Source: an uncultured Ohtaekwangia sp. (GTDB lineage Bacteria > Bacteroidota > Bacteroidia > Cytophagales > Cyclobacteriaceae). Taken from it: a DNA stretch of 64,000 nucleotides. Position 1 is the stretch's first letter. Every line of letters begins with the position of its first letter. The stretch covers positions 2,519 to 66,518 of the forward strand of contig CAZECP010000011.1 in NCBI GenBank assembly GCA_964510765.1, written 5' to 3'. Positions 1 through 64,000 of this stretch are shown here, in pieces. The translations under genes were made by a program, and so were the position numbers. A model generated the notes under the pieces. The model was given only the letters and a program-made list of their open reading frames with translations, searched no databases and was not told the origin of the DNA.

Positions 1-969
1 AATTTCGTAGATGATGGAGGGCCGCCATTCTTTTTCTATCCATTTGTAAATCGCCAACGGAAAATACGATTTATAATCGCGATCAAATGCCAGCGTATCG
101 TAGGTTTTGGATTGAAACCAGCGACCGATCAGAAGAAAAAATACAAGTCCGGTGAATGAATCGAGATAGCCTGCACCAGAGGCAGTGAGAATATCATACA
201 TGCTGCGGAAGTACAAGGCAAAAAAACCCAACGCAATCGGCACGTCAATATTGATCTGCTTCTGAGAAAAACTTTTCCACGCGTTGATGAGATAATCTTT
301 TCCGCTGTAGAAGAGAACAGGCGTTGCCAGCACCAAATTCAAATAAGAAAAAATCTTTTGCAACGATTCATCGCCTTTGTCAATTCCTAAATATTCAGGA
401 AAGCTCAACAGCATGATATTACCGAAACAAAATCCGGCAATCGCCAATTGAGCAACTGTTTTTTTCGTTTCGTCACTTGCTATTTTTTCAGGTTGTGCTA
501 AATGAATAGCAGGCAGATAGCCAACAGCAGCCATTGCAGACGCAATTTCACTCAATTCAATTTTTTGAGGATTGAAATCAATCGCGACCGACTTCTTTGA
601 AAAATTTACTTCTGACTTTATAATTCCTTCTTTCAGTTTTGGAAGCCGCTCCAGCAACCAAAGACAAGAGATGCAATGAACAGCCGGCACCTTAAATTCT
701 ACCTTTGAATAGTCAGCAGAGTCAAAGCTGAGTAATTGCTTGCGCACTTTAGGCTCATTCAACCAATCAAATTCCTGGCTTGTTGAACGGATTGTTTGAC
801 CCGCATTTTTATCGAGCGAATAATAATCGCAAAGATCATTTTGCTGAAGCAGACTGTAAACAGATTTACAGCCCGTGCAACAAAAATTCTTATCATCAAA
901 CTCAATGATTGTTTCTTCACAAGGCTGCCCGCAGTGGTAGCAGGTAGTTTCAATCAGAACTTCATTCAT
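1..969 (-). CDS. ccoI: Heavy-metal (Cu) translocating P-type ATPase, CcoI/FixI-like. Only the N-terminal 323 aa are present; the gene runs off the window start.
   Basis: The ORF track omits it because there is no stop codon in the window. I hand-translated the minus strand from the ATG at 969-967. It reads MNEVLIETTCYHCGQPCEETIIEFDDKNFCCTGCKSVYSLLQQNDLCDYY..., the Cys-rich cation-ATPase N-terminal metal-binding domain. It continues ...VEFKVPAVHCISCLWLLERL (HMA-like CxxC) and then into hydrophobic helices. I checked the frame codon by codon and it stays open to nt 1. Confidence 0.75.
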   Translation of the reverse strand, partial: MNEVLIETTCYHCGQPCEETIIEFDDKNFCCTGCKSVYSLLQQNDLCDYYSLDKNAGQTIRSTSQEFDWLNEPKVRKQLLSFDSADYSKVEFKVPAVHCISCLWLLERLPKLKEGIIKSEVNFSKKSVAIDFNPQKIELSEIASAMAAVGYLPAIHLAQPEKIASDETKKTVAQLAIAGFCFGNIMLLSFPEYLGIDKGDESLQKIFSYLNLVLATPVLFYSGKDYLINAWKSFSQKQINIDVPIALGFFALYFRSMYDILTASGAGYLDSFTGLVFFLLIGRWFQSKTYDTLAFDRDYKSYFPLAIYKWIEKEWRPSIIYEI

Positions 970-978
970 CTGCAAGAC

Positions 979-1812
979 TTATTTTATTTTGTAAGTCCAG
1001 ATGGGGCAACTGATATGATTCACAGCGTCTTCGGTAATGCTTCCACTCGCAAGGCGTGCCAATCCTCTTCTTCCATGTGTTGCCATTGCAATCAGCCCGG
1101 CCTTTTTGAATTCCACGAAATTTTTTAATCCGTCTTCCTCGTTAAGATCGTTATAAACGTTGATGGTGAAATTCTTCAGCATAAAGCGTTTGGCGAACGA
1201 TTTTAATTCGGGAATAGTTTTGGAATCTTTTCTGAAGACGGCTGGCGTATTGATGAAAACTAAATGTAGTTGCGCTTTGAAAAAATCCTGAAGACGTTTG
1301 ATCTCAGCCATCAGGTCTTCGTTTTCTTCCGTTGAAGAAACTGCAAGGACAATGTCCTGAATATCTTCCGGCTTTACTGCTTTCTTGATGGCGATCACCG
1401 GAATGTTTGCCTGACGAACAATTTTTTCTGTGTTTGAACCGATTATAAAATCGCGGATACCGGATGCCCCATGTGTCCCCATTACAATGGCATCGGCTTT
1501 CCAGCTTTCCGCCTGGGCCAATAGCTTTGCAGTGAAATTGCCGAATTCAACATCTGTGCGAATTTTTATCGCATCATTTTTCCATTTCGCTTTCAGTTTA
1601 TCGAATTGCTTTTCGGCACTCTTGCGCATATCATCATAATAGACCTCTTCAAAAGAAAGCGCTGGCATAAGCGTGGAGTCATACAGAACAGGCAGCTCAA
1701 CAATGTGCAACAATTTAATCTCGCCTCTGCTTTTTGTGGCAAGGCTCACTGCAAATTTTACGGCCTCCTGACTCGGAAGAGAAAAATCGACCGGAACCAA
1801 TATCTTTTTCAT
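979..1812 (-). CDS. Universal stress protein with tandem UspA domains
   Basis: 277-aa ORF. It starts MKKILVPVDFS and contains two '..MGTHG/ATHGRRG..' ATP-binding-type motifs. It sits 9 nt upstream of ccoI on the same strand. Confidence 0.85.
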   Translation of the reverse strand: MKKILVPVDFSLPSQEAVKFAVSLATKSRGEIKLLHIVELPVLYDSTLMPALSFEEVYYDDMRKSAEKQFDKLKAKWKNDAIKIRTDVEFGNFTAKLLAQAESWKADAIVMGTHGASGIRDFIIGSNTEKIVRQANIPVIAIKKAVKPEDIQDIVLAVSSTEENEDLMAEIKRLQDFFKAQLHLVFINTPAVFRKDSKTIPELKSFAKRFMLKNFTINVYNDLNEEDGLKNFVEFKKAGLIAMATHGRRGLARLASGSITEDAVNHISCPIWTYKIK

Positions 1813-1866
1813 AACGAGGTTGGTTTACTTAGAATCAAAAGTACACTCCCTCCATTGACCTCCTTC

Positions 1867-1880
1867 ATGATGGCCATCAA
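1867..1880. promoter_or_regulatory. FNR/CRP-type box ATGATggccATCAA. This is 9/10 to TTGAT-N4-ATCAA, and the core TGATGGCCATCA is a perfect palindrome.
   Basis: I read it directly in the 96-nt spacer between the fnr-like gene stop (1909) and the USP start (1812). The centre lies about 61 nt upstream of the USP ATG, which fits a class-II (-41.5) FNR promoter with a short leader. Confidence 0.5.
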
Positions 1881-1908
1881 AGCAAAAGATGACTTTCATC
1901 AGGATTTT

Positions 1909-2625
1909 TCAGGCGATGATGAGATCGGCTTGCTTGGCAAGTCTTCGGCTGTCCATCACGCGGATTTTCTTACCTTCAAAAGTGATCAGGCCATCGTTTT
2001 TGAATTCGGATAAAAGACGAATAACCGTTTCCGTTGCAGTGCCCACAATCGCAGCAAGATCTTCGCGCGAAAGCGCAATGTCAATCAGGGTGCTGCCTTC
2101 ACCTTCCATGCCGTATGTTTCTTTCAGCATCAGCAGATTGGCAGCCAACCGCTCCCGCACTGATTTGTGTGCGAGCTCGGCCATGCGCTCTTCCATAATG
2201 CCCATCTCATGACACACTGCTTTCACTACTTTTTTCATAAAGGCCGGATTCTTTTGAAGGATATCAAAGAAAACTTCTTTTGGTATGTAACAGATTTTGG
2301 CATCCTCCAGGACCGTGGCTGTGGCGGCATACATTTCTTCACCCATCAGAGCACGATACCCAAGAAAATCTCCCGGCTTAGCGATGTAGATGATATATTC
2401 TTTGCCCTGGATATTGTTCTTTGACACTTTCACCTTACCATCGTTCATACAGTAGATGCCGGTAGGTCGCACACCTTCATAGAAAATGTTCTGGCCTTTC
2501 TTATAAGTAATGCACGTCTTGTGAGAATTGATGCGATCAAGATCATCCGTTTCCAGCCCGTGGAACAACGAATCCTTCAGATGATCACAGAGATTGCAAA
2601 TGGTGGAAAACTCAGATTTGGCCAT
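1909..2625 (-). CDS. Crp/Fnr family transcriptional regulator (cNMP-binding domain plus C-terminal HTH)
   Basis: The ORF-track entry 1909..2826 has a non-protein-like N-terminal extension. The internal start MAKSEFSTICNLCDH... (ATG at 2625) gives a 238-aa protein with typical Crp/Fnr length and motifs: ..GDFLGYRALMGEE.., ..SREDLAAIVGTATETVIRLLSEF... It has N-terminal Cys residues (CNLC). Confidence 0.85.
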   Translation of the reverse strand: MAKSEFSTICNLCDHLKDSLFHGLETDDLDRINSHKTCITYKKGQNIFYEGVRPTGIYCMNDGKVKVSKNNIQGKEYIIYIAKPGDFLGYRALMGEEMYAATATVLEDAKICYIPKEVFFDILQKNPAFMKKVVKAVCHEMGIMEERMAELAHKSVRERLAANLLMLKETYGMEGEGSTLIDIALSREDLAAIVGTATETVIRLLSEFKNDGLITFEGKKIRVMDSRRLAKQADLIIA

Positions 2626-2676
2626 GCTGAAAATTCGATAAAAAATCAGTTGGATACAATAGCAACTTCTTGGAAC

Positions 2677-2697
2677 AAAAAAAGCCGCGAGGCGGCT
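2677..2697 (-). terminator. Rho-independent terminator read on the minus strand: AGCCGC-ctc-GCGGCT followed by a T7 run
   Basis: The plus strand reads aaaaaaaGCCGCgagGCGGCT. On the minus strand this is a GC hairpin followed by TTTTTTT. It lies 29 nt downstream of the small lipoprotein ORF stop and upstream of the fnr-like start. Confidence 0.6.
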
Positions 2698-2725
2698 AAA
2701 AGGTTTTCGGGTTAAGTATAGCGAA

Positions 2726-2839
2726 CTAGATTCTGTGATTTTTTTCAGGAGCAGCTTTCGAGTATGTCGGGCAAGTGTATTGAGAACATGCGGATACGAT
2801 AGCCGCCAAAAGCAACAAAGCTGCAATAGACTTTTTCAT
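2726..2839 (-). CDS. Small (37-aa) putative lipoprotein. It is absent from the ORF track because it is shorter than 60 aa.
   Basis: Hand translation gives MKKSIAALLLLAAIVSACSQYTCPTYSKAAPEKNHRI*. It has a classic n-region, a hydrophobic core and an SAC lipobox. A dedicated terminator hairpin follows at 2677-2697. Confidence 0.45.
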   Translation of the reverse strand: MKKSIAALLLLAAIVSACSQYTCPTYSKAAPEKNHRI

Positions 2840-3033
2840 ACTTATTGGATTTTAGTGAAGTTCAAAGGTAGGTTCGTTCTTTGGCTAATAAAAACTTAAT
2901 AATGTTAAAATTCTTACATAAGTCCTTAGCCGTCAGGATTAATCCCGTAGCTTGACTAACCTGGCAAAATTGAAAGTTTTCAGAACATAAATTGCCGATA
3001 TTTGGTTTTAGTAGGATAAAATCAAAACAATTC

Positions 3034-4131
3034 ATGCTCGGTCATCGCTTTTCCAAATTTGTCCCACCGCCTAACGGAGGCAAGTCAGGGTTTGAAAATC
3101 TGCTGAAGGTTTTCATGCAACTACTGCTTATTACATCAGGCAACGCGGCCGAGGCATTGCAATGGCTCACCGAGGTTGACAAACAATATGGCTTGACCAA
3201 CTCAGAATATGGCATTGGTGATTTCATTGAAGACCTTAAGAAGAATGGATACATTACCGATGATGGTCCGAATGGCGAATTCAAATTGAAAGCAAAAGCG
3301 GAACAGAGCCTTCGCGAATCAGCCCTTGAGGAAATATTTGGCAAACTAAAACGCACCAAGCCAGGCGGCCACCAAACGCATCACAACGGAAGGGGAGACG
3401 AGCCGACCACCGACAGGCGCGATTATGAATTTGGTGATACGCTGGAGCAAATCTCGATGACGGATTCGCTTCGCAATGCGCAAATCCATCACGGCTTCGA
3501 AGATTTCTTCATGACAGAAGATGATTTGGAGGTGGTGGAGAACGAATTCAAAGCACAAACCTCTACGGTGTTGATGATTGACATTTCGCACTCGATGATT
3601 TTGTATGGCGAAGATCGCATCACTCCCGCCAAGAAAGTGGCGATGGCCTTATCAGAATTGATTACGAAAAAATATCCAAAAGACACGCTCGACATTTTAG
3701 TGTTTGGTGATGATGCGTGGCAAATCGAAATTAAAGACTTGCCTTATTTGCAGGTCGGCCCTTATCACACAAATACGGTTGCTGGTTTGGAATTGGCGAT
3801 GGGAATTTTGCGCAGGAAGAAAAATGCCAACAAGCAAATCTTTATGATCACCGATGGCAAACCAACTTGTATCAAGCAAGGAATCAAATATTACAAAAAC
3901 AGCTTTGGCCTCGATCAGAAAATCTTGAGTAAAACACTCGACCTGGCCGTGCAATTGCGGAAAATAAAAATTCCTGTCACCACGTTTATGATTGCAACTG
4001 ATCCATATCTGAAAGCGTTTGTGCGAGAGTTCACCAAAGCCAACAACGGCAATGCGTATTACAGTAGCTTGCAGGGATTGGGCAATTTGGTGTTTGAAGA
4101 TTTCAAAAAGAATAGGACGAAGAATTTATAA
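3034..4131 (+). CDS. von Willebrand factor A (vWA) domain protein, CoxE-like partner of a ChlI-like ATPase
   Basis: MIDAS motif D-x-S-x-S in 'LMIDISHSMILYG' and 'IFMITDGKPT'. The ATG at 3034 (MLGHRF...) is preferred over the TTG at 2992. Confidence 0.8.
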   Translation: MLGHRFSKFVPPPNGGKSGFENLLKVFMQLLLITSGNAAEALQWLTEVDKQYGLTNSEYGIGDFIEDLKKNGYITDDGPNGEFKLKAKAEQSLRESALEEIFGKLKRTKPGGHQTHHNGRGDEPTTDRRDYEFGDTLEQISMTDSLRNAQIHHGFEDFFMTEDDLEVVENEFKAQTSTVLMIDISHSMILYGEDRITPAKKVAMALSELITKKYPKDTLDILVFGDDAWQIEIKDLPYLQVGPYHTNTVAGLELAMGILRRKKNANKQIFMITDGKPTCIKQGIKYYKNSFGLDQKILSKTLDLAVQLRKIKIPVTTFMIATDPYLKAFVREFTKANNGNAYYSSLQGLGNLVFEDFKKNRTKNL

Positions 4132-4160
4132 GCAACATTTCTGTTTTCAAAAGTTTAATA

Positions 4161-5669
4161 ATGAACAAACCAACCACACTCGGCCAACTCAAGGCATCCG
4201 GCCATACTTTCAAAACTATCAAAGACGAACTTCGTGCAAATTTGATTGAGAACCTGAAGAAGAAGGAAAATGTATTTGCCGGAATCTGGGGTTATGAAGA
4301 AACCGTTATCCCTGATCTTGAGCGTGCGATTCTTGCAGGCCACGATGTGAATCTTCTCGGCTTGCGTGGTCAGGCAAAGACAAGACTTGCGCGAATGATG
4401 GTGAACTTGCTTGACGAATATATTCCCGTGATCGAAGGTTCAGAGTTGAATGATGATCCGCTACAGCCGTTGTCAAGGTATGGTCGCGATAAGGTCAATG
4501 AATTGGGTGATAATACTCCGATCACATGGCTGCATCGTGAGGAGCGTTATACCGAAAAACTTGCCACACCCGATGTGTCCATTGCCGATTTGATTGGTGA
4601 TGTGGATCCGATCAAAGCGGCTTCATTAAAACTTCCTTATTCTGATGAGCGTGTGATTCACTTCGGGTTAATTCCGCGATCGCATCGCTGCATTTTTGTA
4701 ATCAACGAGTTGCCAGACTTACAAGCAAGAATCCAGGTTGCGCTCTTTAATATTTTACAAGAAGGAGATATTCAAATTCGCGGATTCAAATTGCGACTGC
4801 CTTTGGATATTCAGTTTGTGTTTACGGCAAACCCAGAAGACTATACCAATCGTGGAAGCATTGTCACTCCACTGAAAGATCGGATCGATAGCCAGATCAT
4901 CACGCACTATCCAAGGTCAATAGAAATCGGAAGAAAAATTACGCAGCAAGAAGCCCGCATTCGAACAGAGCAAAGCAAAGTTGTTTCTGTAAACGACATT
5001 GCTAAGGATTTGATCGAGCAGATTGCATTCGAGGCGCGCAAGAGTGAATTTGTGGATGCGAAGAGTGGCGTATCTGCACGACTTACTATTTCTGCCTTTG
5101 AAAATCTGATTGCGGCTGCCGAGCGGAGATCACTCATTAATAAAGAGTCATCCACCGACATTCGCATTTCTGATTTTATCGGAGTGGTTCCGTCCGTTAC
5201 CGGGAAAGTGGAGTTGGTGTATGAAGGTCAGCAGGAGGGCCCGGGAATTGTTGCTCAGAATTTGGTTGGCAAATCGCTCCGCACTCAGTTTTTGAATTAC
5301 TTTCCTGATCCTGAAAAATTCCGCAAGCAAAAAGACAAAAGCCCGTACAAGAAAATTACCGAATGGTTTGGCGATGGCAACACGATTGATTTGCTGCATG
5401 ATTTGAGTAACCAGGACTACGAGAAATCTTTAAAATCAGTGCCTGGTCTTGCTGATCTTGTGAATGAATTTCAAAAAGGAAAAGATGCAAACCTTAAGTT
5501 GTTTTTCATGGAGTTCGCACTTCATGGCCTAGCCGAATACAGTTTGATCAGCAAACATAATCTGACAGCCGGCCTTCAATTTAAAGACTTGCTCAGCAGC
5601 ATGTTCAGCATGCCCAAAGAAGACGAAGACGATGAAGAAGACGAAGCCTTCGGTAACAGCAAGTACTGA
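4161..5669 (+). CDS. AAA+ ATPase of the Mg-chelatase subunit I (ChlI/BchI)-like family
   Basis: 502 aa. Walker-A-like 'LLGLRGQAKTRLAR', Walker-B-like 'CIFVINELPDL', and an acidic C-terminal tail (EDEDDEEDE). It begins 29 nt after the vWA gene. Confidence 0.8.
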   Translation: MNKPTTLGQLKASGHTFKTIKDELRANLIENLKKKENVFAGIWGYEETVIPDLERAILAGHDVNLLGLRGQAKTRLARMMVNLLDEYIPVIEGSELNDDPLQPLSRYGRDKVNELGDNTPITWLHREERYTEKLATPDVSIADLIGDVDPIKAASLKLPYSDERVIHFGLIPRSHRCIFVINELPDLQARIQVALFNILQEGDIQIRGFKLRLPLDIQFVFTANPEDYTNRGSIVTPLKDRIDSQIITHYPRSIEIGRKITQQEARIRTEQSKVVSVNDIAKDLIEQIAFEARKSEFVDAKSGVSARLTISAFENLIAAAERRSLINKESSTDIRISDFIGVVPSVTGKVELVYEGQQEGPGIVAQNLVGKSLRTQFLNYFPDPEKFRKQKDKSPYKKITEWFGDGNTIDLLHDLSNQDYEKSLKSVPGLADLVNEFQKGKDANLKLFFMEFALHGLAEYSLISKHNLTAGLQFKDLLSSMFSMPKEDEDDEEDEAFGNSKY

Positions 5670-6309
5670 TAGCGAAGAAGTTTATCAGCTGCGCAGGTTG
5701 GTGATGGAGGGCGAAGGGCAACATCTTGAATTCAAGCGCAAAGTTTCGCAGCCTGAAAAAATTGTACGCGAGATGATCGCTTTCGCGAATAGCGATGGCG
5801 GCACTTTATTGATTGGTGTGGATGATGACGGTACGTTGGCCGGAGTAAAGTATCCTGATGAAGAATTATTGATGGTGCGGCAAGCTTTAGAGAGGCATAT
5901 GCGACAACCATTGGTTTATCACGATTCACTAGTTGAGTTGACGCCAAACAAATTTGTGCTTCGCCTCGATATTCCGCCAAGCGACAAACGTCCACTCTAC
6001 TTTATTGATGAGAAAAACCAACGCGAAAGTTTTGTGCGCATGAATGACATGAGCATAAAGGCCAGTTTGCAGATGAATGAAATCATTCGCAGAAAAAGGA
6101 ATAACAAGAACGTGCGATTTTATTTTGCCGAACACGAACTGACTTTGATGAAATATCTGGACGAACGCGAAACAATTACACTTCGGGACTTTCAAAAGCT
6201 CACCGGCTTAAATCAATTTGCGGCTTCGCGAAAGTTGATTTTATTGGTGCTTGCCAACGTTTTGAAAATCACGGCTACAGAGAAAGGTGATTTTTATTCA
6301 CGCGTTTAG
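5632..6309 (+). CDS. AlbA_2 (Schlafen-type) domain protein with a C-terminal wHTH-like region
   Basis: 'EGQHLEFKRK...IVREMIAFANSDGGTLLIGVDDDGTLAGV' is the AlbA_2 signature. The ATG at 5632 overlaps the ATPase gene by 38 nt. An alternative start lies at 5704. Confidence 0.7.
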   Translation: MKKTKPSVTASTDSEEVYQLRRLVMEGEGQHLEFKRKVSQPEKIVREMIAFANSDGGTLLIGVDDDGTLAGVKYPDEELLMVRQALERHMRQPLVYHDSLVELTPNKFVLRLDIPPSDKRPLYFIDEKNQRESFVRMNDMSIKASLQMNEIIRRKRNNKNVRFYFAEHELTLMKYLDERETITLRDFQKLTGLNQFAASRKLILLVLANVLKITATEKGDFYSRV

Positions 6310-7010
6310 ATCACGCGACCAGCCATCACTTTTATTTCTGATCCTTCTGCAAGAAAAACGGAAACAGGTTTTTCTGAGTTCAAAAAATCAAATGACTTTC
6401 CATACACATCACCAAAATCGACATCGATGTTGTATTCTTTAGTTTGATAGACATCCCAGCGCGGATGCTGCACCCCATACTCAGAAGTTTTGTCTTTCAC
6501 CTGAGTGTAGCCCCAATAATGCTCAGTAATGAATTCTTCTTCGCTACCAGAGGCAATTTCATTTGCTGTCGATGAAGTTGTTACTGAAAGGGAATTCCAT
6601 GTTTTCTTTTTCCATTTGTATTCGACACGGAGATAATCGTTTGCACTGTCCCATACGTGTGACATCGGCATCGTTTCGTAATTCTCCTTGTAGATTGTAT
6701 TTGCCACAAAAGTTAAAGCTGGCTTTGGAACGATTTCTTTGATGAATACGACTCCGCGTTTCCACTCGTTCCCACCTTTGTAACGCACGTAGAACCTAAG
6801 ATTTACTTCTTCAAAGTTGGTGTGAAATGGAATTTTGAATCCTTTCAATTTCGTATTCAAAAACATGAAACCAACGAGGCTCACATAGCAGGTGTCGTTC
6901 CAGAAATCAAATTCAGTTTTGTTAGGAAGAAAGGGTCGAAGGTATTTTTGATCAACGGCATAGTTTGCCATGGCCAATTTTCTCCATTCAGCAGTTAGAA
7001 ATGTGCTCAC
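6306..7010 (-). CDS. DUF2071 (YgjF-like) family protein
   Basis: The N-terminus 'FLTAEWRKLAMANY' and the overall 234-aa length match my memory of DUF2071. Confidence 0.6.
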   Translation of the reverse strand: MSTFLTAEWRKLAMANYAVDQKYLRPFLPNKTEFDFWNDTCYVSLVGFMFLNTKLKGFKIPFHTNFEEVNLRFYVRYKGGNEWKRGVVFIKEIVPKPALTFVANTIYKENYETMPMSHVWDSANDYLRVEYKWKKKTWNSLSVTTSSTANEIASGSEEEFITEHYWGYTQVKDKTSEYGVQHPRWDVYQTKEYNIDVDFGDVYGKSFDFLNSEKPVSVFLAEGSEIKVMAGRVI

Positions 7011-7381
7011 AATTCTTCTTCGCGTTCCAGCATAAGAATGGATGCTTGCGGCACGATGAAATATTTTTCTTTCTCGTACTGAACTTCAATCGCTCCTTTC
7101 TGGAGGAAGATAGCTAGGTCACCTTCCTGCGCCTGGAGGGGCAAATATTTTACTTGATCCTCTTTTCCTTTCCAAAGATCATCTTCATCAGCGGGCATCG
7201 GCAGTGGATATCCAGGCCCAACTTTAATGACATAACCACTTTGAATTTTTTCTTTTTCTTGAACACCCGGTGGCAGATACAAGCCACTGTCTGTTTTATC
7301 ATTTTGTTTGCCGGGGCGGATTAAAACGCGATCGCCCACCACGATTAATTTTTTCAATTTGTTGTCTGCTGTCACTTTCAT
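7007..7381 (-). CDS. GroES/Cpn10-family co-chaperone-like protein
   Basis: 'LIVVGDRVLIRPGKQNDKTDSGLYLPPGVQEKEKIQSGYVIKVGPG' matches the Cpn10 pattern. It has a 4-nt overlap with the downstream gene. Confidence 0.65.
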   Translation of the reverse strand: MKVTADNKLKKLIVVGDRVLIRPGKQNDKTDSGLYLPPGVQEKEKIQSGYVIKVGPGYPLPMPADEDDLWKGKEDQVKYLPLQAQEGDLAIFLQKGAIEVQYEKEKYFIVPQASILMLEREEEL

Positions 7382-7382
7382 A

Positions 7383-7775
7383 CTACTTCTCCTTTACAAT
7401 TTGAATGATAAAATAAATTGGATAACACAGCAAAAATAAATTAGGCGCCCACCAACTCCAATTATAATCGTGATGGTAAATCCAAAATGAAATAGCCTGC
7501 AGGCCGCTGCAACTGGTAAGCACCAACGAAATCAGTGTGAGGCTTTTCCATTTCGGGATTTCTTTTTTGAATGAATAAATACTTGTCAAGCCTGTAGCCG
7601 ACACCAGCATATCCAGTGGGAAGAACGACCAGTTCCAATGAACGAGAATTGGGTTTGTGTAGTCGTTGTACAAAAATTCATCAGGAATTATTTTAAGAAT
7701 CGTGATGATCCAATAAAGAATAAACCCGATATCAACCAAAAGGAAGAGAGCGTGAAGAACTCTCAGGTTCTTCAT
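7383..7775 (-). CDS. Small integral membrane protein with about 4 TM helices; function unknown
   Basis: 130 aa and strongly hydrophobic. It is packed between neighbours, with an ATGA overlap to the upstream gene at 7772-7775. Confidence 0.6.
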   Translation of the reverse strand: MKNLRVLHALFLLVDIGFILYWIITILKIIPDEFLYNDYTNPILVHWNWSFFPLDMLVSATGLTSIYSFKKEIPKWKSLTLISLVLTSCSGLQAISFWIYHHDYNWSWWAPNLFLLCYPIYFIIQIVKEK

Positions 7776-8125
7776 TTCTTTTTTGTGGCCGTGAATGGAA
7801 ACGTCATCCCTTGCACTGATACGTTACCTGCCATTTGGTTTTCCTTTATTGTGGTATCGAAGTAGATGTTCATGCCCTGGTAATCGAAATCGCCAGTAGA
7901 TTTTTTTGTTTTGCCTTCAAATTTGAATTGATTGAATTTCATTTCGCCTCCCTCTGACTTCATCGTTGCGGTAAAAGTCTTGTCTGCATTTTTAGTCACT
8001 ACTAAAGTTCCAGAGTAATCACCTTGCGGGGTGCCGGTGATTTTGTAATCCCAATTGCCAACGGGTGAAATGGAAGCGCAAGACGCTAAGATGAATGCTA
8101 CAAATAAGAATGATAAAGTTTTCAT
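7772..8125 (-). CDS. Small lipoprotein of unknown function
   Basis: Signal peptide and lipobox MKTLSFLFVAFILASCAS. 117 aa. Confidence 0.6.
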   Translation of the reverse strand: MKTLSFLFVAFILASCASISPVGNWDYKITGTPQGDYSGTLVVTKNADKTFTATMKSEGGEMKFNQFKFEGKTKKSTGDFDYQGMNIYFDTTIKENQMAGNVSVQGMTFPFTATKKK

Positions 8126-8158
8126 AGGTTTAGGTTTTTTGACAGACGAATATAAAAA

Positions 8159-9544
8159 TTATCCAAATAAATCGGTTTGGTCTTTTCCGGTTTCGCTCGA
8201 TTGAGTAGTGTAGAGCGGCAACTTATTGATTTCTTTGATCAGCGATGAGTCTTGCGTGACAATTCCCTTTTGGGCGGCTTCACTCGCCAGCTTTTCGTTT
8301 TCTAATTCCAATTCTTTCAAACTGATTTGCTTCGCACGTTTTTCAATGGGTGGATTTAATTTCTCAGCCTTTTCAAACTCTACGACTTTATCCAAAATAT
8401 CTTTTGGCAGATCGGCCTCACTTCGGTAAACCAATTCAAAAAACTGTTTCGCGAAAAACCCATCAATCTGAATTCTTCTTTTTGAAAGATGAACAAATTT
8501 TCCGATCACGCGACAAATGTTTTCCCTTTCTTCAGGGCTCAATTGATCCACAAAATCGTAGTCTTCAATCTTCTTTAGCGAAAGCATGATCGGCTCAAGC
8601 GCATCTACGGAAATCACATAGACAGTATAGTCTGGCAATTTGTATTCATATTGCCCCAATAGCTCAAGAGCATTGGTTGGAACAACCAAAAAGATATCTC
8701 GTCTCACACCATCCTCCTTTGCGTATTTGTTTACGCTGTCCGTTTGATTCTTAATGTAAGAAGGAAAATTGGAAAGATCATCGCTGGCCGGACTCTTCGC
8801 ATCAAACACGATAAATTCATCTTTGATTCTGATCGTGTTATCCGGGCTACCTTTGAAGGGGACTTTGTCGATATAATCAATACCGTGGCGGATGCAAATT
8901 GTTTTCATCCTTCGCTTCACATTCTCTTCATGATTTGACCAGGTCTCTCGCAGCTTTCTTACTTTTTCTATCTCGGTTTTGTTCCTGAGTTCAACTTCCT
9001 CATGTCGATCTTTTTGAATTTTTTGTTGAATCAGATTTAAAGATGACATTGATTTTTCATACTCTGACTTACGATGTTCTTCGGTGCTTTGGAGTTGCGT
9101 GATTCGCTCCAGCAATTTCTTTGACTCCTGTTCGGATCGCTCCAGGTTATTTTTGAGAACGGCAACTTCATTGGCTAAATCTGTTCCGCGCTTGAAATAA
9201 TTTTTGTTTGTTTCCTCTAGTTTTGAAATTTCCTTGATGCGTTCCTCTTTTTCCTTTACTAATAGATCGTTGGCTGCCTTTAGCGATGCGTTTTCAATCT
9301 CAAGTCGGCTGTTAGATTGTTGAAGGTTGCTGGTGGCCCCTTTTTCCAGGGCGAGCATATTTTCCAGTTTGCTATTGTCGGATTTTAAACTCTCCGATTT
9401 TGAAAGCAACCGCTGCAATTCACCATTTGCATTGACCAACAATGACTTGATTTTCCCCCAGCCAAAAATACGATCCCACAAGCCCACATTGGTGAGACTT
9501 TCAAACATCCTGCGCAATGCATCGAAGTTAAAATCCATGAACAA
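8159..9544 (-). CDS. Coiled-coil protein with a possible RmuC-like / PD-(D/E)xK C-terminal domain
   Basis: 461 aa. Residues from about 40 to 200 are heptad-rich and E/K/L/N-rich. The C-terminal half contains '...SPDNTIRIKDEFIVFDAKSP...RRDIFLVVPTNALE', which resembles the RmuC D...(D/E)xK core. Confidence 0.45.
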   Translation of the reverse strand: MFMDFNFDALRRMFESLTNVGLWDRIFGWGKIKSLLVNANGELQRLLSKSESLKSDNSKLENMLALEKGATSNLQQSNSRLEIENASLKAANDLLVKEKEERIKEISKLEETNKNYFKRGTDLANEVAVLKNNLERSEQESKKLLERITQLQSTEEHRKSEYEKSMSSLNLIQQKIQKDRHEEVELRNKTEIEKVRKLRETWSNHEENVKRRMKTICIRHGIDYIDKVPFKGSPDNTIRIKDEFIVFDAKSPASDDLSNFPSYIKNQTDSVNKYAKEDGVRRDIFLVVPTNALELLGQYEYKLPDYTVYVISVDALEPIMLSLKKIEDYDFVDQLSPEERENICRVIGKFVHLSKRRIQIDGFFAKQFFELVYRSEADLPKDILDKVVEFEKAEKLNPPIEKRAKQISLKELELENEKLASEAAQKGIVTQDSSLIKEINKLPLYTTQSSETGKDQTDLFG

Positions 9545-9665
9545 AAATTGACTCGTAAAGTTATTCTTTATTCGCTTCAGTTAAATTTTTATTTCATTCG
9601 CAAATATTCTAATTAAAATTAGTAACTTGAATCATCAGTCAACTTTAATCATCCTTACCTCTTTT

Positions 9666-10142
9666 ATGAAAAACCTGTTTCTGCTATTTCTCCTGTTTTG
9701 TTCTACACTCGGGTATTCGCAAATCAATACCGATGAGATGCAGATGTACCAGACTTTGTTTGGTATGCCGAAGAAAGAGATTGTTTCAGAGTTTATGAAG
9801 ATTGACGATAATAAGAAGGATTTATTCTGGAAACTGTATGACTCGTATGAAAGCAATCGTAAACAACTAGGCCAAAAAAGATTTGTGGTGCTGAATAATT
9901 ATGTAAAGAACTATTCCAAGCTCAACGAATCCGAAACCAATGAGATCATGGAAGACATCATTGAGCTTACCACCAGCCAGGATAAATTGATTGCACAGTA
10001 TTATAAGAAAATCAAAACTCAGATTAGCGTGGTGGTAGCCGCACAGTTCTACCAAATCGAATGGTATCTGCAAAGCCAGATTCGCACCAACATTCTTGAG
10101 CACATTCCAACACTTGAACAATTGGACACCAAGAAAAAATGA
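9666..10142 (+). CDS. Secreted hypothetical protein
   Basis: The internal ATG at 9666 gives MKNLFLLFLLFCSTLGYSQ, a signal peptide. I recognise no family. Confidence 0.55.
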   Translation: MKNLFLLFLLFCSTLGYSQINTDEMQMYQTLFGMPKKEIVSEFMKIDDNKKDLFWKLYDSYESNRKQLGQKRFVVLNNYVKNYSKLNESETNEIMEDIIELTTSQDKLIAQYYKKIKTQISVVVAAQFYQIEWYLQSQIRTNILEHIPTLEQLDTKKK

Positions 10143-10255
10143 AACTGATCTGACCGGATTTACAATATCTGGTCGTTTCTGGTGGTAGATTTATCCTTTC
10201 AAGCTGTAGCGATCAAAAGCACTTTTCGGTAATTTTGTTACCTAATTATTCTTTT

Positions 10256-11491
10256 ATGGTTGACACAATTACATCCAGCAAACAAGCCATTGCCCTCGAA
10301 GAAAAATACGGAGCACACAACTATCATCCCTTGCCCGTTGTATTGACGAAAGGCGATGGAGTTTTTCTGTGGGATGTGGAAGGAAAACGATACTATGATT
10401 TTCTTTCAGCCTATAGCGCAGTCAACCAGGGGCATTGCCATCCACGAATTGTAAATGCGTTGATCAACCAGGCAAAAGAACTCACACTCACTTCACGTGC
10501 ATTTTACAATGATAAACTTGGTGTAGCCGAGAAATATGTTTGTGAAACTTTCGGTTATGAAAAAGCGCTGTTTATGAACAGCGGTGCTGAAGCAAATGAA
10601 ACCGCCATTAAACTTGCACGCAAGTGGGGCTATCTTAAAAGAGGAATAGAAGATAACAAGGCTGTGATTGTTGCTGTGAAGAAAAATTTCCACGGACGGA
10701 CTACCACAATCATTTCTGCATCTACTGATCCGTCAGCTACCAAAAACTTCGGGCCGTTTATGCCGGGTTTTGAAATTGTAGAGTACGATGATGTTGCAGC
10801 CCTGGAGAAAGCATTGACAGATAAAAATGTGTGTGCACTTTGGATCGAACCAATTCAAGGTGAGGCAGGTGTTTATGTTCCGCACGATGGATACTTGAAA
10901 GCAGCCGAAAAACTTTGCAAGCAGAACAATGTACTCTTGATGATGGATGAGATTCAAACCGGCATTGCACGCACGGGAAAAATGTTGGCGAGTGATCATG
11001 AAAATGTAAGGCCCGATGTTTTGATTTTGGGAAAAGCTCTGAGCGGTGGAGTGCTTCCGATCTCAGTAGTACTTGCAGATGACAACATTATGCTCACAAT
11101 CAAGCCGGGAGAACATGGTTCTACTTTTGGTGGTAATCCTTTGGCTGCTGCTGTGGTGATCGAAGCATTGGAAGTTGTGAAGGACGAAAAACTTGCTGAG
11201 AATGCTGACCGCCTGGGAAGACTTTTCCGCGAGCGTATGAGTCTGCTGATGAAGAAAACGCAGATGATAAAACTTGTGCGTGGCAAAGGTTTATTAAATG
11301 CGATTGTAATTAATGATTCTCCGGAAAGTGAAACTGCCTGGAACTTGTGTGAGAAATTAGCCGAACAAGGTCTGCTGGCAAAACCGACTCATGGAAACAT
11401 CATTCGCCTTGCGCCACCGTTGGTAATTAATGAAGAACAAATTCACGAGTGTTGTGATATTATTGAGAGGTGTGTTCTTAATTTCAAATAA
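10256..11491 (+). CDS. rocD: Ornithine--oxo-acid aminotransferase (class-III PLP aminotransferase)
   Basis: '[51 protein letters not shown]' and '[12 protein letters not shown]' are characteristic of RocD/OAT. The start is at ATG 10256 (MVDTITSS). Confidence 0.9.
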
Positions 11492-11499
11492 CATCATCT

Positions 11500-12084
11500 A
11501 TGGAAACAAAACTGATTCTCGTTTTCCTTAGTGCGATGGGAAGCGTGTTTGCACAAACCGTTCCCTCCGTTGAAGTTCAAATCAAAACTGCTGTGCTTGC
11601 ATCTCCGGATGAAACAAAAGACAAAGCAATGGTGTACGGTTATTCACCGAAAGGAGAATTCATAGTGCTAAGAAAAGGAGAAAATGATTTGGTCTGCCTG
11701 GCAGATGATCCCAATCAACCTGGATTAAGTGTGGCATGCTATCACAAAAGCCTTGACCCGTTCATGGCGCGGGGCCGCGAGTTGAAGAAGGAAGGAAAAA
11801 GCTACCAGGAAAGATTTGACATTCGCGATAAGGAAGTGAAGAGCGGGAAACTAATCATGCCAAAGCAACCGACTACTCTTTATGTTTATACTGCTGACAA
11901 GGAGAAATTCAATCCGGCAACAGGTGAAGTACAAGACGGATATTTGCGTTATGTAATTTACATTCCATTTGCAACTGCCGAAAGCACAGGTCTCGCAACA
12001 AAACCTACAGGTGCCGGGCAACCCTGGATTATGGATCCGGGAACTTACCGGGCACACATCATGATCGATCCGCCAAAAAAGTAA
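11500..12084 (+). CDS. Secreted hypothetical protein
   Basis: 194-aa ORF with signal peptide METKLILVFLSAMGSVFAQ. It begins 8 nt after rocD. Confidence 0.55.
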   Translation: METKLILVFLSAMGSVFAQTVPSVEVQIKTAVLASPDETKDKAMVYGYSPKGEFIVLRKGENDLVCLADDPNQPGLSVACYHKSLDPFMARGRELKKEGKSYQERFDIRDKEVKSGKLIMPKQPTTLYVYTADKEKFNPATGEVQDGYLRYVIYIPFATAESTGLATKPTGAGQPWIMDPGTYRAHIMIDPPKK

Positions 12085-12092
12085 TTTATTGT

Positions 12093-13085
12093 TTAGCCAT
12101 TTAAAGTTTTCATCGCAGCCTCCACATAACGAGTACCTGCTGCAAAACCTTTAGGGGCGATTGATTCTATTTCAGAAAGTTCTTCCTTAGTGAATTTGAT
12201 TTTTATGGCCTCCACATTTTCTTCGAGGTACTTCATTCGTTTTGTTCCGGGGATAGGGAAGATGTAATCGCCTTGTGCCATCACCCACGCCAGCGCAAGT
12301 TGAGAAGTAGTGCAACCTTTTTTACCAGCAAGGCTTTCCAGCTTCTCTACGATGTCAAGATTTTTTTGAAAGTTCTCTCCTTGAAACCGTGGAGACATTC
12401 TTCTGAAATCAGTCGGTTCAAAATCTTCAAACTTTCTGATCTGACCGGTTAAGAATCCGCGACCGAGCGGGCTATAAGCAACAAAGGCAATTCCCAATTC
12501 TTTACAAACAGCAAGCAACTCATCTTCCGGCTCCCGGCTCCACAGGGAATATTCTGTTTGAAGAGCAGTAATCGGATGAACCTTATGCGCTCTTCTAATG
12601 GTTGCCGGTGAAGCTTCGGATAATCCGATTGCCCGAATTTTTCCTTGCTTTACCAAATCACTCATCGCACCGACCGTTTCTTCAATCGGAGTAGTTGGAT
12701 CAACCCGATGCTGATAATAGAGATCAATCACATCTACGTTCAATCTCTTCAAACTGTCTTCACAACATTGCTTCACATATTCTGGCTTGCCATTGATGCC
12801 GCGCTTGGTGGGATCAGCAGGATCGCGAACAATCCCAAATTTAGTCGCGAGTGTAACTTGATTTCGTCTTCCCTTCAATGCTTTGCCAACGAGAATCTCG
12901 TTTGTGAATGGCCCATACATATTTGCTGTGTCCAGAAAAGTAACTCCAAGATCAATCGCCCTGTGAATAACTTTGATTGATTCATCATCGTTACCAGCTC
13001 CATAAAATTCGGACATGCCCATGCAACCCAGGCCGAGTTGTGATGTTTTTAGTCCTTGTTGTCCGAGATTTCTTGTTTCCATCAT
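12093..13085 (-). CDS. Aldo/keto reductase
   Basis: 330 aa. '[13 protein letters not shown]', '[14 protein letters not shown]' and 'YYQHRVDP' match AKR family signatures. Confidence 0.9.
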
Positions 13086-13097
13086 TTAAGATTTTAA

Positions 13098-13712
13098 CTA
13101 CGCTAAAACACCAATTGATTTAAGTTCGTTTCGCAACTGCATCGGTGATTGAAAATGAATGCAATTTATCCCAACCGCTTCGGCTCCGTGCAGATTTCTT
13201 GTAACGTCATCGATAAAAATTGATTTGGAAGGATCGACTTTGTAGCGATCGAGAAGAATATTGTAAAATTCAGGAAACGGTTTTCTTGTTTTCTCTTCAC
13301 CTGAAACCACAATGCCTTCAAACCAATGAAGGAATTCAAAATTATTCAGCGCCCATGGAAACGTCTGTGCCGACCAATTGGTAAGCGCGTAAAGTTTAAA
13401 ACGGTTTTCGGTTTTTATCTGGCGAAGAATTTCTACCGTATCATGAATCGGGCCGCCAATAGTTTCTTGCCAGCGTCCATACCACGCGCGGATGGCTTCT
13501 TCATGGTCAGGAAATTTTATAACGAGTTCTTCCGTGGCTTCTTCAAACGAGCGCCCGGCATCTTGCTTTTCATTCCAATCGTGCGTGCACACGTTTTGAA
13601 AGAACCAATCAATTTCTTCTTCGGTTTTAAAAATCTTGCGATAGAGGTAGCGCGGGTTCCAGTCGATCAATACTCCGCCTAAATCAAAAATGACTGTGTT
13701 GATTTGCTGCAT
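13098..13712 (-). CDS. HAD-superfamily hydrolase (haloacid dehalogenase-like, subfamily IA)
   Basis: The start at ATG 13712 gives MQQINTVIFDLGGVLIDW, containing the DxG/DxD HAD motif I. '..FIDDV..' is motif IV. Confidence 0.8.
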   Translation of the reverse strand: MQQINTVIFDLGGVLIDWNPRYLYRKIFKTEEEIDWFFQNVCTHDWNEKQDAGRSFEEATEELVIKFPDHEEAIRAWYGRWQETIGGPIHDTVEILRQIKTENRFKLYALTNWSAQTFPWALNNFEFLHWFEGIVVSGEEKTRKPFPEFYNILLDRYKVDPSKSIFIDDVTRNLHGAEAVGINCIHFQSPMQLRNELKSIGVLA

Positions 13713-13734
13713 GTGAAAAAATGAAAGAGGATTT

Positions 13735-14271
13735 TTAAAATTCGAATTGATGATTGAGTAGAACAGATTGGGCTTTCCCGATTTCCTTCCCAACTAACTC
13801 GTAAGAATTGTTTTGTAATTGATAAACCGTTGTCTCTTTGGTGGCAGGATCTACAATCCAATATTCTTTCACTCCAAACTTTTCGTAGAGGTTCTTTTTA
13901 GTGATCGCATCGTGCTTTGTATTTCCTGGCGAAAGCAGCTCAATGATTAAGTCAGGCGCTCCTTCATTCGGTTCAGTGTCACGAATGATCATTTTATTTT
14001 GCTTAGAAACGAAATATAGATCGGGCTGAACTGCATTACTGTTTTGATCAAGATAAACATCAGATGGCGCGAGGAATACTTCGCCAAGGTTCTTTTCTTC
14101 CACAAATGAATCCAATACTTTAAAAATCTTTTTTAAAATTCTCTGATGTTGATTGGTTGGCGCTGGTGACATAAATAATTGTCCGTTGATTAATTCAGCA
14201 AGTGTTCCCTCCGGAAGCATTTTGTAAACTTCCATGATCGTGCGCGGAGGATGCGGAATGTCAATTTTCAT
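13735..14271 (-). CDS. Uma2-family (DUF820) putative endonuclease
   Basis: 178 aa. 'LPEGTLAELINGQLFMSPAPTNQHQRI' and 'PDLIIELLSP...D...K...Y...GVKEYWIVDP' match the Uma2 PD-(D/E)xK pattern. Confidence 0.75.
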   Translation of the reverse strand: MKIDIPHPPRTIMEVYKMLPEGTLAELINGQLFMSPAPTNQHQRILKKIFKVLDSFVEEKNLGEVFLAPSDVYLDQNSNAVQPDLYFVSKQNKMIIRDTEPNEGAPDLIIELLSPGNTKHDAITKKNLYEKFGVKEYWIVDPATKETTVYQLQNNSYELVGKEIGKAQSVLLNHQFEF

Positions 14272-14288
14272 AACGCTAATTTACGTCA

Positions 14289-15146
14289 TTATTTTCCAAA
14301 AGCCCATTTCAAAAACTCTGGCATCACTTGCGCCCAGGTTTCCAGATTGTGTTTGCCGCCTTTCACTTCAAGATATTGAATGTCGTGAAAGGGACGATAT
14401 CCTTTTTTGGTAAGTTCTGCTATCAAGTCAAGTGTGTCATCAATGGAATCAATCACTCCATTTTTATTGCGGTCGCTTGCTTCATCTTCTGTTCCGGTTT
14501 GAAACCAGAATTGCAATCCTTCCTTTTTCTTTCCTGATTTGATTTGCTGATGCATGATGCGATCGCGTGCATCGGAATAAAGCCGGCTTTTACTATCACG
14601 CTTTCGCCACCAGAATGCTCCGCTAAAGCATCCAGCTTTATCAAAGAGTTTTGGATTATTCCATGCAATGTCCATCGCGCTAAGTGCGCCCATTGAGCAA
14701 CCTGCAATTGTAATTTTTTGTGACGCGTCAACAGGGTATTTGAAATTTAAATAAGGTATCAGTTCGGTCGATAAATATTTTGTGTATGCTTTTGCCCTAC
14801 TCCCTCGCTTTAAGTAATCTTTTTGTGATGCCACACCAAATTCCTGCAAGCGATCGCCAGCCACCACGCCTGCCACCATTACTTTTTCGATTGAGCCTTC
14901 GCCAGTTAATTTTTCAAGCGTTCCCTTCACTTTTAGTTGTTCGATATCCTGACCATCGTTTAAAACCAACAGCGGGAATTTTTCTTTTGAGCTTGAATAA
15001 CCTTGTGGTAACAGCAAGTTTACGTCTACTTCCCGATTAAGTAGCTTTGAGAAAACACCCGTAATTTTTTCCGATTGATATGCAAACACTTCCTTCACCT
15101 TAACTGCTTTTTTATTTTTATCTTTAAGAGTGCCAAAAATAAACAT
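14289..15146 (-). CDS. Esterase-family alpha/beta hydrolase
   Basis: 285 aa with the nucleophile elbow 'GCSMGALSA' and 'PLLVLNDGQD' upstream of it. Confidence 0.75.
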   Translation of the reverse strand: MFIFGTLKDKNKKAVKVKEVFAYQSEKITGVFSKLLNREVDVNLLLPQGYSSSKEKFPLLVLNDGQDIEQLKVKGTLEKLTGEGSIEKVMVAGVVAGDRLQEFGVASQKDYLKRGSRAKAYTKYLSTELIPYLNFKYPVDASQKITIAGCSMGALSAMDIAWNNPKLFDKAGCFSGAFWWRKRDSKSRLYSDARDRIMHQQIKSGKKKEGLQFWFQTGTEDEASDRNKNGVIDSIDDTLDLIAELTKKGYRPFHDIQYLEVKGGKHNLETWAQVMPEFLKWAFGK

Positions 15147-15192
15147 CTTATTTCATTGGCACATTGGCAGATCGAACATTGATAAATTAATT

Positions 15193-15903
15193 ATGCCCCA
15201 CGAACATTTGCATCGCTGGTATTCGCCCAATCTGAGTCGTGATATTGAGGTGTTGGCGTTTGGCCATCGCGGATATCCGGTCATTCTGTTCCCCACTTCG
15301 ATGGGCCGCTACTACGAAAACAAAGACTTCAAACTCATCGAAAGTGTTAATTGGTTTTTGGACGAAGGCTTGGTGAAAATTTATTGTGTAGATGGAATTG
15401 ATTCATTGAGTTGGTACAACAAGGAAATTCTTCCGGCTGACCGCGTGAAGAATCATATCTGGTATGATCTGATGTTGTTGAATGAGTTGGTGCCACTCAC
15501 TCAACGCGAAACAGGGGTTGAAAGAGTTGCTACTGCGGGCTGCAGCTTTGGCGGTTATCACGCTACCAATTTTGCATTCAAACATCCGGAAGTAGTAAAG
15601 TATGTTTTCAACATGGGCGCTGCGTTTGATATCCACGATCAGTTGGATGGCTACTATGATGATAATGTCTATTTCAACAATCCGCCTGACTTTATTCCCA
15701 ATGCACAAAATCCTTTCTTCCAGGATTTGTTTGTGGTGCTGGGTACTGGCACACATGATATGTGTTGGAGTGCAAATGAAAAAATGGCTTCCATCTTTCG
15801 AGCCAAAGGAATCAACCATTGGCTGGACGTTCGCAAAGATGCTCCACACGACTGGCCGGCCTGGAGAGAAATGTTTCCTCACTACTTGTCGCTGATTAAA
15901 TGA
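15193..15903 (+). CDS. Esterase-family alpha/beta hydrolase
   Basis: ATG at 15193 (MPHEHLHRWYSPNL...). Nucleophile elbow 'GCSFGGYHA'. It is divergent from the previous esterase with a 46-nt spacer. Confidence 0.75.
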   Translation: MPHEHLHRWYSPNLSRDIEVLAFGHRGYPVILFPTSMGRYYENKDFKLIESVNWFLDEGLVKIYCVDGIDSLSWYNKEILPADRVKNHIWYDLMLLNELVPLTQRETGVERVATAGCSFGGYHATNFAFKHPEVVKYVFNMGAAFDIHDQLDGYYDDNVYFNNPPDFIPNAQNPFFQDLFVVLGTGTHDMCWSANEKMASIFRAKGINHWLDVRKDAPHDWPAWREMFPHYLSLIK

Positions 15904-16832
15904 GGAGATTAGTCTTTCTGTTTGTTGGAATTTGTGTTGGGTCACTACAAGTTCATTCAAAACCAATTCACGAAAAGTTTGCTGTTAACATCGGTGGAAT
16001 CCAACAATCGATAAAGATTGATTCAGACGAAGATTCAAAACCCGCTTTACTTTTTCTTCATGGAGGCCCTGGGAACTCGGTAATTAGTTATGCCAATAAG
16101 TTTACGGATCAACTTCAAAAGCATTTTGTCGTTGTGTTGTGGGATCAGCGCGAATCGGGCGAGACAAAGAAATTGAATTCGTCTTCTCAGCCACTCACGG
16201 TTAGTCTTTTTCAGTCAGATGCAGCGGAAGTGATCAATTTTCTGCGGGAACGATTTCATCAAGACAAGATTTATTTGGCTGGCCATTCGTGGGGCGGATT
16301 TCTTGCATTGCAAGTTGCAGCTCACAATGGCGATTTATTGTTTGGATGTTTTGCGACAGCACCAATGGTTCACCAAGTTGAAAGTGAACAACTCTCTCTT
16401 CAAAAAATGAAGGACATAGCTTTAAAGCAGAAGAATGCTGCTGCAATCGAAGACTTGAACAAAATTCAAATCCCTTTCGAAAACGGTGAGCAACTTTATT
16501 TCCATCGCAAGTGGTTGAATGAACTAATCGATCAGCGCAAAGCTCCTTTCGGAAAGAAGTATGTGGAGAACTGGGCGGCCACCTGGCTTCCAATTTTTAA
16601 CGAAGCTTCTGCCATCGATTTTAATGTTGCCGCTCCGGAAATGAAATGCCCGATTTATTTCCTGGTCGGTGCAAAAGATTATCAAACCAACTTCGAAATC
16701 ACAAAAAGATATTTTGAAAATCTGAAAGCCCCAAAAAAAGAGTTATTTTGGTTCAATGAATCCGCGCACCTTTTGAATCTGACGGAATCCAAAAAATTTC
16801 AACAAGTAATCATCTCAACCCTTACCCAATAA
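15900..16832 (+). CDS. Secreted alpha/beta hydrolase, prolyl-aminopeptidase-like (S33-type)
   Basis: Signal peptide MRRLVFLFVGICVGSLQVHS. 'LFLHGGPGNS' (HGGPG oxyanion motif) and 'GHSWGG' nucleophile. It has an ATGA overlap with the upstream gene. Confidence 0.75.
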   Translation: MRRLVFLFVGICVGSLQVHSKPIHEKFAVNIGGIQQSIKIDSDEDSKPALLFLHGGPGNSVISYANKFTDQLQKHFVVVLWDQRESGETKKLNSSSQPLTVSLFQSDAAEVINFLRERFHQDKIYLAGHSWGGFLALQVAAHNGDLLFGCFATAPMVHQVESEQLSLQKMKDIALKQKNAAAIEDLNKIQIPFENGEQLYFHRKWLNELIDQRKAPFGKKYVENWAATWLPIFNEASAIDFNVAAPEMKCPIYFLVGAKDYQTNFEITKRYFENLKAPKKELFWFNESAHLLNLTESKKFQQVIISTLTQ

Positions 16833-16834
16833 TT

Positions 16835-17818
16835 ATGAAGCGAATCGGAATTCTTTATGGCATGGAGCGTTCCTTCCCGGAAGCTTTTGTCGAAGCGGTT
16901 AATAAGATGGGTCTCAAAGACATCAAGGCCGAGCCCGTGCTGATCGACAAAGTGCAGCAAGGCGTGGGCGATGACTATGCAGTGATTATTGATCGTATTT
17001 CGCAAGATGTTCCGTTCTACCGTGCGTATTTGAAAAATGCCGCATGTGCAGGAACAGCCGTCATCAACAATCCATTCTGGTTTAGTGCCGATGAAAAATT
17101 TTTCAACAATGCATTGGCTACACGAATCGGAGTTCCCGTTCCGAAGACAGTTATTCTTCCTTCACACGATCGCCCGACTGATACAACGGATTCATCTTTT
17201 AGCAACCTGAAGTTTCCGCTGAGCTGGGAAAAGATATTTGAGTATATCGGCTGGCCTGCGTATATGAAGCCGCACTCCGGTGGCGGATGGAAGAATGTTT
17301 ATAAACTAAATGGCCCTGAAGATTTTTTCAAAGCGTACAAAGAGACGGGGCAATTGGTAATGCTGCTTCAAGAGGAAATCATTTTTACAGAGTATTTCCG
17401 TTGCTATTGCCTCGGAAGAAAGTATGTTCGAGTAATGCAGTATGAGCCGCGCAATCCACATCATCTTCGTTATGTAGTAAATGGCCCGCCTGCATCTGCA
17501 AAGTTGGTGAAGCAAGTGCATGATTATGTTTTGGAACTATGCAATGCACTCGGCTATGATTTCAACACGGTGGAGATGGCTGTGCGCGATGGAGTTCCTT
17601 ATGCCATTGACTTCTGCAATCCTGCACCTGATGCCGATGTGAAATCCGTAGGCCAGGAAAATTTTGATTGGGTAGTAGAGCATGCCGCGAAGATGGCGGT
17701 AGAGAGAGCCAAAACACAGAAACCCGGAGAAGACAATCTTACATGGGGAACATTTGTGAGAAATTCCGTGGCAGCCGAAATTAAACCTCCTGCAAAAACT
17801 CGAAAGAGTAAATCATAA
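16835..17818 (+). CDS. ATP-grasp domain protein (RimK / glutathione-synthetase-like amidoligase)
   Basis: 327 aa. 'GWPAYMKPHSGGGWKNVYKL' is a Gly-rich ATP-grasp loop. 'MLLQEEI', 'VRVMQYEP' and 'NTVEMAV' are typical of the fold. Confidence 0.7.
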   Translation: MKRIGILYGMERSFPEAFVEAVNKMGLKDIKAEPVLIDKVQQGVGDDYAVIIDRISQDVPFYRAYLKNAACAGTAVINNPFWFSADEKFFNNALATRIGVPVPKTVILPSHDRPTDTTDSSFSNLKFPLSWEKIFEYIGWPAYMKPHSGGGWKNVYKLNGPEDFFKAYKETGQLVMLLQEEIIFTEYFRCYCLGRKYVRVMQYEPRNPHHLRYVVNGPPASAKLVKQVHDYVLELCNALGYDFNTVEMAVRDGVPYAIDFCNPAPDADVKSVGQENFDWVVEHAAKMAVERAKTQKPGEDNLTWGTFVRNSVAAEIKPPAKTRKSKS

Positions 17819-17823
17819 TTAGT

Positions 17824-18360
17824 ATGAAGACATTGTTAGTATTCTTAATTGCTACATTTCTCAGTATCAATATCTATGGCCAATTAGAAATTAAGACTTT
17901 TAAAGAAGTAAGATTACTGGATTGTCCTGGAATAGAATATGGAGAACTTGTTGAATTGATTCCCAAAGGGAAAACAGTTTTGTTGACTGACTATTCGAGA
18001 GATTTTTATACAGCTAAGTATAATGGTAAAGAAGGCTTTATCTATTATGTTTTTCTTGGCTTTTCAAAAAGATTGGATGATTTCAAAAGTGAGAAACAGC
18101 AACTTAACAAGAATAAAGAATACGTTTCTTGTGGACTTTTAAAACTTCAAAAAACATATCCCAAAGAAATAGCTGAGAGAATACTCCGAAAGGAAGTATG
18201 GATTGGAATGTCGGGCCAGATGGCATTAGATGTATTAGGCAGGCCGAAAAATATTAACAAATCACTAGTTGGTGGAATAATGACTGAGCAATGGGTGTAC
18301 GAAAATAAATATCTCTACTTTGAAAGCGGTTCACTTAAGTCAATTCAAGAGTCCCAATAA
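17824..18360 (+). CDS. Secreted hypothetical protein, possibly with an SH3b-like N-terminal domain
   Basis: Signal peptide MKTLLVFLIATFLSINIYGQ. 178 aa, packed tightly between the ATP-grasp and GCS2 genes. Confidence 0.5.
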   Translation: MKTLLVFLIATFLSINIYGQLEIKTFKEVRLLDCPGIEYGELVELIPKGKTVLLTDYSRDFYTAKYNGKEGFIYYVFLGFSKRLDDFKSEKQQLNKNKEYVSCGLLKLQKTYPKEIAERILRKEVWIGMSGQMALDVLGRPKNINKSLVGGIMTEQWVYENKYLYFESGSLKSIQESQ

Positions 18361-18365
18361 ATCAA

Positions 18366-19457
18366 ATGGAAAAATTTACCCTCGGAGTTGAAGAAGAATA
18401 CATGGTGATCGATCCCGTTACTCGGGAATTGAAATCACATGATCAAAAAATTGTAGAGATCGCTTCCAAAGTGCTGGGCGACCACGTGAAAGCAGAAATG
18501 CACCAAGCCGTGGTGGAGGTGGGCTCCAGCATCTGTAAAAATGTGGACGAAGCCCGCGAAGACATCACCAGGCTTCGCAAATATGTTGGCGAGGTAGCGG
18601 GTGAATTGAATTTAAAAATTGGTGCTGCGGGCACGCACCCGTTCTCGCACTGGAGTAAACAGCTCATTACGCCCAACCCACGCTACGATGAAATCGTGAA
18701 CGAGATGCAGGAAGCTGCACGATCAAATTTAATTTTCGGTTTGCATGTGCACGTGGGGCTCAGCGACAAAAACATGGCGATCCACATCATGAACAACGTG
18801 CGCTACTTTTTGCCACATGTGTTCGCGCTCTCTACCAACTCGCCTTTCTGGGAAGGTCGCAACACGGGCTTTAAATCTTTTCGCACCAAAGTGTTCGACA
18901 AGTTTCCGCGCACATGCATCCCCGACTATTTCAACGACTGGGACGATTTCAAAAACTACATCAATTTATTAATACGCACACGCTGTATCGACAACGCCAA
19001 AAAAATCTGGTGGGACGTGCGTGTGCATCCGTTCTTCGACACGATCGAGTTCCGCATCTGCGATGTGCCACTGCGCGTGGAGGAGACAATGGCGATCACA
19101 GCCATCTTCCAGGCGCTGGTGGTCAAACTCTACAAGCTGCGCAAGCAGAACATGAGCTTCATCAACTACAACCGCGCGCTCATCAACGAAAACAAATGGC
19201 GCGCCTCACGCTACGGCCTCGATGGCAAACTCATCGACTTTGGCAAACAGGAAGAAGTGGATATGCGCTCGCTCGCCCTCGAGTTGCTTGACTTCATTGA
19301 CGATGTGGTGAACGACCTCGGCAGCCGCGATGCACTAAACTACGTTCATAAAATTCTGGAGAACGGCACCGGTGCCGATCGCCAACTCAAAGTCTTCCAC
19401 GAAACCCAAAGCCTGGAGAAAGTGGTGGATTATATTACGGAGCAGACGATGATGTGA
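18366..19457 (+). CDS. Carboxylate-amine ligase, YbdK / glutamate-cysteine ligase family 2 (GCS2)
   Basis: 'FTLGVEEEYMVIDPVTRELK', 'HVHVGL', 'WWDVRVHPFFDTIEFRICD' are GCS2 signatures. Confidence 0.85.
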   Translation: MEKFTLGVEEEYMVIDPVTRELKSHDQKIVEIASKVLGDHVKAEMHQAVVEVGSSICKNVDEAREDITRLRKYVGEVAGELNLKIGAAGTHPFSHWSKQLITPNPRYDEIVNEMQEAARSNLIFGLHVHVGLSDKNMAIHIMNNVRYFLPHVFALSTNSPFWEGRNTGFKSFRTKVFDKFPRTCIPDYFNDWDDFKNYINLLIRTRCIDNAKKIWWDVRVHPFFDTIEFRICDVPLRVEETMAITAIFQALVVKLYKLRKQNMSFINYNRALINENKWRASRYGLDGKLIDFGKQEEVDMRSLALELLDFIDDVVNDLGSRDALNYVHKILENGTGADRQLKVFHETQSLEKVVDYITEQTMM

Positions 19458-19482
19458 GTTGGTAGAACGCAATTTCGACAAA

Positions 19483-20160
19483 TCATTTATCAAGTTCCAA
19501 TTGCTTCCGCATGTTGATGTTGAAGATATATTGTTCCTCAATCGGAATAGCTTTGCGTGAAATATTATTTATGTTTCTACCTTCTCTCGTCCAAAGAAAT
19601 GGATAGAAATTAATTACGGTATTTCCATCTAGTTTTGAAACCTCTTCCCTCCATTGTGTCCATCTATTACCCTCATAGAATTTCTCTAAGTCGTTGTTGA
19701 AACAGAATTGTAGAAACTCGGAATAACTAAGATCGAGTGACTCATATTCTAGACTATCAGGTGCGAAGTAGTAGACTTTGCCTAAATCAGTGCCCAGTCC
19801 TCCTCCATTTAAAAGAAAAAAACCACCAATGACATCATCAGCGATTAATAAAAATGGTGATCCTTCTCCAAACTCCTTGAATGATTTTCCTTTGTTCCAT
19901 TCTGGTAATGTTCGGTTTAAACTCAAATGGCCTGAGCCTAGAATTCTAATCCAGCCGTCATCTATTAAGATTCCTCCCGTCATATAAATGATGGCTCCCA
20001 TTGGGGAACGTGTTGTTACTTGTGTTTGATATAAGGCTTGTGTTGCTTTCGATTCATCAACATCTAGAATCTCTACTTTATTTTTTGCAGTCTCAATCCA
20101 ACTTTTTACCATTGTCCAACTTGGCTCGAATACATTTATCAATTCTTCAACTGGTCTCAT
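19483..20160 (-). CDS. DUF2625-like hypothetical protein
   Basis: The track ORF 19483..20355 overlaps the divergent GATase gene. The internal ATG at 20160 (MRPVEELINVF...) removes the overlap. 'GGILIDDGWIRILGSG' and 'GGFFLLNGGGLG' resemble DUF2625, recalled from memory. Confidence 0.5.
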   Translation of the reverse strand: MRPVEELINVFEPSWTMVKSWIETAKNKVEILDVDESKATQALYQTQVTTRSPMGAIIYMTGGILIDDGWIRILGSGHLSLNRTLPEWNKGKSFKEFGEGSPFLLIADDVIGGFFLLNGGGLGTDLGKVYYFAPDSLEYESLDLSYSEFLQFCFNNDLEKFYEGNRWTQWREEVSKLDGNTVINFYPFLWTREGRNINNISRKAIPIEEQYIFNINMRKQLELDK

Positions 20161-20265
20161 AGATTCTAACTTCTCGTTATACACTAATGTAGAAAATGCA
20201 TGTTCAGATTCAAAACAAGTATTTCTGAGCGACACATAACTTCTTATCTTTGCCAAACCTAAACT

Positions 20266-21084
20266 ATGAAGATCGCGATTTTGGATTTGTATGAAGGAGA
20301 AGCCAACGAAGGCATGCGCTGTATTCGCGAGATCGTGGAGAATTTTATCAAGCAATCGCCCTTCGCAGTTTCGTATGAAGTGTTTGACGTGCGGCTGAAA
20401 AATGAAATCGCAGATTTGAATTTTGACACCTACATTTCTTCCGGTGGACCGGGAAGCCCGATCACCAGCCAGGGCTCGAAATGGGAGCGGAATTATTTTT
20501 CACTGATGGATGGAATACTCAGGCACAATCGAGAAAGTCCTTCGCAGCCCAAGCATGTATTTTTAATTTGTCACTCGTTGCAAATCTTTTGCCGCTATTA
20601 CAACTACGCACGCATCACGAAGCGCAAGAGCACGGCCTTTGGCGTGATGCCCATTCACAAGACGAAATTCGGCAAAGAGGAGTTGACGTTGCTACATCTT
20701 ACCGATCCGTTTTATGCGGTTGACTCGCGCGATTACCAGATCATCCAGCCCGATGAGGAAAAATTTCGGAAAGGTGGCGGACATATTTTGTGTATTGAAA
20801 AAGAGCGTCCGCACATTTTGCTGGAGCGCGCGGTGATGGCTATTCGCTTTAATGAATTTATCATCGGCACGCAGTTTCATCCCGAAGCAGATTCAGACGG
20901 CATGCATCGCTACTTCTTGCGCGAGGACAAGAAGAATATGGTGATCAAAAAATATGGCGAGCGCAAATATTTTCAGATGATGCAGATGCTGAACGAGCCG
21001 GATAAAATCAAGCTGACTTACAAAAGTGTGCTGCCTTCGTTTTTGAAAATTGCGTCAAAGGCGTATTCTTCTGTTGAAGCATGA
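20266..21084 (+). CDS. Class-I (type 1) glutamine amidotransferase-like protein
   Basis: 'MKIAILDLYEG', nucleophile-elbow position 'FLICHSLQ' (Cys), and 'GTQFHPE' supplying the His/Glu of the triad. Confidence 0.75.
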   Translation: MKIAILDLYEGEANEGMRCIREIVENFIKQSPFAVSYEVFDVRLKNEIADLNFDTYISSGGPGSPITSQGSKWERNYFSLMDGILRHNRESPSQPKHVFLICHSLQIFCRYYNYARITKRKSTAFGVMPIHKTKFGKEELTLLHLTDPFYAVDSRDYQIIQPDEEKFRKGGGHILCIEKERPHILLERAVMAIRFNEFIIGTQFHPEADSDGMHRYFLREDKKNMVIKKYGERKYFQMMQMLNEPDKIKLTYKSVLPSFLKIASKAYSSVEA

Positions 21085-22274
21085 TCAAAGAAGTTCGTCA
21101 GCGCTACAACGAATCATTCTCGGAAGAGAAGTATCAAACGTTTTTAGAGAATCTTAACCGTGCTTTCAACCACAAAATTACGTTCCGTGTAGCGGAAAGC
21201 CCGGTGTTTGTTGATAAGGTTTTTAGGGAGAAACTCTTCAAAGCTTCAGATCAGATCATCGACTTTCTTGTGAGAGATGATTTTAAAAAAGTAACGGAGC
21301 GTGCAATCCCTTCTCACCTGCGTGTTCCCAACGAAACTGGACATACACATTTTCTTGCTCTTGACTTTGCAATTGTAAAAGATGAACAAGGCGAACTTCA
21401 ACCACAGTTGATTGAGATGCAGGGTTTCCCCTCGTTGTTTGGCTGGCAGGATTTTCTCGCAAGCCAATTCAAGAAAGAATTTTATTGCCCATCAAATTTT
21501 CAAAATCATTTTGGATTGAATGAGGAGCAGTATCAATCGCTGTTCAAAAAATTCTTATTGAATGGTCACGCTGCTGAAAATGTGATCTTGTTGGAGATCG
21601 ATCCGCTCAAACAAAACACCGCCATCGATTTTATCATTACAGAGAAAATCACAGGCGTTGATCCCGTGCACGTGGAGGATGTTTTGAAAGAAGGTCGAAG
21701 TCTTTTTTATAAGAAGGATGGAAAGAAGATTCAAATCAAACGTATCTACAACCGTGTGATTTTTGATGAGCTGGTGAAAAGACCGGATTTGAGAATGAAT
21801 TTTAAATTCACAGATGACCTTGATGTGGAATGGGCGGGTCATCCGAATTGGTTTTTTCGCATCAGCAAATTCACGATGCCATTTATTAGGAGTGAATTTA
21901 TTCCTGAATGCAAATTCCTCAGTGACTATGAAAAATTTCCCACCGACCTGGAGAATTATGTTTTGAAACCTTTGTTCTCTTTCTCAGGTAGTGGAGTAAT
22001 TTTTCACGTGCGAGAGAGTGATCTGAATTCGATTCCAGTGTCAGAGCGATCAGATTACATGTTGCAACGAAAGGTTAACTATGAACCCGTGATCAATGCT
22101 CCCGATGGAACGGTGAAAACCGAAATCCGACTTCTGTTTATATGGGAAGATGATAAACCAAGACCAACCTTAGTAACTAATCTTGCTCGCCTCAGTCGCG
22201 GAGAAATGATAGGCGTGAAATACAACAAAGACAAAACCTGGGTTGGCGGATCAGTCTGCTTTTTTGAACAATAA
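21081..22274 (+). CDS. Conserved hypothetical protein, possibly with an ATP-grasp-like fold
   Basis: 397 aa with a 4-nt overlap with the GATase gene. 'YVLKPLFSFSGSGVIFHV' resembles the ATP-grasp K-x-Gly-rich loop and 'LQPQLIEMQGFPS' may be a second element. The fold call is weak. Confidence 0.4.
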   Translation: MIKEVRQRYNESFSEEKYQTFLENLNRAFNHKITFRVAESPVFVDKVFREKLFKASDQIIDFLVRDDFKKVTERAIPSHLRVPNETGHTHFLALDFAIVKDEQGELQPQLIEMQGFPSLFGWQDFLASQFKKEFYCPSNFQNHFGLNEEQYQSLFKKFLLNGHAAENVILLEIDPLKQNTAIDFIITEKITGVDPVHVEDVLKEGRSLFYKKDGKKIQIKRIYNRVIFDELVKRPDLRMNFKFTDDLDVEWAGHPNWFFRISKFTMPFIRSEFIPECKFLSDYEKFPTDLENYVLKPLFSFSGSGVIFHVRESDLNSIPVSERSDYMLQRKVNYEPVINAPDGTVKTEIRLLFIWEDDKPRPTLVTNLARLSRGEMIGVKYNKDKTWVGGSVCFFEQ

Positions 22275-22396
22275 GTTCGGTTTCGCTCATACCTAAAGTG
22301 GGTTGATATTCGGCAGACTTATCAGCCACTCAAGTAAAATTTTCTCTCGATAAAACTTTTCCACGTTGGTACTCATCAAGCTATAAATCCACCACT

Positions 22397-24784
22397 ATGT
22401 TGAAGAGCTACCTGACTATTGGTATTCGCAACCTGCTGAAACAAAAAGGTTATTCAGTAATTAAAATTGCCGGGCTTGCGCTTGGCCTTGCCGCTAGTCT
22501 CATCATTTACCTATATGTAGAAGAAGATTTGTCGTACGACAAGTTTCATCGCAATCATGATCGCATCGCGCGATTACTCACGATTGACAATGCCGAAGGA
22601 GTGAGCAGCAAGCTCGTGGGTGTGACTGCACCTGCACTCGCCCCTGCTGTAGAAACAGAACTTCCCGAAGTGCTTAAAGCTGCACGACTCAGCGGTGGTG
22701 GACAGCTCGATTTAAGTTACAAAGACAATGTGCTCAAGTGCGATGCAGGATTCAGGACAGAGTCGTCATTCTTCGAAATTTTTGATTTCAAAATCCTGGA
22801 AGGAAAGAAGCAAGGAACACTTGACGAGCCTAACTCCATTGCCATCACACAAAAACTTGCAAAGCGTTTGTTTGGAGATGAAACTCCGATTGGTAAAACA
22901 GTAAAGCTTAATCAAACTCTTGATTTGAATGTGGTCGCGCTTGTTGAGGACCCGCCACACAATTCGCACATTCAATTTGATTTGCTGCGCTCACTCACAC
23001 CCGGTCAAAATGAAGATCAGTTCAAACAATTTTTACAAAACTGGCAAGGCATCGCGATGTTCACATATGTGTTGTTGGATAAACCTTTGGATGCAGCTTC
23101 ACTTAATCCAAAGCTGAAAGAGATCGCCAATAAAAATAAAGCCACTGATTTTTTCACACCGGTATCGCAGCCGCTCAATGATGTGCATCTTCATTCCAAA
23201 GAAATTCTTTTTGAAACCAATGCGAATAAGTCAGATGTTTTGAATGTGTATGTGCTCTCGACCATTGCTATCTTAATTCTTTTATTGGCTGCTGTAAACT
23301 TCATGAACCTGGTGACAGCGAAGTCGGTGAGCCGTGCAAAAGAAGTCGGACTACGCAAAGTAATTGGTGCCGTTCGAAATCAATTGATCAGCCAGCATTT
23401 GAGCGAATCGATTTCGGTTGTTGTGATCTCAGCCTTGCTGGCAATTGGGATAGCTTTTCTCCTCACACCTTTTTTGAATAGTGCTTATCAACGTTTTGCA
23501 GACACTATGATTTTGCTGCAGAGCAGGACTATTTTATTTTTTATTATTTTGATCTTAGTGGTTGGAGTTCTGGCCGGACTCTATCCAGCATTTGTTCTTT
23601 CTTCATTCAAACCGGTGATGGTGTTGAAGGGATCGTTCAAAAATTCAGAAGGTGGCATTCGCTTGCGCAAGGCTTTGGTGGTTTTACAGTTCACTATTTC
23701 CATCGCATTGATGGTAGGCACCGGCATTGTGTATCAACAGATGAAATTTATTTACACGGCTGACCTCGGCTACGATCGCGAGCAGGTAATCACGATGAGC
23801 CTGAACAATCAAACGTTCAACAAAGCAAAAACTTTAAAAGATGAGTTACTCCGAAATCCCAATATTGTTTCTGTCGGAACAAGCTCCACGCGATTGGGAC
23901 AACAACTGGGACGCACACAAATATTCCCGGAAGGCGTGAGCAACGAAACCAACATCATCACAAGCATCATGACTGCCGATGAATCGTATATTTCAACACT
24001 AGGAATGAAAATAAAAGAAGGGCGTGGTTTTTCTTTGGATTATAACGACTCGCTGAATATGGTGATCAACGAGGAGATGGCACGGATGCTGAAATGGAGT
24101 GATGCGGTGGGAAGAAAAATCAGTTTGCAGAGCGGACCGAATCCAACTGATATCACGGCCTATACGGTGATTGGCGTGATGAAGGATTTTCATTTCGCCA
24201 CTATCCGTCACAAGCTCGAGCCGATGTTTATACTTTACAGTAAAAACAACGGAGCGCTTGCCATCAAAGCCAAAGCAGAGAACATGAAAGAGACTATCTC
24301 GTTCATCGAACAAACGTGGAAAAAAGTAAATCCGGGATCGACTTTCGATTTTGCATTTCTCGATGAACAGTTCGCCAACCTGTACAGGAACGAGCAAGCG
24401 TTTGCCACGATGTTCACGCACTTCACAGTGCTGGCGATTGTGATTGCAGTGCTTGGACTGTTTGCACTTTCTGCGTTCACTGCTGAGCAGCGGAAAAAAG
24501 AAATTGGCATCCGAAAAGTCTTAGGTGCGGGAAACGGAACAATTCTCTATCGCCTTTCGATGGAATTTGTGCAATTGATTCTAATTGCTTTTTTAGTGGC
24601 GAGCCTTGTGTCATACTTTGTGATGGAAAAATGGCTAGATGATTTTCAATACCGAATCACGATTGGAGTCGGCATCTTCCTTGTGACTGCATTCGCGTCT
24701 GTTGGTATTGCTTTATTGACCGTAAGTTTCCAGGCGATGAAAGCTGCGTGGAGCAACCCGGTTGATTCGTTGCGGAGCGAATGA
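22397..24784 (+). CDS. Full-length FtsX/MacB-like ABC transporter permease (two FtsX domains plus periplasmic MacB_PCD-like domains)
   Basis: 795 aa. The N-terminus 'LKSYLTIGIRNLLKQKGYSVIKIAGLALGLA' and 'EIGIRKVLGA' are typical of the Bacteroidota FtsX-like permease family. No adjacent ATPase gene. Confidence 0.85.
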   Translation: MLKSYLTIGIRNLLKQKGYSVIKIAGLALGLAASLIIYLYVEEDLSYDKFHRNHDRIARLLTIDNAEGVSSKLVGVTAPALAPAVETELPEVLKAARLSGGGQLDLSYKDNVLKCDAGFRTESSFFEIFDFKILEGKKQGTLDEPNSIAITQKLAKRLFGDETPIGKTVKLNQTLDLNVVALVEDPPHNSHIQFDLLRSLTPGQNEDQFKQFLQNWQGIAMFTYVLLDKPLDAASLNPKLKEIANKNKATDFFTPVSQPLNDVHLHSKEILFETNANKSDVLNVYVLSTIAILILLLAAVNFMNLVTAKSVSRAKEVGLRKVIGAVRNQLISQHLSESISVVVISALLAIGIAFLLTPFLNSAYQRFADTMILLQSRTILFFIILILVVGVLAGLYPAFVLSSFKPVMVLKGSFKNSEGGIRLRKALVVLQFTISIALMVGTGIVYQQMKFIYTADLGYDREQVITMSLNNQTFNKAKTLKDELLRNPNIVSVGTSSTRLGQQLGRTQIFPEGVSNETNIITSIMTADESYISTLGMKIKEGRGFSLDYNDSLNMVINEEMARMLKWSDAVGRKISLQSGPNPTDITAYTVIGVMKDFHFATIRHKLEPMFILYSKNNGALAIKAKAENMKETISFIEQTWKKVNPGSTFDFAFLDEQFANLYRNEQAFATMFTHFTVLAIVIAVLGLFALSAFTAEQRKKEIGIRKVLGAGNGTILYRLSMEFVQLILIAFLVASLVSYFVMEKWLDDFQYRITIGVGIFLVTAFASVGIALLTVSFQAMKAAWSNPVDSLRSE

Positions 24785-25615
24785 TTATCGGATTGCAGTG
24801 ACCATTCGATTTTTTCCCTCAAGGTCTTTGATGAGTTTGACCTCTTGATAATCGTTTTGTTCGAAGAGTTCTTTGGTTTCTTTGGCGAGCAGCGGATTTA
24901 TCTCGGCCATTATTTTTCCATTTTGTTTGAGAAGGTGTCTGCCCCGTTCAGCCAAAGCTTTGTAAAAAAGCAGCGGATTGGAATCAGGAACAAACAAGGC
25001 AAGATGTGGTTCGTAGTTCAGAACATTCGAATTCATATCTTGCTTTTCATTTTCCATCACGTATGGGGGATTGCTGACGAGAAAATCGAGATCGGGCATT
25101 TTCAAATCTCCTTTCAAAAAATCAGCTTGAACAAATTCAACATTTGCCTTTAGCAGCTGTGCATTTTCTTTCGCAACAGCGAGTGCTTGTTCACTTACAT
25201 CAACAGCAAAAACTTTTGAATCGGGAATTTCTAAAGCAAGAGAGACAGCGATGCAACCGCTGCCGGTTCCAATATCCAGAATAGTTGGCGATTTTACTTT
25301 TTGATTAATCACTTCTTGCACAAGCAATTCCGTTTCTGGGCGTGGAATCAGCACGGATGGATTGACTTTGAACTTTCTATTACGAAACCAGGCCGTGCCC
25401 GTGATGTATTGAATCGGTTCATGTGAATTGATTCTTTGAATTTCATTTGAGAGTTTGTCAATCGAAGTTGCCGTGGGTTTACCAAGCAGAATATCATTTC
25501 GCGTGATGCCCAGCTTTTCTTCCAAAACGTGATAGGCAATAGCGGCCGCCTCGGACCTGTCTTCGAGGGAAATTTTATTTACTACTTCCTGAAAAAGTTC
25601 TTTGGAATTGGCCAT
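24785..25615 (-). CDS. prmC: Release-factor glutamine N5-methyltransferase
   Basis: 'ILDIGTGSGCIAVSLA' is the SAM motif and 'LVSNPPYV' is the NPPY motif. The ATG at 25615 (MANSKELF) is preferred because it avoids overlapping ribD. Confidence 0.85.
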   Translation of the reverse strand: MANSKELFQEVVNKISLEDRSEAAAIAYHVLEEKLGITRNDILLGKPTATSIDKLSNEIQRINSHEPIQYITGTAWFRNRKFKVNPSVLIPRPETELLVQEVINQKVKSPTILDIGTGSGCIAVSLALEIPDSKVFAVDVSEQALAVAKENAQLLKANVEFVQADFLKGDLKMPDLDFLVSNPPYVMENEKQDMNSNVLNYEPHLALFVPDSNPLLFYKALAERGRHLLKQNGKIMAEINPLLAKETKELFEQNDYQEVKLIKDLEGKNRMVTAIR

Positions 25616-25650
25616 GCCGAAAATGATCTTTGCAATGATAGCAATTTGAA

Positions 25651-26673
25651 ATGACACCGGACGAACTTTTCATGCAGCGTGCGCAGGAACTGGCTCTCTT
25701 GGGGGTTGGATTTGTAAGCCCGAACCCTCGCGTGGGCTGTGTGATTGTACATGATGGAAAGATTATTGGCGAAGGCTGGCATCAAAAATATGGAGAAGCC
25801 CATGCAGAAGTAAATGCAATCAATTCCGTCAGTGATCAATCACTCCTCAACGAAAGCACATTGTATGTGAATTTGGAGCCGTGCGCTCATTTTGGAAAGA
25901 CACCCCCGTGCGCTGATTTGATCGTGGAAAGGAAACTAAAGAAGGTTGTGATTTCTAATTTGGATTCAAATCCACTGGTCGGAGGGAAGGGTATTCAAAA
26001 ACTAAAAGCTGCTGGCATCGAAGTTCAAACTGAAGTTTTGGAAAAACAAGGTCGTGAATTGAACAAACGGTTTTTCACTTTCATCGAAAGGCAACGACCC
26101 TTTATCATTTTGAAATGGGCACAGACTTCTGACGGATTTATAGCGCAAAATAACTACGAATCGAAATGGATAAGCGGTGATCTTTCAAGGCAGATCGTTC
26201 ACAAAATGCGTAGTGAAGAAGATGCTGTTCTTGTGGGCACGCGTACGGCCAATCATGACAATCCAAAATTAAATGTGCGCGACTGGAGTGGCAGAAATCC
26301 GACAAGGATTGTTCTCGATCGATTCTTGAGATTGCCGCATTCTCTTCATCTATTTGATCGTAGCCAACCAACTATCGTTTATAATGTTGTGAAGCATGAA
26401 GAGCATTCCAATTTAATTTACTCTCGTGTTGAAGAAGAGAATTTTATTCCTTTGGTTGTAAAAGATATATATCATCGTAAAATCCAATCAGTGATTATTG
26501 AAGGTGGGGCGCAGACTTTGAAAATGTTCATTGAGGCAAAACTCTGGGATGAGGCCTATGTGTTTACAGGCACGCGCAGGTTTGGAAATGGAATTGCCGC
26601 TCCTTCCATGCATGGAACGCTAACTCATTCTCAAACAATTGGTGAGGACCTGCTTCAGGTTTTTCATGCGTAA
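25651..26673 (+). CDS. ribD: Bifunctional riboflavin biosynthesis deaminase/reductase
   Basis: 'HAEVNAI' and 'LYVNLEPCAHFGKTPPCADLI' are the CMP/dCMP deaminase Zn motif. The C-terminal part is a RibD reductase domain. 340 aa. Confidence 0.9.
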   Translation: MTPDELFMQRAQELALLGVGFVSPNPRVGCVIVHDGKIIGEGWHQKYGEAHAEVNAINSVSDQSLLNESTLYVNLEPCAHFGKTPPCADLIVERKLKKVVISNLDSNPLVGGKGIQKLKAAGIEVQTEVLEKQGRELNKRFFTFIERQRPFIILKWAQTSDGFIAQNNYESKWISGDLSRQIVHKMRSEEDAVLVGTRTANHDNPKLNVRDWSGRNPTRIVLDRFLRLPHSLHLFDRSQPTIVYNVVKHEEHSNLIYSRVEEENFIPLVVKDIYHRKIQSVIIEGGAQTLKMFIEAKLWDEAYVFTGTRRFGNGIAAPSMHGTLTHSQTIGEDLLQVFHA

Positions 26674-26832
26674 TACCCCATTCGTAGTTAGTTTGAACAA
26701 TCATGAATTTTAATAAATCATCCCAAGCGCGGACAAATTTGCCCGAAGGCGGTCATAGGACTTGCGGGTGGTTCAAAAATTTTTGTAAAATCGCTTATTC
26801 AAGTTGGCATTTCAATTGTAAAACAAATCCAC

Positions 26833-27084
26833 ATGGAAACACAAAAAGTCAAGACTTGCTTTACGATCTCCTTCACCGAAGATCAATACCTTCACGCCAA
26901 GGCCTACGTTGACGATATGAAAAGGCATCGTCAGCGTGTGTTCTGGGTCGGCAAGGAAAACAAAACCGATGAGGAACTGGTGATCGAACAAATTGCTCAC
27001 CGCATTCTTTCCGGATTTTACAATAACGATCCATACCGCGCAGCAAAACAAATCATGCGAATGGACAGCATGGCTTCGGCCTGA
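26833..27084 (+). CDS. Small hypothetical protein (83 aa)
   Basis: The ORF has plausible composition and fills the gap between ribD and the convergent phosphorylase gene. I recognise no family. Confidence 0.35.
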   Translation: METQKVKTCFTISFTEDQYLHAKAYVDDMKRHRQRVFWVGKENKTDEELVIEQIAHRILSGFYNNDPYRAAKQIMRMDSMASA

Positions 27085-27939
27085 TCAAATCTTATCGAGA
27101 ACGGATTTGATCAATGACTCCACAACCTTGTGCGGGTCTTTGGCAAATTTATTTTTGATCCGGTTGGCAATGATAGCGTTTAAGCTAAGTGCTTCATGGC
27201 CTAACATTCGCGCCATGGCGTAGTAGGATGATGTTTCCATCTCGAAGTTACTTAGCCAGAAATCTCCTTTGTGATAGTAATTCAGATCTTCCAATAAATT
27301 AGGAAGTCGCGTTTCAATTCTAAGCTTTCTCCCCTGCGGAGCGTAGAAGCCGGGTGTAGTCACTGTATTTCCTAAAGGAATATCATGAGCGAGTTCTTCA
27401 TAAAGACTTTCAGACCCTTTTACAACATATGGCATGAAAGGCAATCCGATTTTCTTTTGGATGTCGTGGGCGATGCCGGCCTCTTCATCGTTCATCGGCA
27501 GGTCGTAAAAATTCATCAGGTTGTCTAATCCAACGGCATAGTCAGAAGCGATGAAGGAACCAACAGGTATATCTTCCTGAAGCGCCCCTGAGGTGCCGAT
27601 GCGAATCACTTTCAATTTTTTTCTTTTCGATTTGGGCTCGCGCGTTTTCAAATCAATGTTAACAAGTGCATCCAGTTCCGTGAAAAATATTTCAACATTG
27701 TCAGTGCCGATGCCTGTACTGATTACCGTAATTTTTTTGCCGTTGTATTTTCCCGTGTGGGTAATGAACTCGCGTTTGTTCATTTCAAATTCCACGTCAT
27801 CAAAAAATTGACTCACCATGTAAACACGGCTCGGATCGCCCACAGCAATGATGGTATCTCCAATATTTTTCGGAAGCAGGCTGAGGTGATAGACGCTTCC
27901 ATCAGGGTTGAGTATAAGATCCGTTTCTGAAATTTTCAC
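27085..27939 (-). CDS. Nucleoside phosphorylase (PNP/UDP family 1)
   Basis: 284 aa. 'IRIGTSGALQ' and 'NFEMETSS' are typical PNP_UDP_1 motifs. Confidence 0.8.
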   Translation of the reverse strand: MKISETDLILNPDGSVYHLSLLPKNIGDTIIAVGDPSRVYMVSQFFDDVEFEMNKREFITHTGKYNGKKITVISTGIGTDNVEIFFTELDALVNIDLKTREPKSKRKKLKVIRIGTSGALQEDIPVGSFIASDYAVGLDNLMNFYDLPMNDEEAGIAHDIQKKIGLPFMPYVVKGSESLYEELAHDIPLGNTVTTPGFYAPQGRKLRIETRLPNLLEDLNYYHKGDFWLSNFEMETSSYYAMARMLGHEALSLNAIIANRIKNKFAKDPHKVVESLIKSVLDKI

Positions 27940-27948
27940 GCGAAAGAA

Positions 27949-28587
27949 TTATGATTTGATCGGCTGTGCCGGATTGCCGAAGACAGTTTCATTTGCTTTC
28001 ACAGGGCCAATCACTACCGAGCCTGCACCAATGCGGGCGCCTTTTCCAATTGTAATTCCCGAAACGATAGTTGCGCCTGAGCCTATGAAAACTTCATCTT
28101 CAATTGTTACGGACGGATTGATGTTGCAACCCATTCCTATTTGAACGAAGTCGCCAAGCTTTGCTTCAACTCCAATGGTTGCATTTGAATGGATCAGGCA
28201 ATGATTGCCAATCTTTGCACCCACATGGAGACATGCTCTATTGTCAACAAAATTACCGTGGCCGATTTCTGCTTTCGAAGAAATATTCGCGCCAGCATGA
28301 ACTGCATTCACAGGTTGCACATGACGAAGTTCCTGCAGCATTTTTACCAAACTCTTCCGTAGTCGGTTATCATCTACGGCTACAAAGGCTTCACATTTCT
28401 TGTTGATTAATTTCAGAAATCCATCGTCATCAGTAGCTCCTAAAACAACTGCATCGTCAATTTCTTTTTGATGAAGGGCTTTGTTGTCGTCTAGGAAACC
28501 ATAGACAACTACTTCATTGCTTTCAAAAATTTCTTTTGCTGAGCGGCCAATTGTATTGGCGCCAAAAATTAGTACCGGATTTTCCAT
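27949..28587 (-). CDS. Hexapeptide-repeat acyltransferase, NeuD / PglD-like
   Basis: An N-terminal Rossmann-like 'VLIFGANTIGR' is followed by left-handed beta-helix hexapeptide repeats (IG.. / VG.. periodicity). Confidence 0.75.
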   Translation of the reverse strand: MENPVLIFGANTIGRSAKEIFESNEVVVYGFLDDNKALHQKEIDDAVVLGATDDDGFLKLINKKCEAFVAVDDNRLRKSLVKMLQELRHVQPVNAVHAGANISSKAEIGHGNFVDNRACLHVGAKIGNHCLIHSNATIGVEAKLGDFVQIGMGCNINPSVTIEDEVFIGSGATIVSGITIGKGARIGAGSVVIGPVKANETVFGNPAQPIKS

Positions 28588-28600
28588 GTGGCAAAGATAA

Positions 28601-29872
28601 CTATTGCTTTCTTCTTTGAATCAACCCGTGAAGGACGACCATCAAAGGATTTTTGTAGGAGACTATAAAAACAAAGAAGGGCAGGAACCCGGTGCGGTAC
28701 CGCGATAACGTTCCGAAGTTGGGGGTGGAAAGGGCAAGAAAGATGCAAAGAATTGAAATGTAAGTGAGCGTGCCAAGAAACAGCACACGATTTTTTTTGT
28801 TAATCATTTTTTTAAAATAAATGAAATAGACAACTGTTAACATCAACAACATAAAGTTTTCGAGGGAAGCGAGCATGCTCAAAATGCTGACTGCCTCCCA
28901 CACAAACGGCCTGAATAGTCCTGAAAACAACGCAATGGGAGAATTAACAATTATACTGCCCCAATCGGGTGTTAGTTGATGAAAGTGTATTACTTTGTCA
29001 GGATCCGATACCGACATTAGCTGGCGATTGTTTTGAACTATAACTTGCAAAAAAATATCTGGAGAAAAATTCGGATGAATAAGTGGAGCAGCAACGGCTA
29101 CAACTATCAATGCTGAAAGTGTGATAAGAGCGATCGAAAGTTTGGAGTATCCTTTTCCGTGGAGATATAGAATTAAAAGCGTGGGGATGCCAACAACCAA
29201 CAATACTGCCAGCCAAAAATAACGGAGCTTTAATAGCAGAAAACCCGATATCGCGATCAACGGTACTTGCTCCCAACGGAAATTCCCGTTCATCCCAACC
29301 TGCATGAGGCAGGCAGCCAGGAAGAAAACTCCTGCGATGGCGAGGGTTTCCTTTTCAATGCCTGACCCCCAGAAAACAACTGAAGGAAAGAACAGAAAGG
29401 CAAAGGCAGATGCATAGCTTGCCTGTGGTTTCCATCCGCAAATTACTTTATGCAAGTTCCAGGCTGAAAAGAAAGAGATGATTGAAAGGTAAACTGCGCA
29501 CACCCAATAGTTATTATTTGTAAACAAACACAAAGCGCTTAGAATTTTTACAAAAAAAACCGATCGCCACTCTTCGTTTGAGATGGATACGTAGCCTGAG
29601 ATGGAGGCATCATCATCTGCAAGCGCTTTCAAATAGGTTGGTAAGTCTTTCTTCGCGAGGCTGGCAAGTGTTTCGGCATCGTGAAAGTAGGTCCAGGTAT
29701 CATCAAAATTGTAGTAGAACAGATATACAAGCCCTACTGCCATCGCGCATGATACATGGAAAACAAGCGCTAACCAGTAGGTGGTCGAATCGCGATTTGT
29801 CCATCTCTTTTTCCCTCGTTGAGCGAGGTACAGCAAAATGAGTGTATGCAGAAGAAGAAAGACGAAATTCAT
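28601..29872 (-). CDS. Polytopic membrane protein (10 or more TM helices), possibly a GT-C-like glycosyltransferase or polymerase
   Basis: The start at ATG 29872 forms an ATGA overlap with the stop of the DUF2851 gene. It is hydrophobic throughout. The functional assignment is a guess. Confidence 0.5.
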   Translation of the reverse strand: MNFVFLLLHTLILLYLAQRGKKRWTNRDSTTYWLALVFHVSCAMAVGLVYLFYYNFDDTWTYFHDAETLASLAKKDLPTYLKALADDDASISGYVSISNEEWRSVFFVKILSALCLFTNNNYWVCAVYLSIISFFSAWNLHKVICGWKPQASYASAFAFLFFPSVVFWGSGIEKETLAIAGVFFLAACLMQVGMNGNFRWEQVPLIAISGFLLLKLRYFWLAVLLVVGIPTLLILYLHGKGYSKLSIALITLSALIVVAVAAPLIHPNFSPDIFLQVIVQNNRQLMSVSDPDKVIHFHQLTPDWGSIIVNSPIALFSGLFRPFVWEAVSILSMLASLENFMLLMLTVVYFIYFKKMINKKNRVLFLGTLTYISILCIFLALSTPNFGTLSRYRTGFLPFFVFIVSYKNPLMVVLHGLIQRRKQ

Positions 29873-31149
29873 TGCATTGGTTTTAAAATAGAAATGCCAA
29901 TGTTGCAATTTAGACATTGACGCTTCTTGCAAAAATTATTGTACAATTCAATGCATGCCTGAGAATCGAAGGCGGTTTTTATTTTCACCCCTATTTTTTC
30001 CCATTGTCGTGTGATTTTATTTTGCTCGCCACCAATTTGGTTCAGAAAATCCAGCGCTTTTTCAATGTAAACTTGATCGTCCTTTGATCTTCCATAAGCG
30101 ACCCATAATGGAGCAACTGTGTTGATGATCAGATTTTCAACAGATGATTGACCGAGCTCAGCCACTTTCCCTTTGGCGGGTTTGCCAAATCGAAAATGCT
30201 TTTGCCAATAAGATGATTGTTGAGTAGAAAATATATTTGTCAGTGCCTTGGCATCTTTTATTTCGATTAGTTTTGAAAAAATATTTTGATGATGATGCAG
30301 GATGGAAGCAAATTGGGCAATCCGAATGGTTGGAAAATTAGCAGGGCGAAGCCGCAGGAATTTCCATTGAGCCGGACTCAGTTCACCGTCTTCCAATTTG
30401 AATTTTTTCCTCAGGAATTGGTATTCATCGTAAAGTGAAGTGATGTATTCATCTTTTGTTTTTGTAGTCAGCATTCCTGCGACTCCAAACAATATCGCTT
30501 CTTTGGCCAACAAACTTTTTTGCTTTTGTAAAATTTTGAATGAAATGGTCTTCGCCAATTCAAAAAACGGATCGCTATTTACTTTAAAGCCAAATGCTTT
30601 TGCTAACCATTGATAAGTAGTTTCTTCCCAATCGCCACGATTGTTTTTCAGTAAGCTGATTACTGATGAAGATTTGGTTTCTAATCGCTGCGTCAATGCT
30701 TTGTCCAACATTGATAGTTGAACGACTTGGTCAACGGAACGAATACTTTTTTCGCATGCGACATCAGAGGAACTGCGCACCAATTTTTTATAGGAGTGAA
30801 ACAACGATTCGTCAATTCTGTTTTTTAACTCTAAAGTTGGAAGGAGCGTTTTATCCTGGCGATAAACAGGTTTGTCATTCTCCCAGACTACATGAATAAC
30901 AACATTTTCGTAGGCCGGATCTTGCTCGTGCTTGTGATTATACCATTCTGAACCCCTCACATGAACCTCAACATTTCCAGCCCATTCTATTTTTCCGATT
31001 TTGATTTTTGATTGACTAAAATCAGGGCCGGCATTTGTATTGTAAATGCCTTGTTTCATAATTGCAACTTCTTCTCCTTCCGTTGTTTTCAAATCGGTTT
31101 TATTGAAATATTGAAACTGCCAGATATAATGAAGAAAGGATTCGTTCAT
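29869..31149 (-). CDS. DUF2851 family protein
   Basis: The N-terminus 'MNESFLHYIWQFQYFNK' is the hallmark of DUF2851. It has a C-terminal CxxC ('KRQCLNCNIG'). Confidence 0.75.
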   Translation of the reverse strand: MNESFLHYIWQFQYFNKTDLKTTEGEEVAIMKQGIYNTNAGPDFSQSKIKIGKIEWAGNVEVHVRGSEWYNHKHEQDPAYENVVIHVVWENDKPVYRQDKTLLPTLELKNRIDESLFHSYKKLVRSSSDVACEKSIRSVDQVVQLSMLDKALTQRLETKSSSVISLLKNNRGDWEETTYQWLAKAFGFKVNSDPFFELAKTISFKILQKQKSLLAKEAILFGVAGMLTTKTKDEYITSLYDEYQFLRKKFKLEDGELSPAQWKFLRLRPANFPTIRIAQFASILHHHQNIFSKLIEIKDAKALTNIFSTQQSSYWQKHFRFGKPAKGKVAELGQSSVENLIINTVAPLWVAYGRSKDDQVYIEKALDFLNQIGGEQNKITRQWEKIGVKIKTAFDSQACIELYNNFCKKRQCLNCNIGISILKPMQ

Positions 31150-31199
31150 AGTATTATTCCAATCGGAAATTTATTTTCTTTGAACCAAAAGCTAATTTA

Positions 31200-31541
31200 A
31201 TGATTGTTACCGTAACCTCTATTCGCTTGAAGAAGTGGTGGTACTTTTTCCGGCTCTCCTATTATGGATTGCAGATCACGCGTCAACTCCATAGGGAAAA
31301 GGGGTTTCTCATACTGAAGAACACAGGATTTGGAATGATGCACTATACGCTGTCTGCATGGGAAAATGAGGAAGATGTGGAGCGATTTTACAAACAAGGG
31401 GCGCACTTGCAGGCCATGAAACAGGCGAAGGCAATTGCCAGTGAAACAACAACGTTCACTTACCAGACCGATCGCTTTCCAGATTGGCAGGAGGCGAAAA
31501 AACTATTAAAAGAAAACGGTAGAGTGTTGAGGTGGAGTTAA
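31200..31541 (+). CDS. Small protein, possibly of the DUF3291 / ABM-like family
   Basis: 113 aa. 'YTLSAWENEEDVERFYKQGAHLQAM' resembles the dimeric alpha/beta-barrel (ABM-like) pattern. Confidence 0.45.
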   Translation: MIVTVTSIRLKKWWYFFRLSYYGLQITRQLHREKGFLILKNTGFGMMHYTLSAWENEEDVERFYKQGAHLQAMKQAKAIASETTTFTYQTDRFPDWQEAKKLLKENGRVLRWS

Positions 31542-31542
31542 A

Positions 31543-32361
31543 TTATTTTACATGTTCATGTAGCAACTGCGCCATCTCCTGCTGCACTTTCATGGCTTCT
31601 TTTCTTGCAGCTTCTGCGAAGTCTTCGTTCGCTGATGCATAAAGAATTGAGCGCGATGAATTAACGATTAAACCGCATTGTGCATTCAAACCTGCTTGAG
31701 ATACGGCAGCGAGATCACCGCCTTGTGCGCCAACACCTGGCACCAGAAGGAAATGATCGGGCGCAAGTGAACGAATATTTCTCACCTTGTCAGCTTTCGT
31801 AGCGCCAACCACATACATCATCTGATCAGCTGTAGCCCAATGCTGTGAAGTGTGAATTACTTCTTCATATACAAATCTGCCAAAACGAGTTTGCAGTAGC
31901 TGAATGTCATCGGCTCCCTTGTTGGAGGTGTGCACCAAAAGTATCACCCACTTGTTATGAAATTCTAAAAACGGCTTTACTGAATCTTCGCCCATGTAAG
32001 GAGCCACAGTAATCGCATCAAAATCCATATTGCCAAAAAATGCCTTCGCGTACAAAGTAGAAGTGTTGCCAATGTCACCACGTTTGGCGTCTGCAATGGT
32101 GAAGCAATCTTTCGGAATATAGTCGAGCGTTTTTTTCAGGCTGTCCCAACCTTTTGATCCGAGTGATTCATAAAAAGCAACATTCGGTTTGTAGGCAATC
32201 GCCAGGTCTTTGGTGGCGTCAATGATCTGTTTGTTGAATTCAAAAACGGGATCATCCGATTGCATGAGGTGCTTTGGAAGTTTTTCGATGTCGGTGTCAA
32301 GCCCTACACACAAATACGAATTCTTTTTTTTGACTTGCTGAAAAAGTTGCTCGCGGTTCAT
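31543..32361 (-). CDS. pyrF: Orotidine-5'-phosphate decarboxylase (type 2)
   Basis: 'YLCVGLDTD', 'ADAKRGDIGNT', 'TVAPYMGEDS' and 'VPGVGAQGG' are PyrF motifs. Confidence 0.9.
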   Translation of the reverse strand: MNREQLFQQVKKKNSYLCVGLDTDIEKLPKHLMQSDDPVFEFNKQIIDATKDLAIAYKPNVAFYESLGSKGWDSLKKTLDYIPKDCFTIADAKRGDIGNTSTLYAKAFFGNMDFDAITVAPYMGEDSVKPFLEFHNKWVILLVHTSNKGADDIQLLQTRFGRFVYEEVIHTSQHWATADQMMYVVGATKADKVRNIRSLAPDHFLLVPGVGAQGGDLAAVSQAGLNAQCGLIVNSSRSILYASANEDFAEAARKEAMKVQQEMAQLLHEHVK

Positions 32362-32374
32362 GCGGTAAAAATAA

Positions 32375-32402
32375 AAAAAGCCGCATTTAATAGCGGCTTT
32401 TT
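32375..32402 (-). terminator. Rho-independent terminator after lolA
   Basis: AAAAAGCCGC-atttaata-GCGGCTTTTT. On the minus strand the hairpin is followed by a T-run (tttttttattttt). It lies 20 nt downstream of the lolA stop. Confidence 0.65.
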
Positions 32403-32421
32403 CACGAGTTTAATGTTGTTC

Positions 32422-33063
32422 TCATCTGAGATCAATAACTTCCACACCTGGAAATTTTTTTGGATCAAACGTGAAGAACGAATCATCTACTTTGATATTG
32501 GGAGTAAACTTTGCGATGGTGTACTTGTAACGATTGCCACTGCGATCGAACATCGTGAAGCTCTGCACACTCTTATCTTTCTTGGCAATGAACATTTTTA
32601 CTTTGAAATACTGCGCATCTTTTTTTTCAGGAACCAGATCAATCTCATCGCATAACACACCTCCATCTGTCTTGTCTCCAAGAAGCAAATATTTGAAACC
32701 TTTTTTGTACATCTCGAAAATTTTGGCCGGATTCAAATCATCAGATTTCGGATCAAAATTATCGATGTTCACTTCTTTGTTCGAAGGAAGATAAGTCCAA
32801 ACAGTGGTGCCATTATTATAAACTTGTTGATCTTCCAATTCTAACCTGTACTTATCGCCTTTCACTGTAATTTTTCCTTTGAATTCATCTTTCACACCGG
32901 CAGATTCATTGATGAGTGATGAGGCAAGCTGAGCTTCAAATGAAGTGATGGCTTTGTATTTTTTGCTCATGGCTTCCAAAATTTCCAAAGCTTTTGGATC
33001 ATACTGAGCCTGTGCTAAGTGAACTGTAAAAATGGTAATAATTGCTACGACTAACTTTTTCAT
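32422..33063 (-). CDS. lolA: Outer-membrane lipoprotein carrier protein LolA-like
   Basis: 213 aa with a signal peptide. 'F.Q...S' architecture ('SFEAQLASSLINESAGVKDEFKGKITVKGDKYRLEL'). It sits in the canonical position immediately downstream of ftsK. Confidence 0.75.
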   Translation of the reverse strand: MKKLVVAIITIFTVHLAQAQYDPKALEILEAMSKKYKAITSFEAQLASSLINESAGVKDEFKGKITVKGDKYRLELEDQQVYNNGTTVWTYLPSNKEVNIDNFDPKSDDLNPAKIFEMYKKGFKYLLLGDKTDGGVLCDEIDLVPEKKDAQYFKVKMFIAKKDKSVQSFTMFDRSGNRYKYTIAKFTPNIKVDDSFFTFDPKKFPGVEVIDLR

Positions 33064-33072
33064 TATATAAAC

Positions 33073-35514
33073 TTAAGATTGGCTATGTTTTTCTTTCAGA
33101 GCACTCAATAATTGTTCCAAACTCATCGGGTCTTTGATAAGTACTTCCCTGGCCTTACTTCCTTCAAATGGGCCAACGATTCCGGCAGCTTCCAATTGAT
33201 CAATCAATCGGCCGGCCCGGTTATAACCTAATTTCAATTTGCGCTGAATCAGGGAAGTGCTTCCTTGCTGATGCTGTACAATGAGTTTTGCAGCCTCTTC
33301 AAACATGGAGTCGCGTTCTGACAAATCAACGGCTGCTGCACCGCCTTCATCTTCACCTTCAAATTCAGGAAGAAGATAAGCAGAATCATATCCTCGCTGT
33401 GAGCCAATAAAATCAACAATCTTGTCGAGCTCGGGTGTATCTACAAACGGACTTTGCAAACGAATGATTTCAGAACCAGCCGACAACAACATATCTCCTT
33501 GACCGACTAATTGATCAGCGCCACCCGTATCAAGAATTGTTCGGGAGTCAATTTTCGAAGTTACGCGGAATGACAAGCGAGCGGGAAAGTTTGCTTTGAT
33601 CACACCCGTGATTACGTTCACGGAAGGACGTTGAGTTGCTACTACCAAATGAATTCCTATAGCGCGAGCCAACTGGGCGAGACGAGCGATCGGAGTTTCA
33701 ACTTCCTTGCCAGCGGTCATCATCAAGTCGGCCAACTCGTCAATAACTAAAACAATGTACGGAAGAAATCGATGACCTTCTTTTGGATTAAGCTTGCGTG
33801 AAACAAATTTCGCGTTGTATTCTTTCAGGTTTTTCGCACCCGCATCCTTCAGCATCTCGTAGCGGTTCTCCATCTCGATACAAAGCGAATTCAAAGTATA
33901 AACTACCTTCTTCGTGTCGGTGATGATGGCTTCTTCACTGTTAGGAAGTTTGGCAAGATAGTGACGTTCGATTTTGCTGAACAAACTCATCTCCACTTTC
34001 TTCGGGTCAACCAATACAAACTTCAACTGACTTGGATGACGTTTATAAAGAAGTGAAGTCAGAATCACATTCAAACCAACTGACTTTCCCTGACCGGTCG
34101 CACCGGCAACAAGCAAATGCGGCATTTTCGTGAGATCAATTACCAGTAGTTCATTGGAAATTGTTTTGCCAACAGCAACAGGTAATTCTTTATCGCTCTT
34201 TGAGAATGCAGGTGAAGAAAGCACTGAGCGAATACTAACCATCTCGCGATTCTTGTTTGGCACTTCAATACCAATCGTTCCCTTGCCGGGAATCGGGGCG
34301 ATGATACGGATGCCCAATGCAGCAAGACTCAAGGCGATATCATCCTCCAGATTTTTGATGCGCGAAATTTTTATACCAGCATCAGGAACAATTTCATACA
34401 GAGTAACTGTGGGGCCAATGGTTGCTTTGATGCTGGTGATTCCGATTTTGAAATTAGTAAGTGTGGCAAGTATCTTGTCTTTGTTTGCATTCAACTCTTC
34501 TTGCGTCACTTGCACTTTGCTGGGTTCGTATTCATTCAGCAATTCAAGCGGAGGGAATTTATAACTACTCAGATCAAGCGTGGGGTCATAAACTCCTTTT
34601 TCTTCCACAAGTTTTTCTGCGAGAACTTCTGTGTCGGTTTTTGGTTCTTCGATTACAAAAGCTGGTTCTTCTTTTTTCACCGGCTTCTCAACTTCCAGTT
34701 TCAATTCCTGTTTGGGAGTTTCTTTCCTCACTTCATTCACCAGCACAATCGGTTCGCCTACTTCCGGTTTTTTAATCGGCCAGTTGTCGCGCTCATCGGT
34801 GTAGGTAGTTTCAGATTTTTCACTTGTAACGGGCGTTTCCGCCAACGCATCATTGCCCATCGGTTTTGGGTCTCTTGCTTGAAAAGCATTGATGGCGGTT
34901 ACATTGAAGAAATAAATAATGAAGATGAAAAGGGCGAGCACCAAAATCAGAAACGTTCCCCATCCAAACAGACTGTCTGAAATCCGTGCTAGTTCATAGC
35001 CCAACCCTCCGCTGATGAAGCCAAGTTCGGTAACGCCCGCCAGACTGTGGGTGATGTATCCCATCAAAAGGCTAAGCCACAGTCCCGCGAAGACGGAGAA
35101 AATAAAAAATGAAAAAATCGGAACGATATCTCTTTTGAAAGTCAATCGAAATCCTAAAAAGAAAAATAGTGGTGGAAGAAAGAATGCGGAGATTCCCATC
35201 CAACGAAAAATCATGAAGTGCGAAGTAATTGCTCCGTAAAGCCCGAGCCAGTTTTCTGCTTCTTTTCCAGAGTCTATAATATTGGTGCTCCATAGTGCTT
35301 CCACCACGCTTTGATCGGCTTTGCCCGTGAAGAGATATGAAATAAATGCAATGAATAAATAAATGCCCGTCATGATCAGTACAAAGCCCATGGCAAGGCT
35401 AAAGCGTGGATCTTTAAAAAATTCAAAAGAAAAGAAGGGCTTTGATTTGCCTTTTGGCTTTTTTTCTTTCTCCGGTTTTTTGAAGGTGTTTGACTTATAG
35501 GTGTTTTCGGCCAT
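33073..35514 (-). CDS. ftsK: DNA translocase FtsK
   Basis: 813 aa with N-terminal TM helices. 'MPHLLVAGATGQGKSVGLN' is Walker A, 'PYIVLVIDELADLMM' is Walker B, and the C-terminus is a gamma wHTH ('STSLIQRKLKLGYNRAGRLIDQLE'). Confidence 0.95.
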   Translation of the reverse strand: MAENTYKSNTFKKPEKEKKPKGKSKPFFSFEFFKDPRFSLAMGFVLIMTGIYLFIAFISYLFTGKADQSVVEALWSTNIIDSGKEAENWLGLYGAITSHFMIFRWMGISAFFLPPLFFFLGFRLTFKRDIVPIFSFFIFSVFAGLWLSLLMGYITHSLAGVTELGFISGGLGYELARISDSLFGWGTFLILVLALFIFIIYFFNVTAINAFQARDPKPMGNDALAETPVTSEKSETTYTDERDNWPIKKPEVGEPIVLVNEVRKETPKQELKLEVEKPVKKEEPAFVIEEPKTDTEVLAEKLVEEKGVYDPTLDLSSYKFPPLELLNEYEPSKVQVTQEELNANKDKILATLTNFKIGITSIKATIGPTVTLYEIVPDAGIKISRIKNLEDDIALSLAALGIRIIAPIPGKGTIGIEVPNKNREMVSIRSVLSSPAFSKSDKELPVAVGKTISNELLVIDLTKMPHLLVAGATGQGKSVGLNVILTSLLYKRHPSQLKFVLVDPKKVEMSLFSKIERHYLAKLPNSEEAIITDTKKVVYTLNSLCIEMENRYEMLKDAGAKNLKEYNAKFVSRKLNPKEGHRFLPYIVLVIDELADLMMTAGKEVETPIARLAQLARAIGIHLVVATQRPSVNVITGVIKANFPARLSFRVTSKIDSRTILDTGGADQLVGQGDMLLSAGSEIIRLQSPFVDTPELDKIVDFIGSQRGYDSAYLLPEFEGEDEGGAAAVDLSERDSMFEEAAKLIVQHQQGSTSLIQRKLKLGYNRAGRLIDQLEAAGIVGPFEGSKAREVLIKDPMSLEQLLSALKEKHSQS

Positions 35515-35555
35515 TGAAGCTTAAAAAGTAGAGCAAAACTACGCAATTAATTATA

Positions 35556-37607
35556 TTGCTGAAACGCATCTGCGCTATAACTGAAAAATTGGTGAAGACA
35601 AATTTCTTTTTTACCTGGACGCTTCTTCTTTTGCCTGTTTTTAGTCAAGCTCAAAAAGAAAATGAACAGGACCTTGCCGTGTTCAACCGTCATTCAAATG
35701 ATACTGCTTTTATTCATGCGGCCATTGCATTGGCAAAAGCGAATGTAAATAACAGCAGTAATGTGGCCGTGCATTATGCGAAGGAAGCCGTGGCTGTTTC
35801 TAAAAAATTGAATTATGAACAGGGAATCGTAAAGGGTTTGCTGGTGTGGGGTTCGGTGCTGTACCAGCAAAGTAAATTTGATTCAGCGCTGATCATTAAT
35901 AAATATGCATTCACGGTTTCAAGTAAATCTAAGTCACCTTTCGGAATAAGTGATATCATGCAAGGTTTGGCGCTCAACTTCATGCGAAAAAAAATTCTTG
36001 ACTCGGCAATATATTATGCTGATGAAGCGATGAAGTTTTCGATAAGTAAAAAAGATTTTTCATCTCAGGCGAACACACTCAATATTATTGGAAACATTTA
36101 CCTCGAATCAAACGATCGCCCAAAAGCTCTGGAAGAGTTTATCAAGTCGGCAAAAATTTATGACAGCCTTTTGCATGACAATGCCAGGCTTGGTCATGAG
36201 TTGGCCAACATTGGAAATATCGAATACCTTTTGGGCGATTATAAAAAAGCTTTGGAATATGTAGCGCGAAGCAAAAGTGTATTGGCCAATGTGGATGACA
36301 AAAACCTGGTGGCGTATAATTATCAACTGGGCGGACGTATTTACCGAAAGCAAAATCTTCCCGACAAGGCATTGGCCGAATATGAAAAAGCGTTGAAGCA
36401 ATACGAGTTGTTGGGTGACAAGCGCAGTGCATGCGAAACACTGATCAGTATTGGAAATGTGAAATATGATCAGCAAAAATTTTTACTCGCGATGCCGTAC
36501 TATCAAAAAGCATTGACGATGGCGCGCAGCATTCCAAGTGCCGGTTTGGTAGCACACTGTTTTTCTACGATGGGTTTTGCATTTTATTCGATGAAAGAAT
36601 ACAAAACGGCAATTACATATTTGGATTCTTCGCGTGCATGGGCACAGAAGGCAAACAATCCCTATTTGCGACTGGATGCATATCAGGTGATGTCGGAGAT
36701 TCACAAAGAACTTGGTGACTACAAGCAAGCACTGGAAAATTTTGAGGCTTACACGTTGTTAAATGACAGTCTCAATCAGGAGCAAACGAAACGTGCTGCG
36801 GATGAGCTTGAGGCAAAATATCAAAACAGCGAGAAGCAGGCCCAGATTCGCTTGCTTCAAAAAGATCAGTTGGTGCAAGAGACCGAATTAAAAGAACAGA
36901 GAAGTATTGAAATCGGAATTGCTGCTGTTTTGTTTTTGGTGATTGTATTTTCTGTGATCGTAATCAACCGGAATAAAATCATCAATCAAACGAAACGGCA
37001 AATTGAAATTGAGCGGATGCGAAATACGATTGCCCGCGATTTGCATGATGAAATCGGATCGGCTTTGTCGAGCATCAGCATCATGAGCAAACTGGCAGGA
37101 ACTTCTGAAGAAGAAACAAAAACGTATCTGCAAAGGATTGGAGAGAAATCTACGAAAGTGATGGAGGACATGTCGGATATTGTGTGGTCAATTCATCCCG
37201 GCAACGACAAAGCAGAAATGCTGGTGAGTAAGATCAAAGAGTTTGCGGGAGATGTACTTGAGCCTCAAAATATTTCTTGCGCAATTTCAGGTGAAGAAGA
37301 TTTGATTGGAGTTGCATTCGACATCGATCAACGAAAAAACCTTTTTCTCATTTTTAAAGAAGCGATTAACAACGCGGCCAAATACAGCAAGGCAACTCAG
37401 GTTGATTTTGAAATTATGAAGAGCGGAAATAAATTAACTCTGGCGATAAAAGATAATGGCGTTGGGTTTGAAATTGAAAATACAAATGCCGGCAATGGCC
37501 TTGTCAATATGAAAGAGAGAGCGAAGATCATCAAGGCAACGTGCTCGATCGAAAGTAAAAAGGGAATCGGAACCAAAATAGAAATCAGGTTGCCATTACA
37601 TGATTAG
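35556..37607 (+). CDS. TPR-repeat sensor histidine kinase (HisKA_3 / NarL-partner type)
   Basis: Signal peptide, an extracytoplasmic TPR array, one TM helix ('IGIAAVLFLVIVFSVIVI'), the H-box 'ARDLHDEIGSALSSI', and a HATPase_c domain (N, G boxes). The start is uncertain: TTG 35556 or GTG 35592. Confidence 0.85.
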   Translation: MLKRICAITEKLVKTNFFFTWTLLLLPVFSQAQKENEQDLAVFNRHSNDTAFIHAAIALAKANVNNSSNVAVHYAKEAVAVSKKLNYEQGIVKGLLVWGSVLYQQSKFDSALIINKYAFTVSSKSKSPFGISDIMQGLALNFMRKKILDSAIYYADEAMKFSISKKDFSSQANTLNIIGNIYLESNDRPKALEEFIKSAKIYDSLLHDNARLGHELANIGNIEYLLGDYKKALEYVARSKSVLANVDDKNLVAYNYQLGGRIYRKQNLPDKALAEYEKALKQYELLGDKRSACETLISIGNVKYDQQKFLLAMPYYQKALTMARSIPSAGLVAHCFSTMGFAFYSMKEYKTAITYLDSSRAWAQKANNPYLRLDAYQVMSEIHKELGDYKQALENFEAYTLLNDSLNQEQTKRAADELEAKYQNSEKQAQIRLLQKDQLVQETELKEQRSIEIGIAAVLFLVIVFSVIVINRNKIINQTKRQIEIERMRNTIARDLHDEIGSALSSISIMSKLAGTSEEETKTYLQRIGEKSTKVMEDMSDIVWSIHPGNDKAEMLVSKIKEFAGDVLEPQNISCAISGEEDLIGVAFDIDQRKNLFLIFKEAINNAAKYSKATQVDFEIMKSGNKLTLAIKDNGVGFEIENTNAGNGLVNMKERAKIIKATCSIESKKGIGTKIEIRLPLHD

Positions 37608-37655
37608 GGCATTCAAACGACATCAACAATTTTCATCTTTGTAAATATTTTAGAC

Positions 37656-38285
37656 ATGCCGCATTCCATTTTGATTTATGAAGATGATCCATCGCTGCGG
37701 CAGAACCTGAGCAGCCTGGTAAAGATCAACCCTGATTGGATGTTGGCGGGCGCTTTTGAAAATGCTTCTGAGGTTGAGACACATCTTTCATATTTACATC
37801 CCGATATTATTTTGATGGACATTGATATGCCGATGATTTCCGGAATTGATGCGGTGCGGAAGATTCGCACACTGGGTTCAAATGTTCATGTGATCATGCT
37901 AACTGTTTTTGAAGATGATCAGCACGTTTTGGATGCAATATTTGCCGGTGCTTCCGGCTATCTTTTAAAGAAACACATCTCTACGCGGCTCAACGATGCA
38001 GTGCATGAAGTTTTGAATGGAGGCGCACCCATGTCGCCAACCATAGCACGGATGGTAATCAGTTCGATGCAAGCACCTACAGCAAAAAACCCATATCAAC
38101 TTACACCACGCGAACAGGAAGTACTCAACTTACTTTCAAAAGGCAACAGTTACAAAATGATTGCAGCCCAAACCGGAGTAGTAATTGACACGGTGCGAGC
38201 CCACATTAAAAGGATTTACGAAAAACTTCAGGTGCATTCTCAGACTGAAGCGGTGGCAAAAGCTATTCATGAAAAATTAGTTTAG
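37656..38285 (+). CDS. NarL/LuxR-family response regulator
   Basis: Receiver domain ('ILIYEDD', 'DIILMDIDMP') plus a C-terminal LuxR HTH ('LTPREQEVLNLLSKGNSYKMIA'). Confidence 0.9.
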   Translation: MPHSILIYEDDPSLRQNLSSLVKINPDWMLAGAFENASEVETHLSYLHPDIILMDIDMPMISGIDAVRKIRTLGSNVHVIMLTVFEDDQHVLDAIFAGASGYLLKKHISTRLNDAVHEVLNGGAPMSPTIARMVISSMQAPTAKNPYQLTPREQEVLNLLSKGNSYKMIAAQTGVVIDTVRAHIKRIYEKLQVHSQTEAVAKAIHEKLV

Positions 38286-38384
38286 CCAAAGCGAATCGCT
38301 TTCAATTTTGAACCACTACATCATCATGTAATACCGGGGCGAAATTCTTTCGACCATCTTTGGTGAACAAACTAAAGCGCCAAA

Positions 38385-39548
38385 ATGGTCATGAAAAAGA
38401 TCTCCGCAGGTAAGTCAATATTGTTGTTGAGCTTCATTCTTTTCATTTCATATGCTTGTCAGAAAGATAACCCGCAACCTGCGTCCAACAACAATAACAA
38501 CACCTCGGCCGATAGTATTTCGGTAAGCAGTTTTTCTCCAGCCCAGCCTTATACCGATGACACATTTATTATTACAGGAAAAAATTTTAATGCGGATGCC
38601 ACCAAAGACACTGTTTATTTTGGCGTGCTCTCAAAAACAAATTTTTTTTCCAGTCACACTTGCACAGTAAAGTCGGCAACTGCCACACAGCTAACAGTGA
38701 TGATCGATTATGATCCAACCAAAAATACCAATCCTGATTTTACGTTGACGAACCCGAGCAACGGTGGTCTCGCAAAAGGTTTTATGATCAAGACCGGAGG
38801 TAAAGTGAAAGTGTTGACTGTTCCTTTTAAAATTCATCCTTCCGTTTATCAAGTGAAGCGTGCTACCCCCAATACAAAAACAAATGGTTATGCAGGCTGT
38901 GTATATGGAAGCCCTATGTTTTACGAAGGGGATTCTGTGCTTCTGGACTTGACAGGGTGCTGCAAGCCCTTTACAATTACATTAAATGACAGGAGCCTCG
39001 TATGGAAGTTCACTGACAAATCAAGCTATGTGCATGCGGCAGCTTTGATTCCAATTGGTTTCTTTGGAGAAGCTGAGCCTGCTGTTGCAGATTGGTGCCC
39101 CACTTATACCGATCCTAAAATCCGTCTTTTGAAATTCAAAGTATCAAATGACGATGGTAAGGTTACTTTGTTCCCTGGGCCCACGTATCAAACCCCGCCC
39201 GTTTATTTTCCCGCACCGAATAGTCAGGTGGTTTCTGTAAGTTTAAATGCAGTAAGTTTTAGTAAAAGCAATCCATCCGCTCAGCCACTTTTCAAAATTA
39301 CAGGTTATGCTTTGCGAAGCACCATGCAAATACGAGTAGCCGCAATGAGAAATGGAGTGCAACTATATAATCAAGTAATCGGAGGCATTCCGGAAGGTTA
39401 CCCAAATGAATATACGCAGGCTGTGGATTTGGGAGCATTGCCTGATCCGCCAACCGGTGGAAGCGACAACTATGTGGTTTCTGTTTTTGTGGATGGCTAT
39501 CCTTATGGAAGTTTATTTGGTGGGGTGCCTTTCACGCTAACGCCTTGA
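38385..39548 (+). CDS. Lipoprotein with an IPT/TIG domain; function unknown
   Basis: Lipobox 'LFISYACQ'. 'ISVSSFSPAQPYTDDTFIITGKNFNADATKDTVYFG' is an IPT/TIG pattern. Confidence 0.65.
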   Translation: MVMKKISAGKSILLLSFILFISYACQKDNPQPASNNNNNTSADSISVSSFSPAQPYTDDTFIITGKNFNADATKDTVYFGVLSKTNFFSSHTCTVKSATATQLTVMIDYDPTKNTNPDFTLTNPSNGGLAKGFMIKTGGKVKVLTVPFKIHPSVYQVKRATPNTKTNGYAGCVYGSPMFYEGDSVLLDLTGCCKPFTITLNDRSLVWKFTDKSSYVHAAALIPIGFFGEAEPAVADWCPTYTDPKIRLLKFKVSNDDGKVTLFPGPTYQTPPVYFPAPNSQVVSVSLNAVSFSKSNPSAQPLFKITGYALRSTMQIRVAAMRNGVQLYNQVIGGIPEGYPNEYTQAVDLGALPDPPTGGSDNYVVSVFVDGYPYGSLFGGVPFTLTP

Positions 39549-39736
39549 AGGAGATTATCGTAAAATCTGTGTGTTGATTTGCTTTGTTGTGTTGAGTACC
39601 ATCGTTTTTTCCAAATTCCAGCCGTTACAAACGGTTAACATTAAAATTAATGTGAGTATCAGGTAGTTGGTAGCTTTTTGCTCGTTTACTTTGTAATGTC
39701 ATCACCCATTCATGGCACACAACCAACCCAACCCAT

Positions 39737-42700
39737 ATGTTCTCATGTTACAGAATCCTTGTTCTATGTTTCATATTTCTTAGTTCGTTTCGGCTTCAGG
39801 CGCAAATCACTAGTAATTTTTCTTCTACTGATGAAGGATGGAAAGTATTAGACGGTAATACAGGGGCAACCACAACTCCTACTTACAATGCCACAGGGGG
39901 AAATCCTGGAGGAAATATTTCATATGGCACCTTAGCAATTAATGCCAATATCTATTTTGTGGCGCCAGCCAAGTTCAATGGCAATCAAAGTTTGTCCTAC
40001 AATCAGAATCTATCGTTCGATCTACTTGTCTCAAATGCCGGGGCAGACAACTCGCAAAGTGATATAGTTATTTCATCGCCAGCAATAAATTTAATCTATC
40101 AAATGCCGACCAAGCCGTCAACCGGCACATGGAATTCCTACTCCATTTTACTGAATGAAACTGCTGCGAACTGGCATGTCGGAAGTTATTTGGGTACTGC
40201 GCCAACCAAAACTCAAATGAAGCAAGCCTTGTCGAATGTAACGAGTATTCAGATACGCTTGAAATACCTCACGTTTAATACTTTTACTTATACAAGCCAA
40301 TTGGATAATGTAGTGTTAAATCAAGTTACAATCCCCTCCAGCCCAACGATCTCATCTTTTTCACCTGCATCAGGATTGCCAGGCACTACCGTAACAATTA
40401 CCGGAACAAATTTTAATTCTACAGTTGCGCAAAACACGGTTTACTTTAATGGAGCCAAAGCCACCGTTGTCAATGCATCAGCCACAAAGCTTACGGTTAA
40501 GTCTCCATCAAAAATTTCTTACGGACCGATTACCGTTATTAACACCACCAACGGCACACAAGCTACCAGCCGCACCAACTTCAATCCATTGTTCGACAAC
40601 AACAAAGATTTTGGCGGCCGTATCATCGCATCTTCTTTTGGAAAATCCGTGAGCATTGGTACACCACCTTCCTTTCAGGTTGGCACAACTGGTTTTAGTA
40701 TTGGTGATTTGGATGGCGATGGCTGGCAAGATGTTCTTACATCACGCACTGATGCAGGAAATATGTACGCCCAGATTCATCGCAATGCACAGCAGACAAG
40801 TGGCATTAGCGCTGCTTCGTTTGCTGCTCCTGTTACATTGAGTTTGCCAAACAGTCCCGCTGGACTAACGGTAGGGCGTGTGGGTCAAACAGCCATTGCC
40901 GATATGGATGGTGATGGAAAGTTGGATGTGATTGTTAATGTTGGTTACAATTCAGGTAATTACGACAACACGTTTATTATATTTTTAAACCAAAGCACTG
41001 CGGGAAATCTCTCTTTCGCCAGCCCATATATTTTTCAGATTGCAGATGCTCAAAATAATAATGAGGGCATCGCTGTGGCCGATATGGATGGTGATGGCAG
41101 ACCAGACATACTCACCGCTTTTCAAAACAGTGCTTGCCAGTTGACTATTCTCCAAAACTTAAGCTCGCCTGGAAATTTAGATTTTGCCTACCCACAAAAT
41201 TTTGCGCAAGGTGTAACTATGGGCATCGATATTTCACTTGGCGATCTGAATGGTGATAATAAGCCCGAAGTGCTGGTGCAAGCTTACTTGAATAGTGCCA
41301 TCAATGTGTATGAAAACAATTCGACAATTGGCAGTATTTCATTGGGCGTACCATTCAAGTTGAATTCAAACACTACTGCAAACATAAAGGTAGCAGACGT
41401 TGACAATGATGGTAAGAACGATATTTTTTTCAGAGACTATGGAGCAGGGGGACCTATTCTATTAAAGAAAAATAATCATAGTACGGGTGCGTTGACGGCC
41501 GCTGATTTTGGTGCTGATATCACGCTAACACAACAAGCAGGCGGAGGTTTAGGCAGCCCTTATTCATACACAACTGCCGCTGATTTAAATGGTGATAACA
41601 AGTTGGATATCATTGCAGCAGATGGTACCAATATTGCAGTCTACCAAAACAATTTTGTATCCGGTGCTATCTCAGCGAGTTCGTTTTATGCAGGCACCAC
41701 GTTTGAGGGCGGCAACAATTCAAACCAATATATATTAACTGCCGATATTGATGGTGACAACAAACCTGAAATTTTGATTAGACCACAATTGGGTGCTGCG
41801 TTTTGGGTTTATCACAATGAAAATTTTCCGGCACCACAAGTCAGTTCTGTTTTACCTTCTGGTGGAAATGCGGGCACAGCTGTTACCCTTACGGGAATTA
41901 ATTTTAACACCTCAACCAGTAGTAATGTGCCGCAAGTGCGCATGGGTGGAATAGTGACCACTGGCACGAGCTTAACAAATACTTCAGTAAACACTACGTT
42001 GCCTTTGGGTGTTGTGTCACCTCGTGCACAAGTTACAGAGCACGGGCTTGTTGGTTTCAGCAAACCATATTCAACCACCTTCAATGGTGCACAGGTTATC
42101 AATGCTACTTCGTTTTCGTTAGCGGCAGATTTGCCAATGGTGGGTAATGGAAATTATGGATTGGTGGTGGCCGATTTTGATGATGATGGCAAACCGGATA
42201 TTGTTGCCAACGATAATTTTAGCCCAACGCGTGTCTTTCAAAATGTACTTCCATCGGCAGGTGCCAATCTTACCAACACAAGTTTCAGCTTAGCATCATC
42301 ACTTGCTTCAACAACCATTTCAATGGCGGCTGGCGATTTTAATGGAGATGGAAAAATAGATTTGGTAGCGCCTAACAATTTGTTTAGAAACAACAGCGCT
42401 GCGCTACCATCCTTTGCAGCCAGCGTAGGTATCAACCTGCAAAATGCGAATGGCATTATATCAAATCATGATTTTAATTTGGATGGCAAGCCCGACCTTG
42501 CTTCTCTTAACAATGCACAAATATGGGTGTTCGAAAACCTTACGCGCAATGGAGCCTTTACCTATGCTTCAACATTCGAATCATTTGCAACGAGTGGCGT
42601 GCCCCCCACACAACTTACCGTTACAGGTACTACGAGCACAAGCGCCACCAGCTTTGGTCACAGCATGGAATCTTTTGATGCCGATGGTGATGGTTTCGAT

Positions 42701-44674
42701 GATTTACTATTGGGAATAACCAGCACTACTTCGAGCTTAACGGTTTATCCTAACTCCGGGCAAAAAGGCGCGATTACTGCATCACAATTTTCTGCTCCAA
42801 TAACTTTCGCATCAAACGGCACGCCTTCGCGCATAGCTTCTGCTGATTTTGATGGTGATGGAAAAATTGATGTGGCACTTTCTTACAATTCAGGATCGGT
42901 GATTTCCATTTTCAAAAATCAAAGCACAGTGGGTGCCATTTCATTTGCAGCCAAGCAAGACATTACTGCCGGTGCCGGCATTTACGACATGGTGACGAGA
43001 GATCTAGATGGCGATGGCAAACCGGAAATAATCACCACCAACTATGTAGCCGGTGTGAGTACTTCTTTTTCTGTTTTCAAAAACACCAGCGCAGGTTCTA
43101 TTTCATTTACAGCTCCCGTAACTTTTTCATTAACCTCGGGAAGAGTTCCTTACAACTTGGAGGTGGCCGATTTTAATTTGGATGGTAAACCGGATATTGT
43201 AATCCGTGGAAGTGGATCAACTACCAATTTTGTTTCAGTATTTCAGAATAATATACCAACCGTTTCAATTACTGTCGATACCCAACCAAGTCCCTCAACT
43301 GTTTGTGATGGAGTGTCTGCACAGTTCACCACATCTGCATCAGGTACTACCAATATTACTTATCAATGGCAATATTCTTCGGACGGAGTTGTTCCGTTCG
43401 CTGACGTAACAAACACGGGAGGATATTTGAATGTAACCACATCGGCACTTACGATTAATAGCGCTGGAAATTTTGGTGCAGGCGTTTATCGATGCAAGAT
43501 TAGTGGAGATTTTGCAGCTTCGGTTTTCACAAATACAGTTTCATTTACAGTAAACGCATTGCCCGCAGCACCATCTGCGACTGATGGAAATGACTGTGGA
43601 CCGGGAAGCGTAACATTGGTAGCCTCTGGAGGTAGCAACGGACAATATATTTGGTATGATCAGAACGGTGTGATAGCAGGACAAATTAACAACACATACG
43701 TAACACCTGTCATTGCTGCAACAACCCAATATTCGGTTGCCATTACCAATGGAACTTGTGTTAGCACAAAAACAAACGTGCAGGCGGTGATACTTACGGT
43801 TGGTTGTGCAACAATAAATATCACCGCTCAGCCTTCTGATTTCATCGCGTGCGCAGGTGATATTGCAACATTTTCTGCGACAGTAACAGGCACAACCAAC
43901 ATCACCTATCAGTGGCAATTTTCTTCTGACAACGGAGTTACGTTTTCGGATGTTACGAATGGTGGAGGATATTCGAATGTAACCACTTCAACTTTGAGCG
44001 TAAACACGACTGGCAATTTTGGAGTTGGCCGTTATCGTTGTAAAATAAATGGTGATTTTGCCACTACTGTTTTTACAAATGATGAAGGATTGTTCATCAA
44101 TTCAAATAATTGTGCAAAGCCGGTGATTACTGCCGAGCAATTGGCTACCCAGATCGGAGGCAAAGTAATTGTTGACTTAAAGCCGTTGATTACAACTGCT
44201 AACCTTGACCTTACCTCTCTTCAAATAATTTCTCCGCCTTCGAGTGGAGCGACTGCCAGTATAGATGCAAATGGAATCCTCACGATTGACTATGCAGGTA
44301 AAGCCTTTGCGGGGCAAGAAAATATCACAATCAAAGCTTGCGACCAGAATGGCCAATGCTCTACACAGGATTTTAATATTGATGTAGCTGGAGATATCAT
44401 TGTTTACAACGGTATTTCTCCAAATGGTGCAAATCCAAAACTTGTCTTGCAGTATATCGAAATATTGCCCGACACCAAGAATAATTCTGTTTACATATTT
44501 GATCGATGGGAAAATTTGGTATGGCATGGAGATAACTACAACAACGACTCGGTAGTATTCACAGGTTTGAATGATGGGGGAAGTTCATTGCCTTCAGGAG
44601 TTTATTTTTATAAGATCGATTTTGCGAGCGGAAAAAAATCCAAAACCGGGTTCATTTCTTTGAGGAGACAGTAG
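39737..44674 (+). CDS. Giant (1645-aa) secreted FG-GAP/VCBS-repeat protein with IPT/TIG and Ig-like domains and a T9SS type-B (gliding-motility-associated) C-terminal sorting domain
   Basis: Signal peptide. Two IPT/TIG domains ('SFSPASGLPGTTVTITGTNF', 'VLPSGGNAGTAVTLTGINF'). Fourteen D-x-[DN]-x-D-G-x-x-D Ca-binding FG-GAP loops. Two 'TNITYQWQ[YF]SSD' Ig-like modules. C-terminal 'YNGISPNGANPKL...IFDRWENLVWHG...LPSGVYFYKI'. Confidence 0.85.
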   Translation: MFSCYRILVLCFIFLSSFRLQAQITSNFSSTDEGWKVLDGNTGATTTPTYNATGGNPGGNISYGTLAINANIYFVAPAKFNGNQSLSYNQNLSFDLLVSNAGADNSQSDIVISSPAINLIYQMPTKPSTGTWNSYSILLNETAANWHVGSYLGTAPTKTQMKQALSNVTSIQIRLKYLTFNTFTYTSQLDNVVLNQVTIPSSPTISSFSPASGLPGTTVTITGTNFNSTVAQNTVYFNGAKATVVNASATKLTVKSPSKISYGPITVINTTNGTQATSRTNFNPLFDNNKDFGGRIIASSFGKSVSIGTPPSFQVGTTGFSIGDLDGDGWQDVLTSRTDAGNMYAQIHRNAQQTSGISAASFAAPVTLSLPNSPAGLTVGRVGQTAIADMDGDGKLDVIVNVGYNSGNYDNTFIIFLNQSTAGNLSFASPYIFQIADAQNNNEGIAVADMDGDGRPDILTAFQNSACQLTILQNLSSPGNLDFAYPQNFAQGVTMGIDISLGDLNGDNKPEVLVQAYLNSAINVYENNSTIGSISLGVPFKLNSNTTANIKVADVDNDGKNDIFFRDYGAGGPILLKKNNHSTGALTAADFGADITLTQQAGGGLGSPYSYTTAADLNGDNKLDIIAADGTNIAVYQNNFVSGAISASSFYAGTTFEGGNNSNQYILTADIDGDNKPEILIRPQLGAAFWVYHNENFPAPQVSSVLPSGGNAGTAVTLTGINFNTSTSSNVPQVRMGGIVTTGTSLTNTSVNTTLPLGVVSPRAQVTEHGLVGFSKPYSTTFNGAQVINATSFSLAADLPMVGNGNYGLVVADFDDDGKPDIVANDNFSPTRVFQNVLPSAGANLTNTSFSLASSLASTTISMAAGDFNGDGKIDLVAPNNLFRNNSAALPSFAASVGINLQNANGIISNHDFNLDGKPDLASLNNAQIWVFENLTRNGAFTYASTFESFATSGVPPTQLTVTGTTSTSATSFGHSMESFDADGDGFDDLLLGITSTTSSLTVYPNSGQKGAITASQFSAPITFASNGTPSRIASADFDGDGKIDVALSYNSGSVISIFKNQSTVGAISFAAKQDITAGAGIYDMVTRDLDGDGKPEIITTNYVAGVSTSFSVFKNTSAGSISFTAPVTFSLTSGRVPYNLEVADFNLDGKPDIVIRGSGSTTNFVSVFQNNIPTVSITVDTQPSPSTVCDGVSAQFTTSASGTTNITYQWQYSSDGVVPFADVTNTGGYLNVTTSALTINSAGNFGAGVYRCKISGDFAASVFTNTVSFTVNALPAAPSATDGNDCGPGSVTLVASGGSNGQYIWYDQNGVIAGQINNTYVTPVIAATTQYSVAITNGTCVSTKTNVQAVILTVGCATINITAQPSDFIACAGDIATFSATVTGTTNITYQWQFSSDNGVTFSDVTNGGGYSNVTTSTLSVNTTGNFGVGRYRCKINGDFATTVFTNDEGLFINSNNCAKPVITAEQLATQIGGKVIVDLKPLITTANLDLTSLQIISPPSSGATASIDANGILTIDYAGKAFAGQENITIKACDQNGQCSTQDFNIDVAGDIIVYNGISPNGANPKLVLQYIEILPDTKNNSVYIFDRWENLVWHGDNYNNDSVVFTGLNDGGSSLPSGVYFYKIDFASGKKSKTGFISLRRQ
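44117..44671 (+). repeat. Copy 1 of a shared 185-aa C-terminal cassette (Big_9/cadherin-like Ig domain plus T9SS type-B CTD)
   Basis: It aligns without gaps to 47592..48146. My hand count gives 148/185 identical residues. Confidence 0.8.
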
Positions 44675-44765
44675 TGTATTGACACAATTCATTAGTTATG
44701 GACTTTGTATCGTTGAATGGTGTCAATGTATTTTATATCTTCCGATATAATTGAAAAAAAAATAG

Positions 44766-47700
44766 ATGAACCCTTTAAAACAAACTCTGCTGTCTTTCAT
44801 GGAACACAAAAGGCAATTCCTTTTCTCTTTGATAGGGTTTTGCTTTCTGTTTTTACCTATCCTCTCTTCCGCTCAATACACAAAACTGCTTGACTTCGGA
44901 AGCACATCCAAAGGCACGAATCCTTACAGTGCGCCTATTTCGGATGGAACATTTTTATATGGGATGACCACCAGCGGAGGAGCCAACAACCTTGGAACAA
45001 TTTATAAAATCAAAACCGATGGTACCGGCTTCTCAAAGCTATTGGACTTTGATGGAAACAATGGGAGCAATCCATATGGTTCACTTTATTCCGATGGAAC
45101 TTTCCTGTATGGCACTACCTATTCTGGCGGCACAAATAGTCAGGGAACAATCTTCAAATTGAAAACGGATGGCTCAGGATATACAAAACTGTTTGACTTT
45201 GCTTATGCGACAACCGGAGGATTCCCCTACGGTTCATTGATTTCCGATGGCACTTTTCTTTATGGAACAACAAGTCAAGGCGGATCAAAAACATACGGAA
45301 CTGTATTCAAAATAAAAACGGATGGCAGTGGTTTTTTGAAACTTCTGGAATTTGATGGTACTACCAATGGTGGACTTCCTTATGGTTCACTTTACAGCGA
45401 TGGCACTTTTCTTTATGGAACCACAAGTGGACAGTATTTGTCTTTTGGCACCATCTTCAAAGTTCAAACAGATGGAACAAACGCTTCCACAATTTATCAG
45501 TTTACAGGTTCAAACACCCATCCATTTGGAGGGCTGGTCTCAGACGGAACATTTTTATATGGCATGACAAACGGAATAAGTAGTGGTTTCTCTGAGTATG
45601 GAACAATGTTTAAGATCATGCCTGATGGAACCAACTTTTCTGTCATAGTTAATTTTAATAACAATTCACCGGGCGCCACTCCCAAAGGCTCTCTCACTTA
45701 TGACGGTACTTATTTGTATGGAACAACAACCGACTATGGAGCAAATAGCCGGGGAACAATTTTCAAAGTAAAAACAGACGGCAGCGGGCTCACCAAACTT
45801 CTTGACAATAATATTGGAACGAATGGGTCAGCTCCTGAAGGCACTTTGCTTTTAAGTGGCGGTGTGTTGTATGGCGTGAAGTCAGGGTTCGGAGCAGGAG
45901 TTGCACCTTTCCTTCCAGGAACAATTTTCAAGATCAACACGGATGGCAGCAATTATACCAAACTATTTTTCTTTGACACAGAAGGAAACAGCCCGAACGG
46001 TTCACTTTATTCTGATGGTACATTTCTTTATGGAATGACAAACCAAGGTGGGATTTATAACTATGGAACCATTTTCAAAGTCAAGACGGATGGAACGAGC
46101 TTTCAAAGGTTGTATGATTTTGATTTGACCAATGGTAGATTACCATTCGGGTCTCTTGTCTCTGATGGTACATTTCTTTATGGAATGACGAACCAAGGAG
46201 GAACAAACGATGGAGGAGTTGTCTTCAAAATAAAAAAGGACGGAACGAATTTCTCTAAACTGCTCGATTTTGATATCACAAACACAGGAGGCTATCCGCG
46301 TGCGTCATTGTACAGTGATGGAACATTTCTTTATGGAATGACTAACAATGGTGGAGTTAATTCTGCTGGAACGATTTTCAAAATCAAGCCGGATGGTTCT
46401 TCGTATGCCAAGCTACTTGATTTTGATAATGCAACCACAGGAGGCTATCCGTATGGCTCATTATTAAGCGATGGAGTATTTCTTTATGGAACTACCACAT
46501 CAGGAGGAGCTAACGGCAATGGAACAATTTTCAAAATAAAACCCGATGGCAGCAGCTTCACAAATATCCTTGATTTGGAATACACTAGTAGCGGAAACTA
46601 TCCTGCTGGCGACCTTGCCTATGATGGCACCTTCTTGTTCGCACTGTCATCAGGTGGCGGATCAAATGATTCAGGAACAATCATAAAAATAAAACCCGAT
46701 GGAACTGGCTTCGCAAAGTTGTTTGACTTTAACGATTACACAGGAAGCACTCCTTATGGTTCGCTCATTTTAAACGGAGCGTATTTTTATGGAATGTGTC
46801 AGAATGGTGGATCAAATGGTTTGGGCACAACATTCAGGATTAAACCCGATGGGACCGGATTTCAAAAGATGCTTGATCTTGCCGATGGAAGCCATCCGCA
46901 AGGCTCGCTTATTTCGGACGGAACTTTTCTTTATGGAATGACAGCGGGCGGAGGTATAAATGGTCTTGGGACTTTATTTAAGACCACGCTGACTCCATTC
47001 ATTTCAATTTCAAATTTCTCACCACAGGATGCAGTGGAGGGAACTTATATCACGATCAATGGGATTGGCTTCAATCCAACATTTGCCAACAACGTAGTTA
47101 CTTTCAATGGCACATCAGCAGTTGTTGTTTCCGGAACCGATTCAACCTTAGTTGCTATCGTACCTGTAGGAGCGACCACAGGTCCAATTTCTGTGACTTC
47201 AGGTTCAACCGGCACAAGCGCATTTGATTTTATTATTGACACGGATGCAGTGATGGTGGATGTCACCGTTCAAAATTGCAATGTTAATTTTTTGCCACCT
47301 ACGTATGACTATATAAGAAGCCGCAACTACATGGCAACTGAAACCTTCATACCTGTTAACCCAACTGATAAAGTGAAAATATCTTTTTCATCGATTAATA
47401 TGCAGGGTGATGCTTTGTATGTATATGATGGCCCAACTTCTTCCTCTCCTTTACTTGCCACTTTAGATAACACCAATTCGCCAGTGGATATCATAGCGAC
47501 CGGAGTGGGCGGAGAATTGACTTTTGTTTATCAATGGGGTGATGGCACAACAGATTGGCAAGCGACTATCACGTGCGTTTCTGCAAGTGGTGCTCCTGTG
47601 ATTACAACCCAATCCCTGGCAACCCAGATTGGAGGAAAAATTACTCTTGACTTAAAACCCCTTATAACAACCCCCAGCCTGGATTTGGCTTCGCTCCAAG

Positions 47701-48149
47701 TTGTAACGCCACCATCCAGTGGGGCCACTGCAAGCATTGATGCAAACGGTATTCTCACGATTGACTACAATGGGAAATTATTTGCAGGAACAGAACAGGT
47801 CACCATTCAGGCATGCGATGCAAACGGCCAATGTTCGCAACAAACTTTTAATATTGAAGTGGTGGGTGATATTGTGGTTTATAATGGTGTATCGCCAAAT
47901 GGAGCTAATCCGAAATTAGTTATCCAATACATTGATGTATTGCCGGACACTAAGGCAAATAATGTTTACATCTTTGATCGTTGGGAAAATTTGGTGTGGC
48001 ACGGAAATAATTACAACAATGACTCGGTAGTGTTCACCGGATCAAGCGATGGAGGAAGCTCACTTCCCTCCGGAGTATATTTTTACAAAATCGATTTTGT
48101 CAGCGGAAGAAAATCCAAAACCGGATTCATCGCATTGAGGAGGCAATAA
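44766..48149 (+). CDS. Giant (1127-aa) GloVer tandem-repeat protein with IPT/TIG, a CUB-like domain and a T9SS type-B C-terminal sorting domain
   Basis: Fourteen repeats of about 48-50 aa each, of the form '..DGT.F..L.DF....G..P.GSL.SDGTFLYGMT..GG....GTIFKIK.DG', which is the GloVer choice-of-anchor repeat pattern. 'SNFSPQDAVEGTYITINGIGF' is IPT/TIG. 'ALYVYDGPTSSSPLLATL...LTFVY' is CUB-like. The C-terminal cassette is the same as in the previous gene. Confidence 0.85.
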   Translation: MNPLKQTLLSFMEHKRQFLFSLIGFCFLFLPILSSAQYTKLLDFGSTSKGTNPYSAPISDGTFLYGMTTSGGANNLGTIYKIKTDGTGFSKLLDFDGNNGSNPYGSLYSDGTFLYGTTYSGGTNSQGTIFKLKTDGSGYTKLFDFAYATTGGFPYGSLISDGTFLYGTTSQGGSKTYGTVFKIKTDGSGFLKLLEFDGTTNGGLPYGSLYSDGTFLYGTTSGQYLSFGTIFKVQTDGTNASTIYQFTGSNTHPFGGLVSDGTFLYGMTNGISSGFSEYGTMFKIMPDGTNFSVIVNFNNNSPGATPKGSLTYDGTYLYGTTTDYGANSRGTIFKVKTDGSGLTKLLDNNIGTNGSAPEGTLLLSGGVLYGVKSGFGAGVAPFLPGTIFKINTDGSNYTKLFFFDTEGNSPNGSLYSDGTFLYGMTNQGGIYNYGTIFKVKTDGTSFQRLYDFDLTNGRLPFGSLVSDGTFLYGMTNQGGTNDGGVVFKIKKDGTNFSKLLDFDITNTGGYPRASLYSDGTFLYGMTNNGGVNSAGTIFKIKPDGSSYAKLLDFDNATTGGYPYGSLLSDGVFLYGTTTSGGANGNGTIFKIKPDGSSFTNILDLEYTSSGNYPAGDLAYDGTFLFALSSGGGSNDSGTIIKIKPDGTGFAKLFDFNDYTGSTPYGSLILNGAYFYGMCQNGGSNGLGTTFRIKPDGTGFQKMLDLADGSHPQGSLISDGTFLYGMTAGGGINGLGTLFKTTLTPFISISNFSPQDAVEGTYITINGIGFNPTFANNVVTFNGTSAVVVSGTDSTLVAIVPVGATTGPISVTSGSTGTSAFDFIIDTDAVMVDVTVQNCNVNFLPPTYDYIRSRNYMATETFIPVNPTDKVKISFSSINMQGDALYVYDGPTSSSPLLATLDNTNSPVDIIATGVGGELTFVYQWGDGTTDWQATITCVSASGAPVITTQSLATQIGGKITLDLKPLITTPSLDLASLQVVTPPSSGATASIDANGILTIDYNGKLFAGTEQVTIQACDANGQCSQQTFNIEVVGDIVVYNGVSPNGANPKLVIQYIDVLPDTKANNVYIFDRWENLVWHGNNYNNDSVVFTGSSDGGSSLPSGVYFYKIDFVSGRKSKTGFIALRRQ
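47592..48146 (+). repeat. Copy 2 of the shared 185-aa C-terminal cassette
   Basis: See copy 1. Identical peptide stretches such as PPSSGATASIDANGILTIDY are encoded with many synonymous differences. Confidence 0.8.
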
Positions 48150-48186
48150 AATCTCTAACCAACACACAACAAAAGAAAACAATCCC

Positions 48187-49077
48187 ATGAAAAAAATAAT
48201 ACCCATCGTTCTCTTCATTGCAGTTCTGTCAGAAGCAAGAGCGCAACAAGACCCGCTGTATTCGCAATACTTTAACAATCCGATGCTGATCAACCCGGCC
48301 TTTGCGGGAAGTTTTGAAAGACTGTATGCAGGCTTAGGTTATCGTAGCCAATGGTCGGGTATGGATGGTGCACCTACATCATTTAACTTCAATAGTCACC
48401 TATCATTGATGGAGAACAAAGTCGGAGTGGGTGCCTTGATCGTCCAGGACAAACTTGGAGATACAAAGAATACGCAGTTTGGCGCAGCCATTTCTTATCG
48501 CATTAAGTTAACCAACTCCACCTTTTCGTTCGGCATGTTACCAAGCTTCACACAGTATGCTACGGACGGAAACGTTTTGGTTTTAAATCCTGACAGATTA
48601 TTTGGAACATATACTGTGACGAGTTTCAATATAGGAGCGGGGGCATTATTGCAAAATGAAAGATACACTATAAGTTTTTCAGTGCCCCGCCTACTGGCAA
48701 ATACAGCCAACCTTGACGGAATCAATGTGCAAACCTACAGTCAGAATTTTTATTTGTACGGATCGTATAACATCAACCTGAATGAACGGATTCAATTTCG
48801 TCCATCTGTTTTACTAAGGGCAACCGGAGGTACGCCTGTATCAGCCGATGTGAACGCGAATTTGGTCTTCAGCCAAAAATACATGGCTGGATTGTTCACG
48901 CGAAATGTAAACACGTATGGCGTACTAGTGCAAGCGGTGATGGACAAGTACAGGCTGGGGTATATTTTTGAAGTTCCCGGAAAGAGTTCTGCTTTGAATT
49001 TCAACACACATGAAGTGAGCCTGGCTATTTCGCTGGATATACTGCACGATCACAACCATTCGAAAACTGGATTTTAA
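48187..49077 (+). CDS. PorP/SprF-family type IX secretion system membrane protein
   Basis: Signal peptide plus 'QQDPLYSQYFNNPMLINPAFAG' and 'YRSQWSGMDGAPTS', the PorP/SprF N-terminal signature. It begins 37 nt after the type-B CTD gene. Confidence 0.9.
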   Translation: MKKIIPIVLFIAVLSEARAQQDPLYSQYFNNPMLINPAFAGSFERLYAGLGYRSQWSGMDGAPTSFNFNSHLSLMENKVGVGALIVQDKLGDTKNTQFGAAISYRIKLTNSTFSFGMLPSFTQYATDGNVLVLNPDRLFGTYTVTSFNIGAGALLQNERYTISFSVPRLLANTANLDGINVQTYSQNFYLYGSYNINLNERIQFRPSVLLRATGGTPVSADVNANLVFSQKYMAGLFTRNVNTYGVLVQAVMDKYRLGYIFEVPGKSSALNFNTHEVSLAISLDILHDHNHSKTGF

Positions 49078-49083
49078 AAAAAA

Positions 49084-50364
49084 CTAACCAATGGGTATCT
49101 CCATTTTAAAAGAGGTACCCACTTTTGGCGTGGAGCTTACTTCAATTTTTCCATTGAGTTTTTCCAATGTTTCTTTCACGATATAAAGACCAAGGCCGGA
49201 GCCTTGTGATTGCTCTGAGGCGCGAAAGAACATTTCAAAAATCCGTGGCAAGTGATCTGCATTAATGCCAAGCCCATTGTCTTCAATGACAACTTTTAAG
49301 ACCTGGTGTTCAGGCTTGGCGGTAATCGTAACTACTTGTTCCGGCTTGGAGGCATCATTGTATTTGAATGCATTTCCAATCACATTATAAAGAATCGTTT
49401 TCAACCGCATTCGATCGGTAACTACTTCCAAATCTTTTTGAATGTTGTATTGAATAAAAAGATTTTCCATTCCTGTTCCGAACTTCAAACCATCAGCAAC
49501 TTCCTGGATAAGATCAAAGAAATTGAACTTCTCTTTCTTGATCTCAAGCCGGGTATTTCGCGAGTAGTCAATTATTTCTTTGATAAAATCATCAAGATCT
49601 GCCACACTGCTTCGCATCAATTTTAAACAATGTTTGATTTCTTCTGGATCAGCGCTTAGCTGAGCAATTTCTATCAAGCCAAGTAATGAACTGAGAGGTG
49701 CGCGCAAATCGTGTGAGGCACTATAAACAAACCGATCCAGTTCCTGGTTGGTTTTGGAGAGCAACTGGTTATTGACTGAAAGTTGTTTTTCGGATTTAAA
49801 ATTTATTTCAAGAACAAAGTATACAAGTAACACGGTGATAAGAATCGGAACACCGAAATTGATCACGAAAGCGATGCCGATATAGTTTTCAGAGTAGGGC
49901 GCTTTTGGGATGATGTTGGGTGGGTTGAGCCCGTAAGCAATAAAAAAGAGAATAGTCGCGAGCACACAGAAGAGAATCCCCGTTTTCAAATTCTCATATC
50001 CAAAAAGTATGAGTGCAATCACTGCGTACACAATAAAGTAAGTATGTACTCCTGTGTGATTAATGTCGTTAATAGCAAATGAAAAAATCAAAAAACCGGT
50101 GGTAGAGAGATAAATAATATTTGCCAATTTATATTTCCCCTTTCGGTTGAACCACAAAACGATCAGTGAAACAAATATGAGAACCGCGTAAAAAGGGAGA
50201 TTCACGAAGAGGTTATTTTTCACATCCACAAAAATGTAGGTGAACCCAACCAGCATAGAAAGCAAACTCAGTTGGCCACGCAGCACAGCTCTTTTGTAAG
50301 CATTTTGTGAATGCAAAGTCCCTTCGCCAAGCAATAATCTTAAAAATACAGATCGTTGAGCCAT
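49084..50364 (-). CDS. Membrane-bound sensor histidine kinase (HisKA plus HATPase_c), orphan
   Basis: H-box 'SASHDLRAPLSSLLG', 'DNGLGI' and 'GSGLGLYIV'. The N-terminal half has multiple TM helices. The start is uncertain. ATG 50364 (MAQRSVF) avoids overlap with the divergent USP gene; the track start is 50478. Confidence 0.8.
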   Translation of the reverse strand: MAQRSVFLRLLLGEGTLHSQNAYKRAVLRGQLSLLSMLVGFTYIFVDVKNNLFVNLPFYAVLIFVSLIVLWFNRKGKYKLANIIYLSTTGFLIFSFAINDINHTGVHTYFIVYAVIALILFGYENLKTGILFCVLATILFFIAYGLNPPNIIPKAPYSENYIGIAFVINFGVPILITVLLVYFVLEINFKSEKQLSVNNQLLSKTNQELDRFVYSASHDLRAPLSSLLGLIEIAQLSADPEEIKHCLKLMRSSVADLDDFIKEIIDYSRNTRLEIKKEKFNFFDLIQEVADGLKFGTGMENLFIQYNIQKDLEVVTDRMRLKTILYNVIGNAFKYNDASKPEQVVTITAKPEHQVLKVVIEDNGLGINADHLPRIFEMFFRASEQSQGSGLGLYIVKETLEKLNGKIEVSSTPKVGTSFKMEIPIG

Positions 50365-50428
50365 GCCAAGAACAAAGATATTTCCTTCGGCATGATGTAC
50401 AACCAGATTTCGCTTACTATTTTCGGTT

Positions 50429-51283
50429 GTGAATATTTCTTTTCGAAAAGTAGGATTGGCGGTCGCATTTTCGCCCACAGCACAAGCATTGGTGGCTGAA
50501 GCTAATCGACTGTCTGCGCTTTTTTCTGCAGAGTTGATTTTGATACATGTGGGTGTTCAATCATCTGAAACGGAAGCAAAGATGAATACGGTTTTGAAGG
50601 CGGTGCCAGGTGTTCATGTATCGAAAATCCTATGGAGGGTTGGCAATCCCGTGAAAGAGATTTTGAAAGCTTGTAAAGAAGAGAAGATCGATTTGCTGGT
50701 GGCAGGTGCTTTGAGAAAAGAAAACCTGATGCAGCGATATATCGGAACAGTGGCGCGGGAGATCATGCGAAAGGCCGAGTGCTCCGTTTACATGGTGAAC
50801 AACCCAAGTGCAGAGCCACAGCCTGCAAAACAAATCGTGGTGAATGCAGAAGACAGCTTGCACATTCGCCAATCAATTGTGATTGCCTGTGAGATCGCAA
50901 AACTTGAAAATGCAAATTGGGTGCACATTGTGAGAGAACTAAAGTTGCTTGGACTGGCATTGTCTGCAAAGGAAGGATGCACCGAGCAGGAATATAATGA
51001 GAGCAAACAAGAGATGGTTCGCGAAGAAATTACCAACGTTGAAAAAATCCTGAGTACCATTCCGCACGAGAAGACGAAGATCAATATCAAAATCATTTCG
51101 GGTAAATCCGGTTTTGAACTCTGCAGGTTTGCCCAAAAGAAACATGCCGACCTGCTTGTTGTAGGCGCACCGCGAAGAAGATATTTTTTGTTTGACCGCG
51201 TTTTTCCGCACGATCTCGAATATGTATTTGCTGATTTGCCTTGCAACTTATTGATGATAAATTCTAATCCCAAAAACTCATGA
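50429..51283 (+). CDS. Universal stress protein with tandem UspA domains
   Basis: 284 aa with a GTG start. 'KVGLAVAFSP' and two USP halves ('LLVAGA', 'LLVVGAPRR'). Confidence 0.75.
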   Translation: MNISFRKVGLAVAFSPTAQALVAEANRLSALFSAELILIHVGVQSSETEAKMNTVLKAVPGVHVSKILWRVGNPVKEILKACKEEKIDLLVAGALRKENLMQRYIGTVAREIMRKAECSVYMVNNPSAEPQPAKQIVVNAEDSLHIRQSIVIACEIAKLENANWVHIVRELKLLGLALSAKEGCTEQEYNESKQEMVREEITNVEKILSTIPHEKTKINIKIISGKSGFELCRFAQKKHADLLVVGAPRRRYFLFDRVFPHDLEYVFADLPCNLLMINSNPKNS

Positions 51284-52509
51284 GTAAGCTCGGCCAACAT
51301 GAAATAATGAACTTGTTGATTCAGCTGGGAGTCATGTTGTTGGCAGGAAGAATATTTTCTGAATTGTTTCGGAAGATAAAGCAGCCTGCTGTGGTTGGTG
51401 AAATTATTGCAGGTATTATTCTTGGACCTACTTTTTTAGGCATGTTATATCCCGAGGGGTTTCACTTTCTTTTTCCACCCGGCCCATCGTGGTTAATGCT
51501 AGATGGTTTTGTACAAGTGTCCGTTGTGTTGCTGCTGTTTATTGCAGGTCTTGAGGTTGATTTACACATCGTGCTGCAGCAAGGCAGGCAGGCAGTTTAC
51601 ACTTCTTTCTTTGGGTTAGTAATCCCATTTTTGCTTGGCTTTGTGTTTCCTTACCTGTTTCCATCTTTTTTTGGAAATGAAGACGACTCTATTCGTTTAG
51701 CTTACAGCTTGTTCATGGGTGCATCCATGGCCATCACTGCCTTGCCTGTTATTGCGCGCATCCTCATGGACTTAAATATCTTCAAATCGAAAATGGGGAT
51801 GCTGGTAATTTCTTCAGCCATGATTAATGACATTGTTGGATGGTTGATTTTTTCAGTTGTGTTGGGTATGATTGGCAAGAGCAGCGGAAATATTTCGCTT
51901 TGGAATACAGTATTGGCCACCGTTGCCTTTACGGTCATTGCATTAACCATTGGCCGAGGGTTGGTCAATCGGATCATGCCCTGGATTAACCAGAAACTTG
52001 CGTGGCCGGGTGGATTGTTGTCTCTATCATTGGCAATTTGTTTTCTTGCTGCCGCACTTACAGAATATATCGGCATACACGCCATCTTCGGAGCGTTTCT
52101 GATTGGAATTGCTTTTGGTGACTCGGAGCATTTGAGTGAACGCGCAAAAGAAATTCTACATCAGTTTATCAATAATATTTTTGCGCCACTTTTTTTTGTG
52201 GCAATTGGCTTGAAAGTAAATTTCACGGCCAACTTCGACTTAACACTGACAGTTGCCATTTTAGCAATCGCCTTTGCCGGAAAGATCATCGGAAGTGGAC
52301 TGGGCACGCGCCTCGGTGGTTTCACATGGCGTGAGTCATTGGCAGCAGCTTGCGGCATGAACGCGCGCGGAGCCATGGAAATAATTTTGGGTTTGGTAGC
52401 TCTTGAAAATAAGCTGATCAATGAGAAGGTATTCGTATCACTTGTTATAATGGCACTTATTACAAGTATGACCAGCGGACCGTTGATGAAGAGCTTGCTA
52501 AAAAAATAG
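51280..52509 (+). CDS. Cation:proton antiporter (CPA2 / Kef-type Na+/H+ exchanger family)
   Basis: 409 aa with about 11-12 TM helices. 'QPAVVGEIIAGIILGP' is the typical CPA2 N-terminal motif. It has an ATGA overlap with the USP gene. Confidence 0.85.
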   Translation: MSKLGQHEIMNLLIQLGVMLLAGRIFSELFRKIKQPAVVGEIIAGIILGPTFLGMLYPEGFHFLFPPGPSWLMLDGFVQVSVVLLLFIAGLEVDLHIVLQQGRQAVYTSFFGLVIPFLLGFVFPYLFPSFFGNEDDSIRLAYSLFMGASMAITALPVIARILMDLNIFKSKMGMLVISSAMINDIVGWLIFSVVLGMIGKSSGNISLWNTVLATVAFTVIALTIGRGLVNRIMPWINQKLAWPGGLLSLSLAICFLAAALTEYIGIHAIFGAFLIGIAFGDSEHLSERAKEILHQFINNIFAPLFFVAIGLKVNFTANFDLTLTVAILAIAFAGKIIGSGLGTRLGGFTWRESLAAACGMNARGAMEIILGLVALENKLINEKVFVSLVIMALITSMTSGPLMKSLLKK

Positions 52510-52510
52510 A

Positions 52511-54142
<1,632 letters not shown>

Positions 54143-54283
54143 TCAAATGAGCCGCAAAAGTACGAAAGCGGCAGCTAAATTTTTAGATGACTGTGAAACT
54201 TTCTGTAGCAGTTGAAGATATGCCCTTAATTCAAATGGTTGCAAGCGATTATTTGCGCTTTGATTTTTCTGAATCTATCTAAT

Positions 54284-54448
54284 CCGCACGGCCCGATTTT
54301 GTTTGCTTTTGGATAAGGCGCAGTCGTGCGGTTGAAGGTTCGTGGCCACAGGCCACGAACAACATTTCGCAGAAATCGCGGAGCGATTTCTGCCTTATTC
54401 ATGCGCGAGCACTCATTTGAAAGAGAGACATGCGATTGGTCGCGCATG
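54284..54448. other. Highly structured non-coding segment with four consecutive inverted repeats; a candidate sRNA or leader element
   Basis: Four inverted repeats, all read directly. (1) CCGCACG (54284-90) / CGTGCGG (54325-31). (2) GTTCGTGGCC-aca-GGCCACGAAC (54338-60). (3) GCAGAAATCGC-gga-GCGATTTCTGC (54369-93). (4) CATGCGCGA (54400-08) / TCGCGCATG (54440-48). Confidence 0.4.
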
Positions 54449-54660
54449 TTAGACAAGTTTTGAAAAAAGCCCTCTGGCATCAATTGCCTATTGAACGGTA
54501 ACTCCTTGCAACTAGCCGAAAGGCCAGCTTGAAATTATCCATCACTGAGAAGATAGAACAATCAACCCGCTACTAAAAATTTATTTCCACTATATTAGAC
54601 GCACCCAAACTCTCTTCAAAGGTATGATTCGATGTGTGATTTCAGAAAAGCTTTGTCGAT

Positions 54661-55293
54661 ATGAGCCTTTTGATAGTTGACGATCAGCAACTGCCACGCA
54701 AAGCATTTGTGCGAATGCTGGAGCAAATCATTTTACCTAAGCCTGTTTGCATGCAATGTGGAAACGGAAAAGAAGCATTGATGGAATTGCAAAAGTCAGT
54801 ATTTGACATTGTCTTCCTTGATGTGAGTATGCCTGTGATGGATGGATACGATGCTTGCAAAATCATTCGAACCGAGTATCCTCAAACAGCCGTAATCATG
54901 CTTACGCAGTTTGACAAGGAGAGTTTGTTTATCCATTTCTTCAACCTTGGTGTTCATTCCATCCTCACAAAAGACATTGATCCAAGTGAAGTGTTGACTG
55001 CGATAGAAAAAATCAGAAACGGTGAAAAGTATTTTCCTTTGAAAATTCAGGAAGTAATTCAAAAACAGAGCACTCAACGTAATGGAGGCTCTCAATCCAT
55101 TGACTTGACTGTACAAGAAAAACGGATCATCCAACTTTTGAAAGATGGGCAGACCAGTAAAGAGATTGCACAAGTCTTAAATCTCACTCTTAACACAGTT
55201 AATACATATCGCGACAGGATTCTTGAAAAAACCAAATCGAAAAACGTTGCCGAACTCGTTGCCCTTGGATTTCAAATAGGAATTTTGAGGTAA
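54661..55293 (+). CDS. NarL/LuxR-family response regulator with no adjacent kinase
   Basis: Receiver domain ('LLIVDDQQ', 'DIVFLDVSMPVMDG') plus a LuxR HTH ('LTVQEKRIIQLLKDGQTSKEIA'). Confidence 0.85.
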   Translation: MSLLIVDDQQLPRKAFVRMLEQIILPKPVCMQCGNGKEALMELQKSVFDIVFLDVSMPVMDGYDACKIIRTEYPQTAVIMLTQFDKESLFIHFFNLGVHSILTKDIDPSEVLTAIEKIRNGEKYFPLKIQEVIQKQSTQRNGGSQSIDLTVQEKRIIQLLKDGQTSKEIAQVLNLTLNTVNTYRDRILEKTKSKNVAELVALGFQIGILR

Positions 55294-55423
55294 TCAACCA
55301 ATGTCTGAAAAATCAGACGTTGACAGGCGCGAATCTTTTATTGACATTACCCTCACGTTTTGCAAAACAACTGTAGCCGGAGCAGAGTATCACCGGCAAA
55401 AAAAATATTTAAATTTTATTGTC

Positions 55424-55594
55424 ATGAAAAAAATCATTCTTTTCGTAGGAGCTGTAGTCATTGCCACCTGCACTTTCTTAACCACTCAAGCTTCAGTAGA
55501 TGGAGGCTGTGGTGTGTCTCAATGTGGAGGAGGAAATGATAAGTGCTGCTCACAAGATGGAGCCACTTATTACATTAAGGCTAAGCAGCAGTAA
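55424..55594 (+). CDS. 56-aa secreted Cys/Gly-rich peptide precursor
   Basis: The internal ATG of track ORF 55301..55594 gives MKKIILFVGAVVIATCTFLTTQA|SVDGGCGVSQCGGGNDKCCSQDGATYYIKAKQQ. This has a Sec-type signal with an A-x-A-like site (TQA). The predicted 33-aa mature part has the pattern C-x4-C-x6-CC. A hairpin follows the gene. Confidence 0.55.
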   Translation: MKKIILFVGAVVIATCTFLTTQASVDGGCGVSQCGGGNDKCCSQDGATYYIKAKQQ

Positions 55595-55601
55595 CTTAAA
55601 T

Positions 55602-55626
55602 AGAGGCTGTTTAAAAAACAGCCTCT
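55602..55626 (+). terminator. Stem-loop immediately after the peptide gene (possible terminator or attenuator)
   Basis: AGAGGCTGT-ttaaaaa-ACAGCCTCT is a 9-bp perfect stem, extendable to 11 bp. It starts 8 nt after the stop codon and has no strong T-run. Confidence 0.5.
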
Positions 55627-55671
55627 TACCTCCTTAAAATCCTTTATACAATAAAAAGAAAAAAATCAAAA

Positions 55672-56673
55672 ATGTTTCGAACCCTGCTTATCGGCTCACT
55701 CTTACTTGGGTTAATGCTGTTTTTTCTATTCATAAAAATGAGAAACGAGAAAGCCTCTATCTATAATAATCAATTCAGCAGAAATTATTCTCAGCATGAG
55801 GTGAGATTAAAGATAAAAAGGACAATCTATTATAAGGAAGATTTGAACAATCTTAAGGTTATAAACGGCAAGTATTACCTTGAAAAATTCGATTCACAAA
55901 ATATAGTTTGCATAGATAACAAAGGGAGTGAGCTGCATAGATGGGGTGGCTTAAATTCTGCCATTAAGGCCTCCTTCATAACAAGCTGGGATCTCAATGA
56001 GGGCGTTATTACTATAGTTGATGGACAGCTAAATAAAATATTCTGCTTAAGGGAAAAAGAAAATTCTTTGATTTCAGAAAAGAAATTAGAATTTAAAGTT
56101 ATCAGAGCAGCAAGGCTAAATAAAAACGAATACATAGTTAAAACGCCTGATCCAAAAGATACAGAAAATGAAACATTTAAGAAGATAAATTTAAAAACAT
56201 ACGAAACACACGACCTGACTTACCCATTGCCTAATGTTGAACATCCAGATTTTACTTTGGATGGATATTTCATTAATGGAGTAGGCAATGGTTTTCATAT
56301 TTGCTATAAAACCGGATTCTTTTTTGCCTTTGATTCCCTTGGCAATCATTTATATAATGCAGCCACGATCGATCAAACCCCGCCCCCACAAATAATAACT
56401 ACCGGTCGCGCTAAAAGATATCATCCCCTAACCATTCGCGTAAATCGGTCTGCATCCGCTGATGAGAATACTGTTTATATACTTTCTGGAAGAAAAGCAA
56501 TAAATGATCAGACGACTGGAGATGCTATTGATTGTTACTCTTCTTCAGACGGGCATTATAAAGAAAGTTTTAATCTCCCTTATTTCAAAGGGCTTGCTGC
56601 ATTTGACATTTTCAAAACTAAAAATGGGTTAGTAGCCTTATACCAAAATTACATCGTTGAATATTCTCTATGA
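55672..56673 (+). CDS. N-terminally membrane-anchored, beta-rich protein of unknown function, possibly beta-propeller-like
   Basis: 333 aa with a single N-terminal TM helix (LLIGSLLLGLMLFFLFI). The rest is hydrophilic with recurring short beta-strand-like segments (IVCIDNKG, ITIVDG, VYILSG, LVALYQNYIVEYSL). I recognise no family with confidence. Confidence 0.6.
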   Translation: MFRTLLIGSLLLGLMLFFLFIKMRNEKASIYNNQFSRNYSQHEVRLKIKRTIYYKEDLNNLKVINGKYYLEKFDSQNIVCIDNKGSELHRWGGLNSAIKASFITSWDLNEGVITIVDGQLNKIFCLREKENSLISEKKLEFKVIRAARLNKNEYIVKTPDPKDTENETFKKINLKTYETHDLTYPLPNVEHPDFTLDGYFINGVGNGFHICYKTGFFFAFDSLGNHLYNAATIDQTPPPQIITTGRAKRYHPLTIRVNRSASADENTVYILSGRKAINDQTTGDAIDCYSSSDGHYKESFNLPYFKGLAAFDIFKTKNGLVALYQNYIVEYSL

Positions 56674-57104
56674 AAAGTAAACTACAGCTAGCTGATATTA
56701 TAATTTTTCTTCTTGCCATACTTTTTATTTATGCAAGCTTATCGAAATTATTTATTCTCGAGGAATTCAGAAAACAGCTAAGACAGTCTCCGTTGATACC
56801 GGAAAGTATGATTGTTTTTATTTCCTATTTTATTCCATTTTCAGAACTGATAGTTACAATCCTTCTTTTTATTGATAAAACAAAAATAAAAGCTCTTTAT
56901 GGATCATTCTTTTTAATGTTCGCTTTTACTCTCTACTTATTGTTACTTATTTCAATAGACGAGACCCTACCTTGTTCTTGCGGAGGTATCTTAGGGAAAA
57001 TGGGTTATCATGCACATATTGTTTTCAATTTGATGTTCTGTATAATTATTTTAACAGGGATATGGTTAGAAAATAGAATTCCTAAACTAGGAAGCAATGA
57101 ATAA
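56670..57104 (+). CDS. MauE/DoxX-family redox-associated membrane protein
   Basis: 144 aa with 4 TM helices. 'IFLLAILFIYASLSKL', 'LRQSPLIP' and the motif 'LPCSCGGILGKMGYHAHIVFN' match the Bacteroidota MauE-like family from memory. It has an ATGA overlap with the upstream gene. Confidence 0.7.
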   Translation: MKSKLQLADIIIFLLAILFIYASLSKLFILEEFRKQLRQSPLIPESMIVFISYFIPFSELIVTILLFIDKTKIKALYGSFFLMFAFTLYLLLLISIDETLPCSCGGILGKMGYHAHIVFNLMFCIIILTGIWLENRIPKLGSNE

Positions 57105-59481
57105 AATCTACATTAGAGAGGCATTTCGCTTTTTTTCGAAAAATGTTGCTTTTGCTTATCTGAATTTTTTTGGTTTATTATTCGGTTTTATAGCCTCACT
57201 AATTCTTGTATCCTACGTTAATTTCCAATTAAGTTTTGACTCCTTTCATCCTGAGGCCGACAAAATCTTTAGAGTACAAATTGGTGAGGGAGATACTGCA
57301 CCGAAAACTTTCCCTGCACTATCCACTGCCTTGAAAGATAAATGTGCAGATTGTCTTTTAACAAGGCTTAAGAGCGTAAGTGGGAGCATCGGAAGTGAAA
57401 ACTCTCCCTTTCAGGAACAAAAGATTTACTGGGTGGACGATTCATTTTTGTCCTTACTTGAATATCCTCTTCTTTCAGGCAAACGCGATGAAGTTTTGAA
57501 AAGAAAAAATACAGCTGTTATTAGCGAAAAGCTGGCAGCGATGCTATTTGGACAAAATGATCCTGTTGGAAGGACATTTATTTTTTCAGATCTATACAAT
57601 AGAGAAACTCGTTTTGAAATAACTGGTGTGCTTGCCAATGTTTCATTCAATTCGCACCTTACTTTTGATGCCCTTTTTTCCTATAGCACTCTAGAAGAAA
57701 GTTCACCAGATTATCAGTATGGGTGGAGCTGGCGTGGCGTTTATACTTACATTAAGTTACCAGACGTGCGCCAAACCATTAAAATAAATAGCTACTATTC
57801 CGAAATTGTAAATAAGTATAAAGACCAACCAAACAATTCAATCCAGGCGAATGAAAAAATCAATTTGGTGCCTATTCAAAACGTTCATCTTTATTCTCAT
57901 TCATCTGCCGATTCTGAAACGTATGGTAATATTGAAGTTGTTTATTTTTTATCCGGCTTTGCAATTTTAATCTTCATTATTTCAGTCTTTAACTACCTTA
58001 ATCTTACAGTAGTTTCAGCAACTTTTCGCAATAAGGAGATTGGAATCAAAAAGATTCTTGGAGCTAGCAAAATAGAAATCATTAGACAGTTTTTCATTGA
58101 ATCAATTCTTATTTACGGATTAGCATTTATTTTCTCAGTTTGCATATTAATCATTGTTTTTCCTTACATCAATGAAATTGTGCATATCCAAAATCCAATT
58201 GTATTACTTAAAAACCTGACGGTCATCGGCATGATATTCACAACACTCCTTTCAGGAGTATTTGTATCATGTCTCTACACTTTTATCTTATCAAGTAAAA
58301 CCCAACCGTTAAATATCATCAGCAATACTTATAATAAGACAATAAAGAGCCCGGCCAGAATTTTGGTAGTAGTTCAACTTATAGTAACTATTTTTCTATT
58401 AGTTTCAGCTTATACCATCTATTTGCAAATAAACTATATGCGAAGTCGTGATCTTGGGATTAACACAAATAGGATTATGGTTATTAAACCCCCAAGAAAT
58501 ATTGAGGGTCTCCAATCTTCGCACAGCCAATTCAAAAATTCTTTACTGAATTTGAATGCAATTAGCTCTTTCACCGCTTGTAGCCAAGTGCCTGGAAAAA
58601 AAATTACCGGTAGTTGGTGGGATGTTGAGCCTGAAGATAAGCGATTTACTCCAGATGCTAATGCAGAGTACTTTCTATTGCAAACAGATGGTCAATTTGT
58701 TAGTGTTTTTGAACTGAAATTGATTTACGGTAGAAATTTTAAAAAAGAGGATGTCCAGAAAATAATAATCAATGAAAAATCAGTCAAATTGCTGGGGTTT
58801 CAATCTCCAATAGATGCTGTTGATCAAAATTTAAAAGTGGGAAGTGAGACTTACAATATAATTGGTATCGTTAAAGATTATCACCATCTGTCTTTGCGTG
58901 AAGACATTTTACCCCTTATTATCAGCAACAAAGAAATCACTTCACCCTACTATGCATTAAAAGTTAATGCTGATGAACAACTTGTCTCAGTGATTTCCGA
59001 CATAGAAAAAATTTGGAAAGCTTCCTACACCAATAACGCGTTTGACTACTTTTTTTTAAACGAAGCATTTGACAAACAATATCAAGATGATGTGAGATTT
59101 GGAAAAACAATTGGAATCATAGCATTTTTAATCATGATCATCTCGTATTTTGGATTAGTCGGTACACTAGTTTTTGCAACTCAAAAGAGATCTAAAGAAA
59201 TAAGTATCCGAAGATTGCTTGGCTGTGATACAAAATCCATTTTTGTCCTTTTCTTCAAGAGTAATGCTGTTCAGATAATTGTTGCCGCTATTATTTCCCT
59301 TCCTATCTCATTTTATTTACTACAGGCTTGGATTACAAGATATCCTTTTAGAATTGAATTGACAGTTCAGTTGTTTTTGTATCCTGTACTTTTTGTTTTT
59401 ATAATATCAATAATATCAGTTAATATGGTTGTTACAAGAATAGTGCACAGTCAAAGTATCATTGAAAAACTTAAGGATTAA
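57097..59481 (+). CDS. Full-length FtsX/MacB-like ABC transporter permease
   Basis: 794 aa with the same architecture as 22397..24784 ('EIGIKKILGA', 'EISIRRLLGC'). It overlaps the MauE-like gene by 8 nt and has no adjacent ATPase. Confidence 0.85.
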   Translation: MNKIYIREAFRFFSKNVAFAYLNFFGLLFGFIASLILVSYVNFQLSFDSFHPEADKIFRVQIGEGDTAPKTFPALSTALKDKCADCLLTRLKSVSGSIGSENSPFQEQKIYWVDDSFLSLLEYPLLSGKRDEVLKRKNTAVISEKLAAMLFGQNDPVGRTFIFSDLYNRETRFEITGVLANVSFNSHLTFDALFSYSTLEESSPDYQYGWSWRGVYTYIKLPDVRQTIKINSYYSEIVNKYKDQPNNSIQANEKINLVPIQNVHLYSHSSADSETYGNIEVVYFLSGFAILIFIISVFNYLNLTVVSATFRNKEIGIKKILGASKIEIIRQFFIESILIYGLAFIFSVCILIIVFPYINEIVHIQNPIVLLKNLTVIGMIFTTLLSGVFVSCLYTFILSSKTQPLNIISNTYNKTIKSPARILVVVQLIVTIFLLVSAYTIYLQINYMRSRDLGINTNRIMVIKPPRNIEGLQSSHSQFKNSLLNLNAISSFTACSQVPGKKITGSWWDVEPEDKRFTPDANAEYFLLQTDGQFVSVFELKLIYGRNFKKEDVQKIIINEKSVKLLGFQSPIDAVDQNLKVGSETYNIIGIVKDYHHLSLREDILPLIISNKEITSPYYALKVNADEQLVSVISDIEKIWKASYTNNAFDYFFLNEAFDKQYQDDVRFGKTIGIIAFLIMIISYFGLVGTLVFATQKRSKEISIRRLLGCDTKSIFVLFFKSNAVQIIVAAIISLPISFYLLQAWITRYPFRIELTVQLFLYPVLFVFIISIISVNMVVTRIVHSQSIIEKLKD

Positions 59482-59575
59482 TAGTGTTGTTCAACTGTAA
59501 TTATTATTGGCTCGCCTCCTGGTGAAGCCTCTTGAATGTAATTTGGGAATTTGAGCGGGCCCAATAAGACATGAT

Positions 59576-61228
59576 TTAACTTAAATACATTTTCTCGTAA
59601 TACTCATCGGCCATACGACCAGAGTCAAATGGTGGAAGTACATCCTTCATCGAGGCTTTCACAATTTTCATCCACTTGTCAGGTGATTTGTAGTACATCG
59701 GAATGATTTCCTTCTCCAGCAAATTATAAAGATTATTTGCCTCTTGTTTGTCGCGCTCTTCCTGCGAAAGCGAATCATCCGCAGTTTCAATTACAAAGCA
59801 ATTTTTTCCGGCTTTCGCAAATTCAGGAACCCAACCATCAGGAATAGACAAGTTGATGCTTGCATTCATCGCGGCAGTCATACCTGAAGTTCCCGATGCT
59901 TCGTGATACAACCGTGGATTGTTCAACCACAAGTCAGATCCTTTTTTCAAATGACCTGACAACCACAATTCATATCCGGTTAACACAGTGCAATTCGGAA
60001 TATCTTTTGTTTTCCAATAAATTTCATTGAAGATGTTGATCGCTGCGTAATCTTCAGGATAAGGTTTGCCAGCCCAAATAACCTGAATCGGGTAATCTGG
60101 ATTCTTTACAAGTTTTAAGAAACGATCGAAGTCGTGAAGCAAAAGGTTGGCGCGTTTGTAAGCTGCAAACCTTCGTGACCACACAATCGTGAGCACATTC
60201 GGATCAAACAATTTTCCGGTTTGGTTGGCTACTACGCGGAAGAGTTTGTATTTCAGTTCCTTTTTTCTTTCTGCAATGCCTTTGTCGTTGTCTTTGGCCA
60301 ACGCTTTATCCAACTCAGAATCCATCCAATACGTTTTGTTCTGCGCGTTGGTGACGGAATCAATTTTACAAATATCGTTGTACTTGCCCCACATTTTGCG
60401 CGCAACCTCGCCATGTAATTTTGAAACACCGTTGGCGATTTTCGCCAGGCGCAAAGCCGTGAGTGTGTAGTTCAGATTTCCGCTTTCAGGATGAACATAT
60501 TCTTCCGCTTGTTTTACAGTAAGGCCGTTGAAGAAACTCATGCCATTCAAAAGTGGAATGCTGTGCTCTTCATTGCCCGCTAGTTCGGGTGTGTGCGTGG
60601 TGAAGACAACACGCTTTTTCACTTCATTAACATCTTTGTATTTATCCAACAAGTAGAAGCAAAGCGGCAACGCATGACCTTCATTCATGTGATAGATGTC
60701 GGTTTGCCTTTCGAGAATGTCGAGCAGTTTTGCACCGCCTATTCCCAGCAGGATGGATTGCGCAATTCGCGTTGTCTCATTCGGATCATACAAACGATGA
60801 CTGATCGTTTGCGCGAGATAATCATTCTCAGGAATGTCAGTCGTCAACAAAAATATCGGAGCCGTTTTGAAAACTTCCGGCTTCAACAGCATCGCTTTCA
60901 CAAATACTTTGCTTCCATGAATGGTGATCGGAAAAACAATATTGGTATCTGTGAGAAAGAAATAATCTTTATCGCGGAAAGTAACTTTCAAAGTTTGATC
61001 CTGATTGCGCTCCTGGTCATAGTATCCTTTTTTCCAAAGAATGCCGATGCCGATCATATTTTGCTTCAGCTCATAAGCGCTGCGCATGTGTGAGCCGGCA
61101 AGGAAGCCGAGGCCCCCACTGTAAATTTTCAGGGGTTGATCAACCGCGAACTCCATTGAGAAGTAAGCCACGGGTTTGGAATATTTTTTATCGAATTTGT
61201 AAGAGAATGGATTAAAAAGTTGGGCCAT
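59576..61228 (-). CDS. glgP: Alpha-glucan family phosphorylase (GT35, short GlgP-type)
   Basis: 550 aa. 'AYFSMEFA', 'YSGGLGFLAGSH', 'HMNEGHA', 'VFTTHTP' and 'EASGTSGMTAAMN' (PLP Lys region) are present. Confidence 0.9.
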   Translation of the reverse strand: MAQLFNPFSYKFDKKYSKPVAYFSMEFAVDQPLKIYSGGLGFLAGSHMRSAYELKQNMIGIGILWKKGYYDQERNQDQTLKVTFRDKDYFFLTDTNIVFPITIHGSKVFVKAMLLKPEVFKTAPIFLLTTDIPENDYLAQTISHRLYDPNETTRIAQSILLGIGGAKLLDILERQTDIYHMNEGHALPLCFYLLDKYKDVNEVKKRVVFTTHTPELAGNEEHSIPLLNGMSFFNGLTVKQAEEYVHPESGNLNYTLTALRLAKIANGVSKLHGEVARKMWGKYNDICKIDSVTNAQNKTYWMDSELDKALAKDNDKGIAERKKELKYKLFRVVANQTGKLFDPNVLTIVWSRRFAAYKRANLLLHDFDRFLKLVKNPDYPIQVIWAGKPYPEDYAAINIFNEIYWKTKDIPNCTVLTGYELWLSGHLKKGSDLWLNNPRLYHEASGTSGMTAAMNASINLSIPDGWVPEFAKAGKNCFVIETADDSLSQEERDKQEANNLYNLLEKEIIPMYYKSPDKWMKIVKASMKDVLPPFDSGRMADEYYEKMYLS

Positions 61229-61352
61229 GACAGATTTTTAAGACAAGTTTAGGTTTACGTTTCGCGAAGCTAACATAAGATGTGAACATACAAATTATGA
61301 AGTAAGCTATTGGTTATGCAAACGTTTGTAATTTTAAGGCTATTTTATAAAA

Positions 61353-61841
61353 ATGAAAATCGAAATCACACTCACGAAAGTGAAACCCATTTTAGAGGAA
61401 TGTGCAAAATTAATGGCTTCATCTGAGCCGTGGATAACTTTGAAACGAGGTTTTGAAGATTGCCGCTCATCACTGGATGGCGACTTCAGAGAAGTGTATG
61501 TGGCCAAGCAAAACGAAGAAATTATCGGATTGATTGTGCTGCAGATGAAAGGAAGCTTTTCGGGTTACTTGCAAAGCATTTGCATTTCTCCTGAGATGAG
61601 GAGGGTTGGACTCGGAAAGAAATTGATTCAATTTGCTGAGGAGAGAGTTTTCTCGGCTTCACCGAATTTATTTCTCTGCGTTTCTGATTTTAATCTCGAT
61701 GCCATAAAACTCTATGAAGAGTTGGGGTATGAAAGAATTGGGGTGATCGATGATTTTGTGGAGCGTGGCTTCCGCGAAATCCTGATGCGCAAAACGATCG
61801 GCTCGTGGAATGAATTCAAAAATTCGCAATTGACAAATTGA
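61353..61841 (+). CDS. GNAT-family N-acetyltransferase
   Basis: 162 aa. 'RRVGLGKKLIQFAE' is the acetyl-CoA-binding Q/RxxGxG/A motif. Confidence 0.8.
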   Translation: MKIEITLTKVKPILEECAKLMASSEPWITLKRGFEDCRSSLDGDFREVYVAKQNEEIIGLIVLQMKGSFSGYLQSICISPEMRRVGLGKKLIQFAEERVFSASPNLFLCVSDFNLDAIKLYEELGYERIGVIDDFVERGFREILMRKTIGSWNEFKNSQLTN

Positions 61842-61881
61842 TCAATCACCATTGACCATTACATTTGCCGCTTAATTTTTC

Positions 61882-62541
61882 ATGATGAATCAGTTTGCTT
61901 TTGTTTTTGATATGGATGGTGTGATTGTGGATACCAATCCTTATCACAAAATTTCTCTACGCCAGTTTGCTGAAAAGTATGGCTACTTACTTTCGGAAGA
62001 GGATCTGATCAAGAAAATTTATGGACGCACCAACAAAGAATGGATTCCCAATTTGTTTGGTCGCGCTATGTCTGCCGAAGAAGTGAGCCGTTTTGGTGAA
62101 GAAAAGGAACAACTCTTCCGTGATATTTATGAAAAGGACATCAAAGAAGTTTCCGGTCTTACTGCTTTTTTGAATGACGCAATAAAGCTGAATATCAAAA
62201 TGGCAATCGGCACCTCAGCGCCAAGAAGCAATGTGGATTTTGTGTTGAAACATACAGGCATAGAAAAATTCTTCCCAGTGATTTTGGACGAGTCGCACGT
62301 TACTCATGGCAAACCCAATCCGGAAATTTATATCAACTGTGCGGCTGCACTAAAATTTCCGACATCGCAGTGTATCGTATTTGAAGATTCGCTTTCAGGC
62401 GTAGCTGCGGGAAAAGCGGCCGGTTGTCATGTTGTTGGTATTGCAACCACTCATTCTGCAGACGAACTCGGTACTAAAGTGACGATGAGCGATTTTACTC
62501 AATTGAGTCCGTCAGGAATTATTAAAGAACTGCTTAAATAG
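61882..62541 (+). CDS. HAD-superfamily hydrolase, beta-phosphoglucomutase-like
   Basis: 'AFVFDMDGVIVDT' (motif I), 'GTSAPR' (motif II) and 'CIVFEDSLSGVAAGKAAG' (motifs III/IV). Confidence 0.85.
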   Translation: MMNQFAFVFDMDGVIVDTNPYHKISLRQFAEKYGYLLSEEDLIKKIYGRTNKEWIPNLFGRAMSAEEVSRFGEEKEQLFRDIYEKDIKEVSGLTAFLNDAIKLNIKMAIGTSAPRSNVDFVLKHTGIEKFFPVILDESHVTHGKPNPEIYINCAAALKFPTSQCIVFEDSLSGVAAGKAAGCHVVGIATTHSADELGTKVTMSDFTQLSPSGIIKELLK

Positions 62542-62557
62542 AATTTTTAAACACCTC

Positions 62558-63586
62558 TCAGAAATGTTTCCAGCCTTGAGCTGTTAGTGGAACAACGGTT
62601 CCTTGTTTAGAAATCATCACGTTTTGTTTTGCATTCTCATGCATATGCCCGATAAAATGAATGTCGGGATGATTTTTTAATTTCTCGTAATCGGAGGGAG
62701 AAATAGTGAAGAGCAATTCGTAGTCTTCCCCACCACTCAGTGCCACGGTGATCGGATCCAGTTTGAATTCAAGTGCTGTGTCATAAGTCATGGAATCAAT
62801 CGGTACTTTCTCTTCAAACAGCTTCACGCCCAAATTTGAATTTTTGCTGATGTGAAGCAGTTCACTTGCCAACCCATCCGAAATATCAATCATCGAAGTC
62901 GGCACAATATTTTTTTCTTCGAATTCATAAATCAAATCCATTCGCGCTTCCGGCTTCAACTGCCGCCCCACAATGTATTCATATTTATCGAGGCTCGGCT
63001 GCATTTGTGGGTTGGCGATGAATTCTTGTTTCTCGCGCTCCAACACTTGCAAGCCCATGAAGGCTGCGCCTAAATCTCCACTCACACAAATAATATCATT
63101 TGCTTTCGCTCCACTTCTCAGCACCCTTTTATCTTTTGACGAACGACCTATCGCAGTAATGGAAATCACAAGACCTGAAGACGATGAGGTGGTGTCGCCA
63201 CCGACCAAATCAACTTTATAATTTTTACATGCGGCTTGTATTCCTTCATAAAGCAAATCAATCGCTTCCACCGAAAAGCGATTACTCAGTGCAAGACTAA
63301 TCACAATTTGTTCTGGCTTGCCGTTCATCGCAGCAATGTCGCTCACATTCACTGCTACTGCTTTGTACCCAAGATGCTGCAATGGCACATACGACAAATC
63401 AAAATGAGGACCTTCAAGCAGCATGTCGGTTGTGATCAGCAGATTTTCGGTACCGATGTCGATCACGGCTGCGTCATCGCCAATGCCTTTCAGGGATGTA
63501 CTGTTTTGTAAAGAAATGTTTTGTTTGATGCGATCAATCAATCCAAATTCTCCCAGTTGTGCTATTTCAGTTCTTTTTTCACTCAT
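62558..63586 (-). CDS. thiL: Thiamine-monophosphate kinase
   Basis: The start at ATG 63586 gives MSEKRTEIAQLGEFGLIDRI. 'GIGDDAAVI', 'GGDTTSS' and 'SGGEDYELLFT' are ThiL/AIR-synthase-related motifs. Confidence 0.85.
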   Translation of the reverse strand: MSEKRTEIAQLGEFGLIDRIKQNISLQNSTSLKGIGDDAAVIDIGTENLLITTDMLLEGPHFDLSYVPLQHLGYKAVAVNVSDIAAMNGKPEQIVISLALSNRFSVEAIDLLYEGIQAACKNYKVDLVGGDTTSSSSGLVISITAIGRSSKDKRVLRSGAKANDIICVSGDLGAAFMGLQVLEREKQEFIANPQMQPSLDKYEYIVGRQLKPEARMDLIYEFEEKNIVPTSMIDISDGLASELLHISKNSNLGVKLFEEKVPIDSMTYDTALEFKLDPITVALSGGEDYELLFTISPSDYEKLKNHPDIHFIGHMHENAKQNVMISKQGTVVPLTAQGWKHF

Positions 63587-63706
63587 GTATTCAATGCAGT
63601 TGGACGGTACTTCCGTCAGTTCGTCCGGCAAAAATACAACAATACTTTTCAAGCATTGATTAAAATGATTTTTGCAAATAACTATGCAAGACCTAATTGT
63701 AAAATT

Positions 63707-63862
63707 ATGAAACGCAAGCTGGTACTTTTGGCTCTCACATTGGTGACACTCACATCATGCGGCCCGAAGTCGTACTACCAAACGGCAGAAGGAAAACGAA
63801 AGCAGAAATATTATAACGCAATTCAATTTGGTCAGAAGGAAAGACCGAAGATGAAGTTTTGA
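63707..63862 (+). CDS. Small (51-aa) basic lipoprotein
   Basis: The internal ATG of track ORF 63521..63862 gives MKRKLVLLALTLVTLTSCGPKSYYQ..., with an LTSC lipobox. The longer form would overlap thiL. Confidence 0.45.
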   Translation: MKRKLVLLALTLVTLTSCGPKSYYQTAEGKRKQKYYNAIQFGQKERPKMKF

Positions 63863-64000
63863 TCCCGATTATAGTGATTCTTTTTGATGGCCTGATTCCA
63901 AAACTTCGAAGAGAAAATTCTTACTCACGATTTATCTGTAATGTGTTTTAATGAATTATCTGTGGCCATCTTTGAATCTGTAGCAAAGCAAGACATATAT

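Follow-up and report, generated by a model that had tools for sequence, protein, structure and literature searches.

A recurrent gene trio of a cysteine-rich peptide, an NHL propeller and MauE as a candidate system for the oxidative maturation of secreted peptides

The operon of the bacteriocin sublancin 168 includes a dedicated thiol oxidase, BdbB. In methylamine dehydrogenase (MADH), the cysteine-rich light chain MauA sits on the propeller heavy chain MauB and is matured by MauE and MauD; the Paracoccus mau genes are arranged in the order mauB (propeller), mauE, mauD (thioredoxin-like) and mauA (Cys-rich small subunit). Some six-bladed propellers of the NHL type act enzymatically on peptides, among them peptidyl-alpha-hydroxyglycine lyase. 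In Escherichia coli, the heat-stable enterotoxin STII is exported by Sec, receives two disulfides through DsbA/DsbB and is then expelled by MacAB-TolC, and MacB/FtsX-type permeases with response regulators are known devices for sensing and resisting peptide antibiotics (PMC5985334). NHLRC2 and SOQ1 each join an NHL domain to a thioredoxin-like domain within one protein (PMC6107167; bioRxiv 10.1101/2021.03.16.435614). A 2026 preprint showed MauE to be a DsbB-like oxidase that complements E. coli dsbB, with an essential CXC active site between helices 3 and 4, and argued that it ordinarily acts via a thioredoxin-fold partner (bioRxiv 10.64898/2026.03.05.709764).

Here, we describe a locus in a 64-kb window (the whole stretch of DNA analyzed, 64,000 nucleotides), in which the original prediction had placed five co-directional genes for a LuxR-type regulator, a small peptide, an anchored beta-rich protein, a MauE-like CxC membrane protein and an FtsX permease. 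All five were confirmed as ORFs on the + strand with the predicted boundaries, within 54661–59481 (Table 1), and Pfam bore out the regulator, the MauE-like protein and the permease, which has two MacB_PCD and two FtsX stretches. The predicted overlaps were read directly from the sequence, as an ATGA shared by the propeller and MauE genes at 56670–56673 and an 8-nt overlap of the MauE and permease genes at 57097–57104.

Table 1. Features of the locus and the evidence for each.
Feature	Coordinates	Strand	Evidence
Low-GC island	54661–59481	.	Boundaries match the five genes
NarL/LuxR-type response regulator (receiver + GerE HTH)	54661–55293	+	Pfam Response_reg 2e-25, GerE 1.7e-11
Precursor of small secreted Cys-rich peptide, 56 aa	55424–55594	+	ATG start; orthologues, codon differences
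Hairpin, 11-bp stem	55602–55626	+	Directly 3' of peptide gene
Membrane-anchored six-bladed NHL-type beta-propeller, 333 aa	55672–56673	+	AF2, PDB profile search, Foldseek
MauE-family four-helix membrane protein	56670–57104	+	PF07291 2e-28, 99.7 bits vs. cut-off 27
Duplicated MacB/FtsX-type (type VII ABC) permease	57097–59481	+	Pfam MacB_PCD 2.6e-24, FtsX 2.2e-20

GC content in the island is 34.6%, lower than in any other 4.8-kb stretch of the window, for which the mean is 41.5% (sd 1.8). GC3 is 0.32, 0.26 and 0.30 in the propeller, MauE and FtsX genes, respectively, compared to 0.46–0.48 in the flanking genes and the FtsX paralogue. Together with the Tn7-like genes that adjoin the related locus L002, the low GC is best read as the mark of a horizontally acquired module. 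The same gene order was found again in unrelated metagenomic contigs, which argues that the arrangement is beyond chance.

All nine propeller-ascertained relatives with downstream DNA, spanning 43% identity out to a profile E of 3e-15, had a PF07291 MauE gene directly after the propeller gene, and a tenth, on a short contig, had a partial MauE ORF. In the reverse test, 61 metagenomic loci were fetched via the MauE motif PC[SA]CGGILG; the propeller adjoined MauE on the same strand in 34 of these, and 7 others were too short to judge. Since the propeller was missing from 20 of the 54 evaluable loci, MauE of this motif type also occurs outside the system; the propeller is the obligate partner of MauE. 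An adjacent small ORF with a signal peptide and at least two Cys was present in 27/31 evaluable non-redundant clusters, and one with at least four Cys in 24/31, compared to a background of 0.20 and 0.033 such ORFs per 2.1 kb, respectively, so that a neighbor with at least four Cys would be expected in only ≈3% of cases. The gene neighborhoods thus point to a conserved unit of three genes, not five: one or more Sec-signal Cys-rich peptides, the propeller and MauE. These members of the predicted five-gene unit were kept, whereas FtsX and the LuxR-type response regulator are replaced elsewhere. Conservation of the small ORF had been set beforehand as a test, and it was indeed found beside homologues of the 333-aa, MauE and FtsX proteins. 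Propeller, MauE and FtsX occurred together in six non-redundant loci, with propeller identity as low as 35%, rather than in a single genome. None of the refuting conditions that were run refuted the original idea, and the earlier interpretation as a whole was partly supported. The hosts are bacteria of the Bacteroidota-Ignavibacteria-Chlorobi lineage. The peptide–propeller–MauE trio, present in dozens of metagenomic loci, is undescribed, and such a recurrent trio probably matures a new family of disulfide-bonded peptides, with export in the window's clade.

The peptide ATG at 55424 is nested in a longer, 97-aa ORF beginning at 55301. Orthologues begin at MKK, showing that the 56-aa form is the correct one. 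Its Sec-type signal consists of MKK, a hydrophobic stretch and TQA followed by S, with cleavage predicted between the A and the S, leaving a mature part of ≈33 aa (SVDGGCGVSQCGGGNDKCCSQDGATYYIKAKQQ) with four Cys in the pattern C-x4-C-x6-CC, an aromatic pair and a predicted mass of 3328.6 Da (reduced). No match was found in Pfam, NCBIfam or the PDB. The 26-codon core differs from the L001 orthologue by 12 synonymous and 4 non-synonymous codons, and this excess of synonymous differences indicates a genuine coding gene. Near-identical cores were present in the orthologues of L001, L002, L007, L019, P0008 and P0009. Identity to L001 is 22/26 residues in the core, compared to 41% in the propeller, a difference as compatible with a fixed partner or target as with a diffusible product. 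The strict motif occurred 20 times in 525 kb, every time at a propeller/MauE cluster. Three Cys patterns recur among the peptides (C-x4-C-x6-CC; CxC..C..CP; CC..C..CP). Type A peptides retain the aromatic pair, as T-Y-Y, F-Y, W-Y or W-W, whereas it is missing from types B and C. Tandem paralogues have identical signal peptides and diverged cores (three in L005, two each in L019 and L001). In several relatives, an N-terminal Gln is exposed after the predicted cleavage site, as in the Bacteroidota “Q-rule” for Gln following signal cleavage (PMC5837995). The hairpin predicted to follow the peptide gene was confirmed, and no T-run follows it on the + strand; in L001 (about 270–300) and L002 (about 3276–3310), the peptide genes are followed by a hairpin and then a T-run. 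The hairpin in the window is probably a partial terminator or attenuator.

The “anchored beta-rich protein” of the original prediction retained its anchor, and its fold could be refined to a six-bladed NHL-type propeller. The AF2 model, based on an alignment of 24 sequences (pLDDT 93.5, pTM 0.89, 26 strands), has an N-terminal TM helix (residues 2–30) followed by the propeller domain, which is probably periplasmic; the charge distribution around the helix lends weak support to this orientation. The family profile matched NHL propellers in the PDB, including Thin (2.6e-15), TRIM2/3/71, BF0058 (4raa, E = 2e-7), SOQ1 and NHLRC2, and Foldseek gave a target-normalised TM-score of 0.68 to the Brat NHL domain. 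With a cut-off of E ≤ 1e-3, an exhaustive search put the family at 1,341 representative proteins or more; all of the named ones that were looked up are labelled “hypothetical protein”. The window protein itself had no match in Pfam or NCBIfam, PF17170 included, whereas distant family members match DUF5128 and pass the PF17170 threshold. Pfam, NCBIfam and the named members yielded no unrelated characterised function for the 333-aa protein. Only R, G, D, Y, G and Y are invariant across 24 diverse members, with no invariant His or Cys, a pattern more in keeping with a binding scaffold than with a redox enzyme or metalloenzyme.

In MauE, the motif P-C102-S-C104-G-G sits between helices 3 and 4, and PC[S/A/K]CG and SPL[I/L]P do not vary over nine loci. 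The invariance of the former motif and the experiments on homologues (bioRxiv 10.64898/2026.03.05.709764) support the predicted oxidative folding by this protein, and the predicted role of window MauE is to generate disulfides in a DsbB-like, quinone-linked manner. Because MauE is argued to work normally through a thioredoxin-fold partner and the window has none, direct or propeller-assisted oxidation is speculative. The lack of radical-SAM, Lan and C39 genes had been noted correctly, in that the flanking genes checked with Pfam belong to other families, and a TlpA/thioredoxin query against the whole window found no relative. The absence of TlpA is not a defining feature, however, since TlpA-type thioredoxins are present in some related loci, such as L009.

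The MacB_PCD domains of the permease are periplasmic, and it has no ATPase domain. In NCBIfam, it fell below the cut-offs of both the ADOP duplicated permease (8e-54, score 183 vs. 622) and the darobactin exporter permease DarB (7e-38, score 130 vs. 700); the closest solved relative is MacB (5lil). Identity to the FtsX proteins of L001, L002 and L005, its orthologues, is 34–44%, and 26% to the window paralogue at 22397–24784; the genome holds additional FtsX paralogues. Contrary to the original proposal, the module is not self-contained: no MacB-type ATPase, adaptor, outer-membrane channel or factor, or thioredoxin was found within the 64-kb window, nor is a kinase adjacent. In six non-redundant loci, the fourth gene encodes a MacB-type permease and shares 4–20 nt with the end of the MauE gene, while seven loci have an OMP_b-brl_3 outer-membrane barrel instead and L008 an RND pump plus adaptor. 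Upstream in L005, there are also genes for an adaptor, an outer-membrane factor and an ABC ATPase. A transporter gene is missing from the surroundings of many triads (type B/C peptide loci, e.g., L035, L043 and L050–L055), so export is not obligatory in the conserved system. The FtsX permease is restricted to the window's narrow clade, with a barrel, an RND pump or nothing elsewhere, and would be a clade-specific component for export or immunity.

An orthologous 215-aa response regulator is found in the equivalent position in L002–L004; other loci have LytTR response regulators or AraC regulators in its place. No histidine kinase is adjacent to the regulator gene, and the sole kinase detected in the window (35556–37607) is the partner of a different response regulator. 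The LuxR-type regulator is accessory to the module and clade-specific. The upstream intergenic region (54137–54660, 524 nt) is structured, as predicted, with 54290–54480 folding far better than shuffled sequence on both strands (z = −4.5) and no match among Rfam families. In L002, the upstream gene is only ≈113 nt from the regulator gene, leaving no room for a comparable region.

We give about an even chance to a module dedicated to maturing a secreted peptide by oxidation in the periplasm and then exporting it by a MacB-type route. The 56-aa precursor would leave the cytoplasm through Sec and lose its signal to signal peptidase I, yielding a four-Cys peptide of ≈3.3 kDa to be handled by a periplasmic two-protein machine, kept in fixed proportion through the overlapping genes. 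The anchored NHL propeller would bind or present the peptide, and the periplasmic CXC pair of MauE, judging by its homologues, would supply the oxidising equivalents needed to form two disulfides. The MacB-type permease of the window's clade would then expel the oxidised peptide from the periplasm, its ATPase, adaptor and outer-membrane channel presumably being encoded elsewhere in the genome. Through the hairpin, more transcript would be made for the precursor than for the machinery, and the response regulator would turn the island on in answer to an unlinked kinase. Bacteriocin-like antagonism or signalling is the most likely role of the peptide and the least certain step; export, toxicity and signalling are all inferred.

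Instead of being released, the peptide could be a disulfide-rich subunit or ligand of the anchored propeller, as MauA is of MauB, in a complex whose periplasmic role would be that of an enzyme, sensor or receptor, with the permease or barrel as an accessory. The order propeller, MauE, (thioredoxin in L009) and peptide parallels that of the Paracoccus mau genes, the first genetic role of MauE was in maturation of the MADH small subunit, the peptide core is conserved much more than the propeller, and many triads lack a transporter. Such a complex nevertheless seems unlikely: a single propeller is accompanied by one to three diverged peptide paralogues, the hairpin or terminator 3' of the peptide gene suggests peptide excess, and most clades pair the triad with pumps or barrels. 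Furthermore, the propeller is of the six-bladed NHL type, with MADH heavy chains unmatched in the PDB profile search at E ≤ 10, a MauG-like gene is absent, and the peptides have no conserved Trp pair.

It is considerably less probable that the module serves envelope defence or detoxification in the manner of Bce- or MacB-type peptide-antibiotic resistance, in which the response regulator would induce it, the permease would remove foreign peptides, and the peptide, propeller and MauE would be periplasmic helpers, such as a decoy or redox sensor. While the pairing of permease and response regulator is known from such resistance (PMC5985334), the genome contains more FtsX paralogues and the locus is an acquired island, these two genes are the least conserved, the other three persist without both, and no kinase or ATPase is adjacent. 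The diversified, tandem-duplicated peptide genes, bearing signal peptides, also resemble products rather than helpers. An equally improbable reading is that the propeller is an enzyme that further modifies the peptide, for instance at the aromatic pair or the C-terminus, in a periplasmic RiPP-like pathway with MauE limited to disulfides. The 24 diverse members have no invariant His/Cys or metal-ligand set, their invariants being typical blade positions; by TM-score, the best structural neighbors are binding NHL domains, and no enzyme is prominent among the neighbors; and type B and C peptides lack the aromatic pair. These observations have to be set against the existence of peptide-processing enzymes among NHL-type six-bladed propellers, the retention of the pair in type A peptides, and a propeller–peptide linkage as tight as expected of a maturase.

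Read as an oxidative maturation module, the locus shares features with several described systems. Like the DarB/ADOP duplicated permeases, it has a duplicated FtsX-MacB_PCD protein of about 780–800 aa and a linked peptide product, but no equivalents of DarC, DarD or DarE of the darobactin system. The propeller shares its fold with the Bacteroides DUF5128/DUF4221-type six-bladed propellers (PDB 4raa, BF0058; 3s9j, BVU_1028), although the window protein itself is below PF17170 detection. Human NHLRC2 and plant SOQ1, both detected by the family profile, likewise couple a six-bladed NHL propeller to a thiol-redox component; their sequence similarity to the family is limited to NHL repeat motifs, and the redox partner here is a separate membrane protein, MauE, rather than a fused thioredoxin-like domain. 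In common with sublancin 168 and LytTR class II bacteriocin loci are the precursor or precursors, with tandem, diversified paralogues, a disulfide-forming membrane protein, a transporter, a response regulator and a mobile locus. Unlike those operons, the locus has a Sec signal instead of a double-glycine leader, no C39-peptidase ABC exporter, MauE in place of a DsbB homologue, an extra propeller partner and a Gram-negative host, making maturation periplasmic.

The mau cluster has in common the PF07291 oxidase with four helices and CXC in the helix 3–4 loop, and the association of MauE with a propeller gene and a small, secreted, Cys-rich polypeptide. In contrast to that cluster, MauD, MauG, MauA and MauB are all absent here, the propeller is six-bladed NHL rather than seven-bladed as in the MADH heavy chain, the peptides are ≈30 aa without a tryptophan-quinone site, and the hosts belong to the Bacteroidota-Ignavibacteria-Chlorobi lineage. 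The STII route differs in that its oxidase is DsbB rather than MauE, while the window components are co-encoded as one island without a linked DsbA-like protein, MacA or TolC, a duplicated FtsX protein without an ATPase domain serves as the permease, and the most tightly linked gene, the NHL propeller, has no STII counterpart. What the two share is a small four-Cys peptide with a Sec signal, a thiol oxidase in the membrane that functions like DsbB, and a MacB-type permease with domains in the periplasm, from which it takes its substrates (PMC5985334), predicted here from sequence.

The original prediction of five co-directional genes agrees exactly with the coordinates of the open reading frames (ORFs) as read here (see table), including the ATGA overlap between the propeller and MauE genes, the overlap between the MauE and FtsX genes and the hairpin behind the peptide gene. 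The structured intergenic region upstream of the locus, put at 520 nt, measures 524 nt, and its centre folds much better than shuffled controls. Positions 54661-59481 form an island, with a GC content of 34.6%, the lowest of any 4.8-kb stretch of the window (mean 41.5%, sd 1.8), and a third-position GC of 0.26-0.32 in its propeller, MauE and FtsX genes versus 0.46-0.48 in the neighbouring genes. Neither the 56-aa peptide nor the 333-aa propeller protein of the window matched Pfam or NCBIfam. PADLOC gave weak helix-turn-helix and receiver matches for the response regulator (RR) and none for the other four proteins, while Rfam gave no match in the whole window at the gathering threshold, nor over 54100-55700 at E ≤ 1. 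As predicted, there was no radical-SAM enzyme, LanB/C/M or C39-peptidase ABC exporter in the five proteins or in those flanking genes that were checked with Pfam, and no TlpA-type or other thioredoxin in the window. All of the families represented (MauE, MacB/FtsX, NarL-type RR and NHL propeller) were already known, except for the peptide.

Features of the five-gene locus and other features of the window referred to in the text (window coordinates)
Feature	Position	Domains or details	Source
Second FtsX/MacB_PCD permease gene	22397-24784	795 aa; GC3 0.47	
HisKA_3 kinase gene	35556-37607		
RR gene of this kinase	37656-38285		
Two CHU_C protein genes	39737-49077	1645 aa and 1127 aa	
Upstream structured region	54290-54480	Fold z about -4.5 on either strand, vs shuffles	
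RR gene	54661-55293	Response_reg + GerE	Pfam
TTGACA direct repeat	55320-55346	Start-to-start 21 nt	
Putative secreted peptide gene	55424-55594	56 aa	
Hairpin	55602-55626	11-bp stem	
Propeller gene	55672-56673	333 aa	
Propeller/MauE overlap	56670-56673	ATGA	
MauE gene	56670-57104	PF07291, E = 2e-28	Pfam
MauE/FtsX overlap	57097-57104	8 nt	
FtsX permease gene	57097-59481	MacB_PCD x2 + FtsX x2	Pfam

A small ORF of 56-60 aa precedes each of the three nearest relatives of the 333-aa protein (38-43% identical), bearing out the expected conservation. In L001 and L002-L004, which are among the metagenomic DNA loci (L handles) fetched through propeller relatives or a MauE motif, the mature part of the peptide is nearly identical to that in the window, following the pattern GGCGVSQCGGG(N/D)DKCCS..GAT(Y/F)Y.KAK. 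Over the 26-codon peptide core, the window and L001 differ by 12 synonymous and only 4 non-synonymous codons. Judged by its sequence, the small ORF is genuine and encodes a secreted peptide, with a Sec-type signal rather than a GG leader and a predicted mature form of 33 aa and 3328.6 Da, close to the 3.3 kDa estimated before. All copies begin with MKK, which leads into a run of hydrophobic residues and then a cleavage site of small residues; in several more distant relatives, cleavage would expose an N-terminal Gln, corresponding to the signal-peptidase-I “Q-rule” of Bacteroidota (PMC5837995). The strict window-type motif (a signal peptide plus C-x3-5-C-x4-9-CC) occurred 20 times in 525 kb searched on both strands, and only at propeller/MauE clusters. 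Two further peptide types, YCHCEPDLTCNSTGAWGIKTQICP and CCDDFG.VC...NG...LGP....CP, accompany other propeller clades. Tandem paralogues with identical signal peptides and diverged cores are found in L005 (three copies), L019 and L001 (two copies each). The peptides have no conserved Trp pair, and a PDB sequence search with the peptide profile returned nothing significant. In L001 and L002, the hairpin behind the precursor gene is a full one with a T-run; such a hairpin would fit with production of the precursor in excess over the machinery.

The genomic context was examined for three close and seven progressively more distant propeller relatives. In every relative with downstream DNA, the MauE gene was located directly 3' of the propeller gene, often overlapping it. 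In the reverse test, 61 metagenomic loci were fetched by the MauE motif PC[SA]CGGILG; a propeller of the family was found beside MauE on the same strand in 34 of them, while 20 had other neighbours and seven were too short to judge. Of the 31 evaluable non-redundant clusters, 27 had a neighbouring small ORF that encoded a signal peptide and at least two Cys, and in 24 it encoded at least four Cys. The corresponding background rates in the same DNA were 0.20 and 0.033 per 2.1 kb, and we rejected chance co-occurrence of the peptide ORFs on this basis. Since the fourth gene and the regulators vary between clades, we consider the functional core to be the triad of peptide, propeller and MauE. The predicted five-gene module therefore stands with respect to these three genes, which recur together, but not with respect to the permease and regulator, which differ between clades; by gene content, the five-gene form in the window is one clade-specific elaboration of the triad. 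We found no published description of the conserved triad, of the propeller as a fixed neighbour of MauE, of the three Cys-peptide scaffolds or of the interchangeable, envelope-crossing fourth gene.

The window MauE matched PF07291 with 99.7 bits (cut-off 27) over profile positions 4-128 of 128. Its CXC pair, P-C102-S-C104-G-G, is located between the third and fourth hydrophobic segments, in a loop that would face the periplasm, as judged by eye from the charged loops. P-C-[S/A/K]-C-G is invariant at this position in nine of nine MauE proteins from these loci. A PDB sequence search with the MauE profile gave nothing significant. MauE from two phyla (Caldithrix and Desulfatibacillum) can stand in for DsbB in E. 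coli, for which it needs the CXC pair between helices 3 and 4, and the protein is expected to work via a thioredoxin-fold carrier; it was proposed in 2026 to be possibly the second most common disulfide-forming membrane protein in bacteria (bioRxiv 10.64898/2026.03.05.709764). At five loci (L057, L064, L067, L068 and L072), the same type of MauE is found without a propeller, beside an opposite-strand protein of ~1000 aa with an N-terminus that, by eye, looks like that of class I lanthipeptide dehydratases; these loci also contain a ~100-aa secreted protein and a SusC/SusD-like pair. MauE may serve several different peptide systems in Bacteroidota. MauE has a C-terminal extension of ~350 aa in L025 (5986-7482, 498 aa) and L037 (5944-7494, 516 aa), where several small or mid-sized opposite-strand genes lie upstream of the fused gene.

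An exhaustive profile search for the propeller yielded 1,341 representative proteins at E ≤ 1e-3, of which 270 also passed E ≤ 1e-10. Members of the family are nearly all 330-350 aa long, and those with names, from Bergeyella, Chitinophagaceae, Ignavibacteria and Thermochlorobacteriaceae MAGs, are all called “hypothetical protein”. No confirmed relative came from scans of a collection of species-representative genomes with two propeller alignments (A1 and A4). An AF2 model based on 24 diverse members (pLDDT 93.5, pTM 0.89), which superseded a mediocre model from four sequences (pLDDT 74), predicts a helix at the N-terminus (residues 2-30) and, after it, 26 strands that make up six blades. Against the PDB, the family profile matched the NHL domain of Thin (2.6e-15, five matched stretches), as well as the NHL propellers of TRIM2, TRIM3 and TRIM71, the exported protein BF0058 from Bacteroides fragilis (4raa) and the thioredoxin-NHL proteins SOQ1 and NHLRC2. 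In structural superposition, NHL domains again came out best (for Brat, a target-normalised TM-score of 0.68 and an rmsd of 4.4 Å), and the window protein, as modelled, is a six-bladed β-propeller of the NHL type. The window propeller did not match DUF5128 (PF17170) at E ≤ 1; the threshold was passed only by two distant relatives from the protein searches, P0024 and P0040 (37-41 bits vs 22.9). Foldseek against viral structures returned generic propellers only. R37, G198, D287, Y289, G294 and Y296 are invariant across the 24 propellers. Because these residues include no His or Cys, the propeller looks like a binding scaffold rather than a redox enzyme or metalloenzyme. We rejected a redox role for it, as the family as a whole does not share its one Cys. 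A periplasmic location is weakly favoured by the way charges are distributed on either side of the helix.

The window permease has two FtsX four-helix and two MacB periplasmic core domains, as in type VII ABC transporters, and its nearest solved relative is MacB (5lil, E = 7e-8). It has no ATPase domain, however, and the sole ABC ATPase in the window is the ABC-F protein (ABC_tran x2 + ABC_tran_Xtn). Searches with phmmer using the adaptors from L005 and L008 and the outer-membrane factor from L005 found nothing in the window; in L005 itself, the adaptor, outer-membrane factor and ATPase are encoded just upstream. The description of the locus as self-contained could thus not be upheld, as the window lacks a MacB-type ATPase, an adaptor, an outer-membrane factor, a thioredoxin and an adjacent kinase. 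The second duplicated permease gene in the window has no adjacent ATPase either. This points to a common ATPase, encoded at another site, that serves the ATPase-less FtsX paralogues.

A permease gene 3' of MauE, overlapping its stop codon, was found in six non-redundant loci: the window, the locus of propeller relative P0002, L001, L002, L005 and L013. These permeases are mutually orthologous (34-44% identity), with 26% identity to the second window FtsX gene. In seven clusters, the fourth gene encodes an OMP_b-brl_3/TonB-receptor-like outer-membrane barrel with a CarboxypepD_reg N-terminus, which holds the position of the window permease directly 3' of MauE (L014, L019, L020/22/23/26, L029, L063 and L065) or lies 5' of the propeller (L045). 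The fourth-gene place is taken by an RND pump and adaptor in L008 and by a TlpA-type thioredoxin in L009, and in some clades by nothing recognisable. Tn7-like tniQ and tniB genes and Mu-type transposase genes lie beside the L002 module (8867-12493), and an IS200-like gene lies beside the module in L006. L002 also has one more peptide gene, a copy that has diverged (7490-7675, minus strand) and is convergent to the end of the FtsX gene. The peptide copy and Tn7-like genes at this end of L002 would fit a mobile module.

The window RR consists of a receiver and a GerE helix-turn-helix domain, the NarL/FixJ arrangement, with an acidic pocket (D7, D8) and a presumed phospho-acceptor Asp in the sequence FLDVSMP. 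It is an orphan, as predicted: its neighbours are the ABC-F and peptide genes, no kinase adjoins it, and the HisKA_3 kinase of the window already has its own RR. LuxR-type RRs are found in the window and L002, LytTR-type RRs in L008, L019, L027, L029 and L063, and AraC-type regulators in L005 and L010. The window's TPR-HisKA_3 kinase and LuxR-type RR (35556-38285) are upstream of two very large proteins with CHU_C signals for type IX secretion, one with FG-GAP repeats and the other, shorter one built up of 150-153-nt units in tandem (44.9-47.0 kb); downstream of both is a PorP/SprF gene. The type IX secretion markers PorP/SprF and CHU_C place the window in a Bacteroidota genome.

The structured region lies in the divergent intergenic region between the ABC-F and RR genes and contains three strong hairpins in series, for example GTTCGTGGCC-ACA-GGCCACGAAC and GCAGAAATCGC-GGA-GCGATTTCTGC. 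No second copy of it was found among the repeat families of the window. Possible explanations are a small RNA, a site for protein binding and a leftover of the island's edge. Since only ~113 nt separate the RR gene from the upstream gene in L002, we do not count this region as belonging to the module and mention it as an incidental finding. Between the RR and peptide genes, two TTGACA hexamers form a direct repeat, and the corresponding position of L002 (2966-2984) carries TTGACA/TTGACT spaced by 13 nt. The spacing thus differs between the window and L002, and L001 and L002 share a different element upstream of their peptide genes. The repeats could be an RR binding site or just promoter -35-like elements.

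In the simplest model, which we build on the observed presence and conservation of these genes, the peptide would be exported by Sec and its signal cleaved, the anchored propeller would capture it, and two disulfides would form with oxidising power from MauE, by analogy with the activity known for its homologues. In the window's clade, a MacB-type pump would then expel the peptide from the periplasm, a route taken by STII, the heat-stable enterotoxin of E. coli (PMC5985334). The role of the propeller, the export step and the biological activity of the peptide are what we infer. We tentatively raise the possibility, still short of a probable one, that NHL propeller and MauE make up an unrecognised two-protein machine for periplasmic peptide maturation, in which the anchored propeller either handles the substrate for a quinone-linked oxidase, in place of the thioredoxin-fold carrier (DsbA/MauD), or modifies the peptide further. 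The pair would define a new and widespread family of natural products, Sec-dependent peptides matured in the periplasm, in the Bacteroidota-Ignavibacteria-Chlorobi lineage, with at least three Cys scaffolds, that are passed by clade to MacB-type pumps, RND pumps or outer-membrane barrels. That the propeller is instead a peptide-modifying enzyme seems quite improbable, given that it has no conserved catalytic set, and a resistance or sensing module is similarly unlikely because the permease and regulator are dispensable parts.

The strongest rival, though itself a doubtful one, is that the peptide is a stable small subunit of the propeller, like the light chain of methylamine dehydrogenase (MADH) on its propeller heavy chain. 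The genes for the MADH light chain and propeller heavy chain flank mauE and mauD, and such a subunit would agree both with how strongly the peptide core is conserved and with the triads without a transporter. A stable subunit is harder to reconcile with several diverged paralogues per propeller, an attenuator-like hairpin and the frequent presence of pumps or barrels. Nor is there any sequence link to MADH heavy chains, none of which was matched by the propeller profile in the PDB at E ≤ 10.

These loci provide defined, genetically linked candidates (30-aa peptides with four cysteines) for natural clients of MauE outside MADH. With an NHL propeller rather than a thioredoxin as the obligate partner, disulfide transfer by MauE becomes directly testable, and a newly recognised disulfide pathway gains candidates for its natural substrates, together with a partner that was not expected. 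Soil and rhizosphere Bacteroidota also seem to have an overlooked family of small, secreted peptides with disulfides; if these are antimicrobial or signalling peptides, they would offer a compact scaffold of a new kind that comes with a maturation cassette of its own.

Of the MADH maturation system (mauBEDA...G), only MauE is present here. The MADH system has a seven-bladed heavy chain, a TTQ-bearing light chain, the thioredoxin MauD and MauG. Its MauE/D pair nevertheless sets a precedent for a dedicated thiol oxidase within a peptide locus, as does the sublancin operon, in which BdbB reportedly plays this part.
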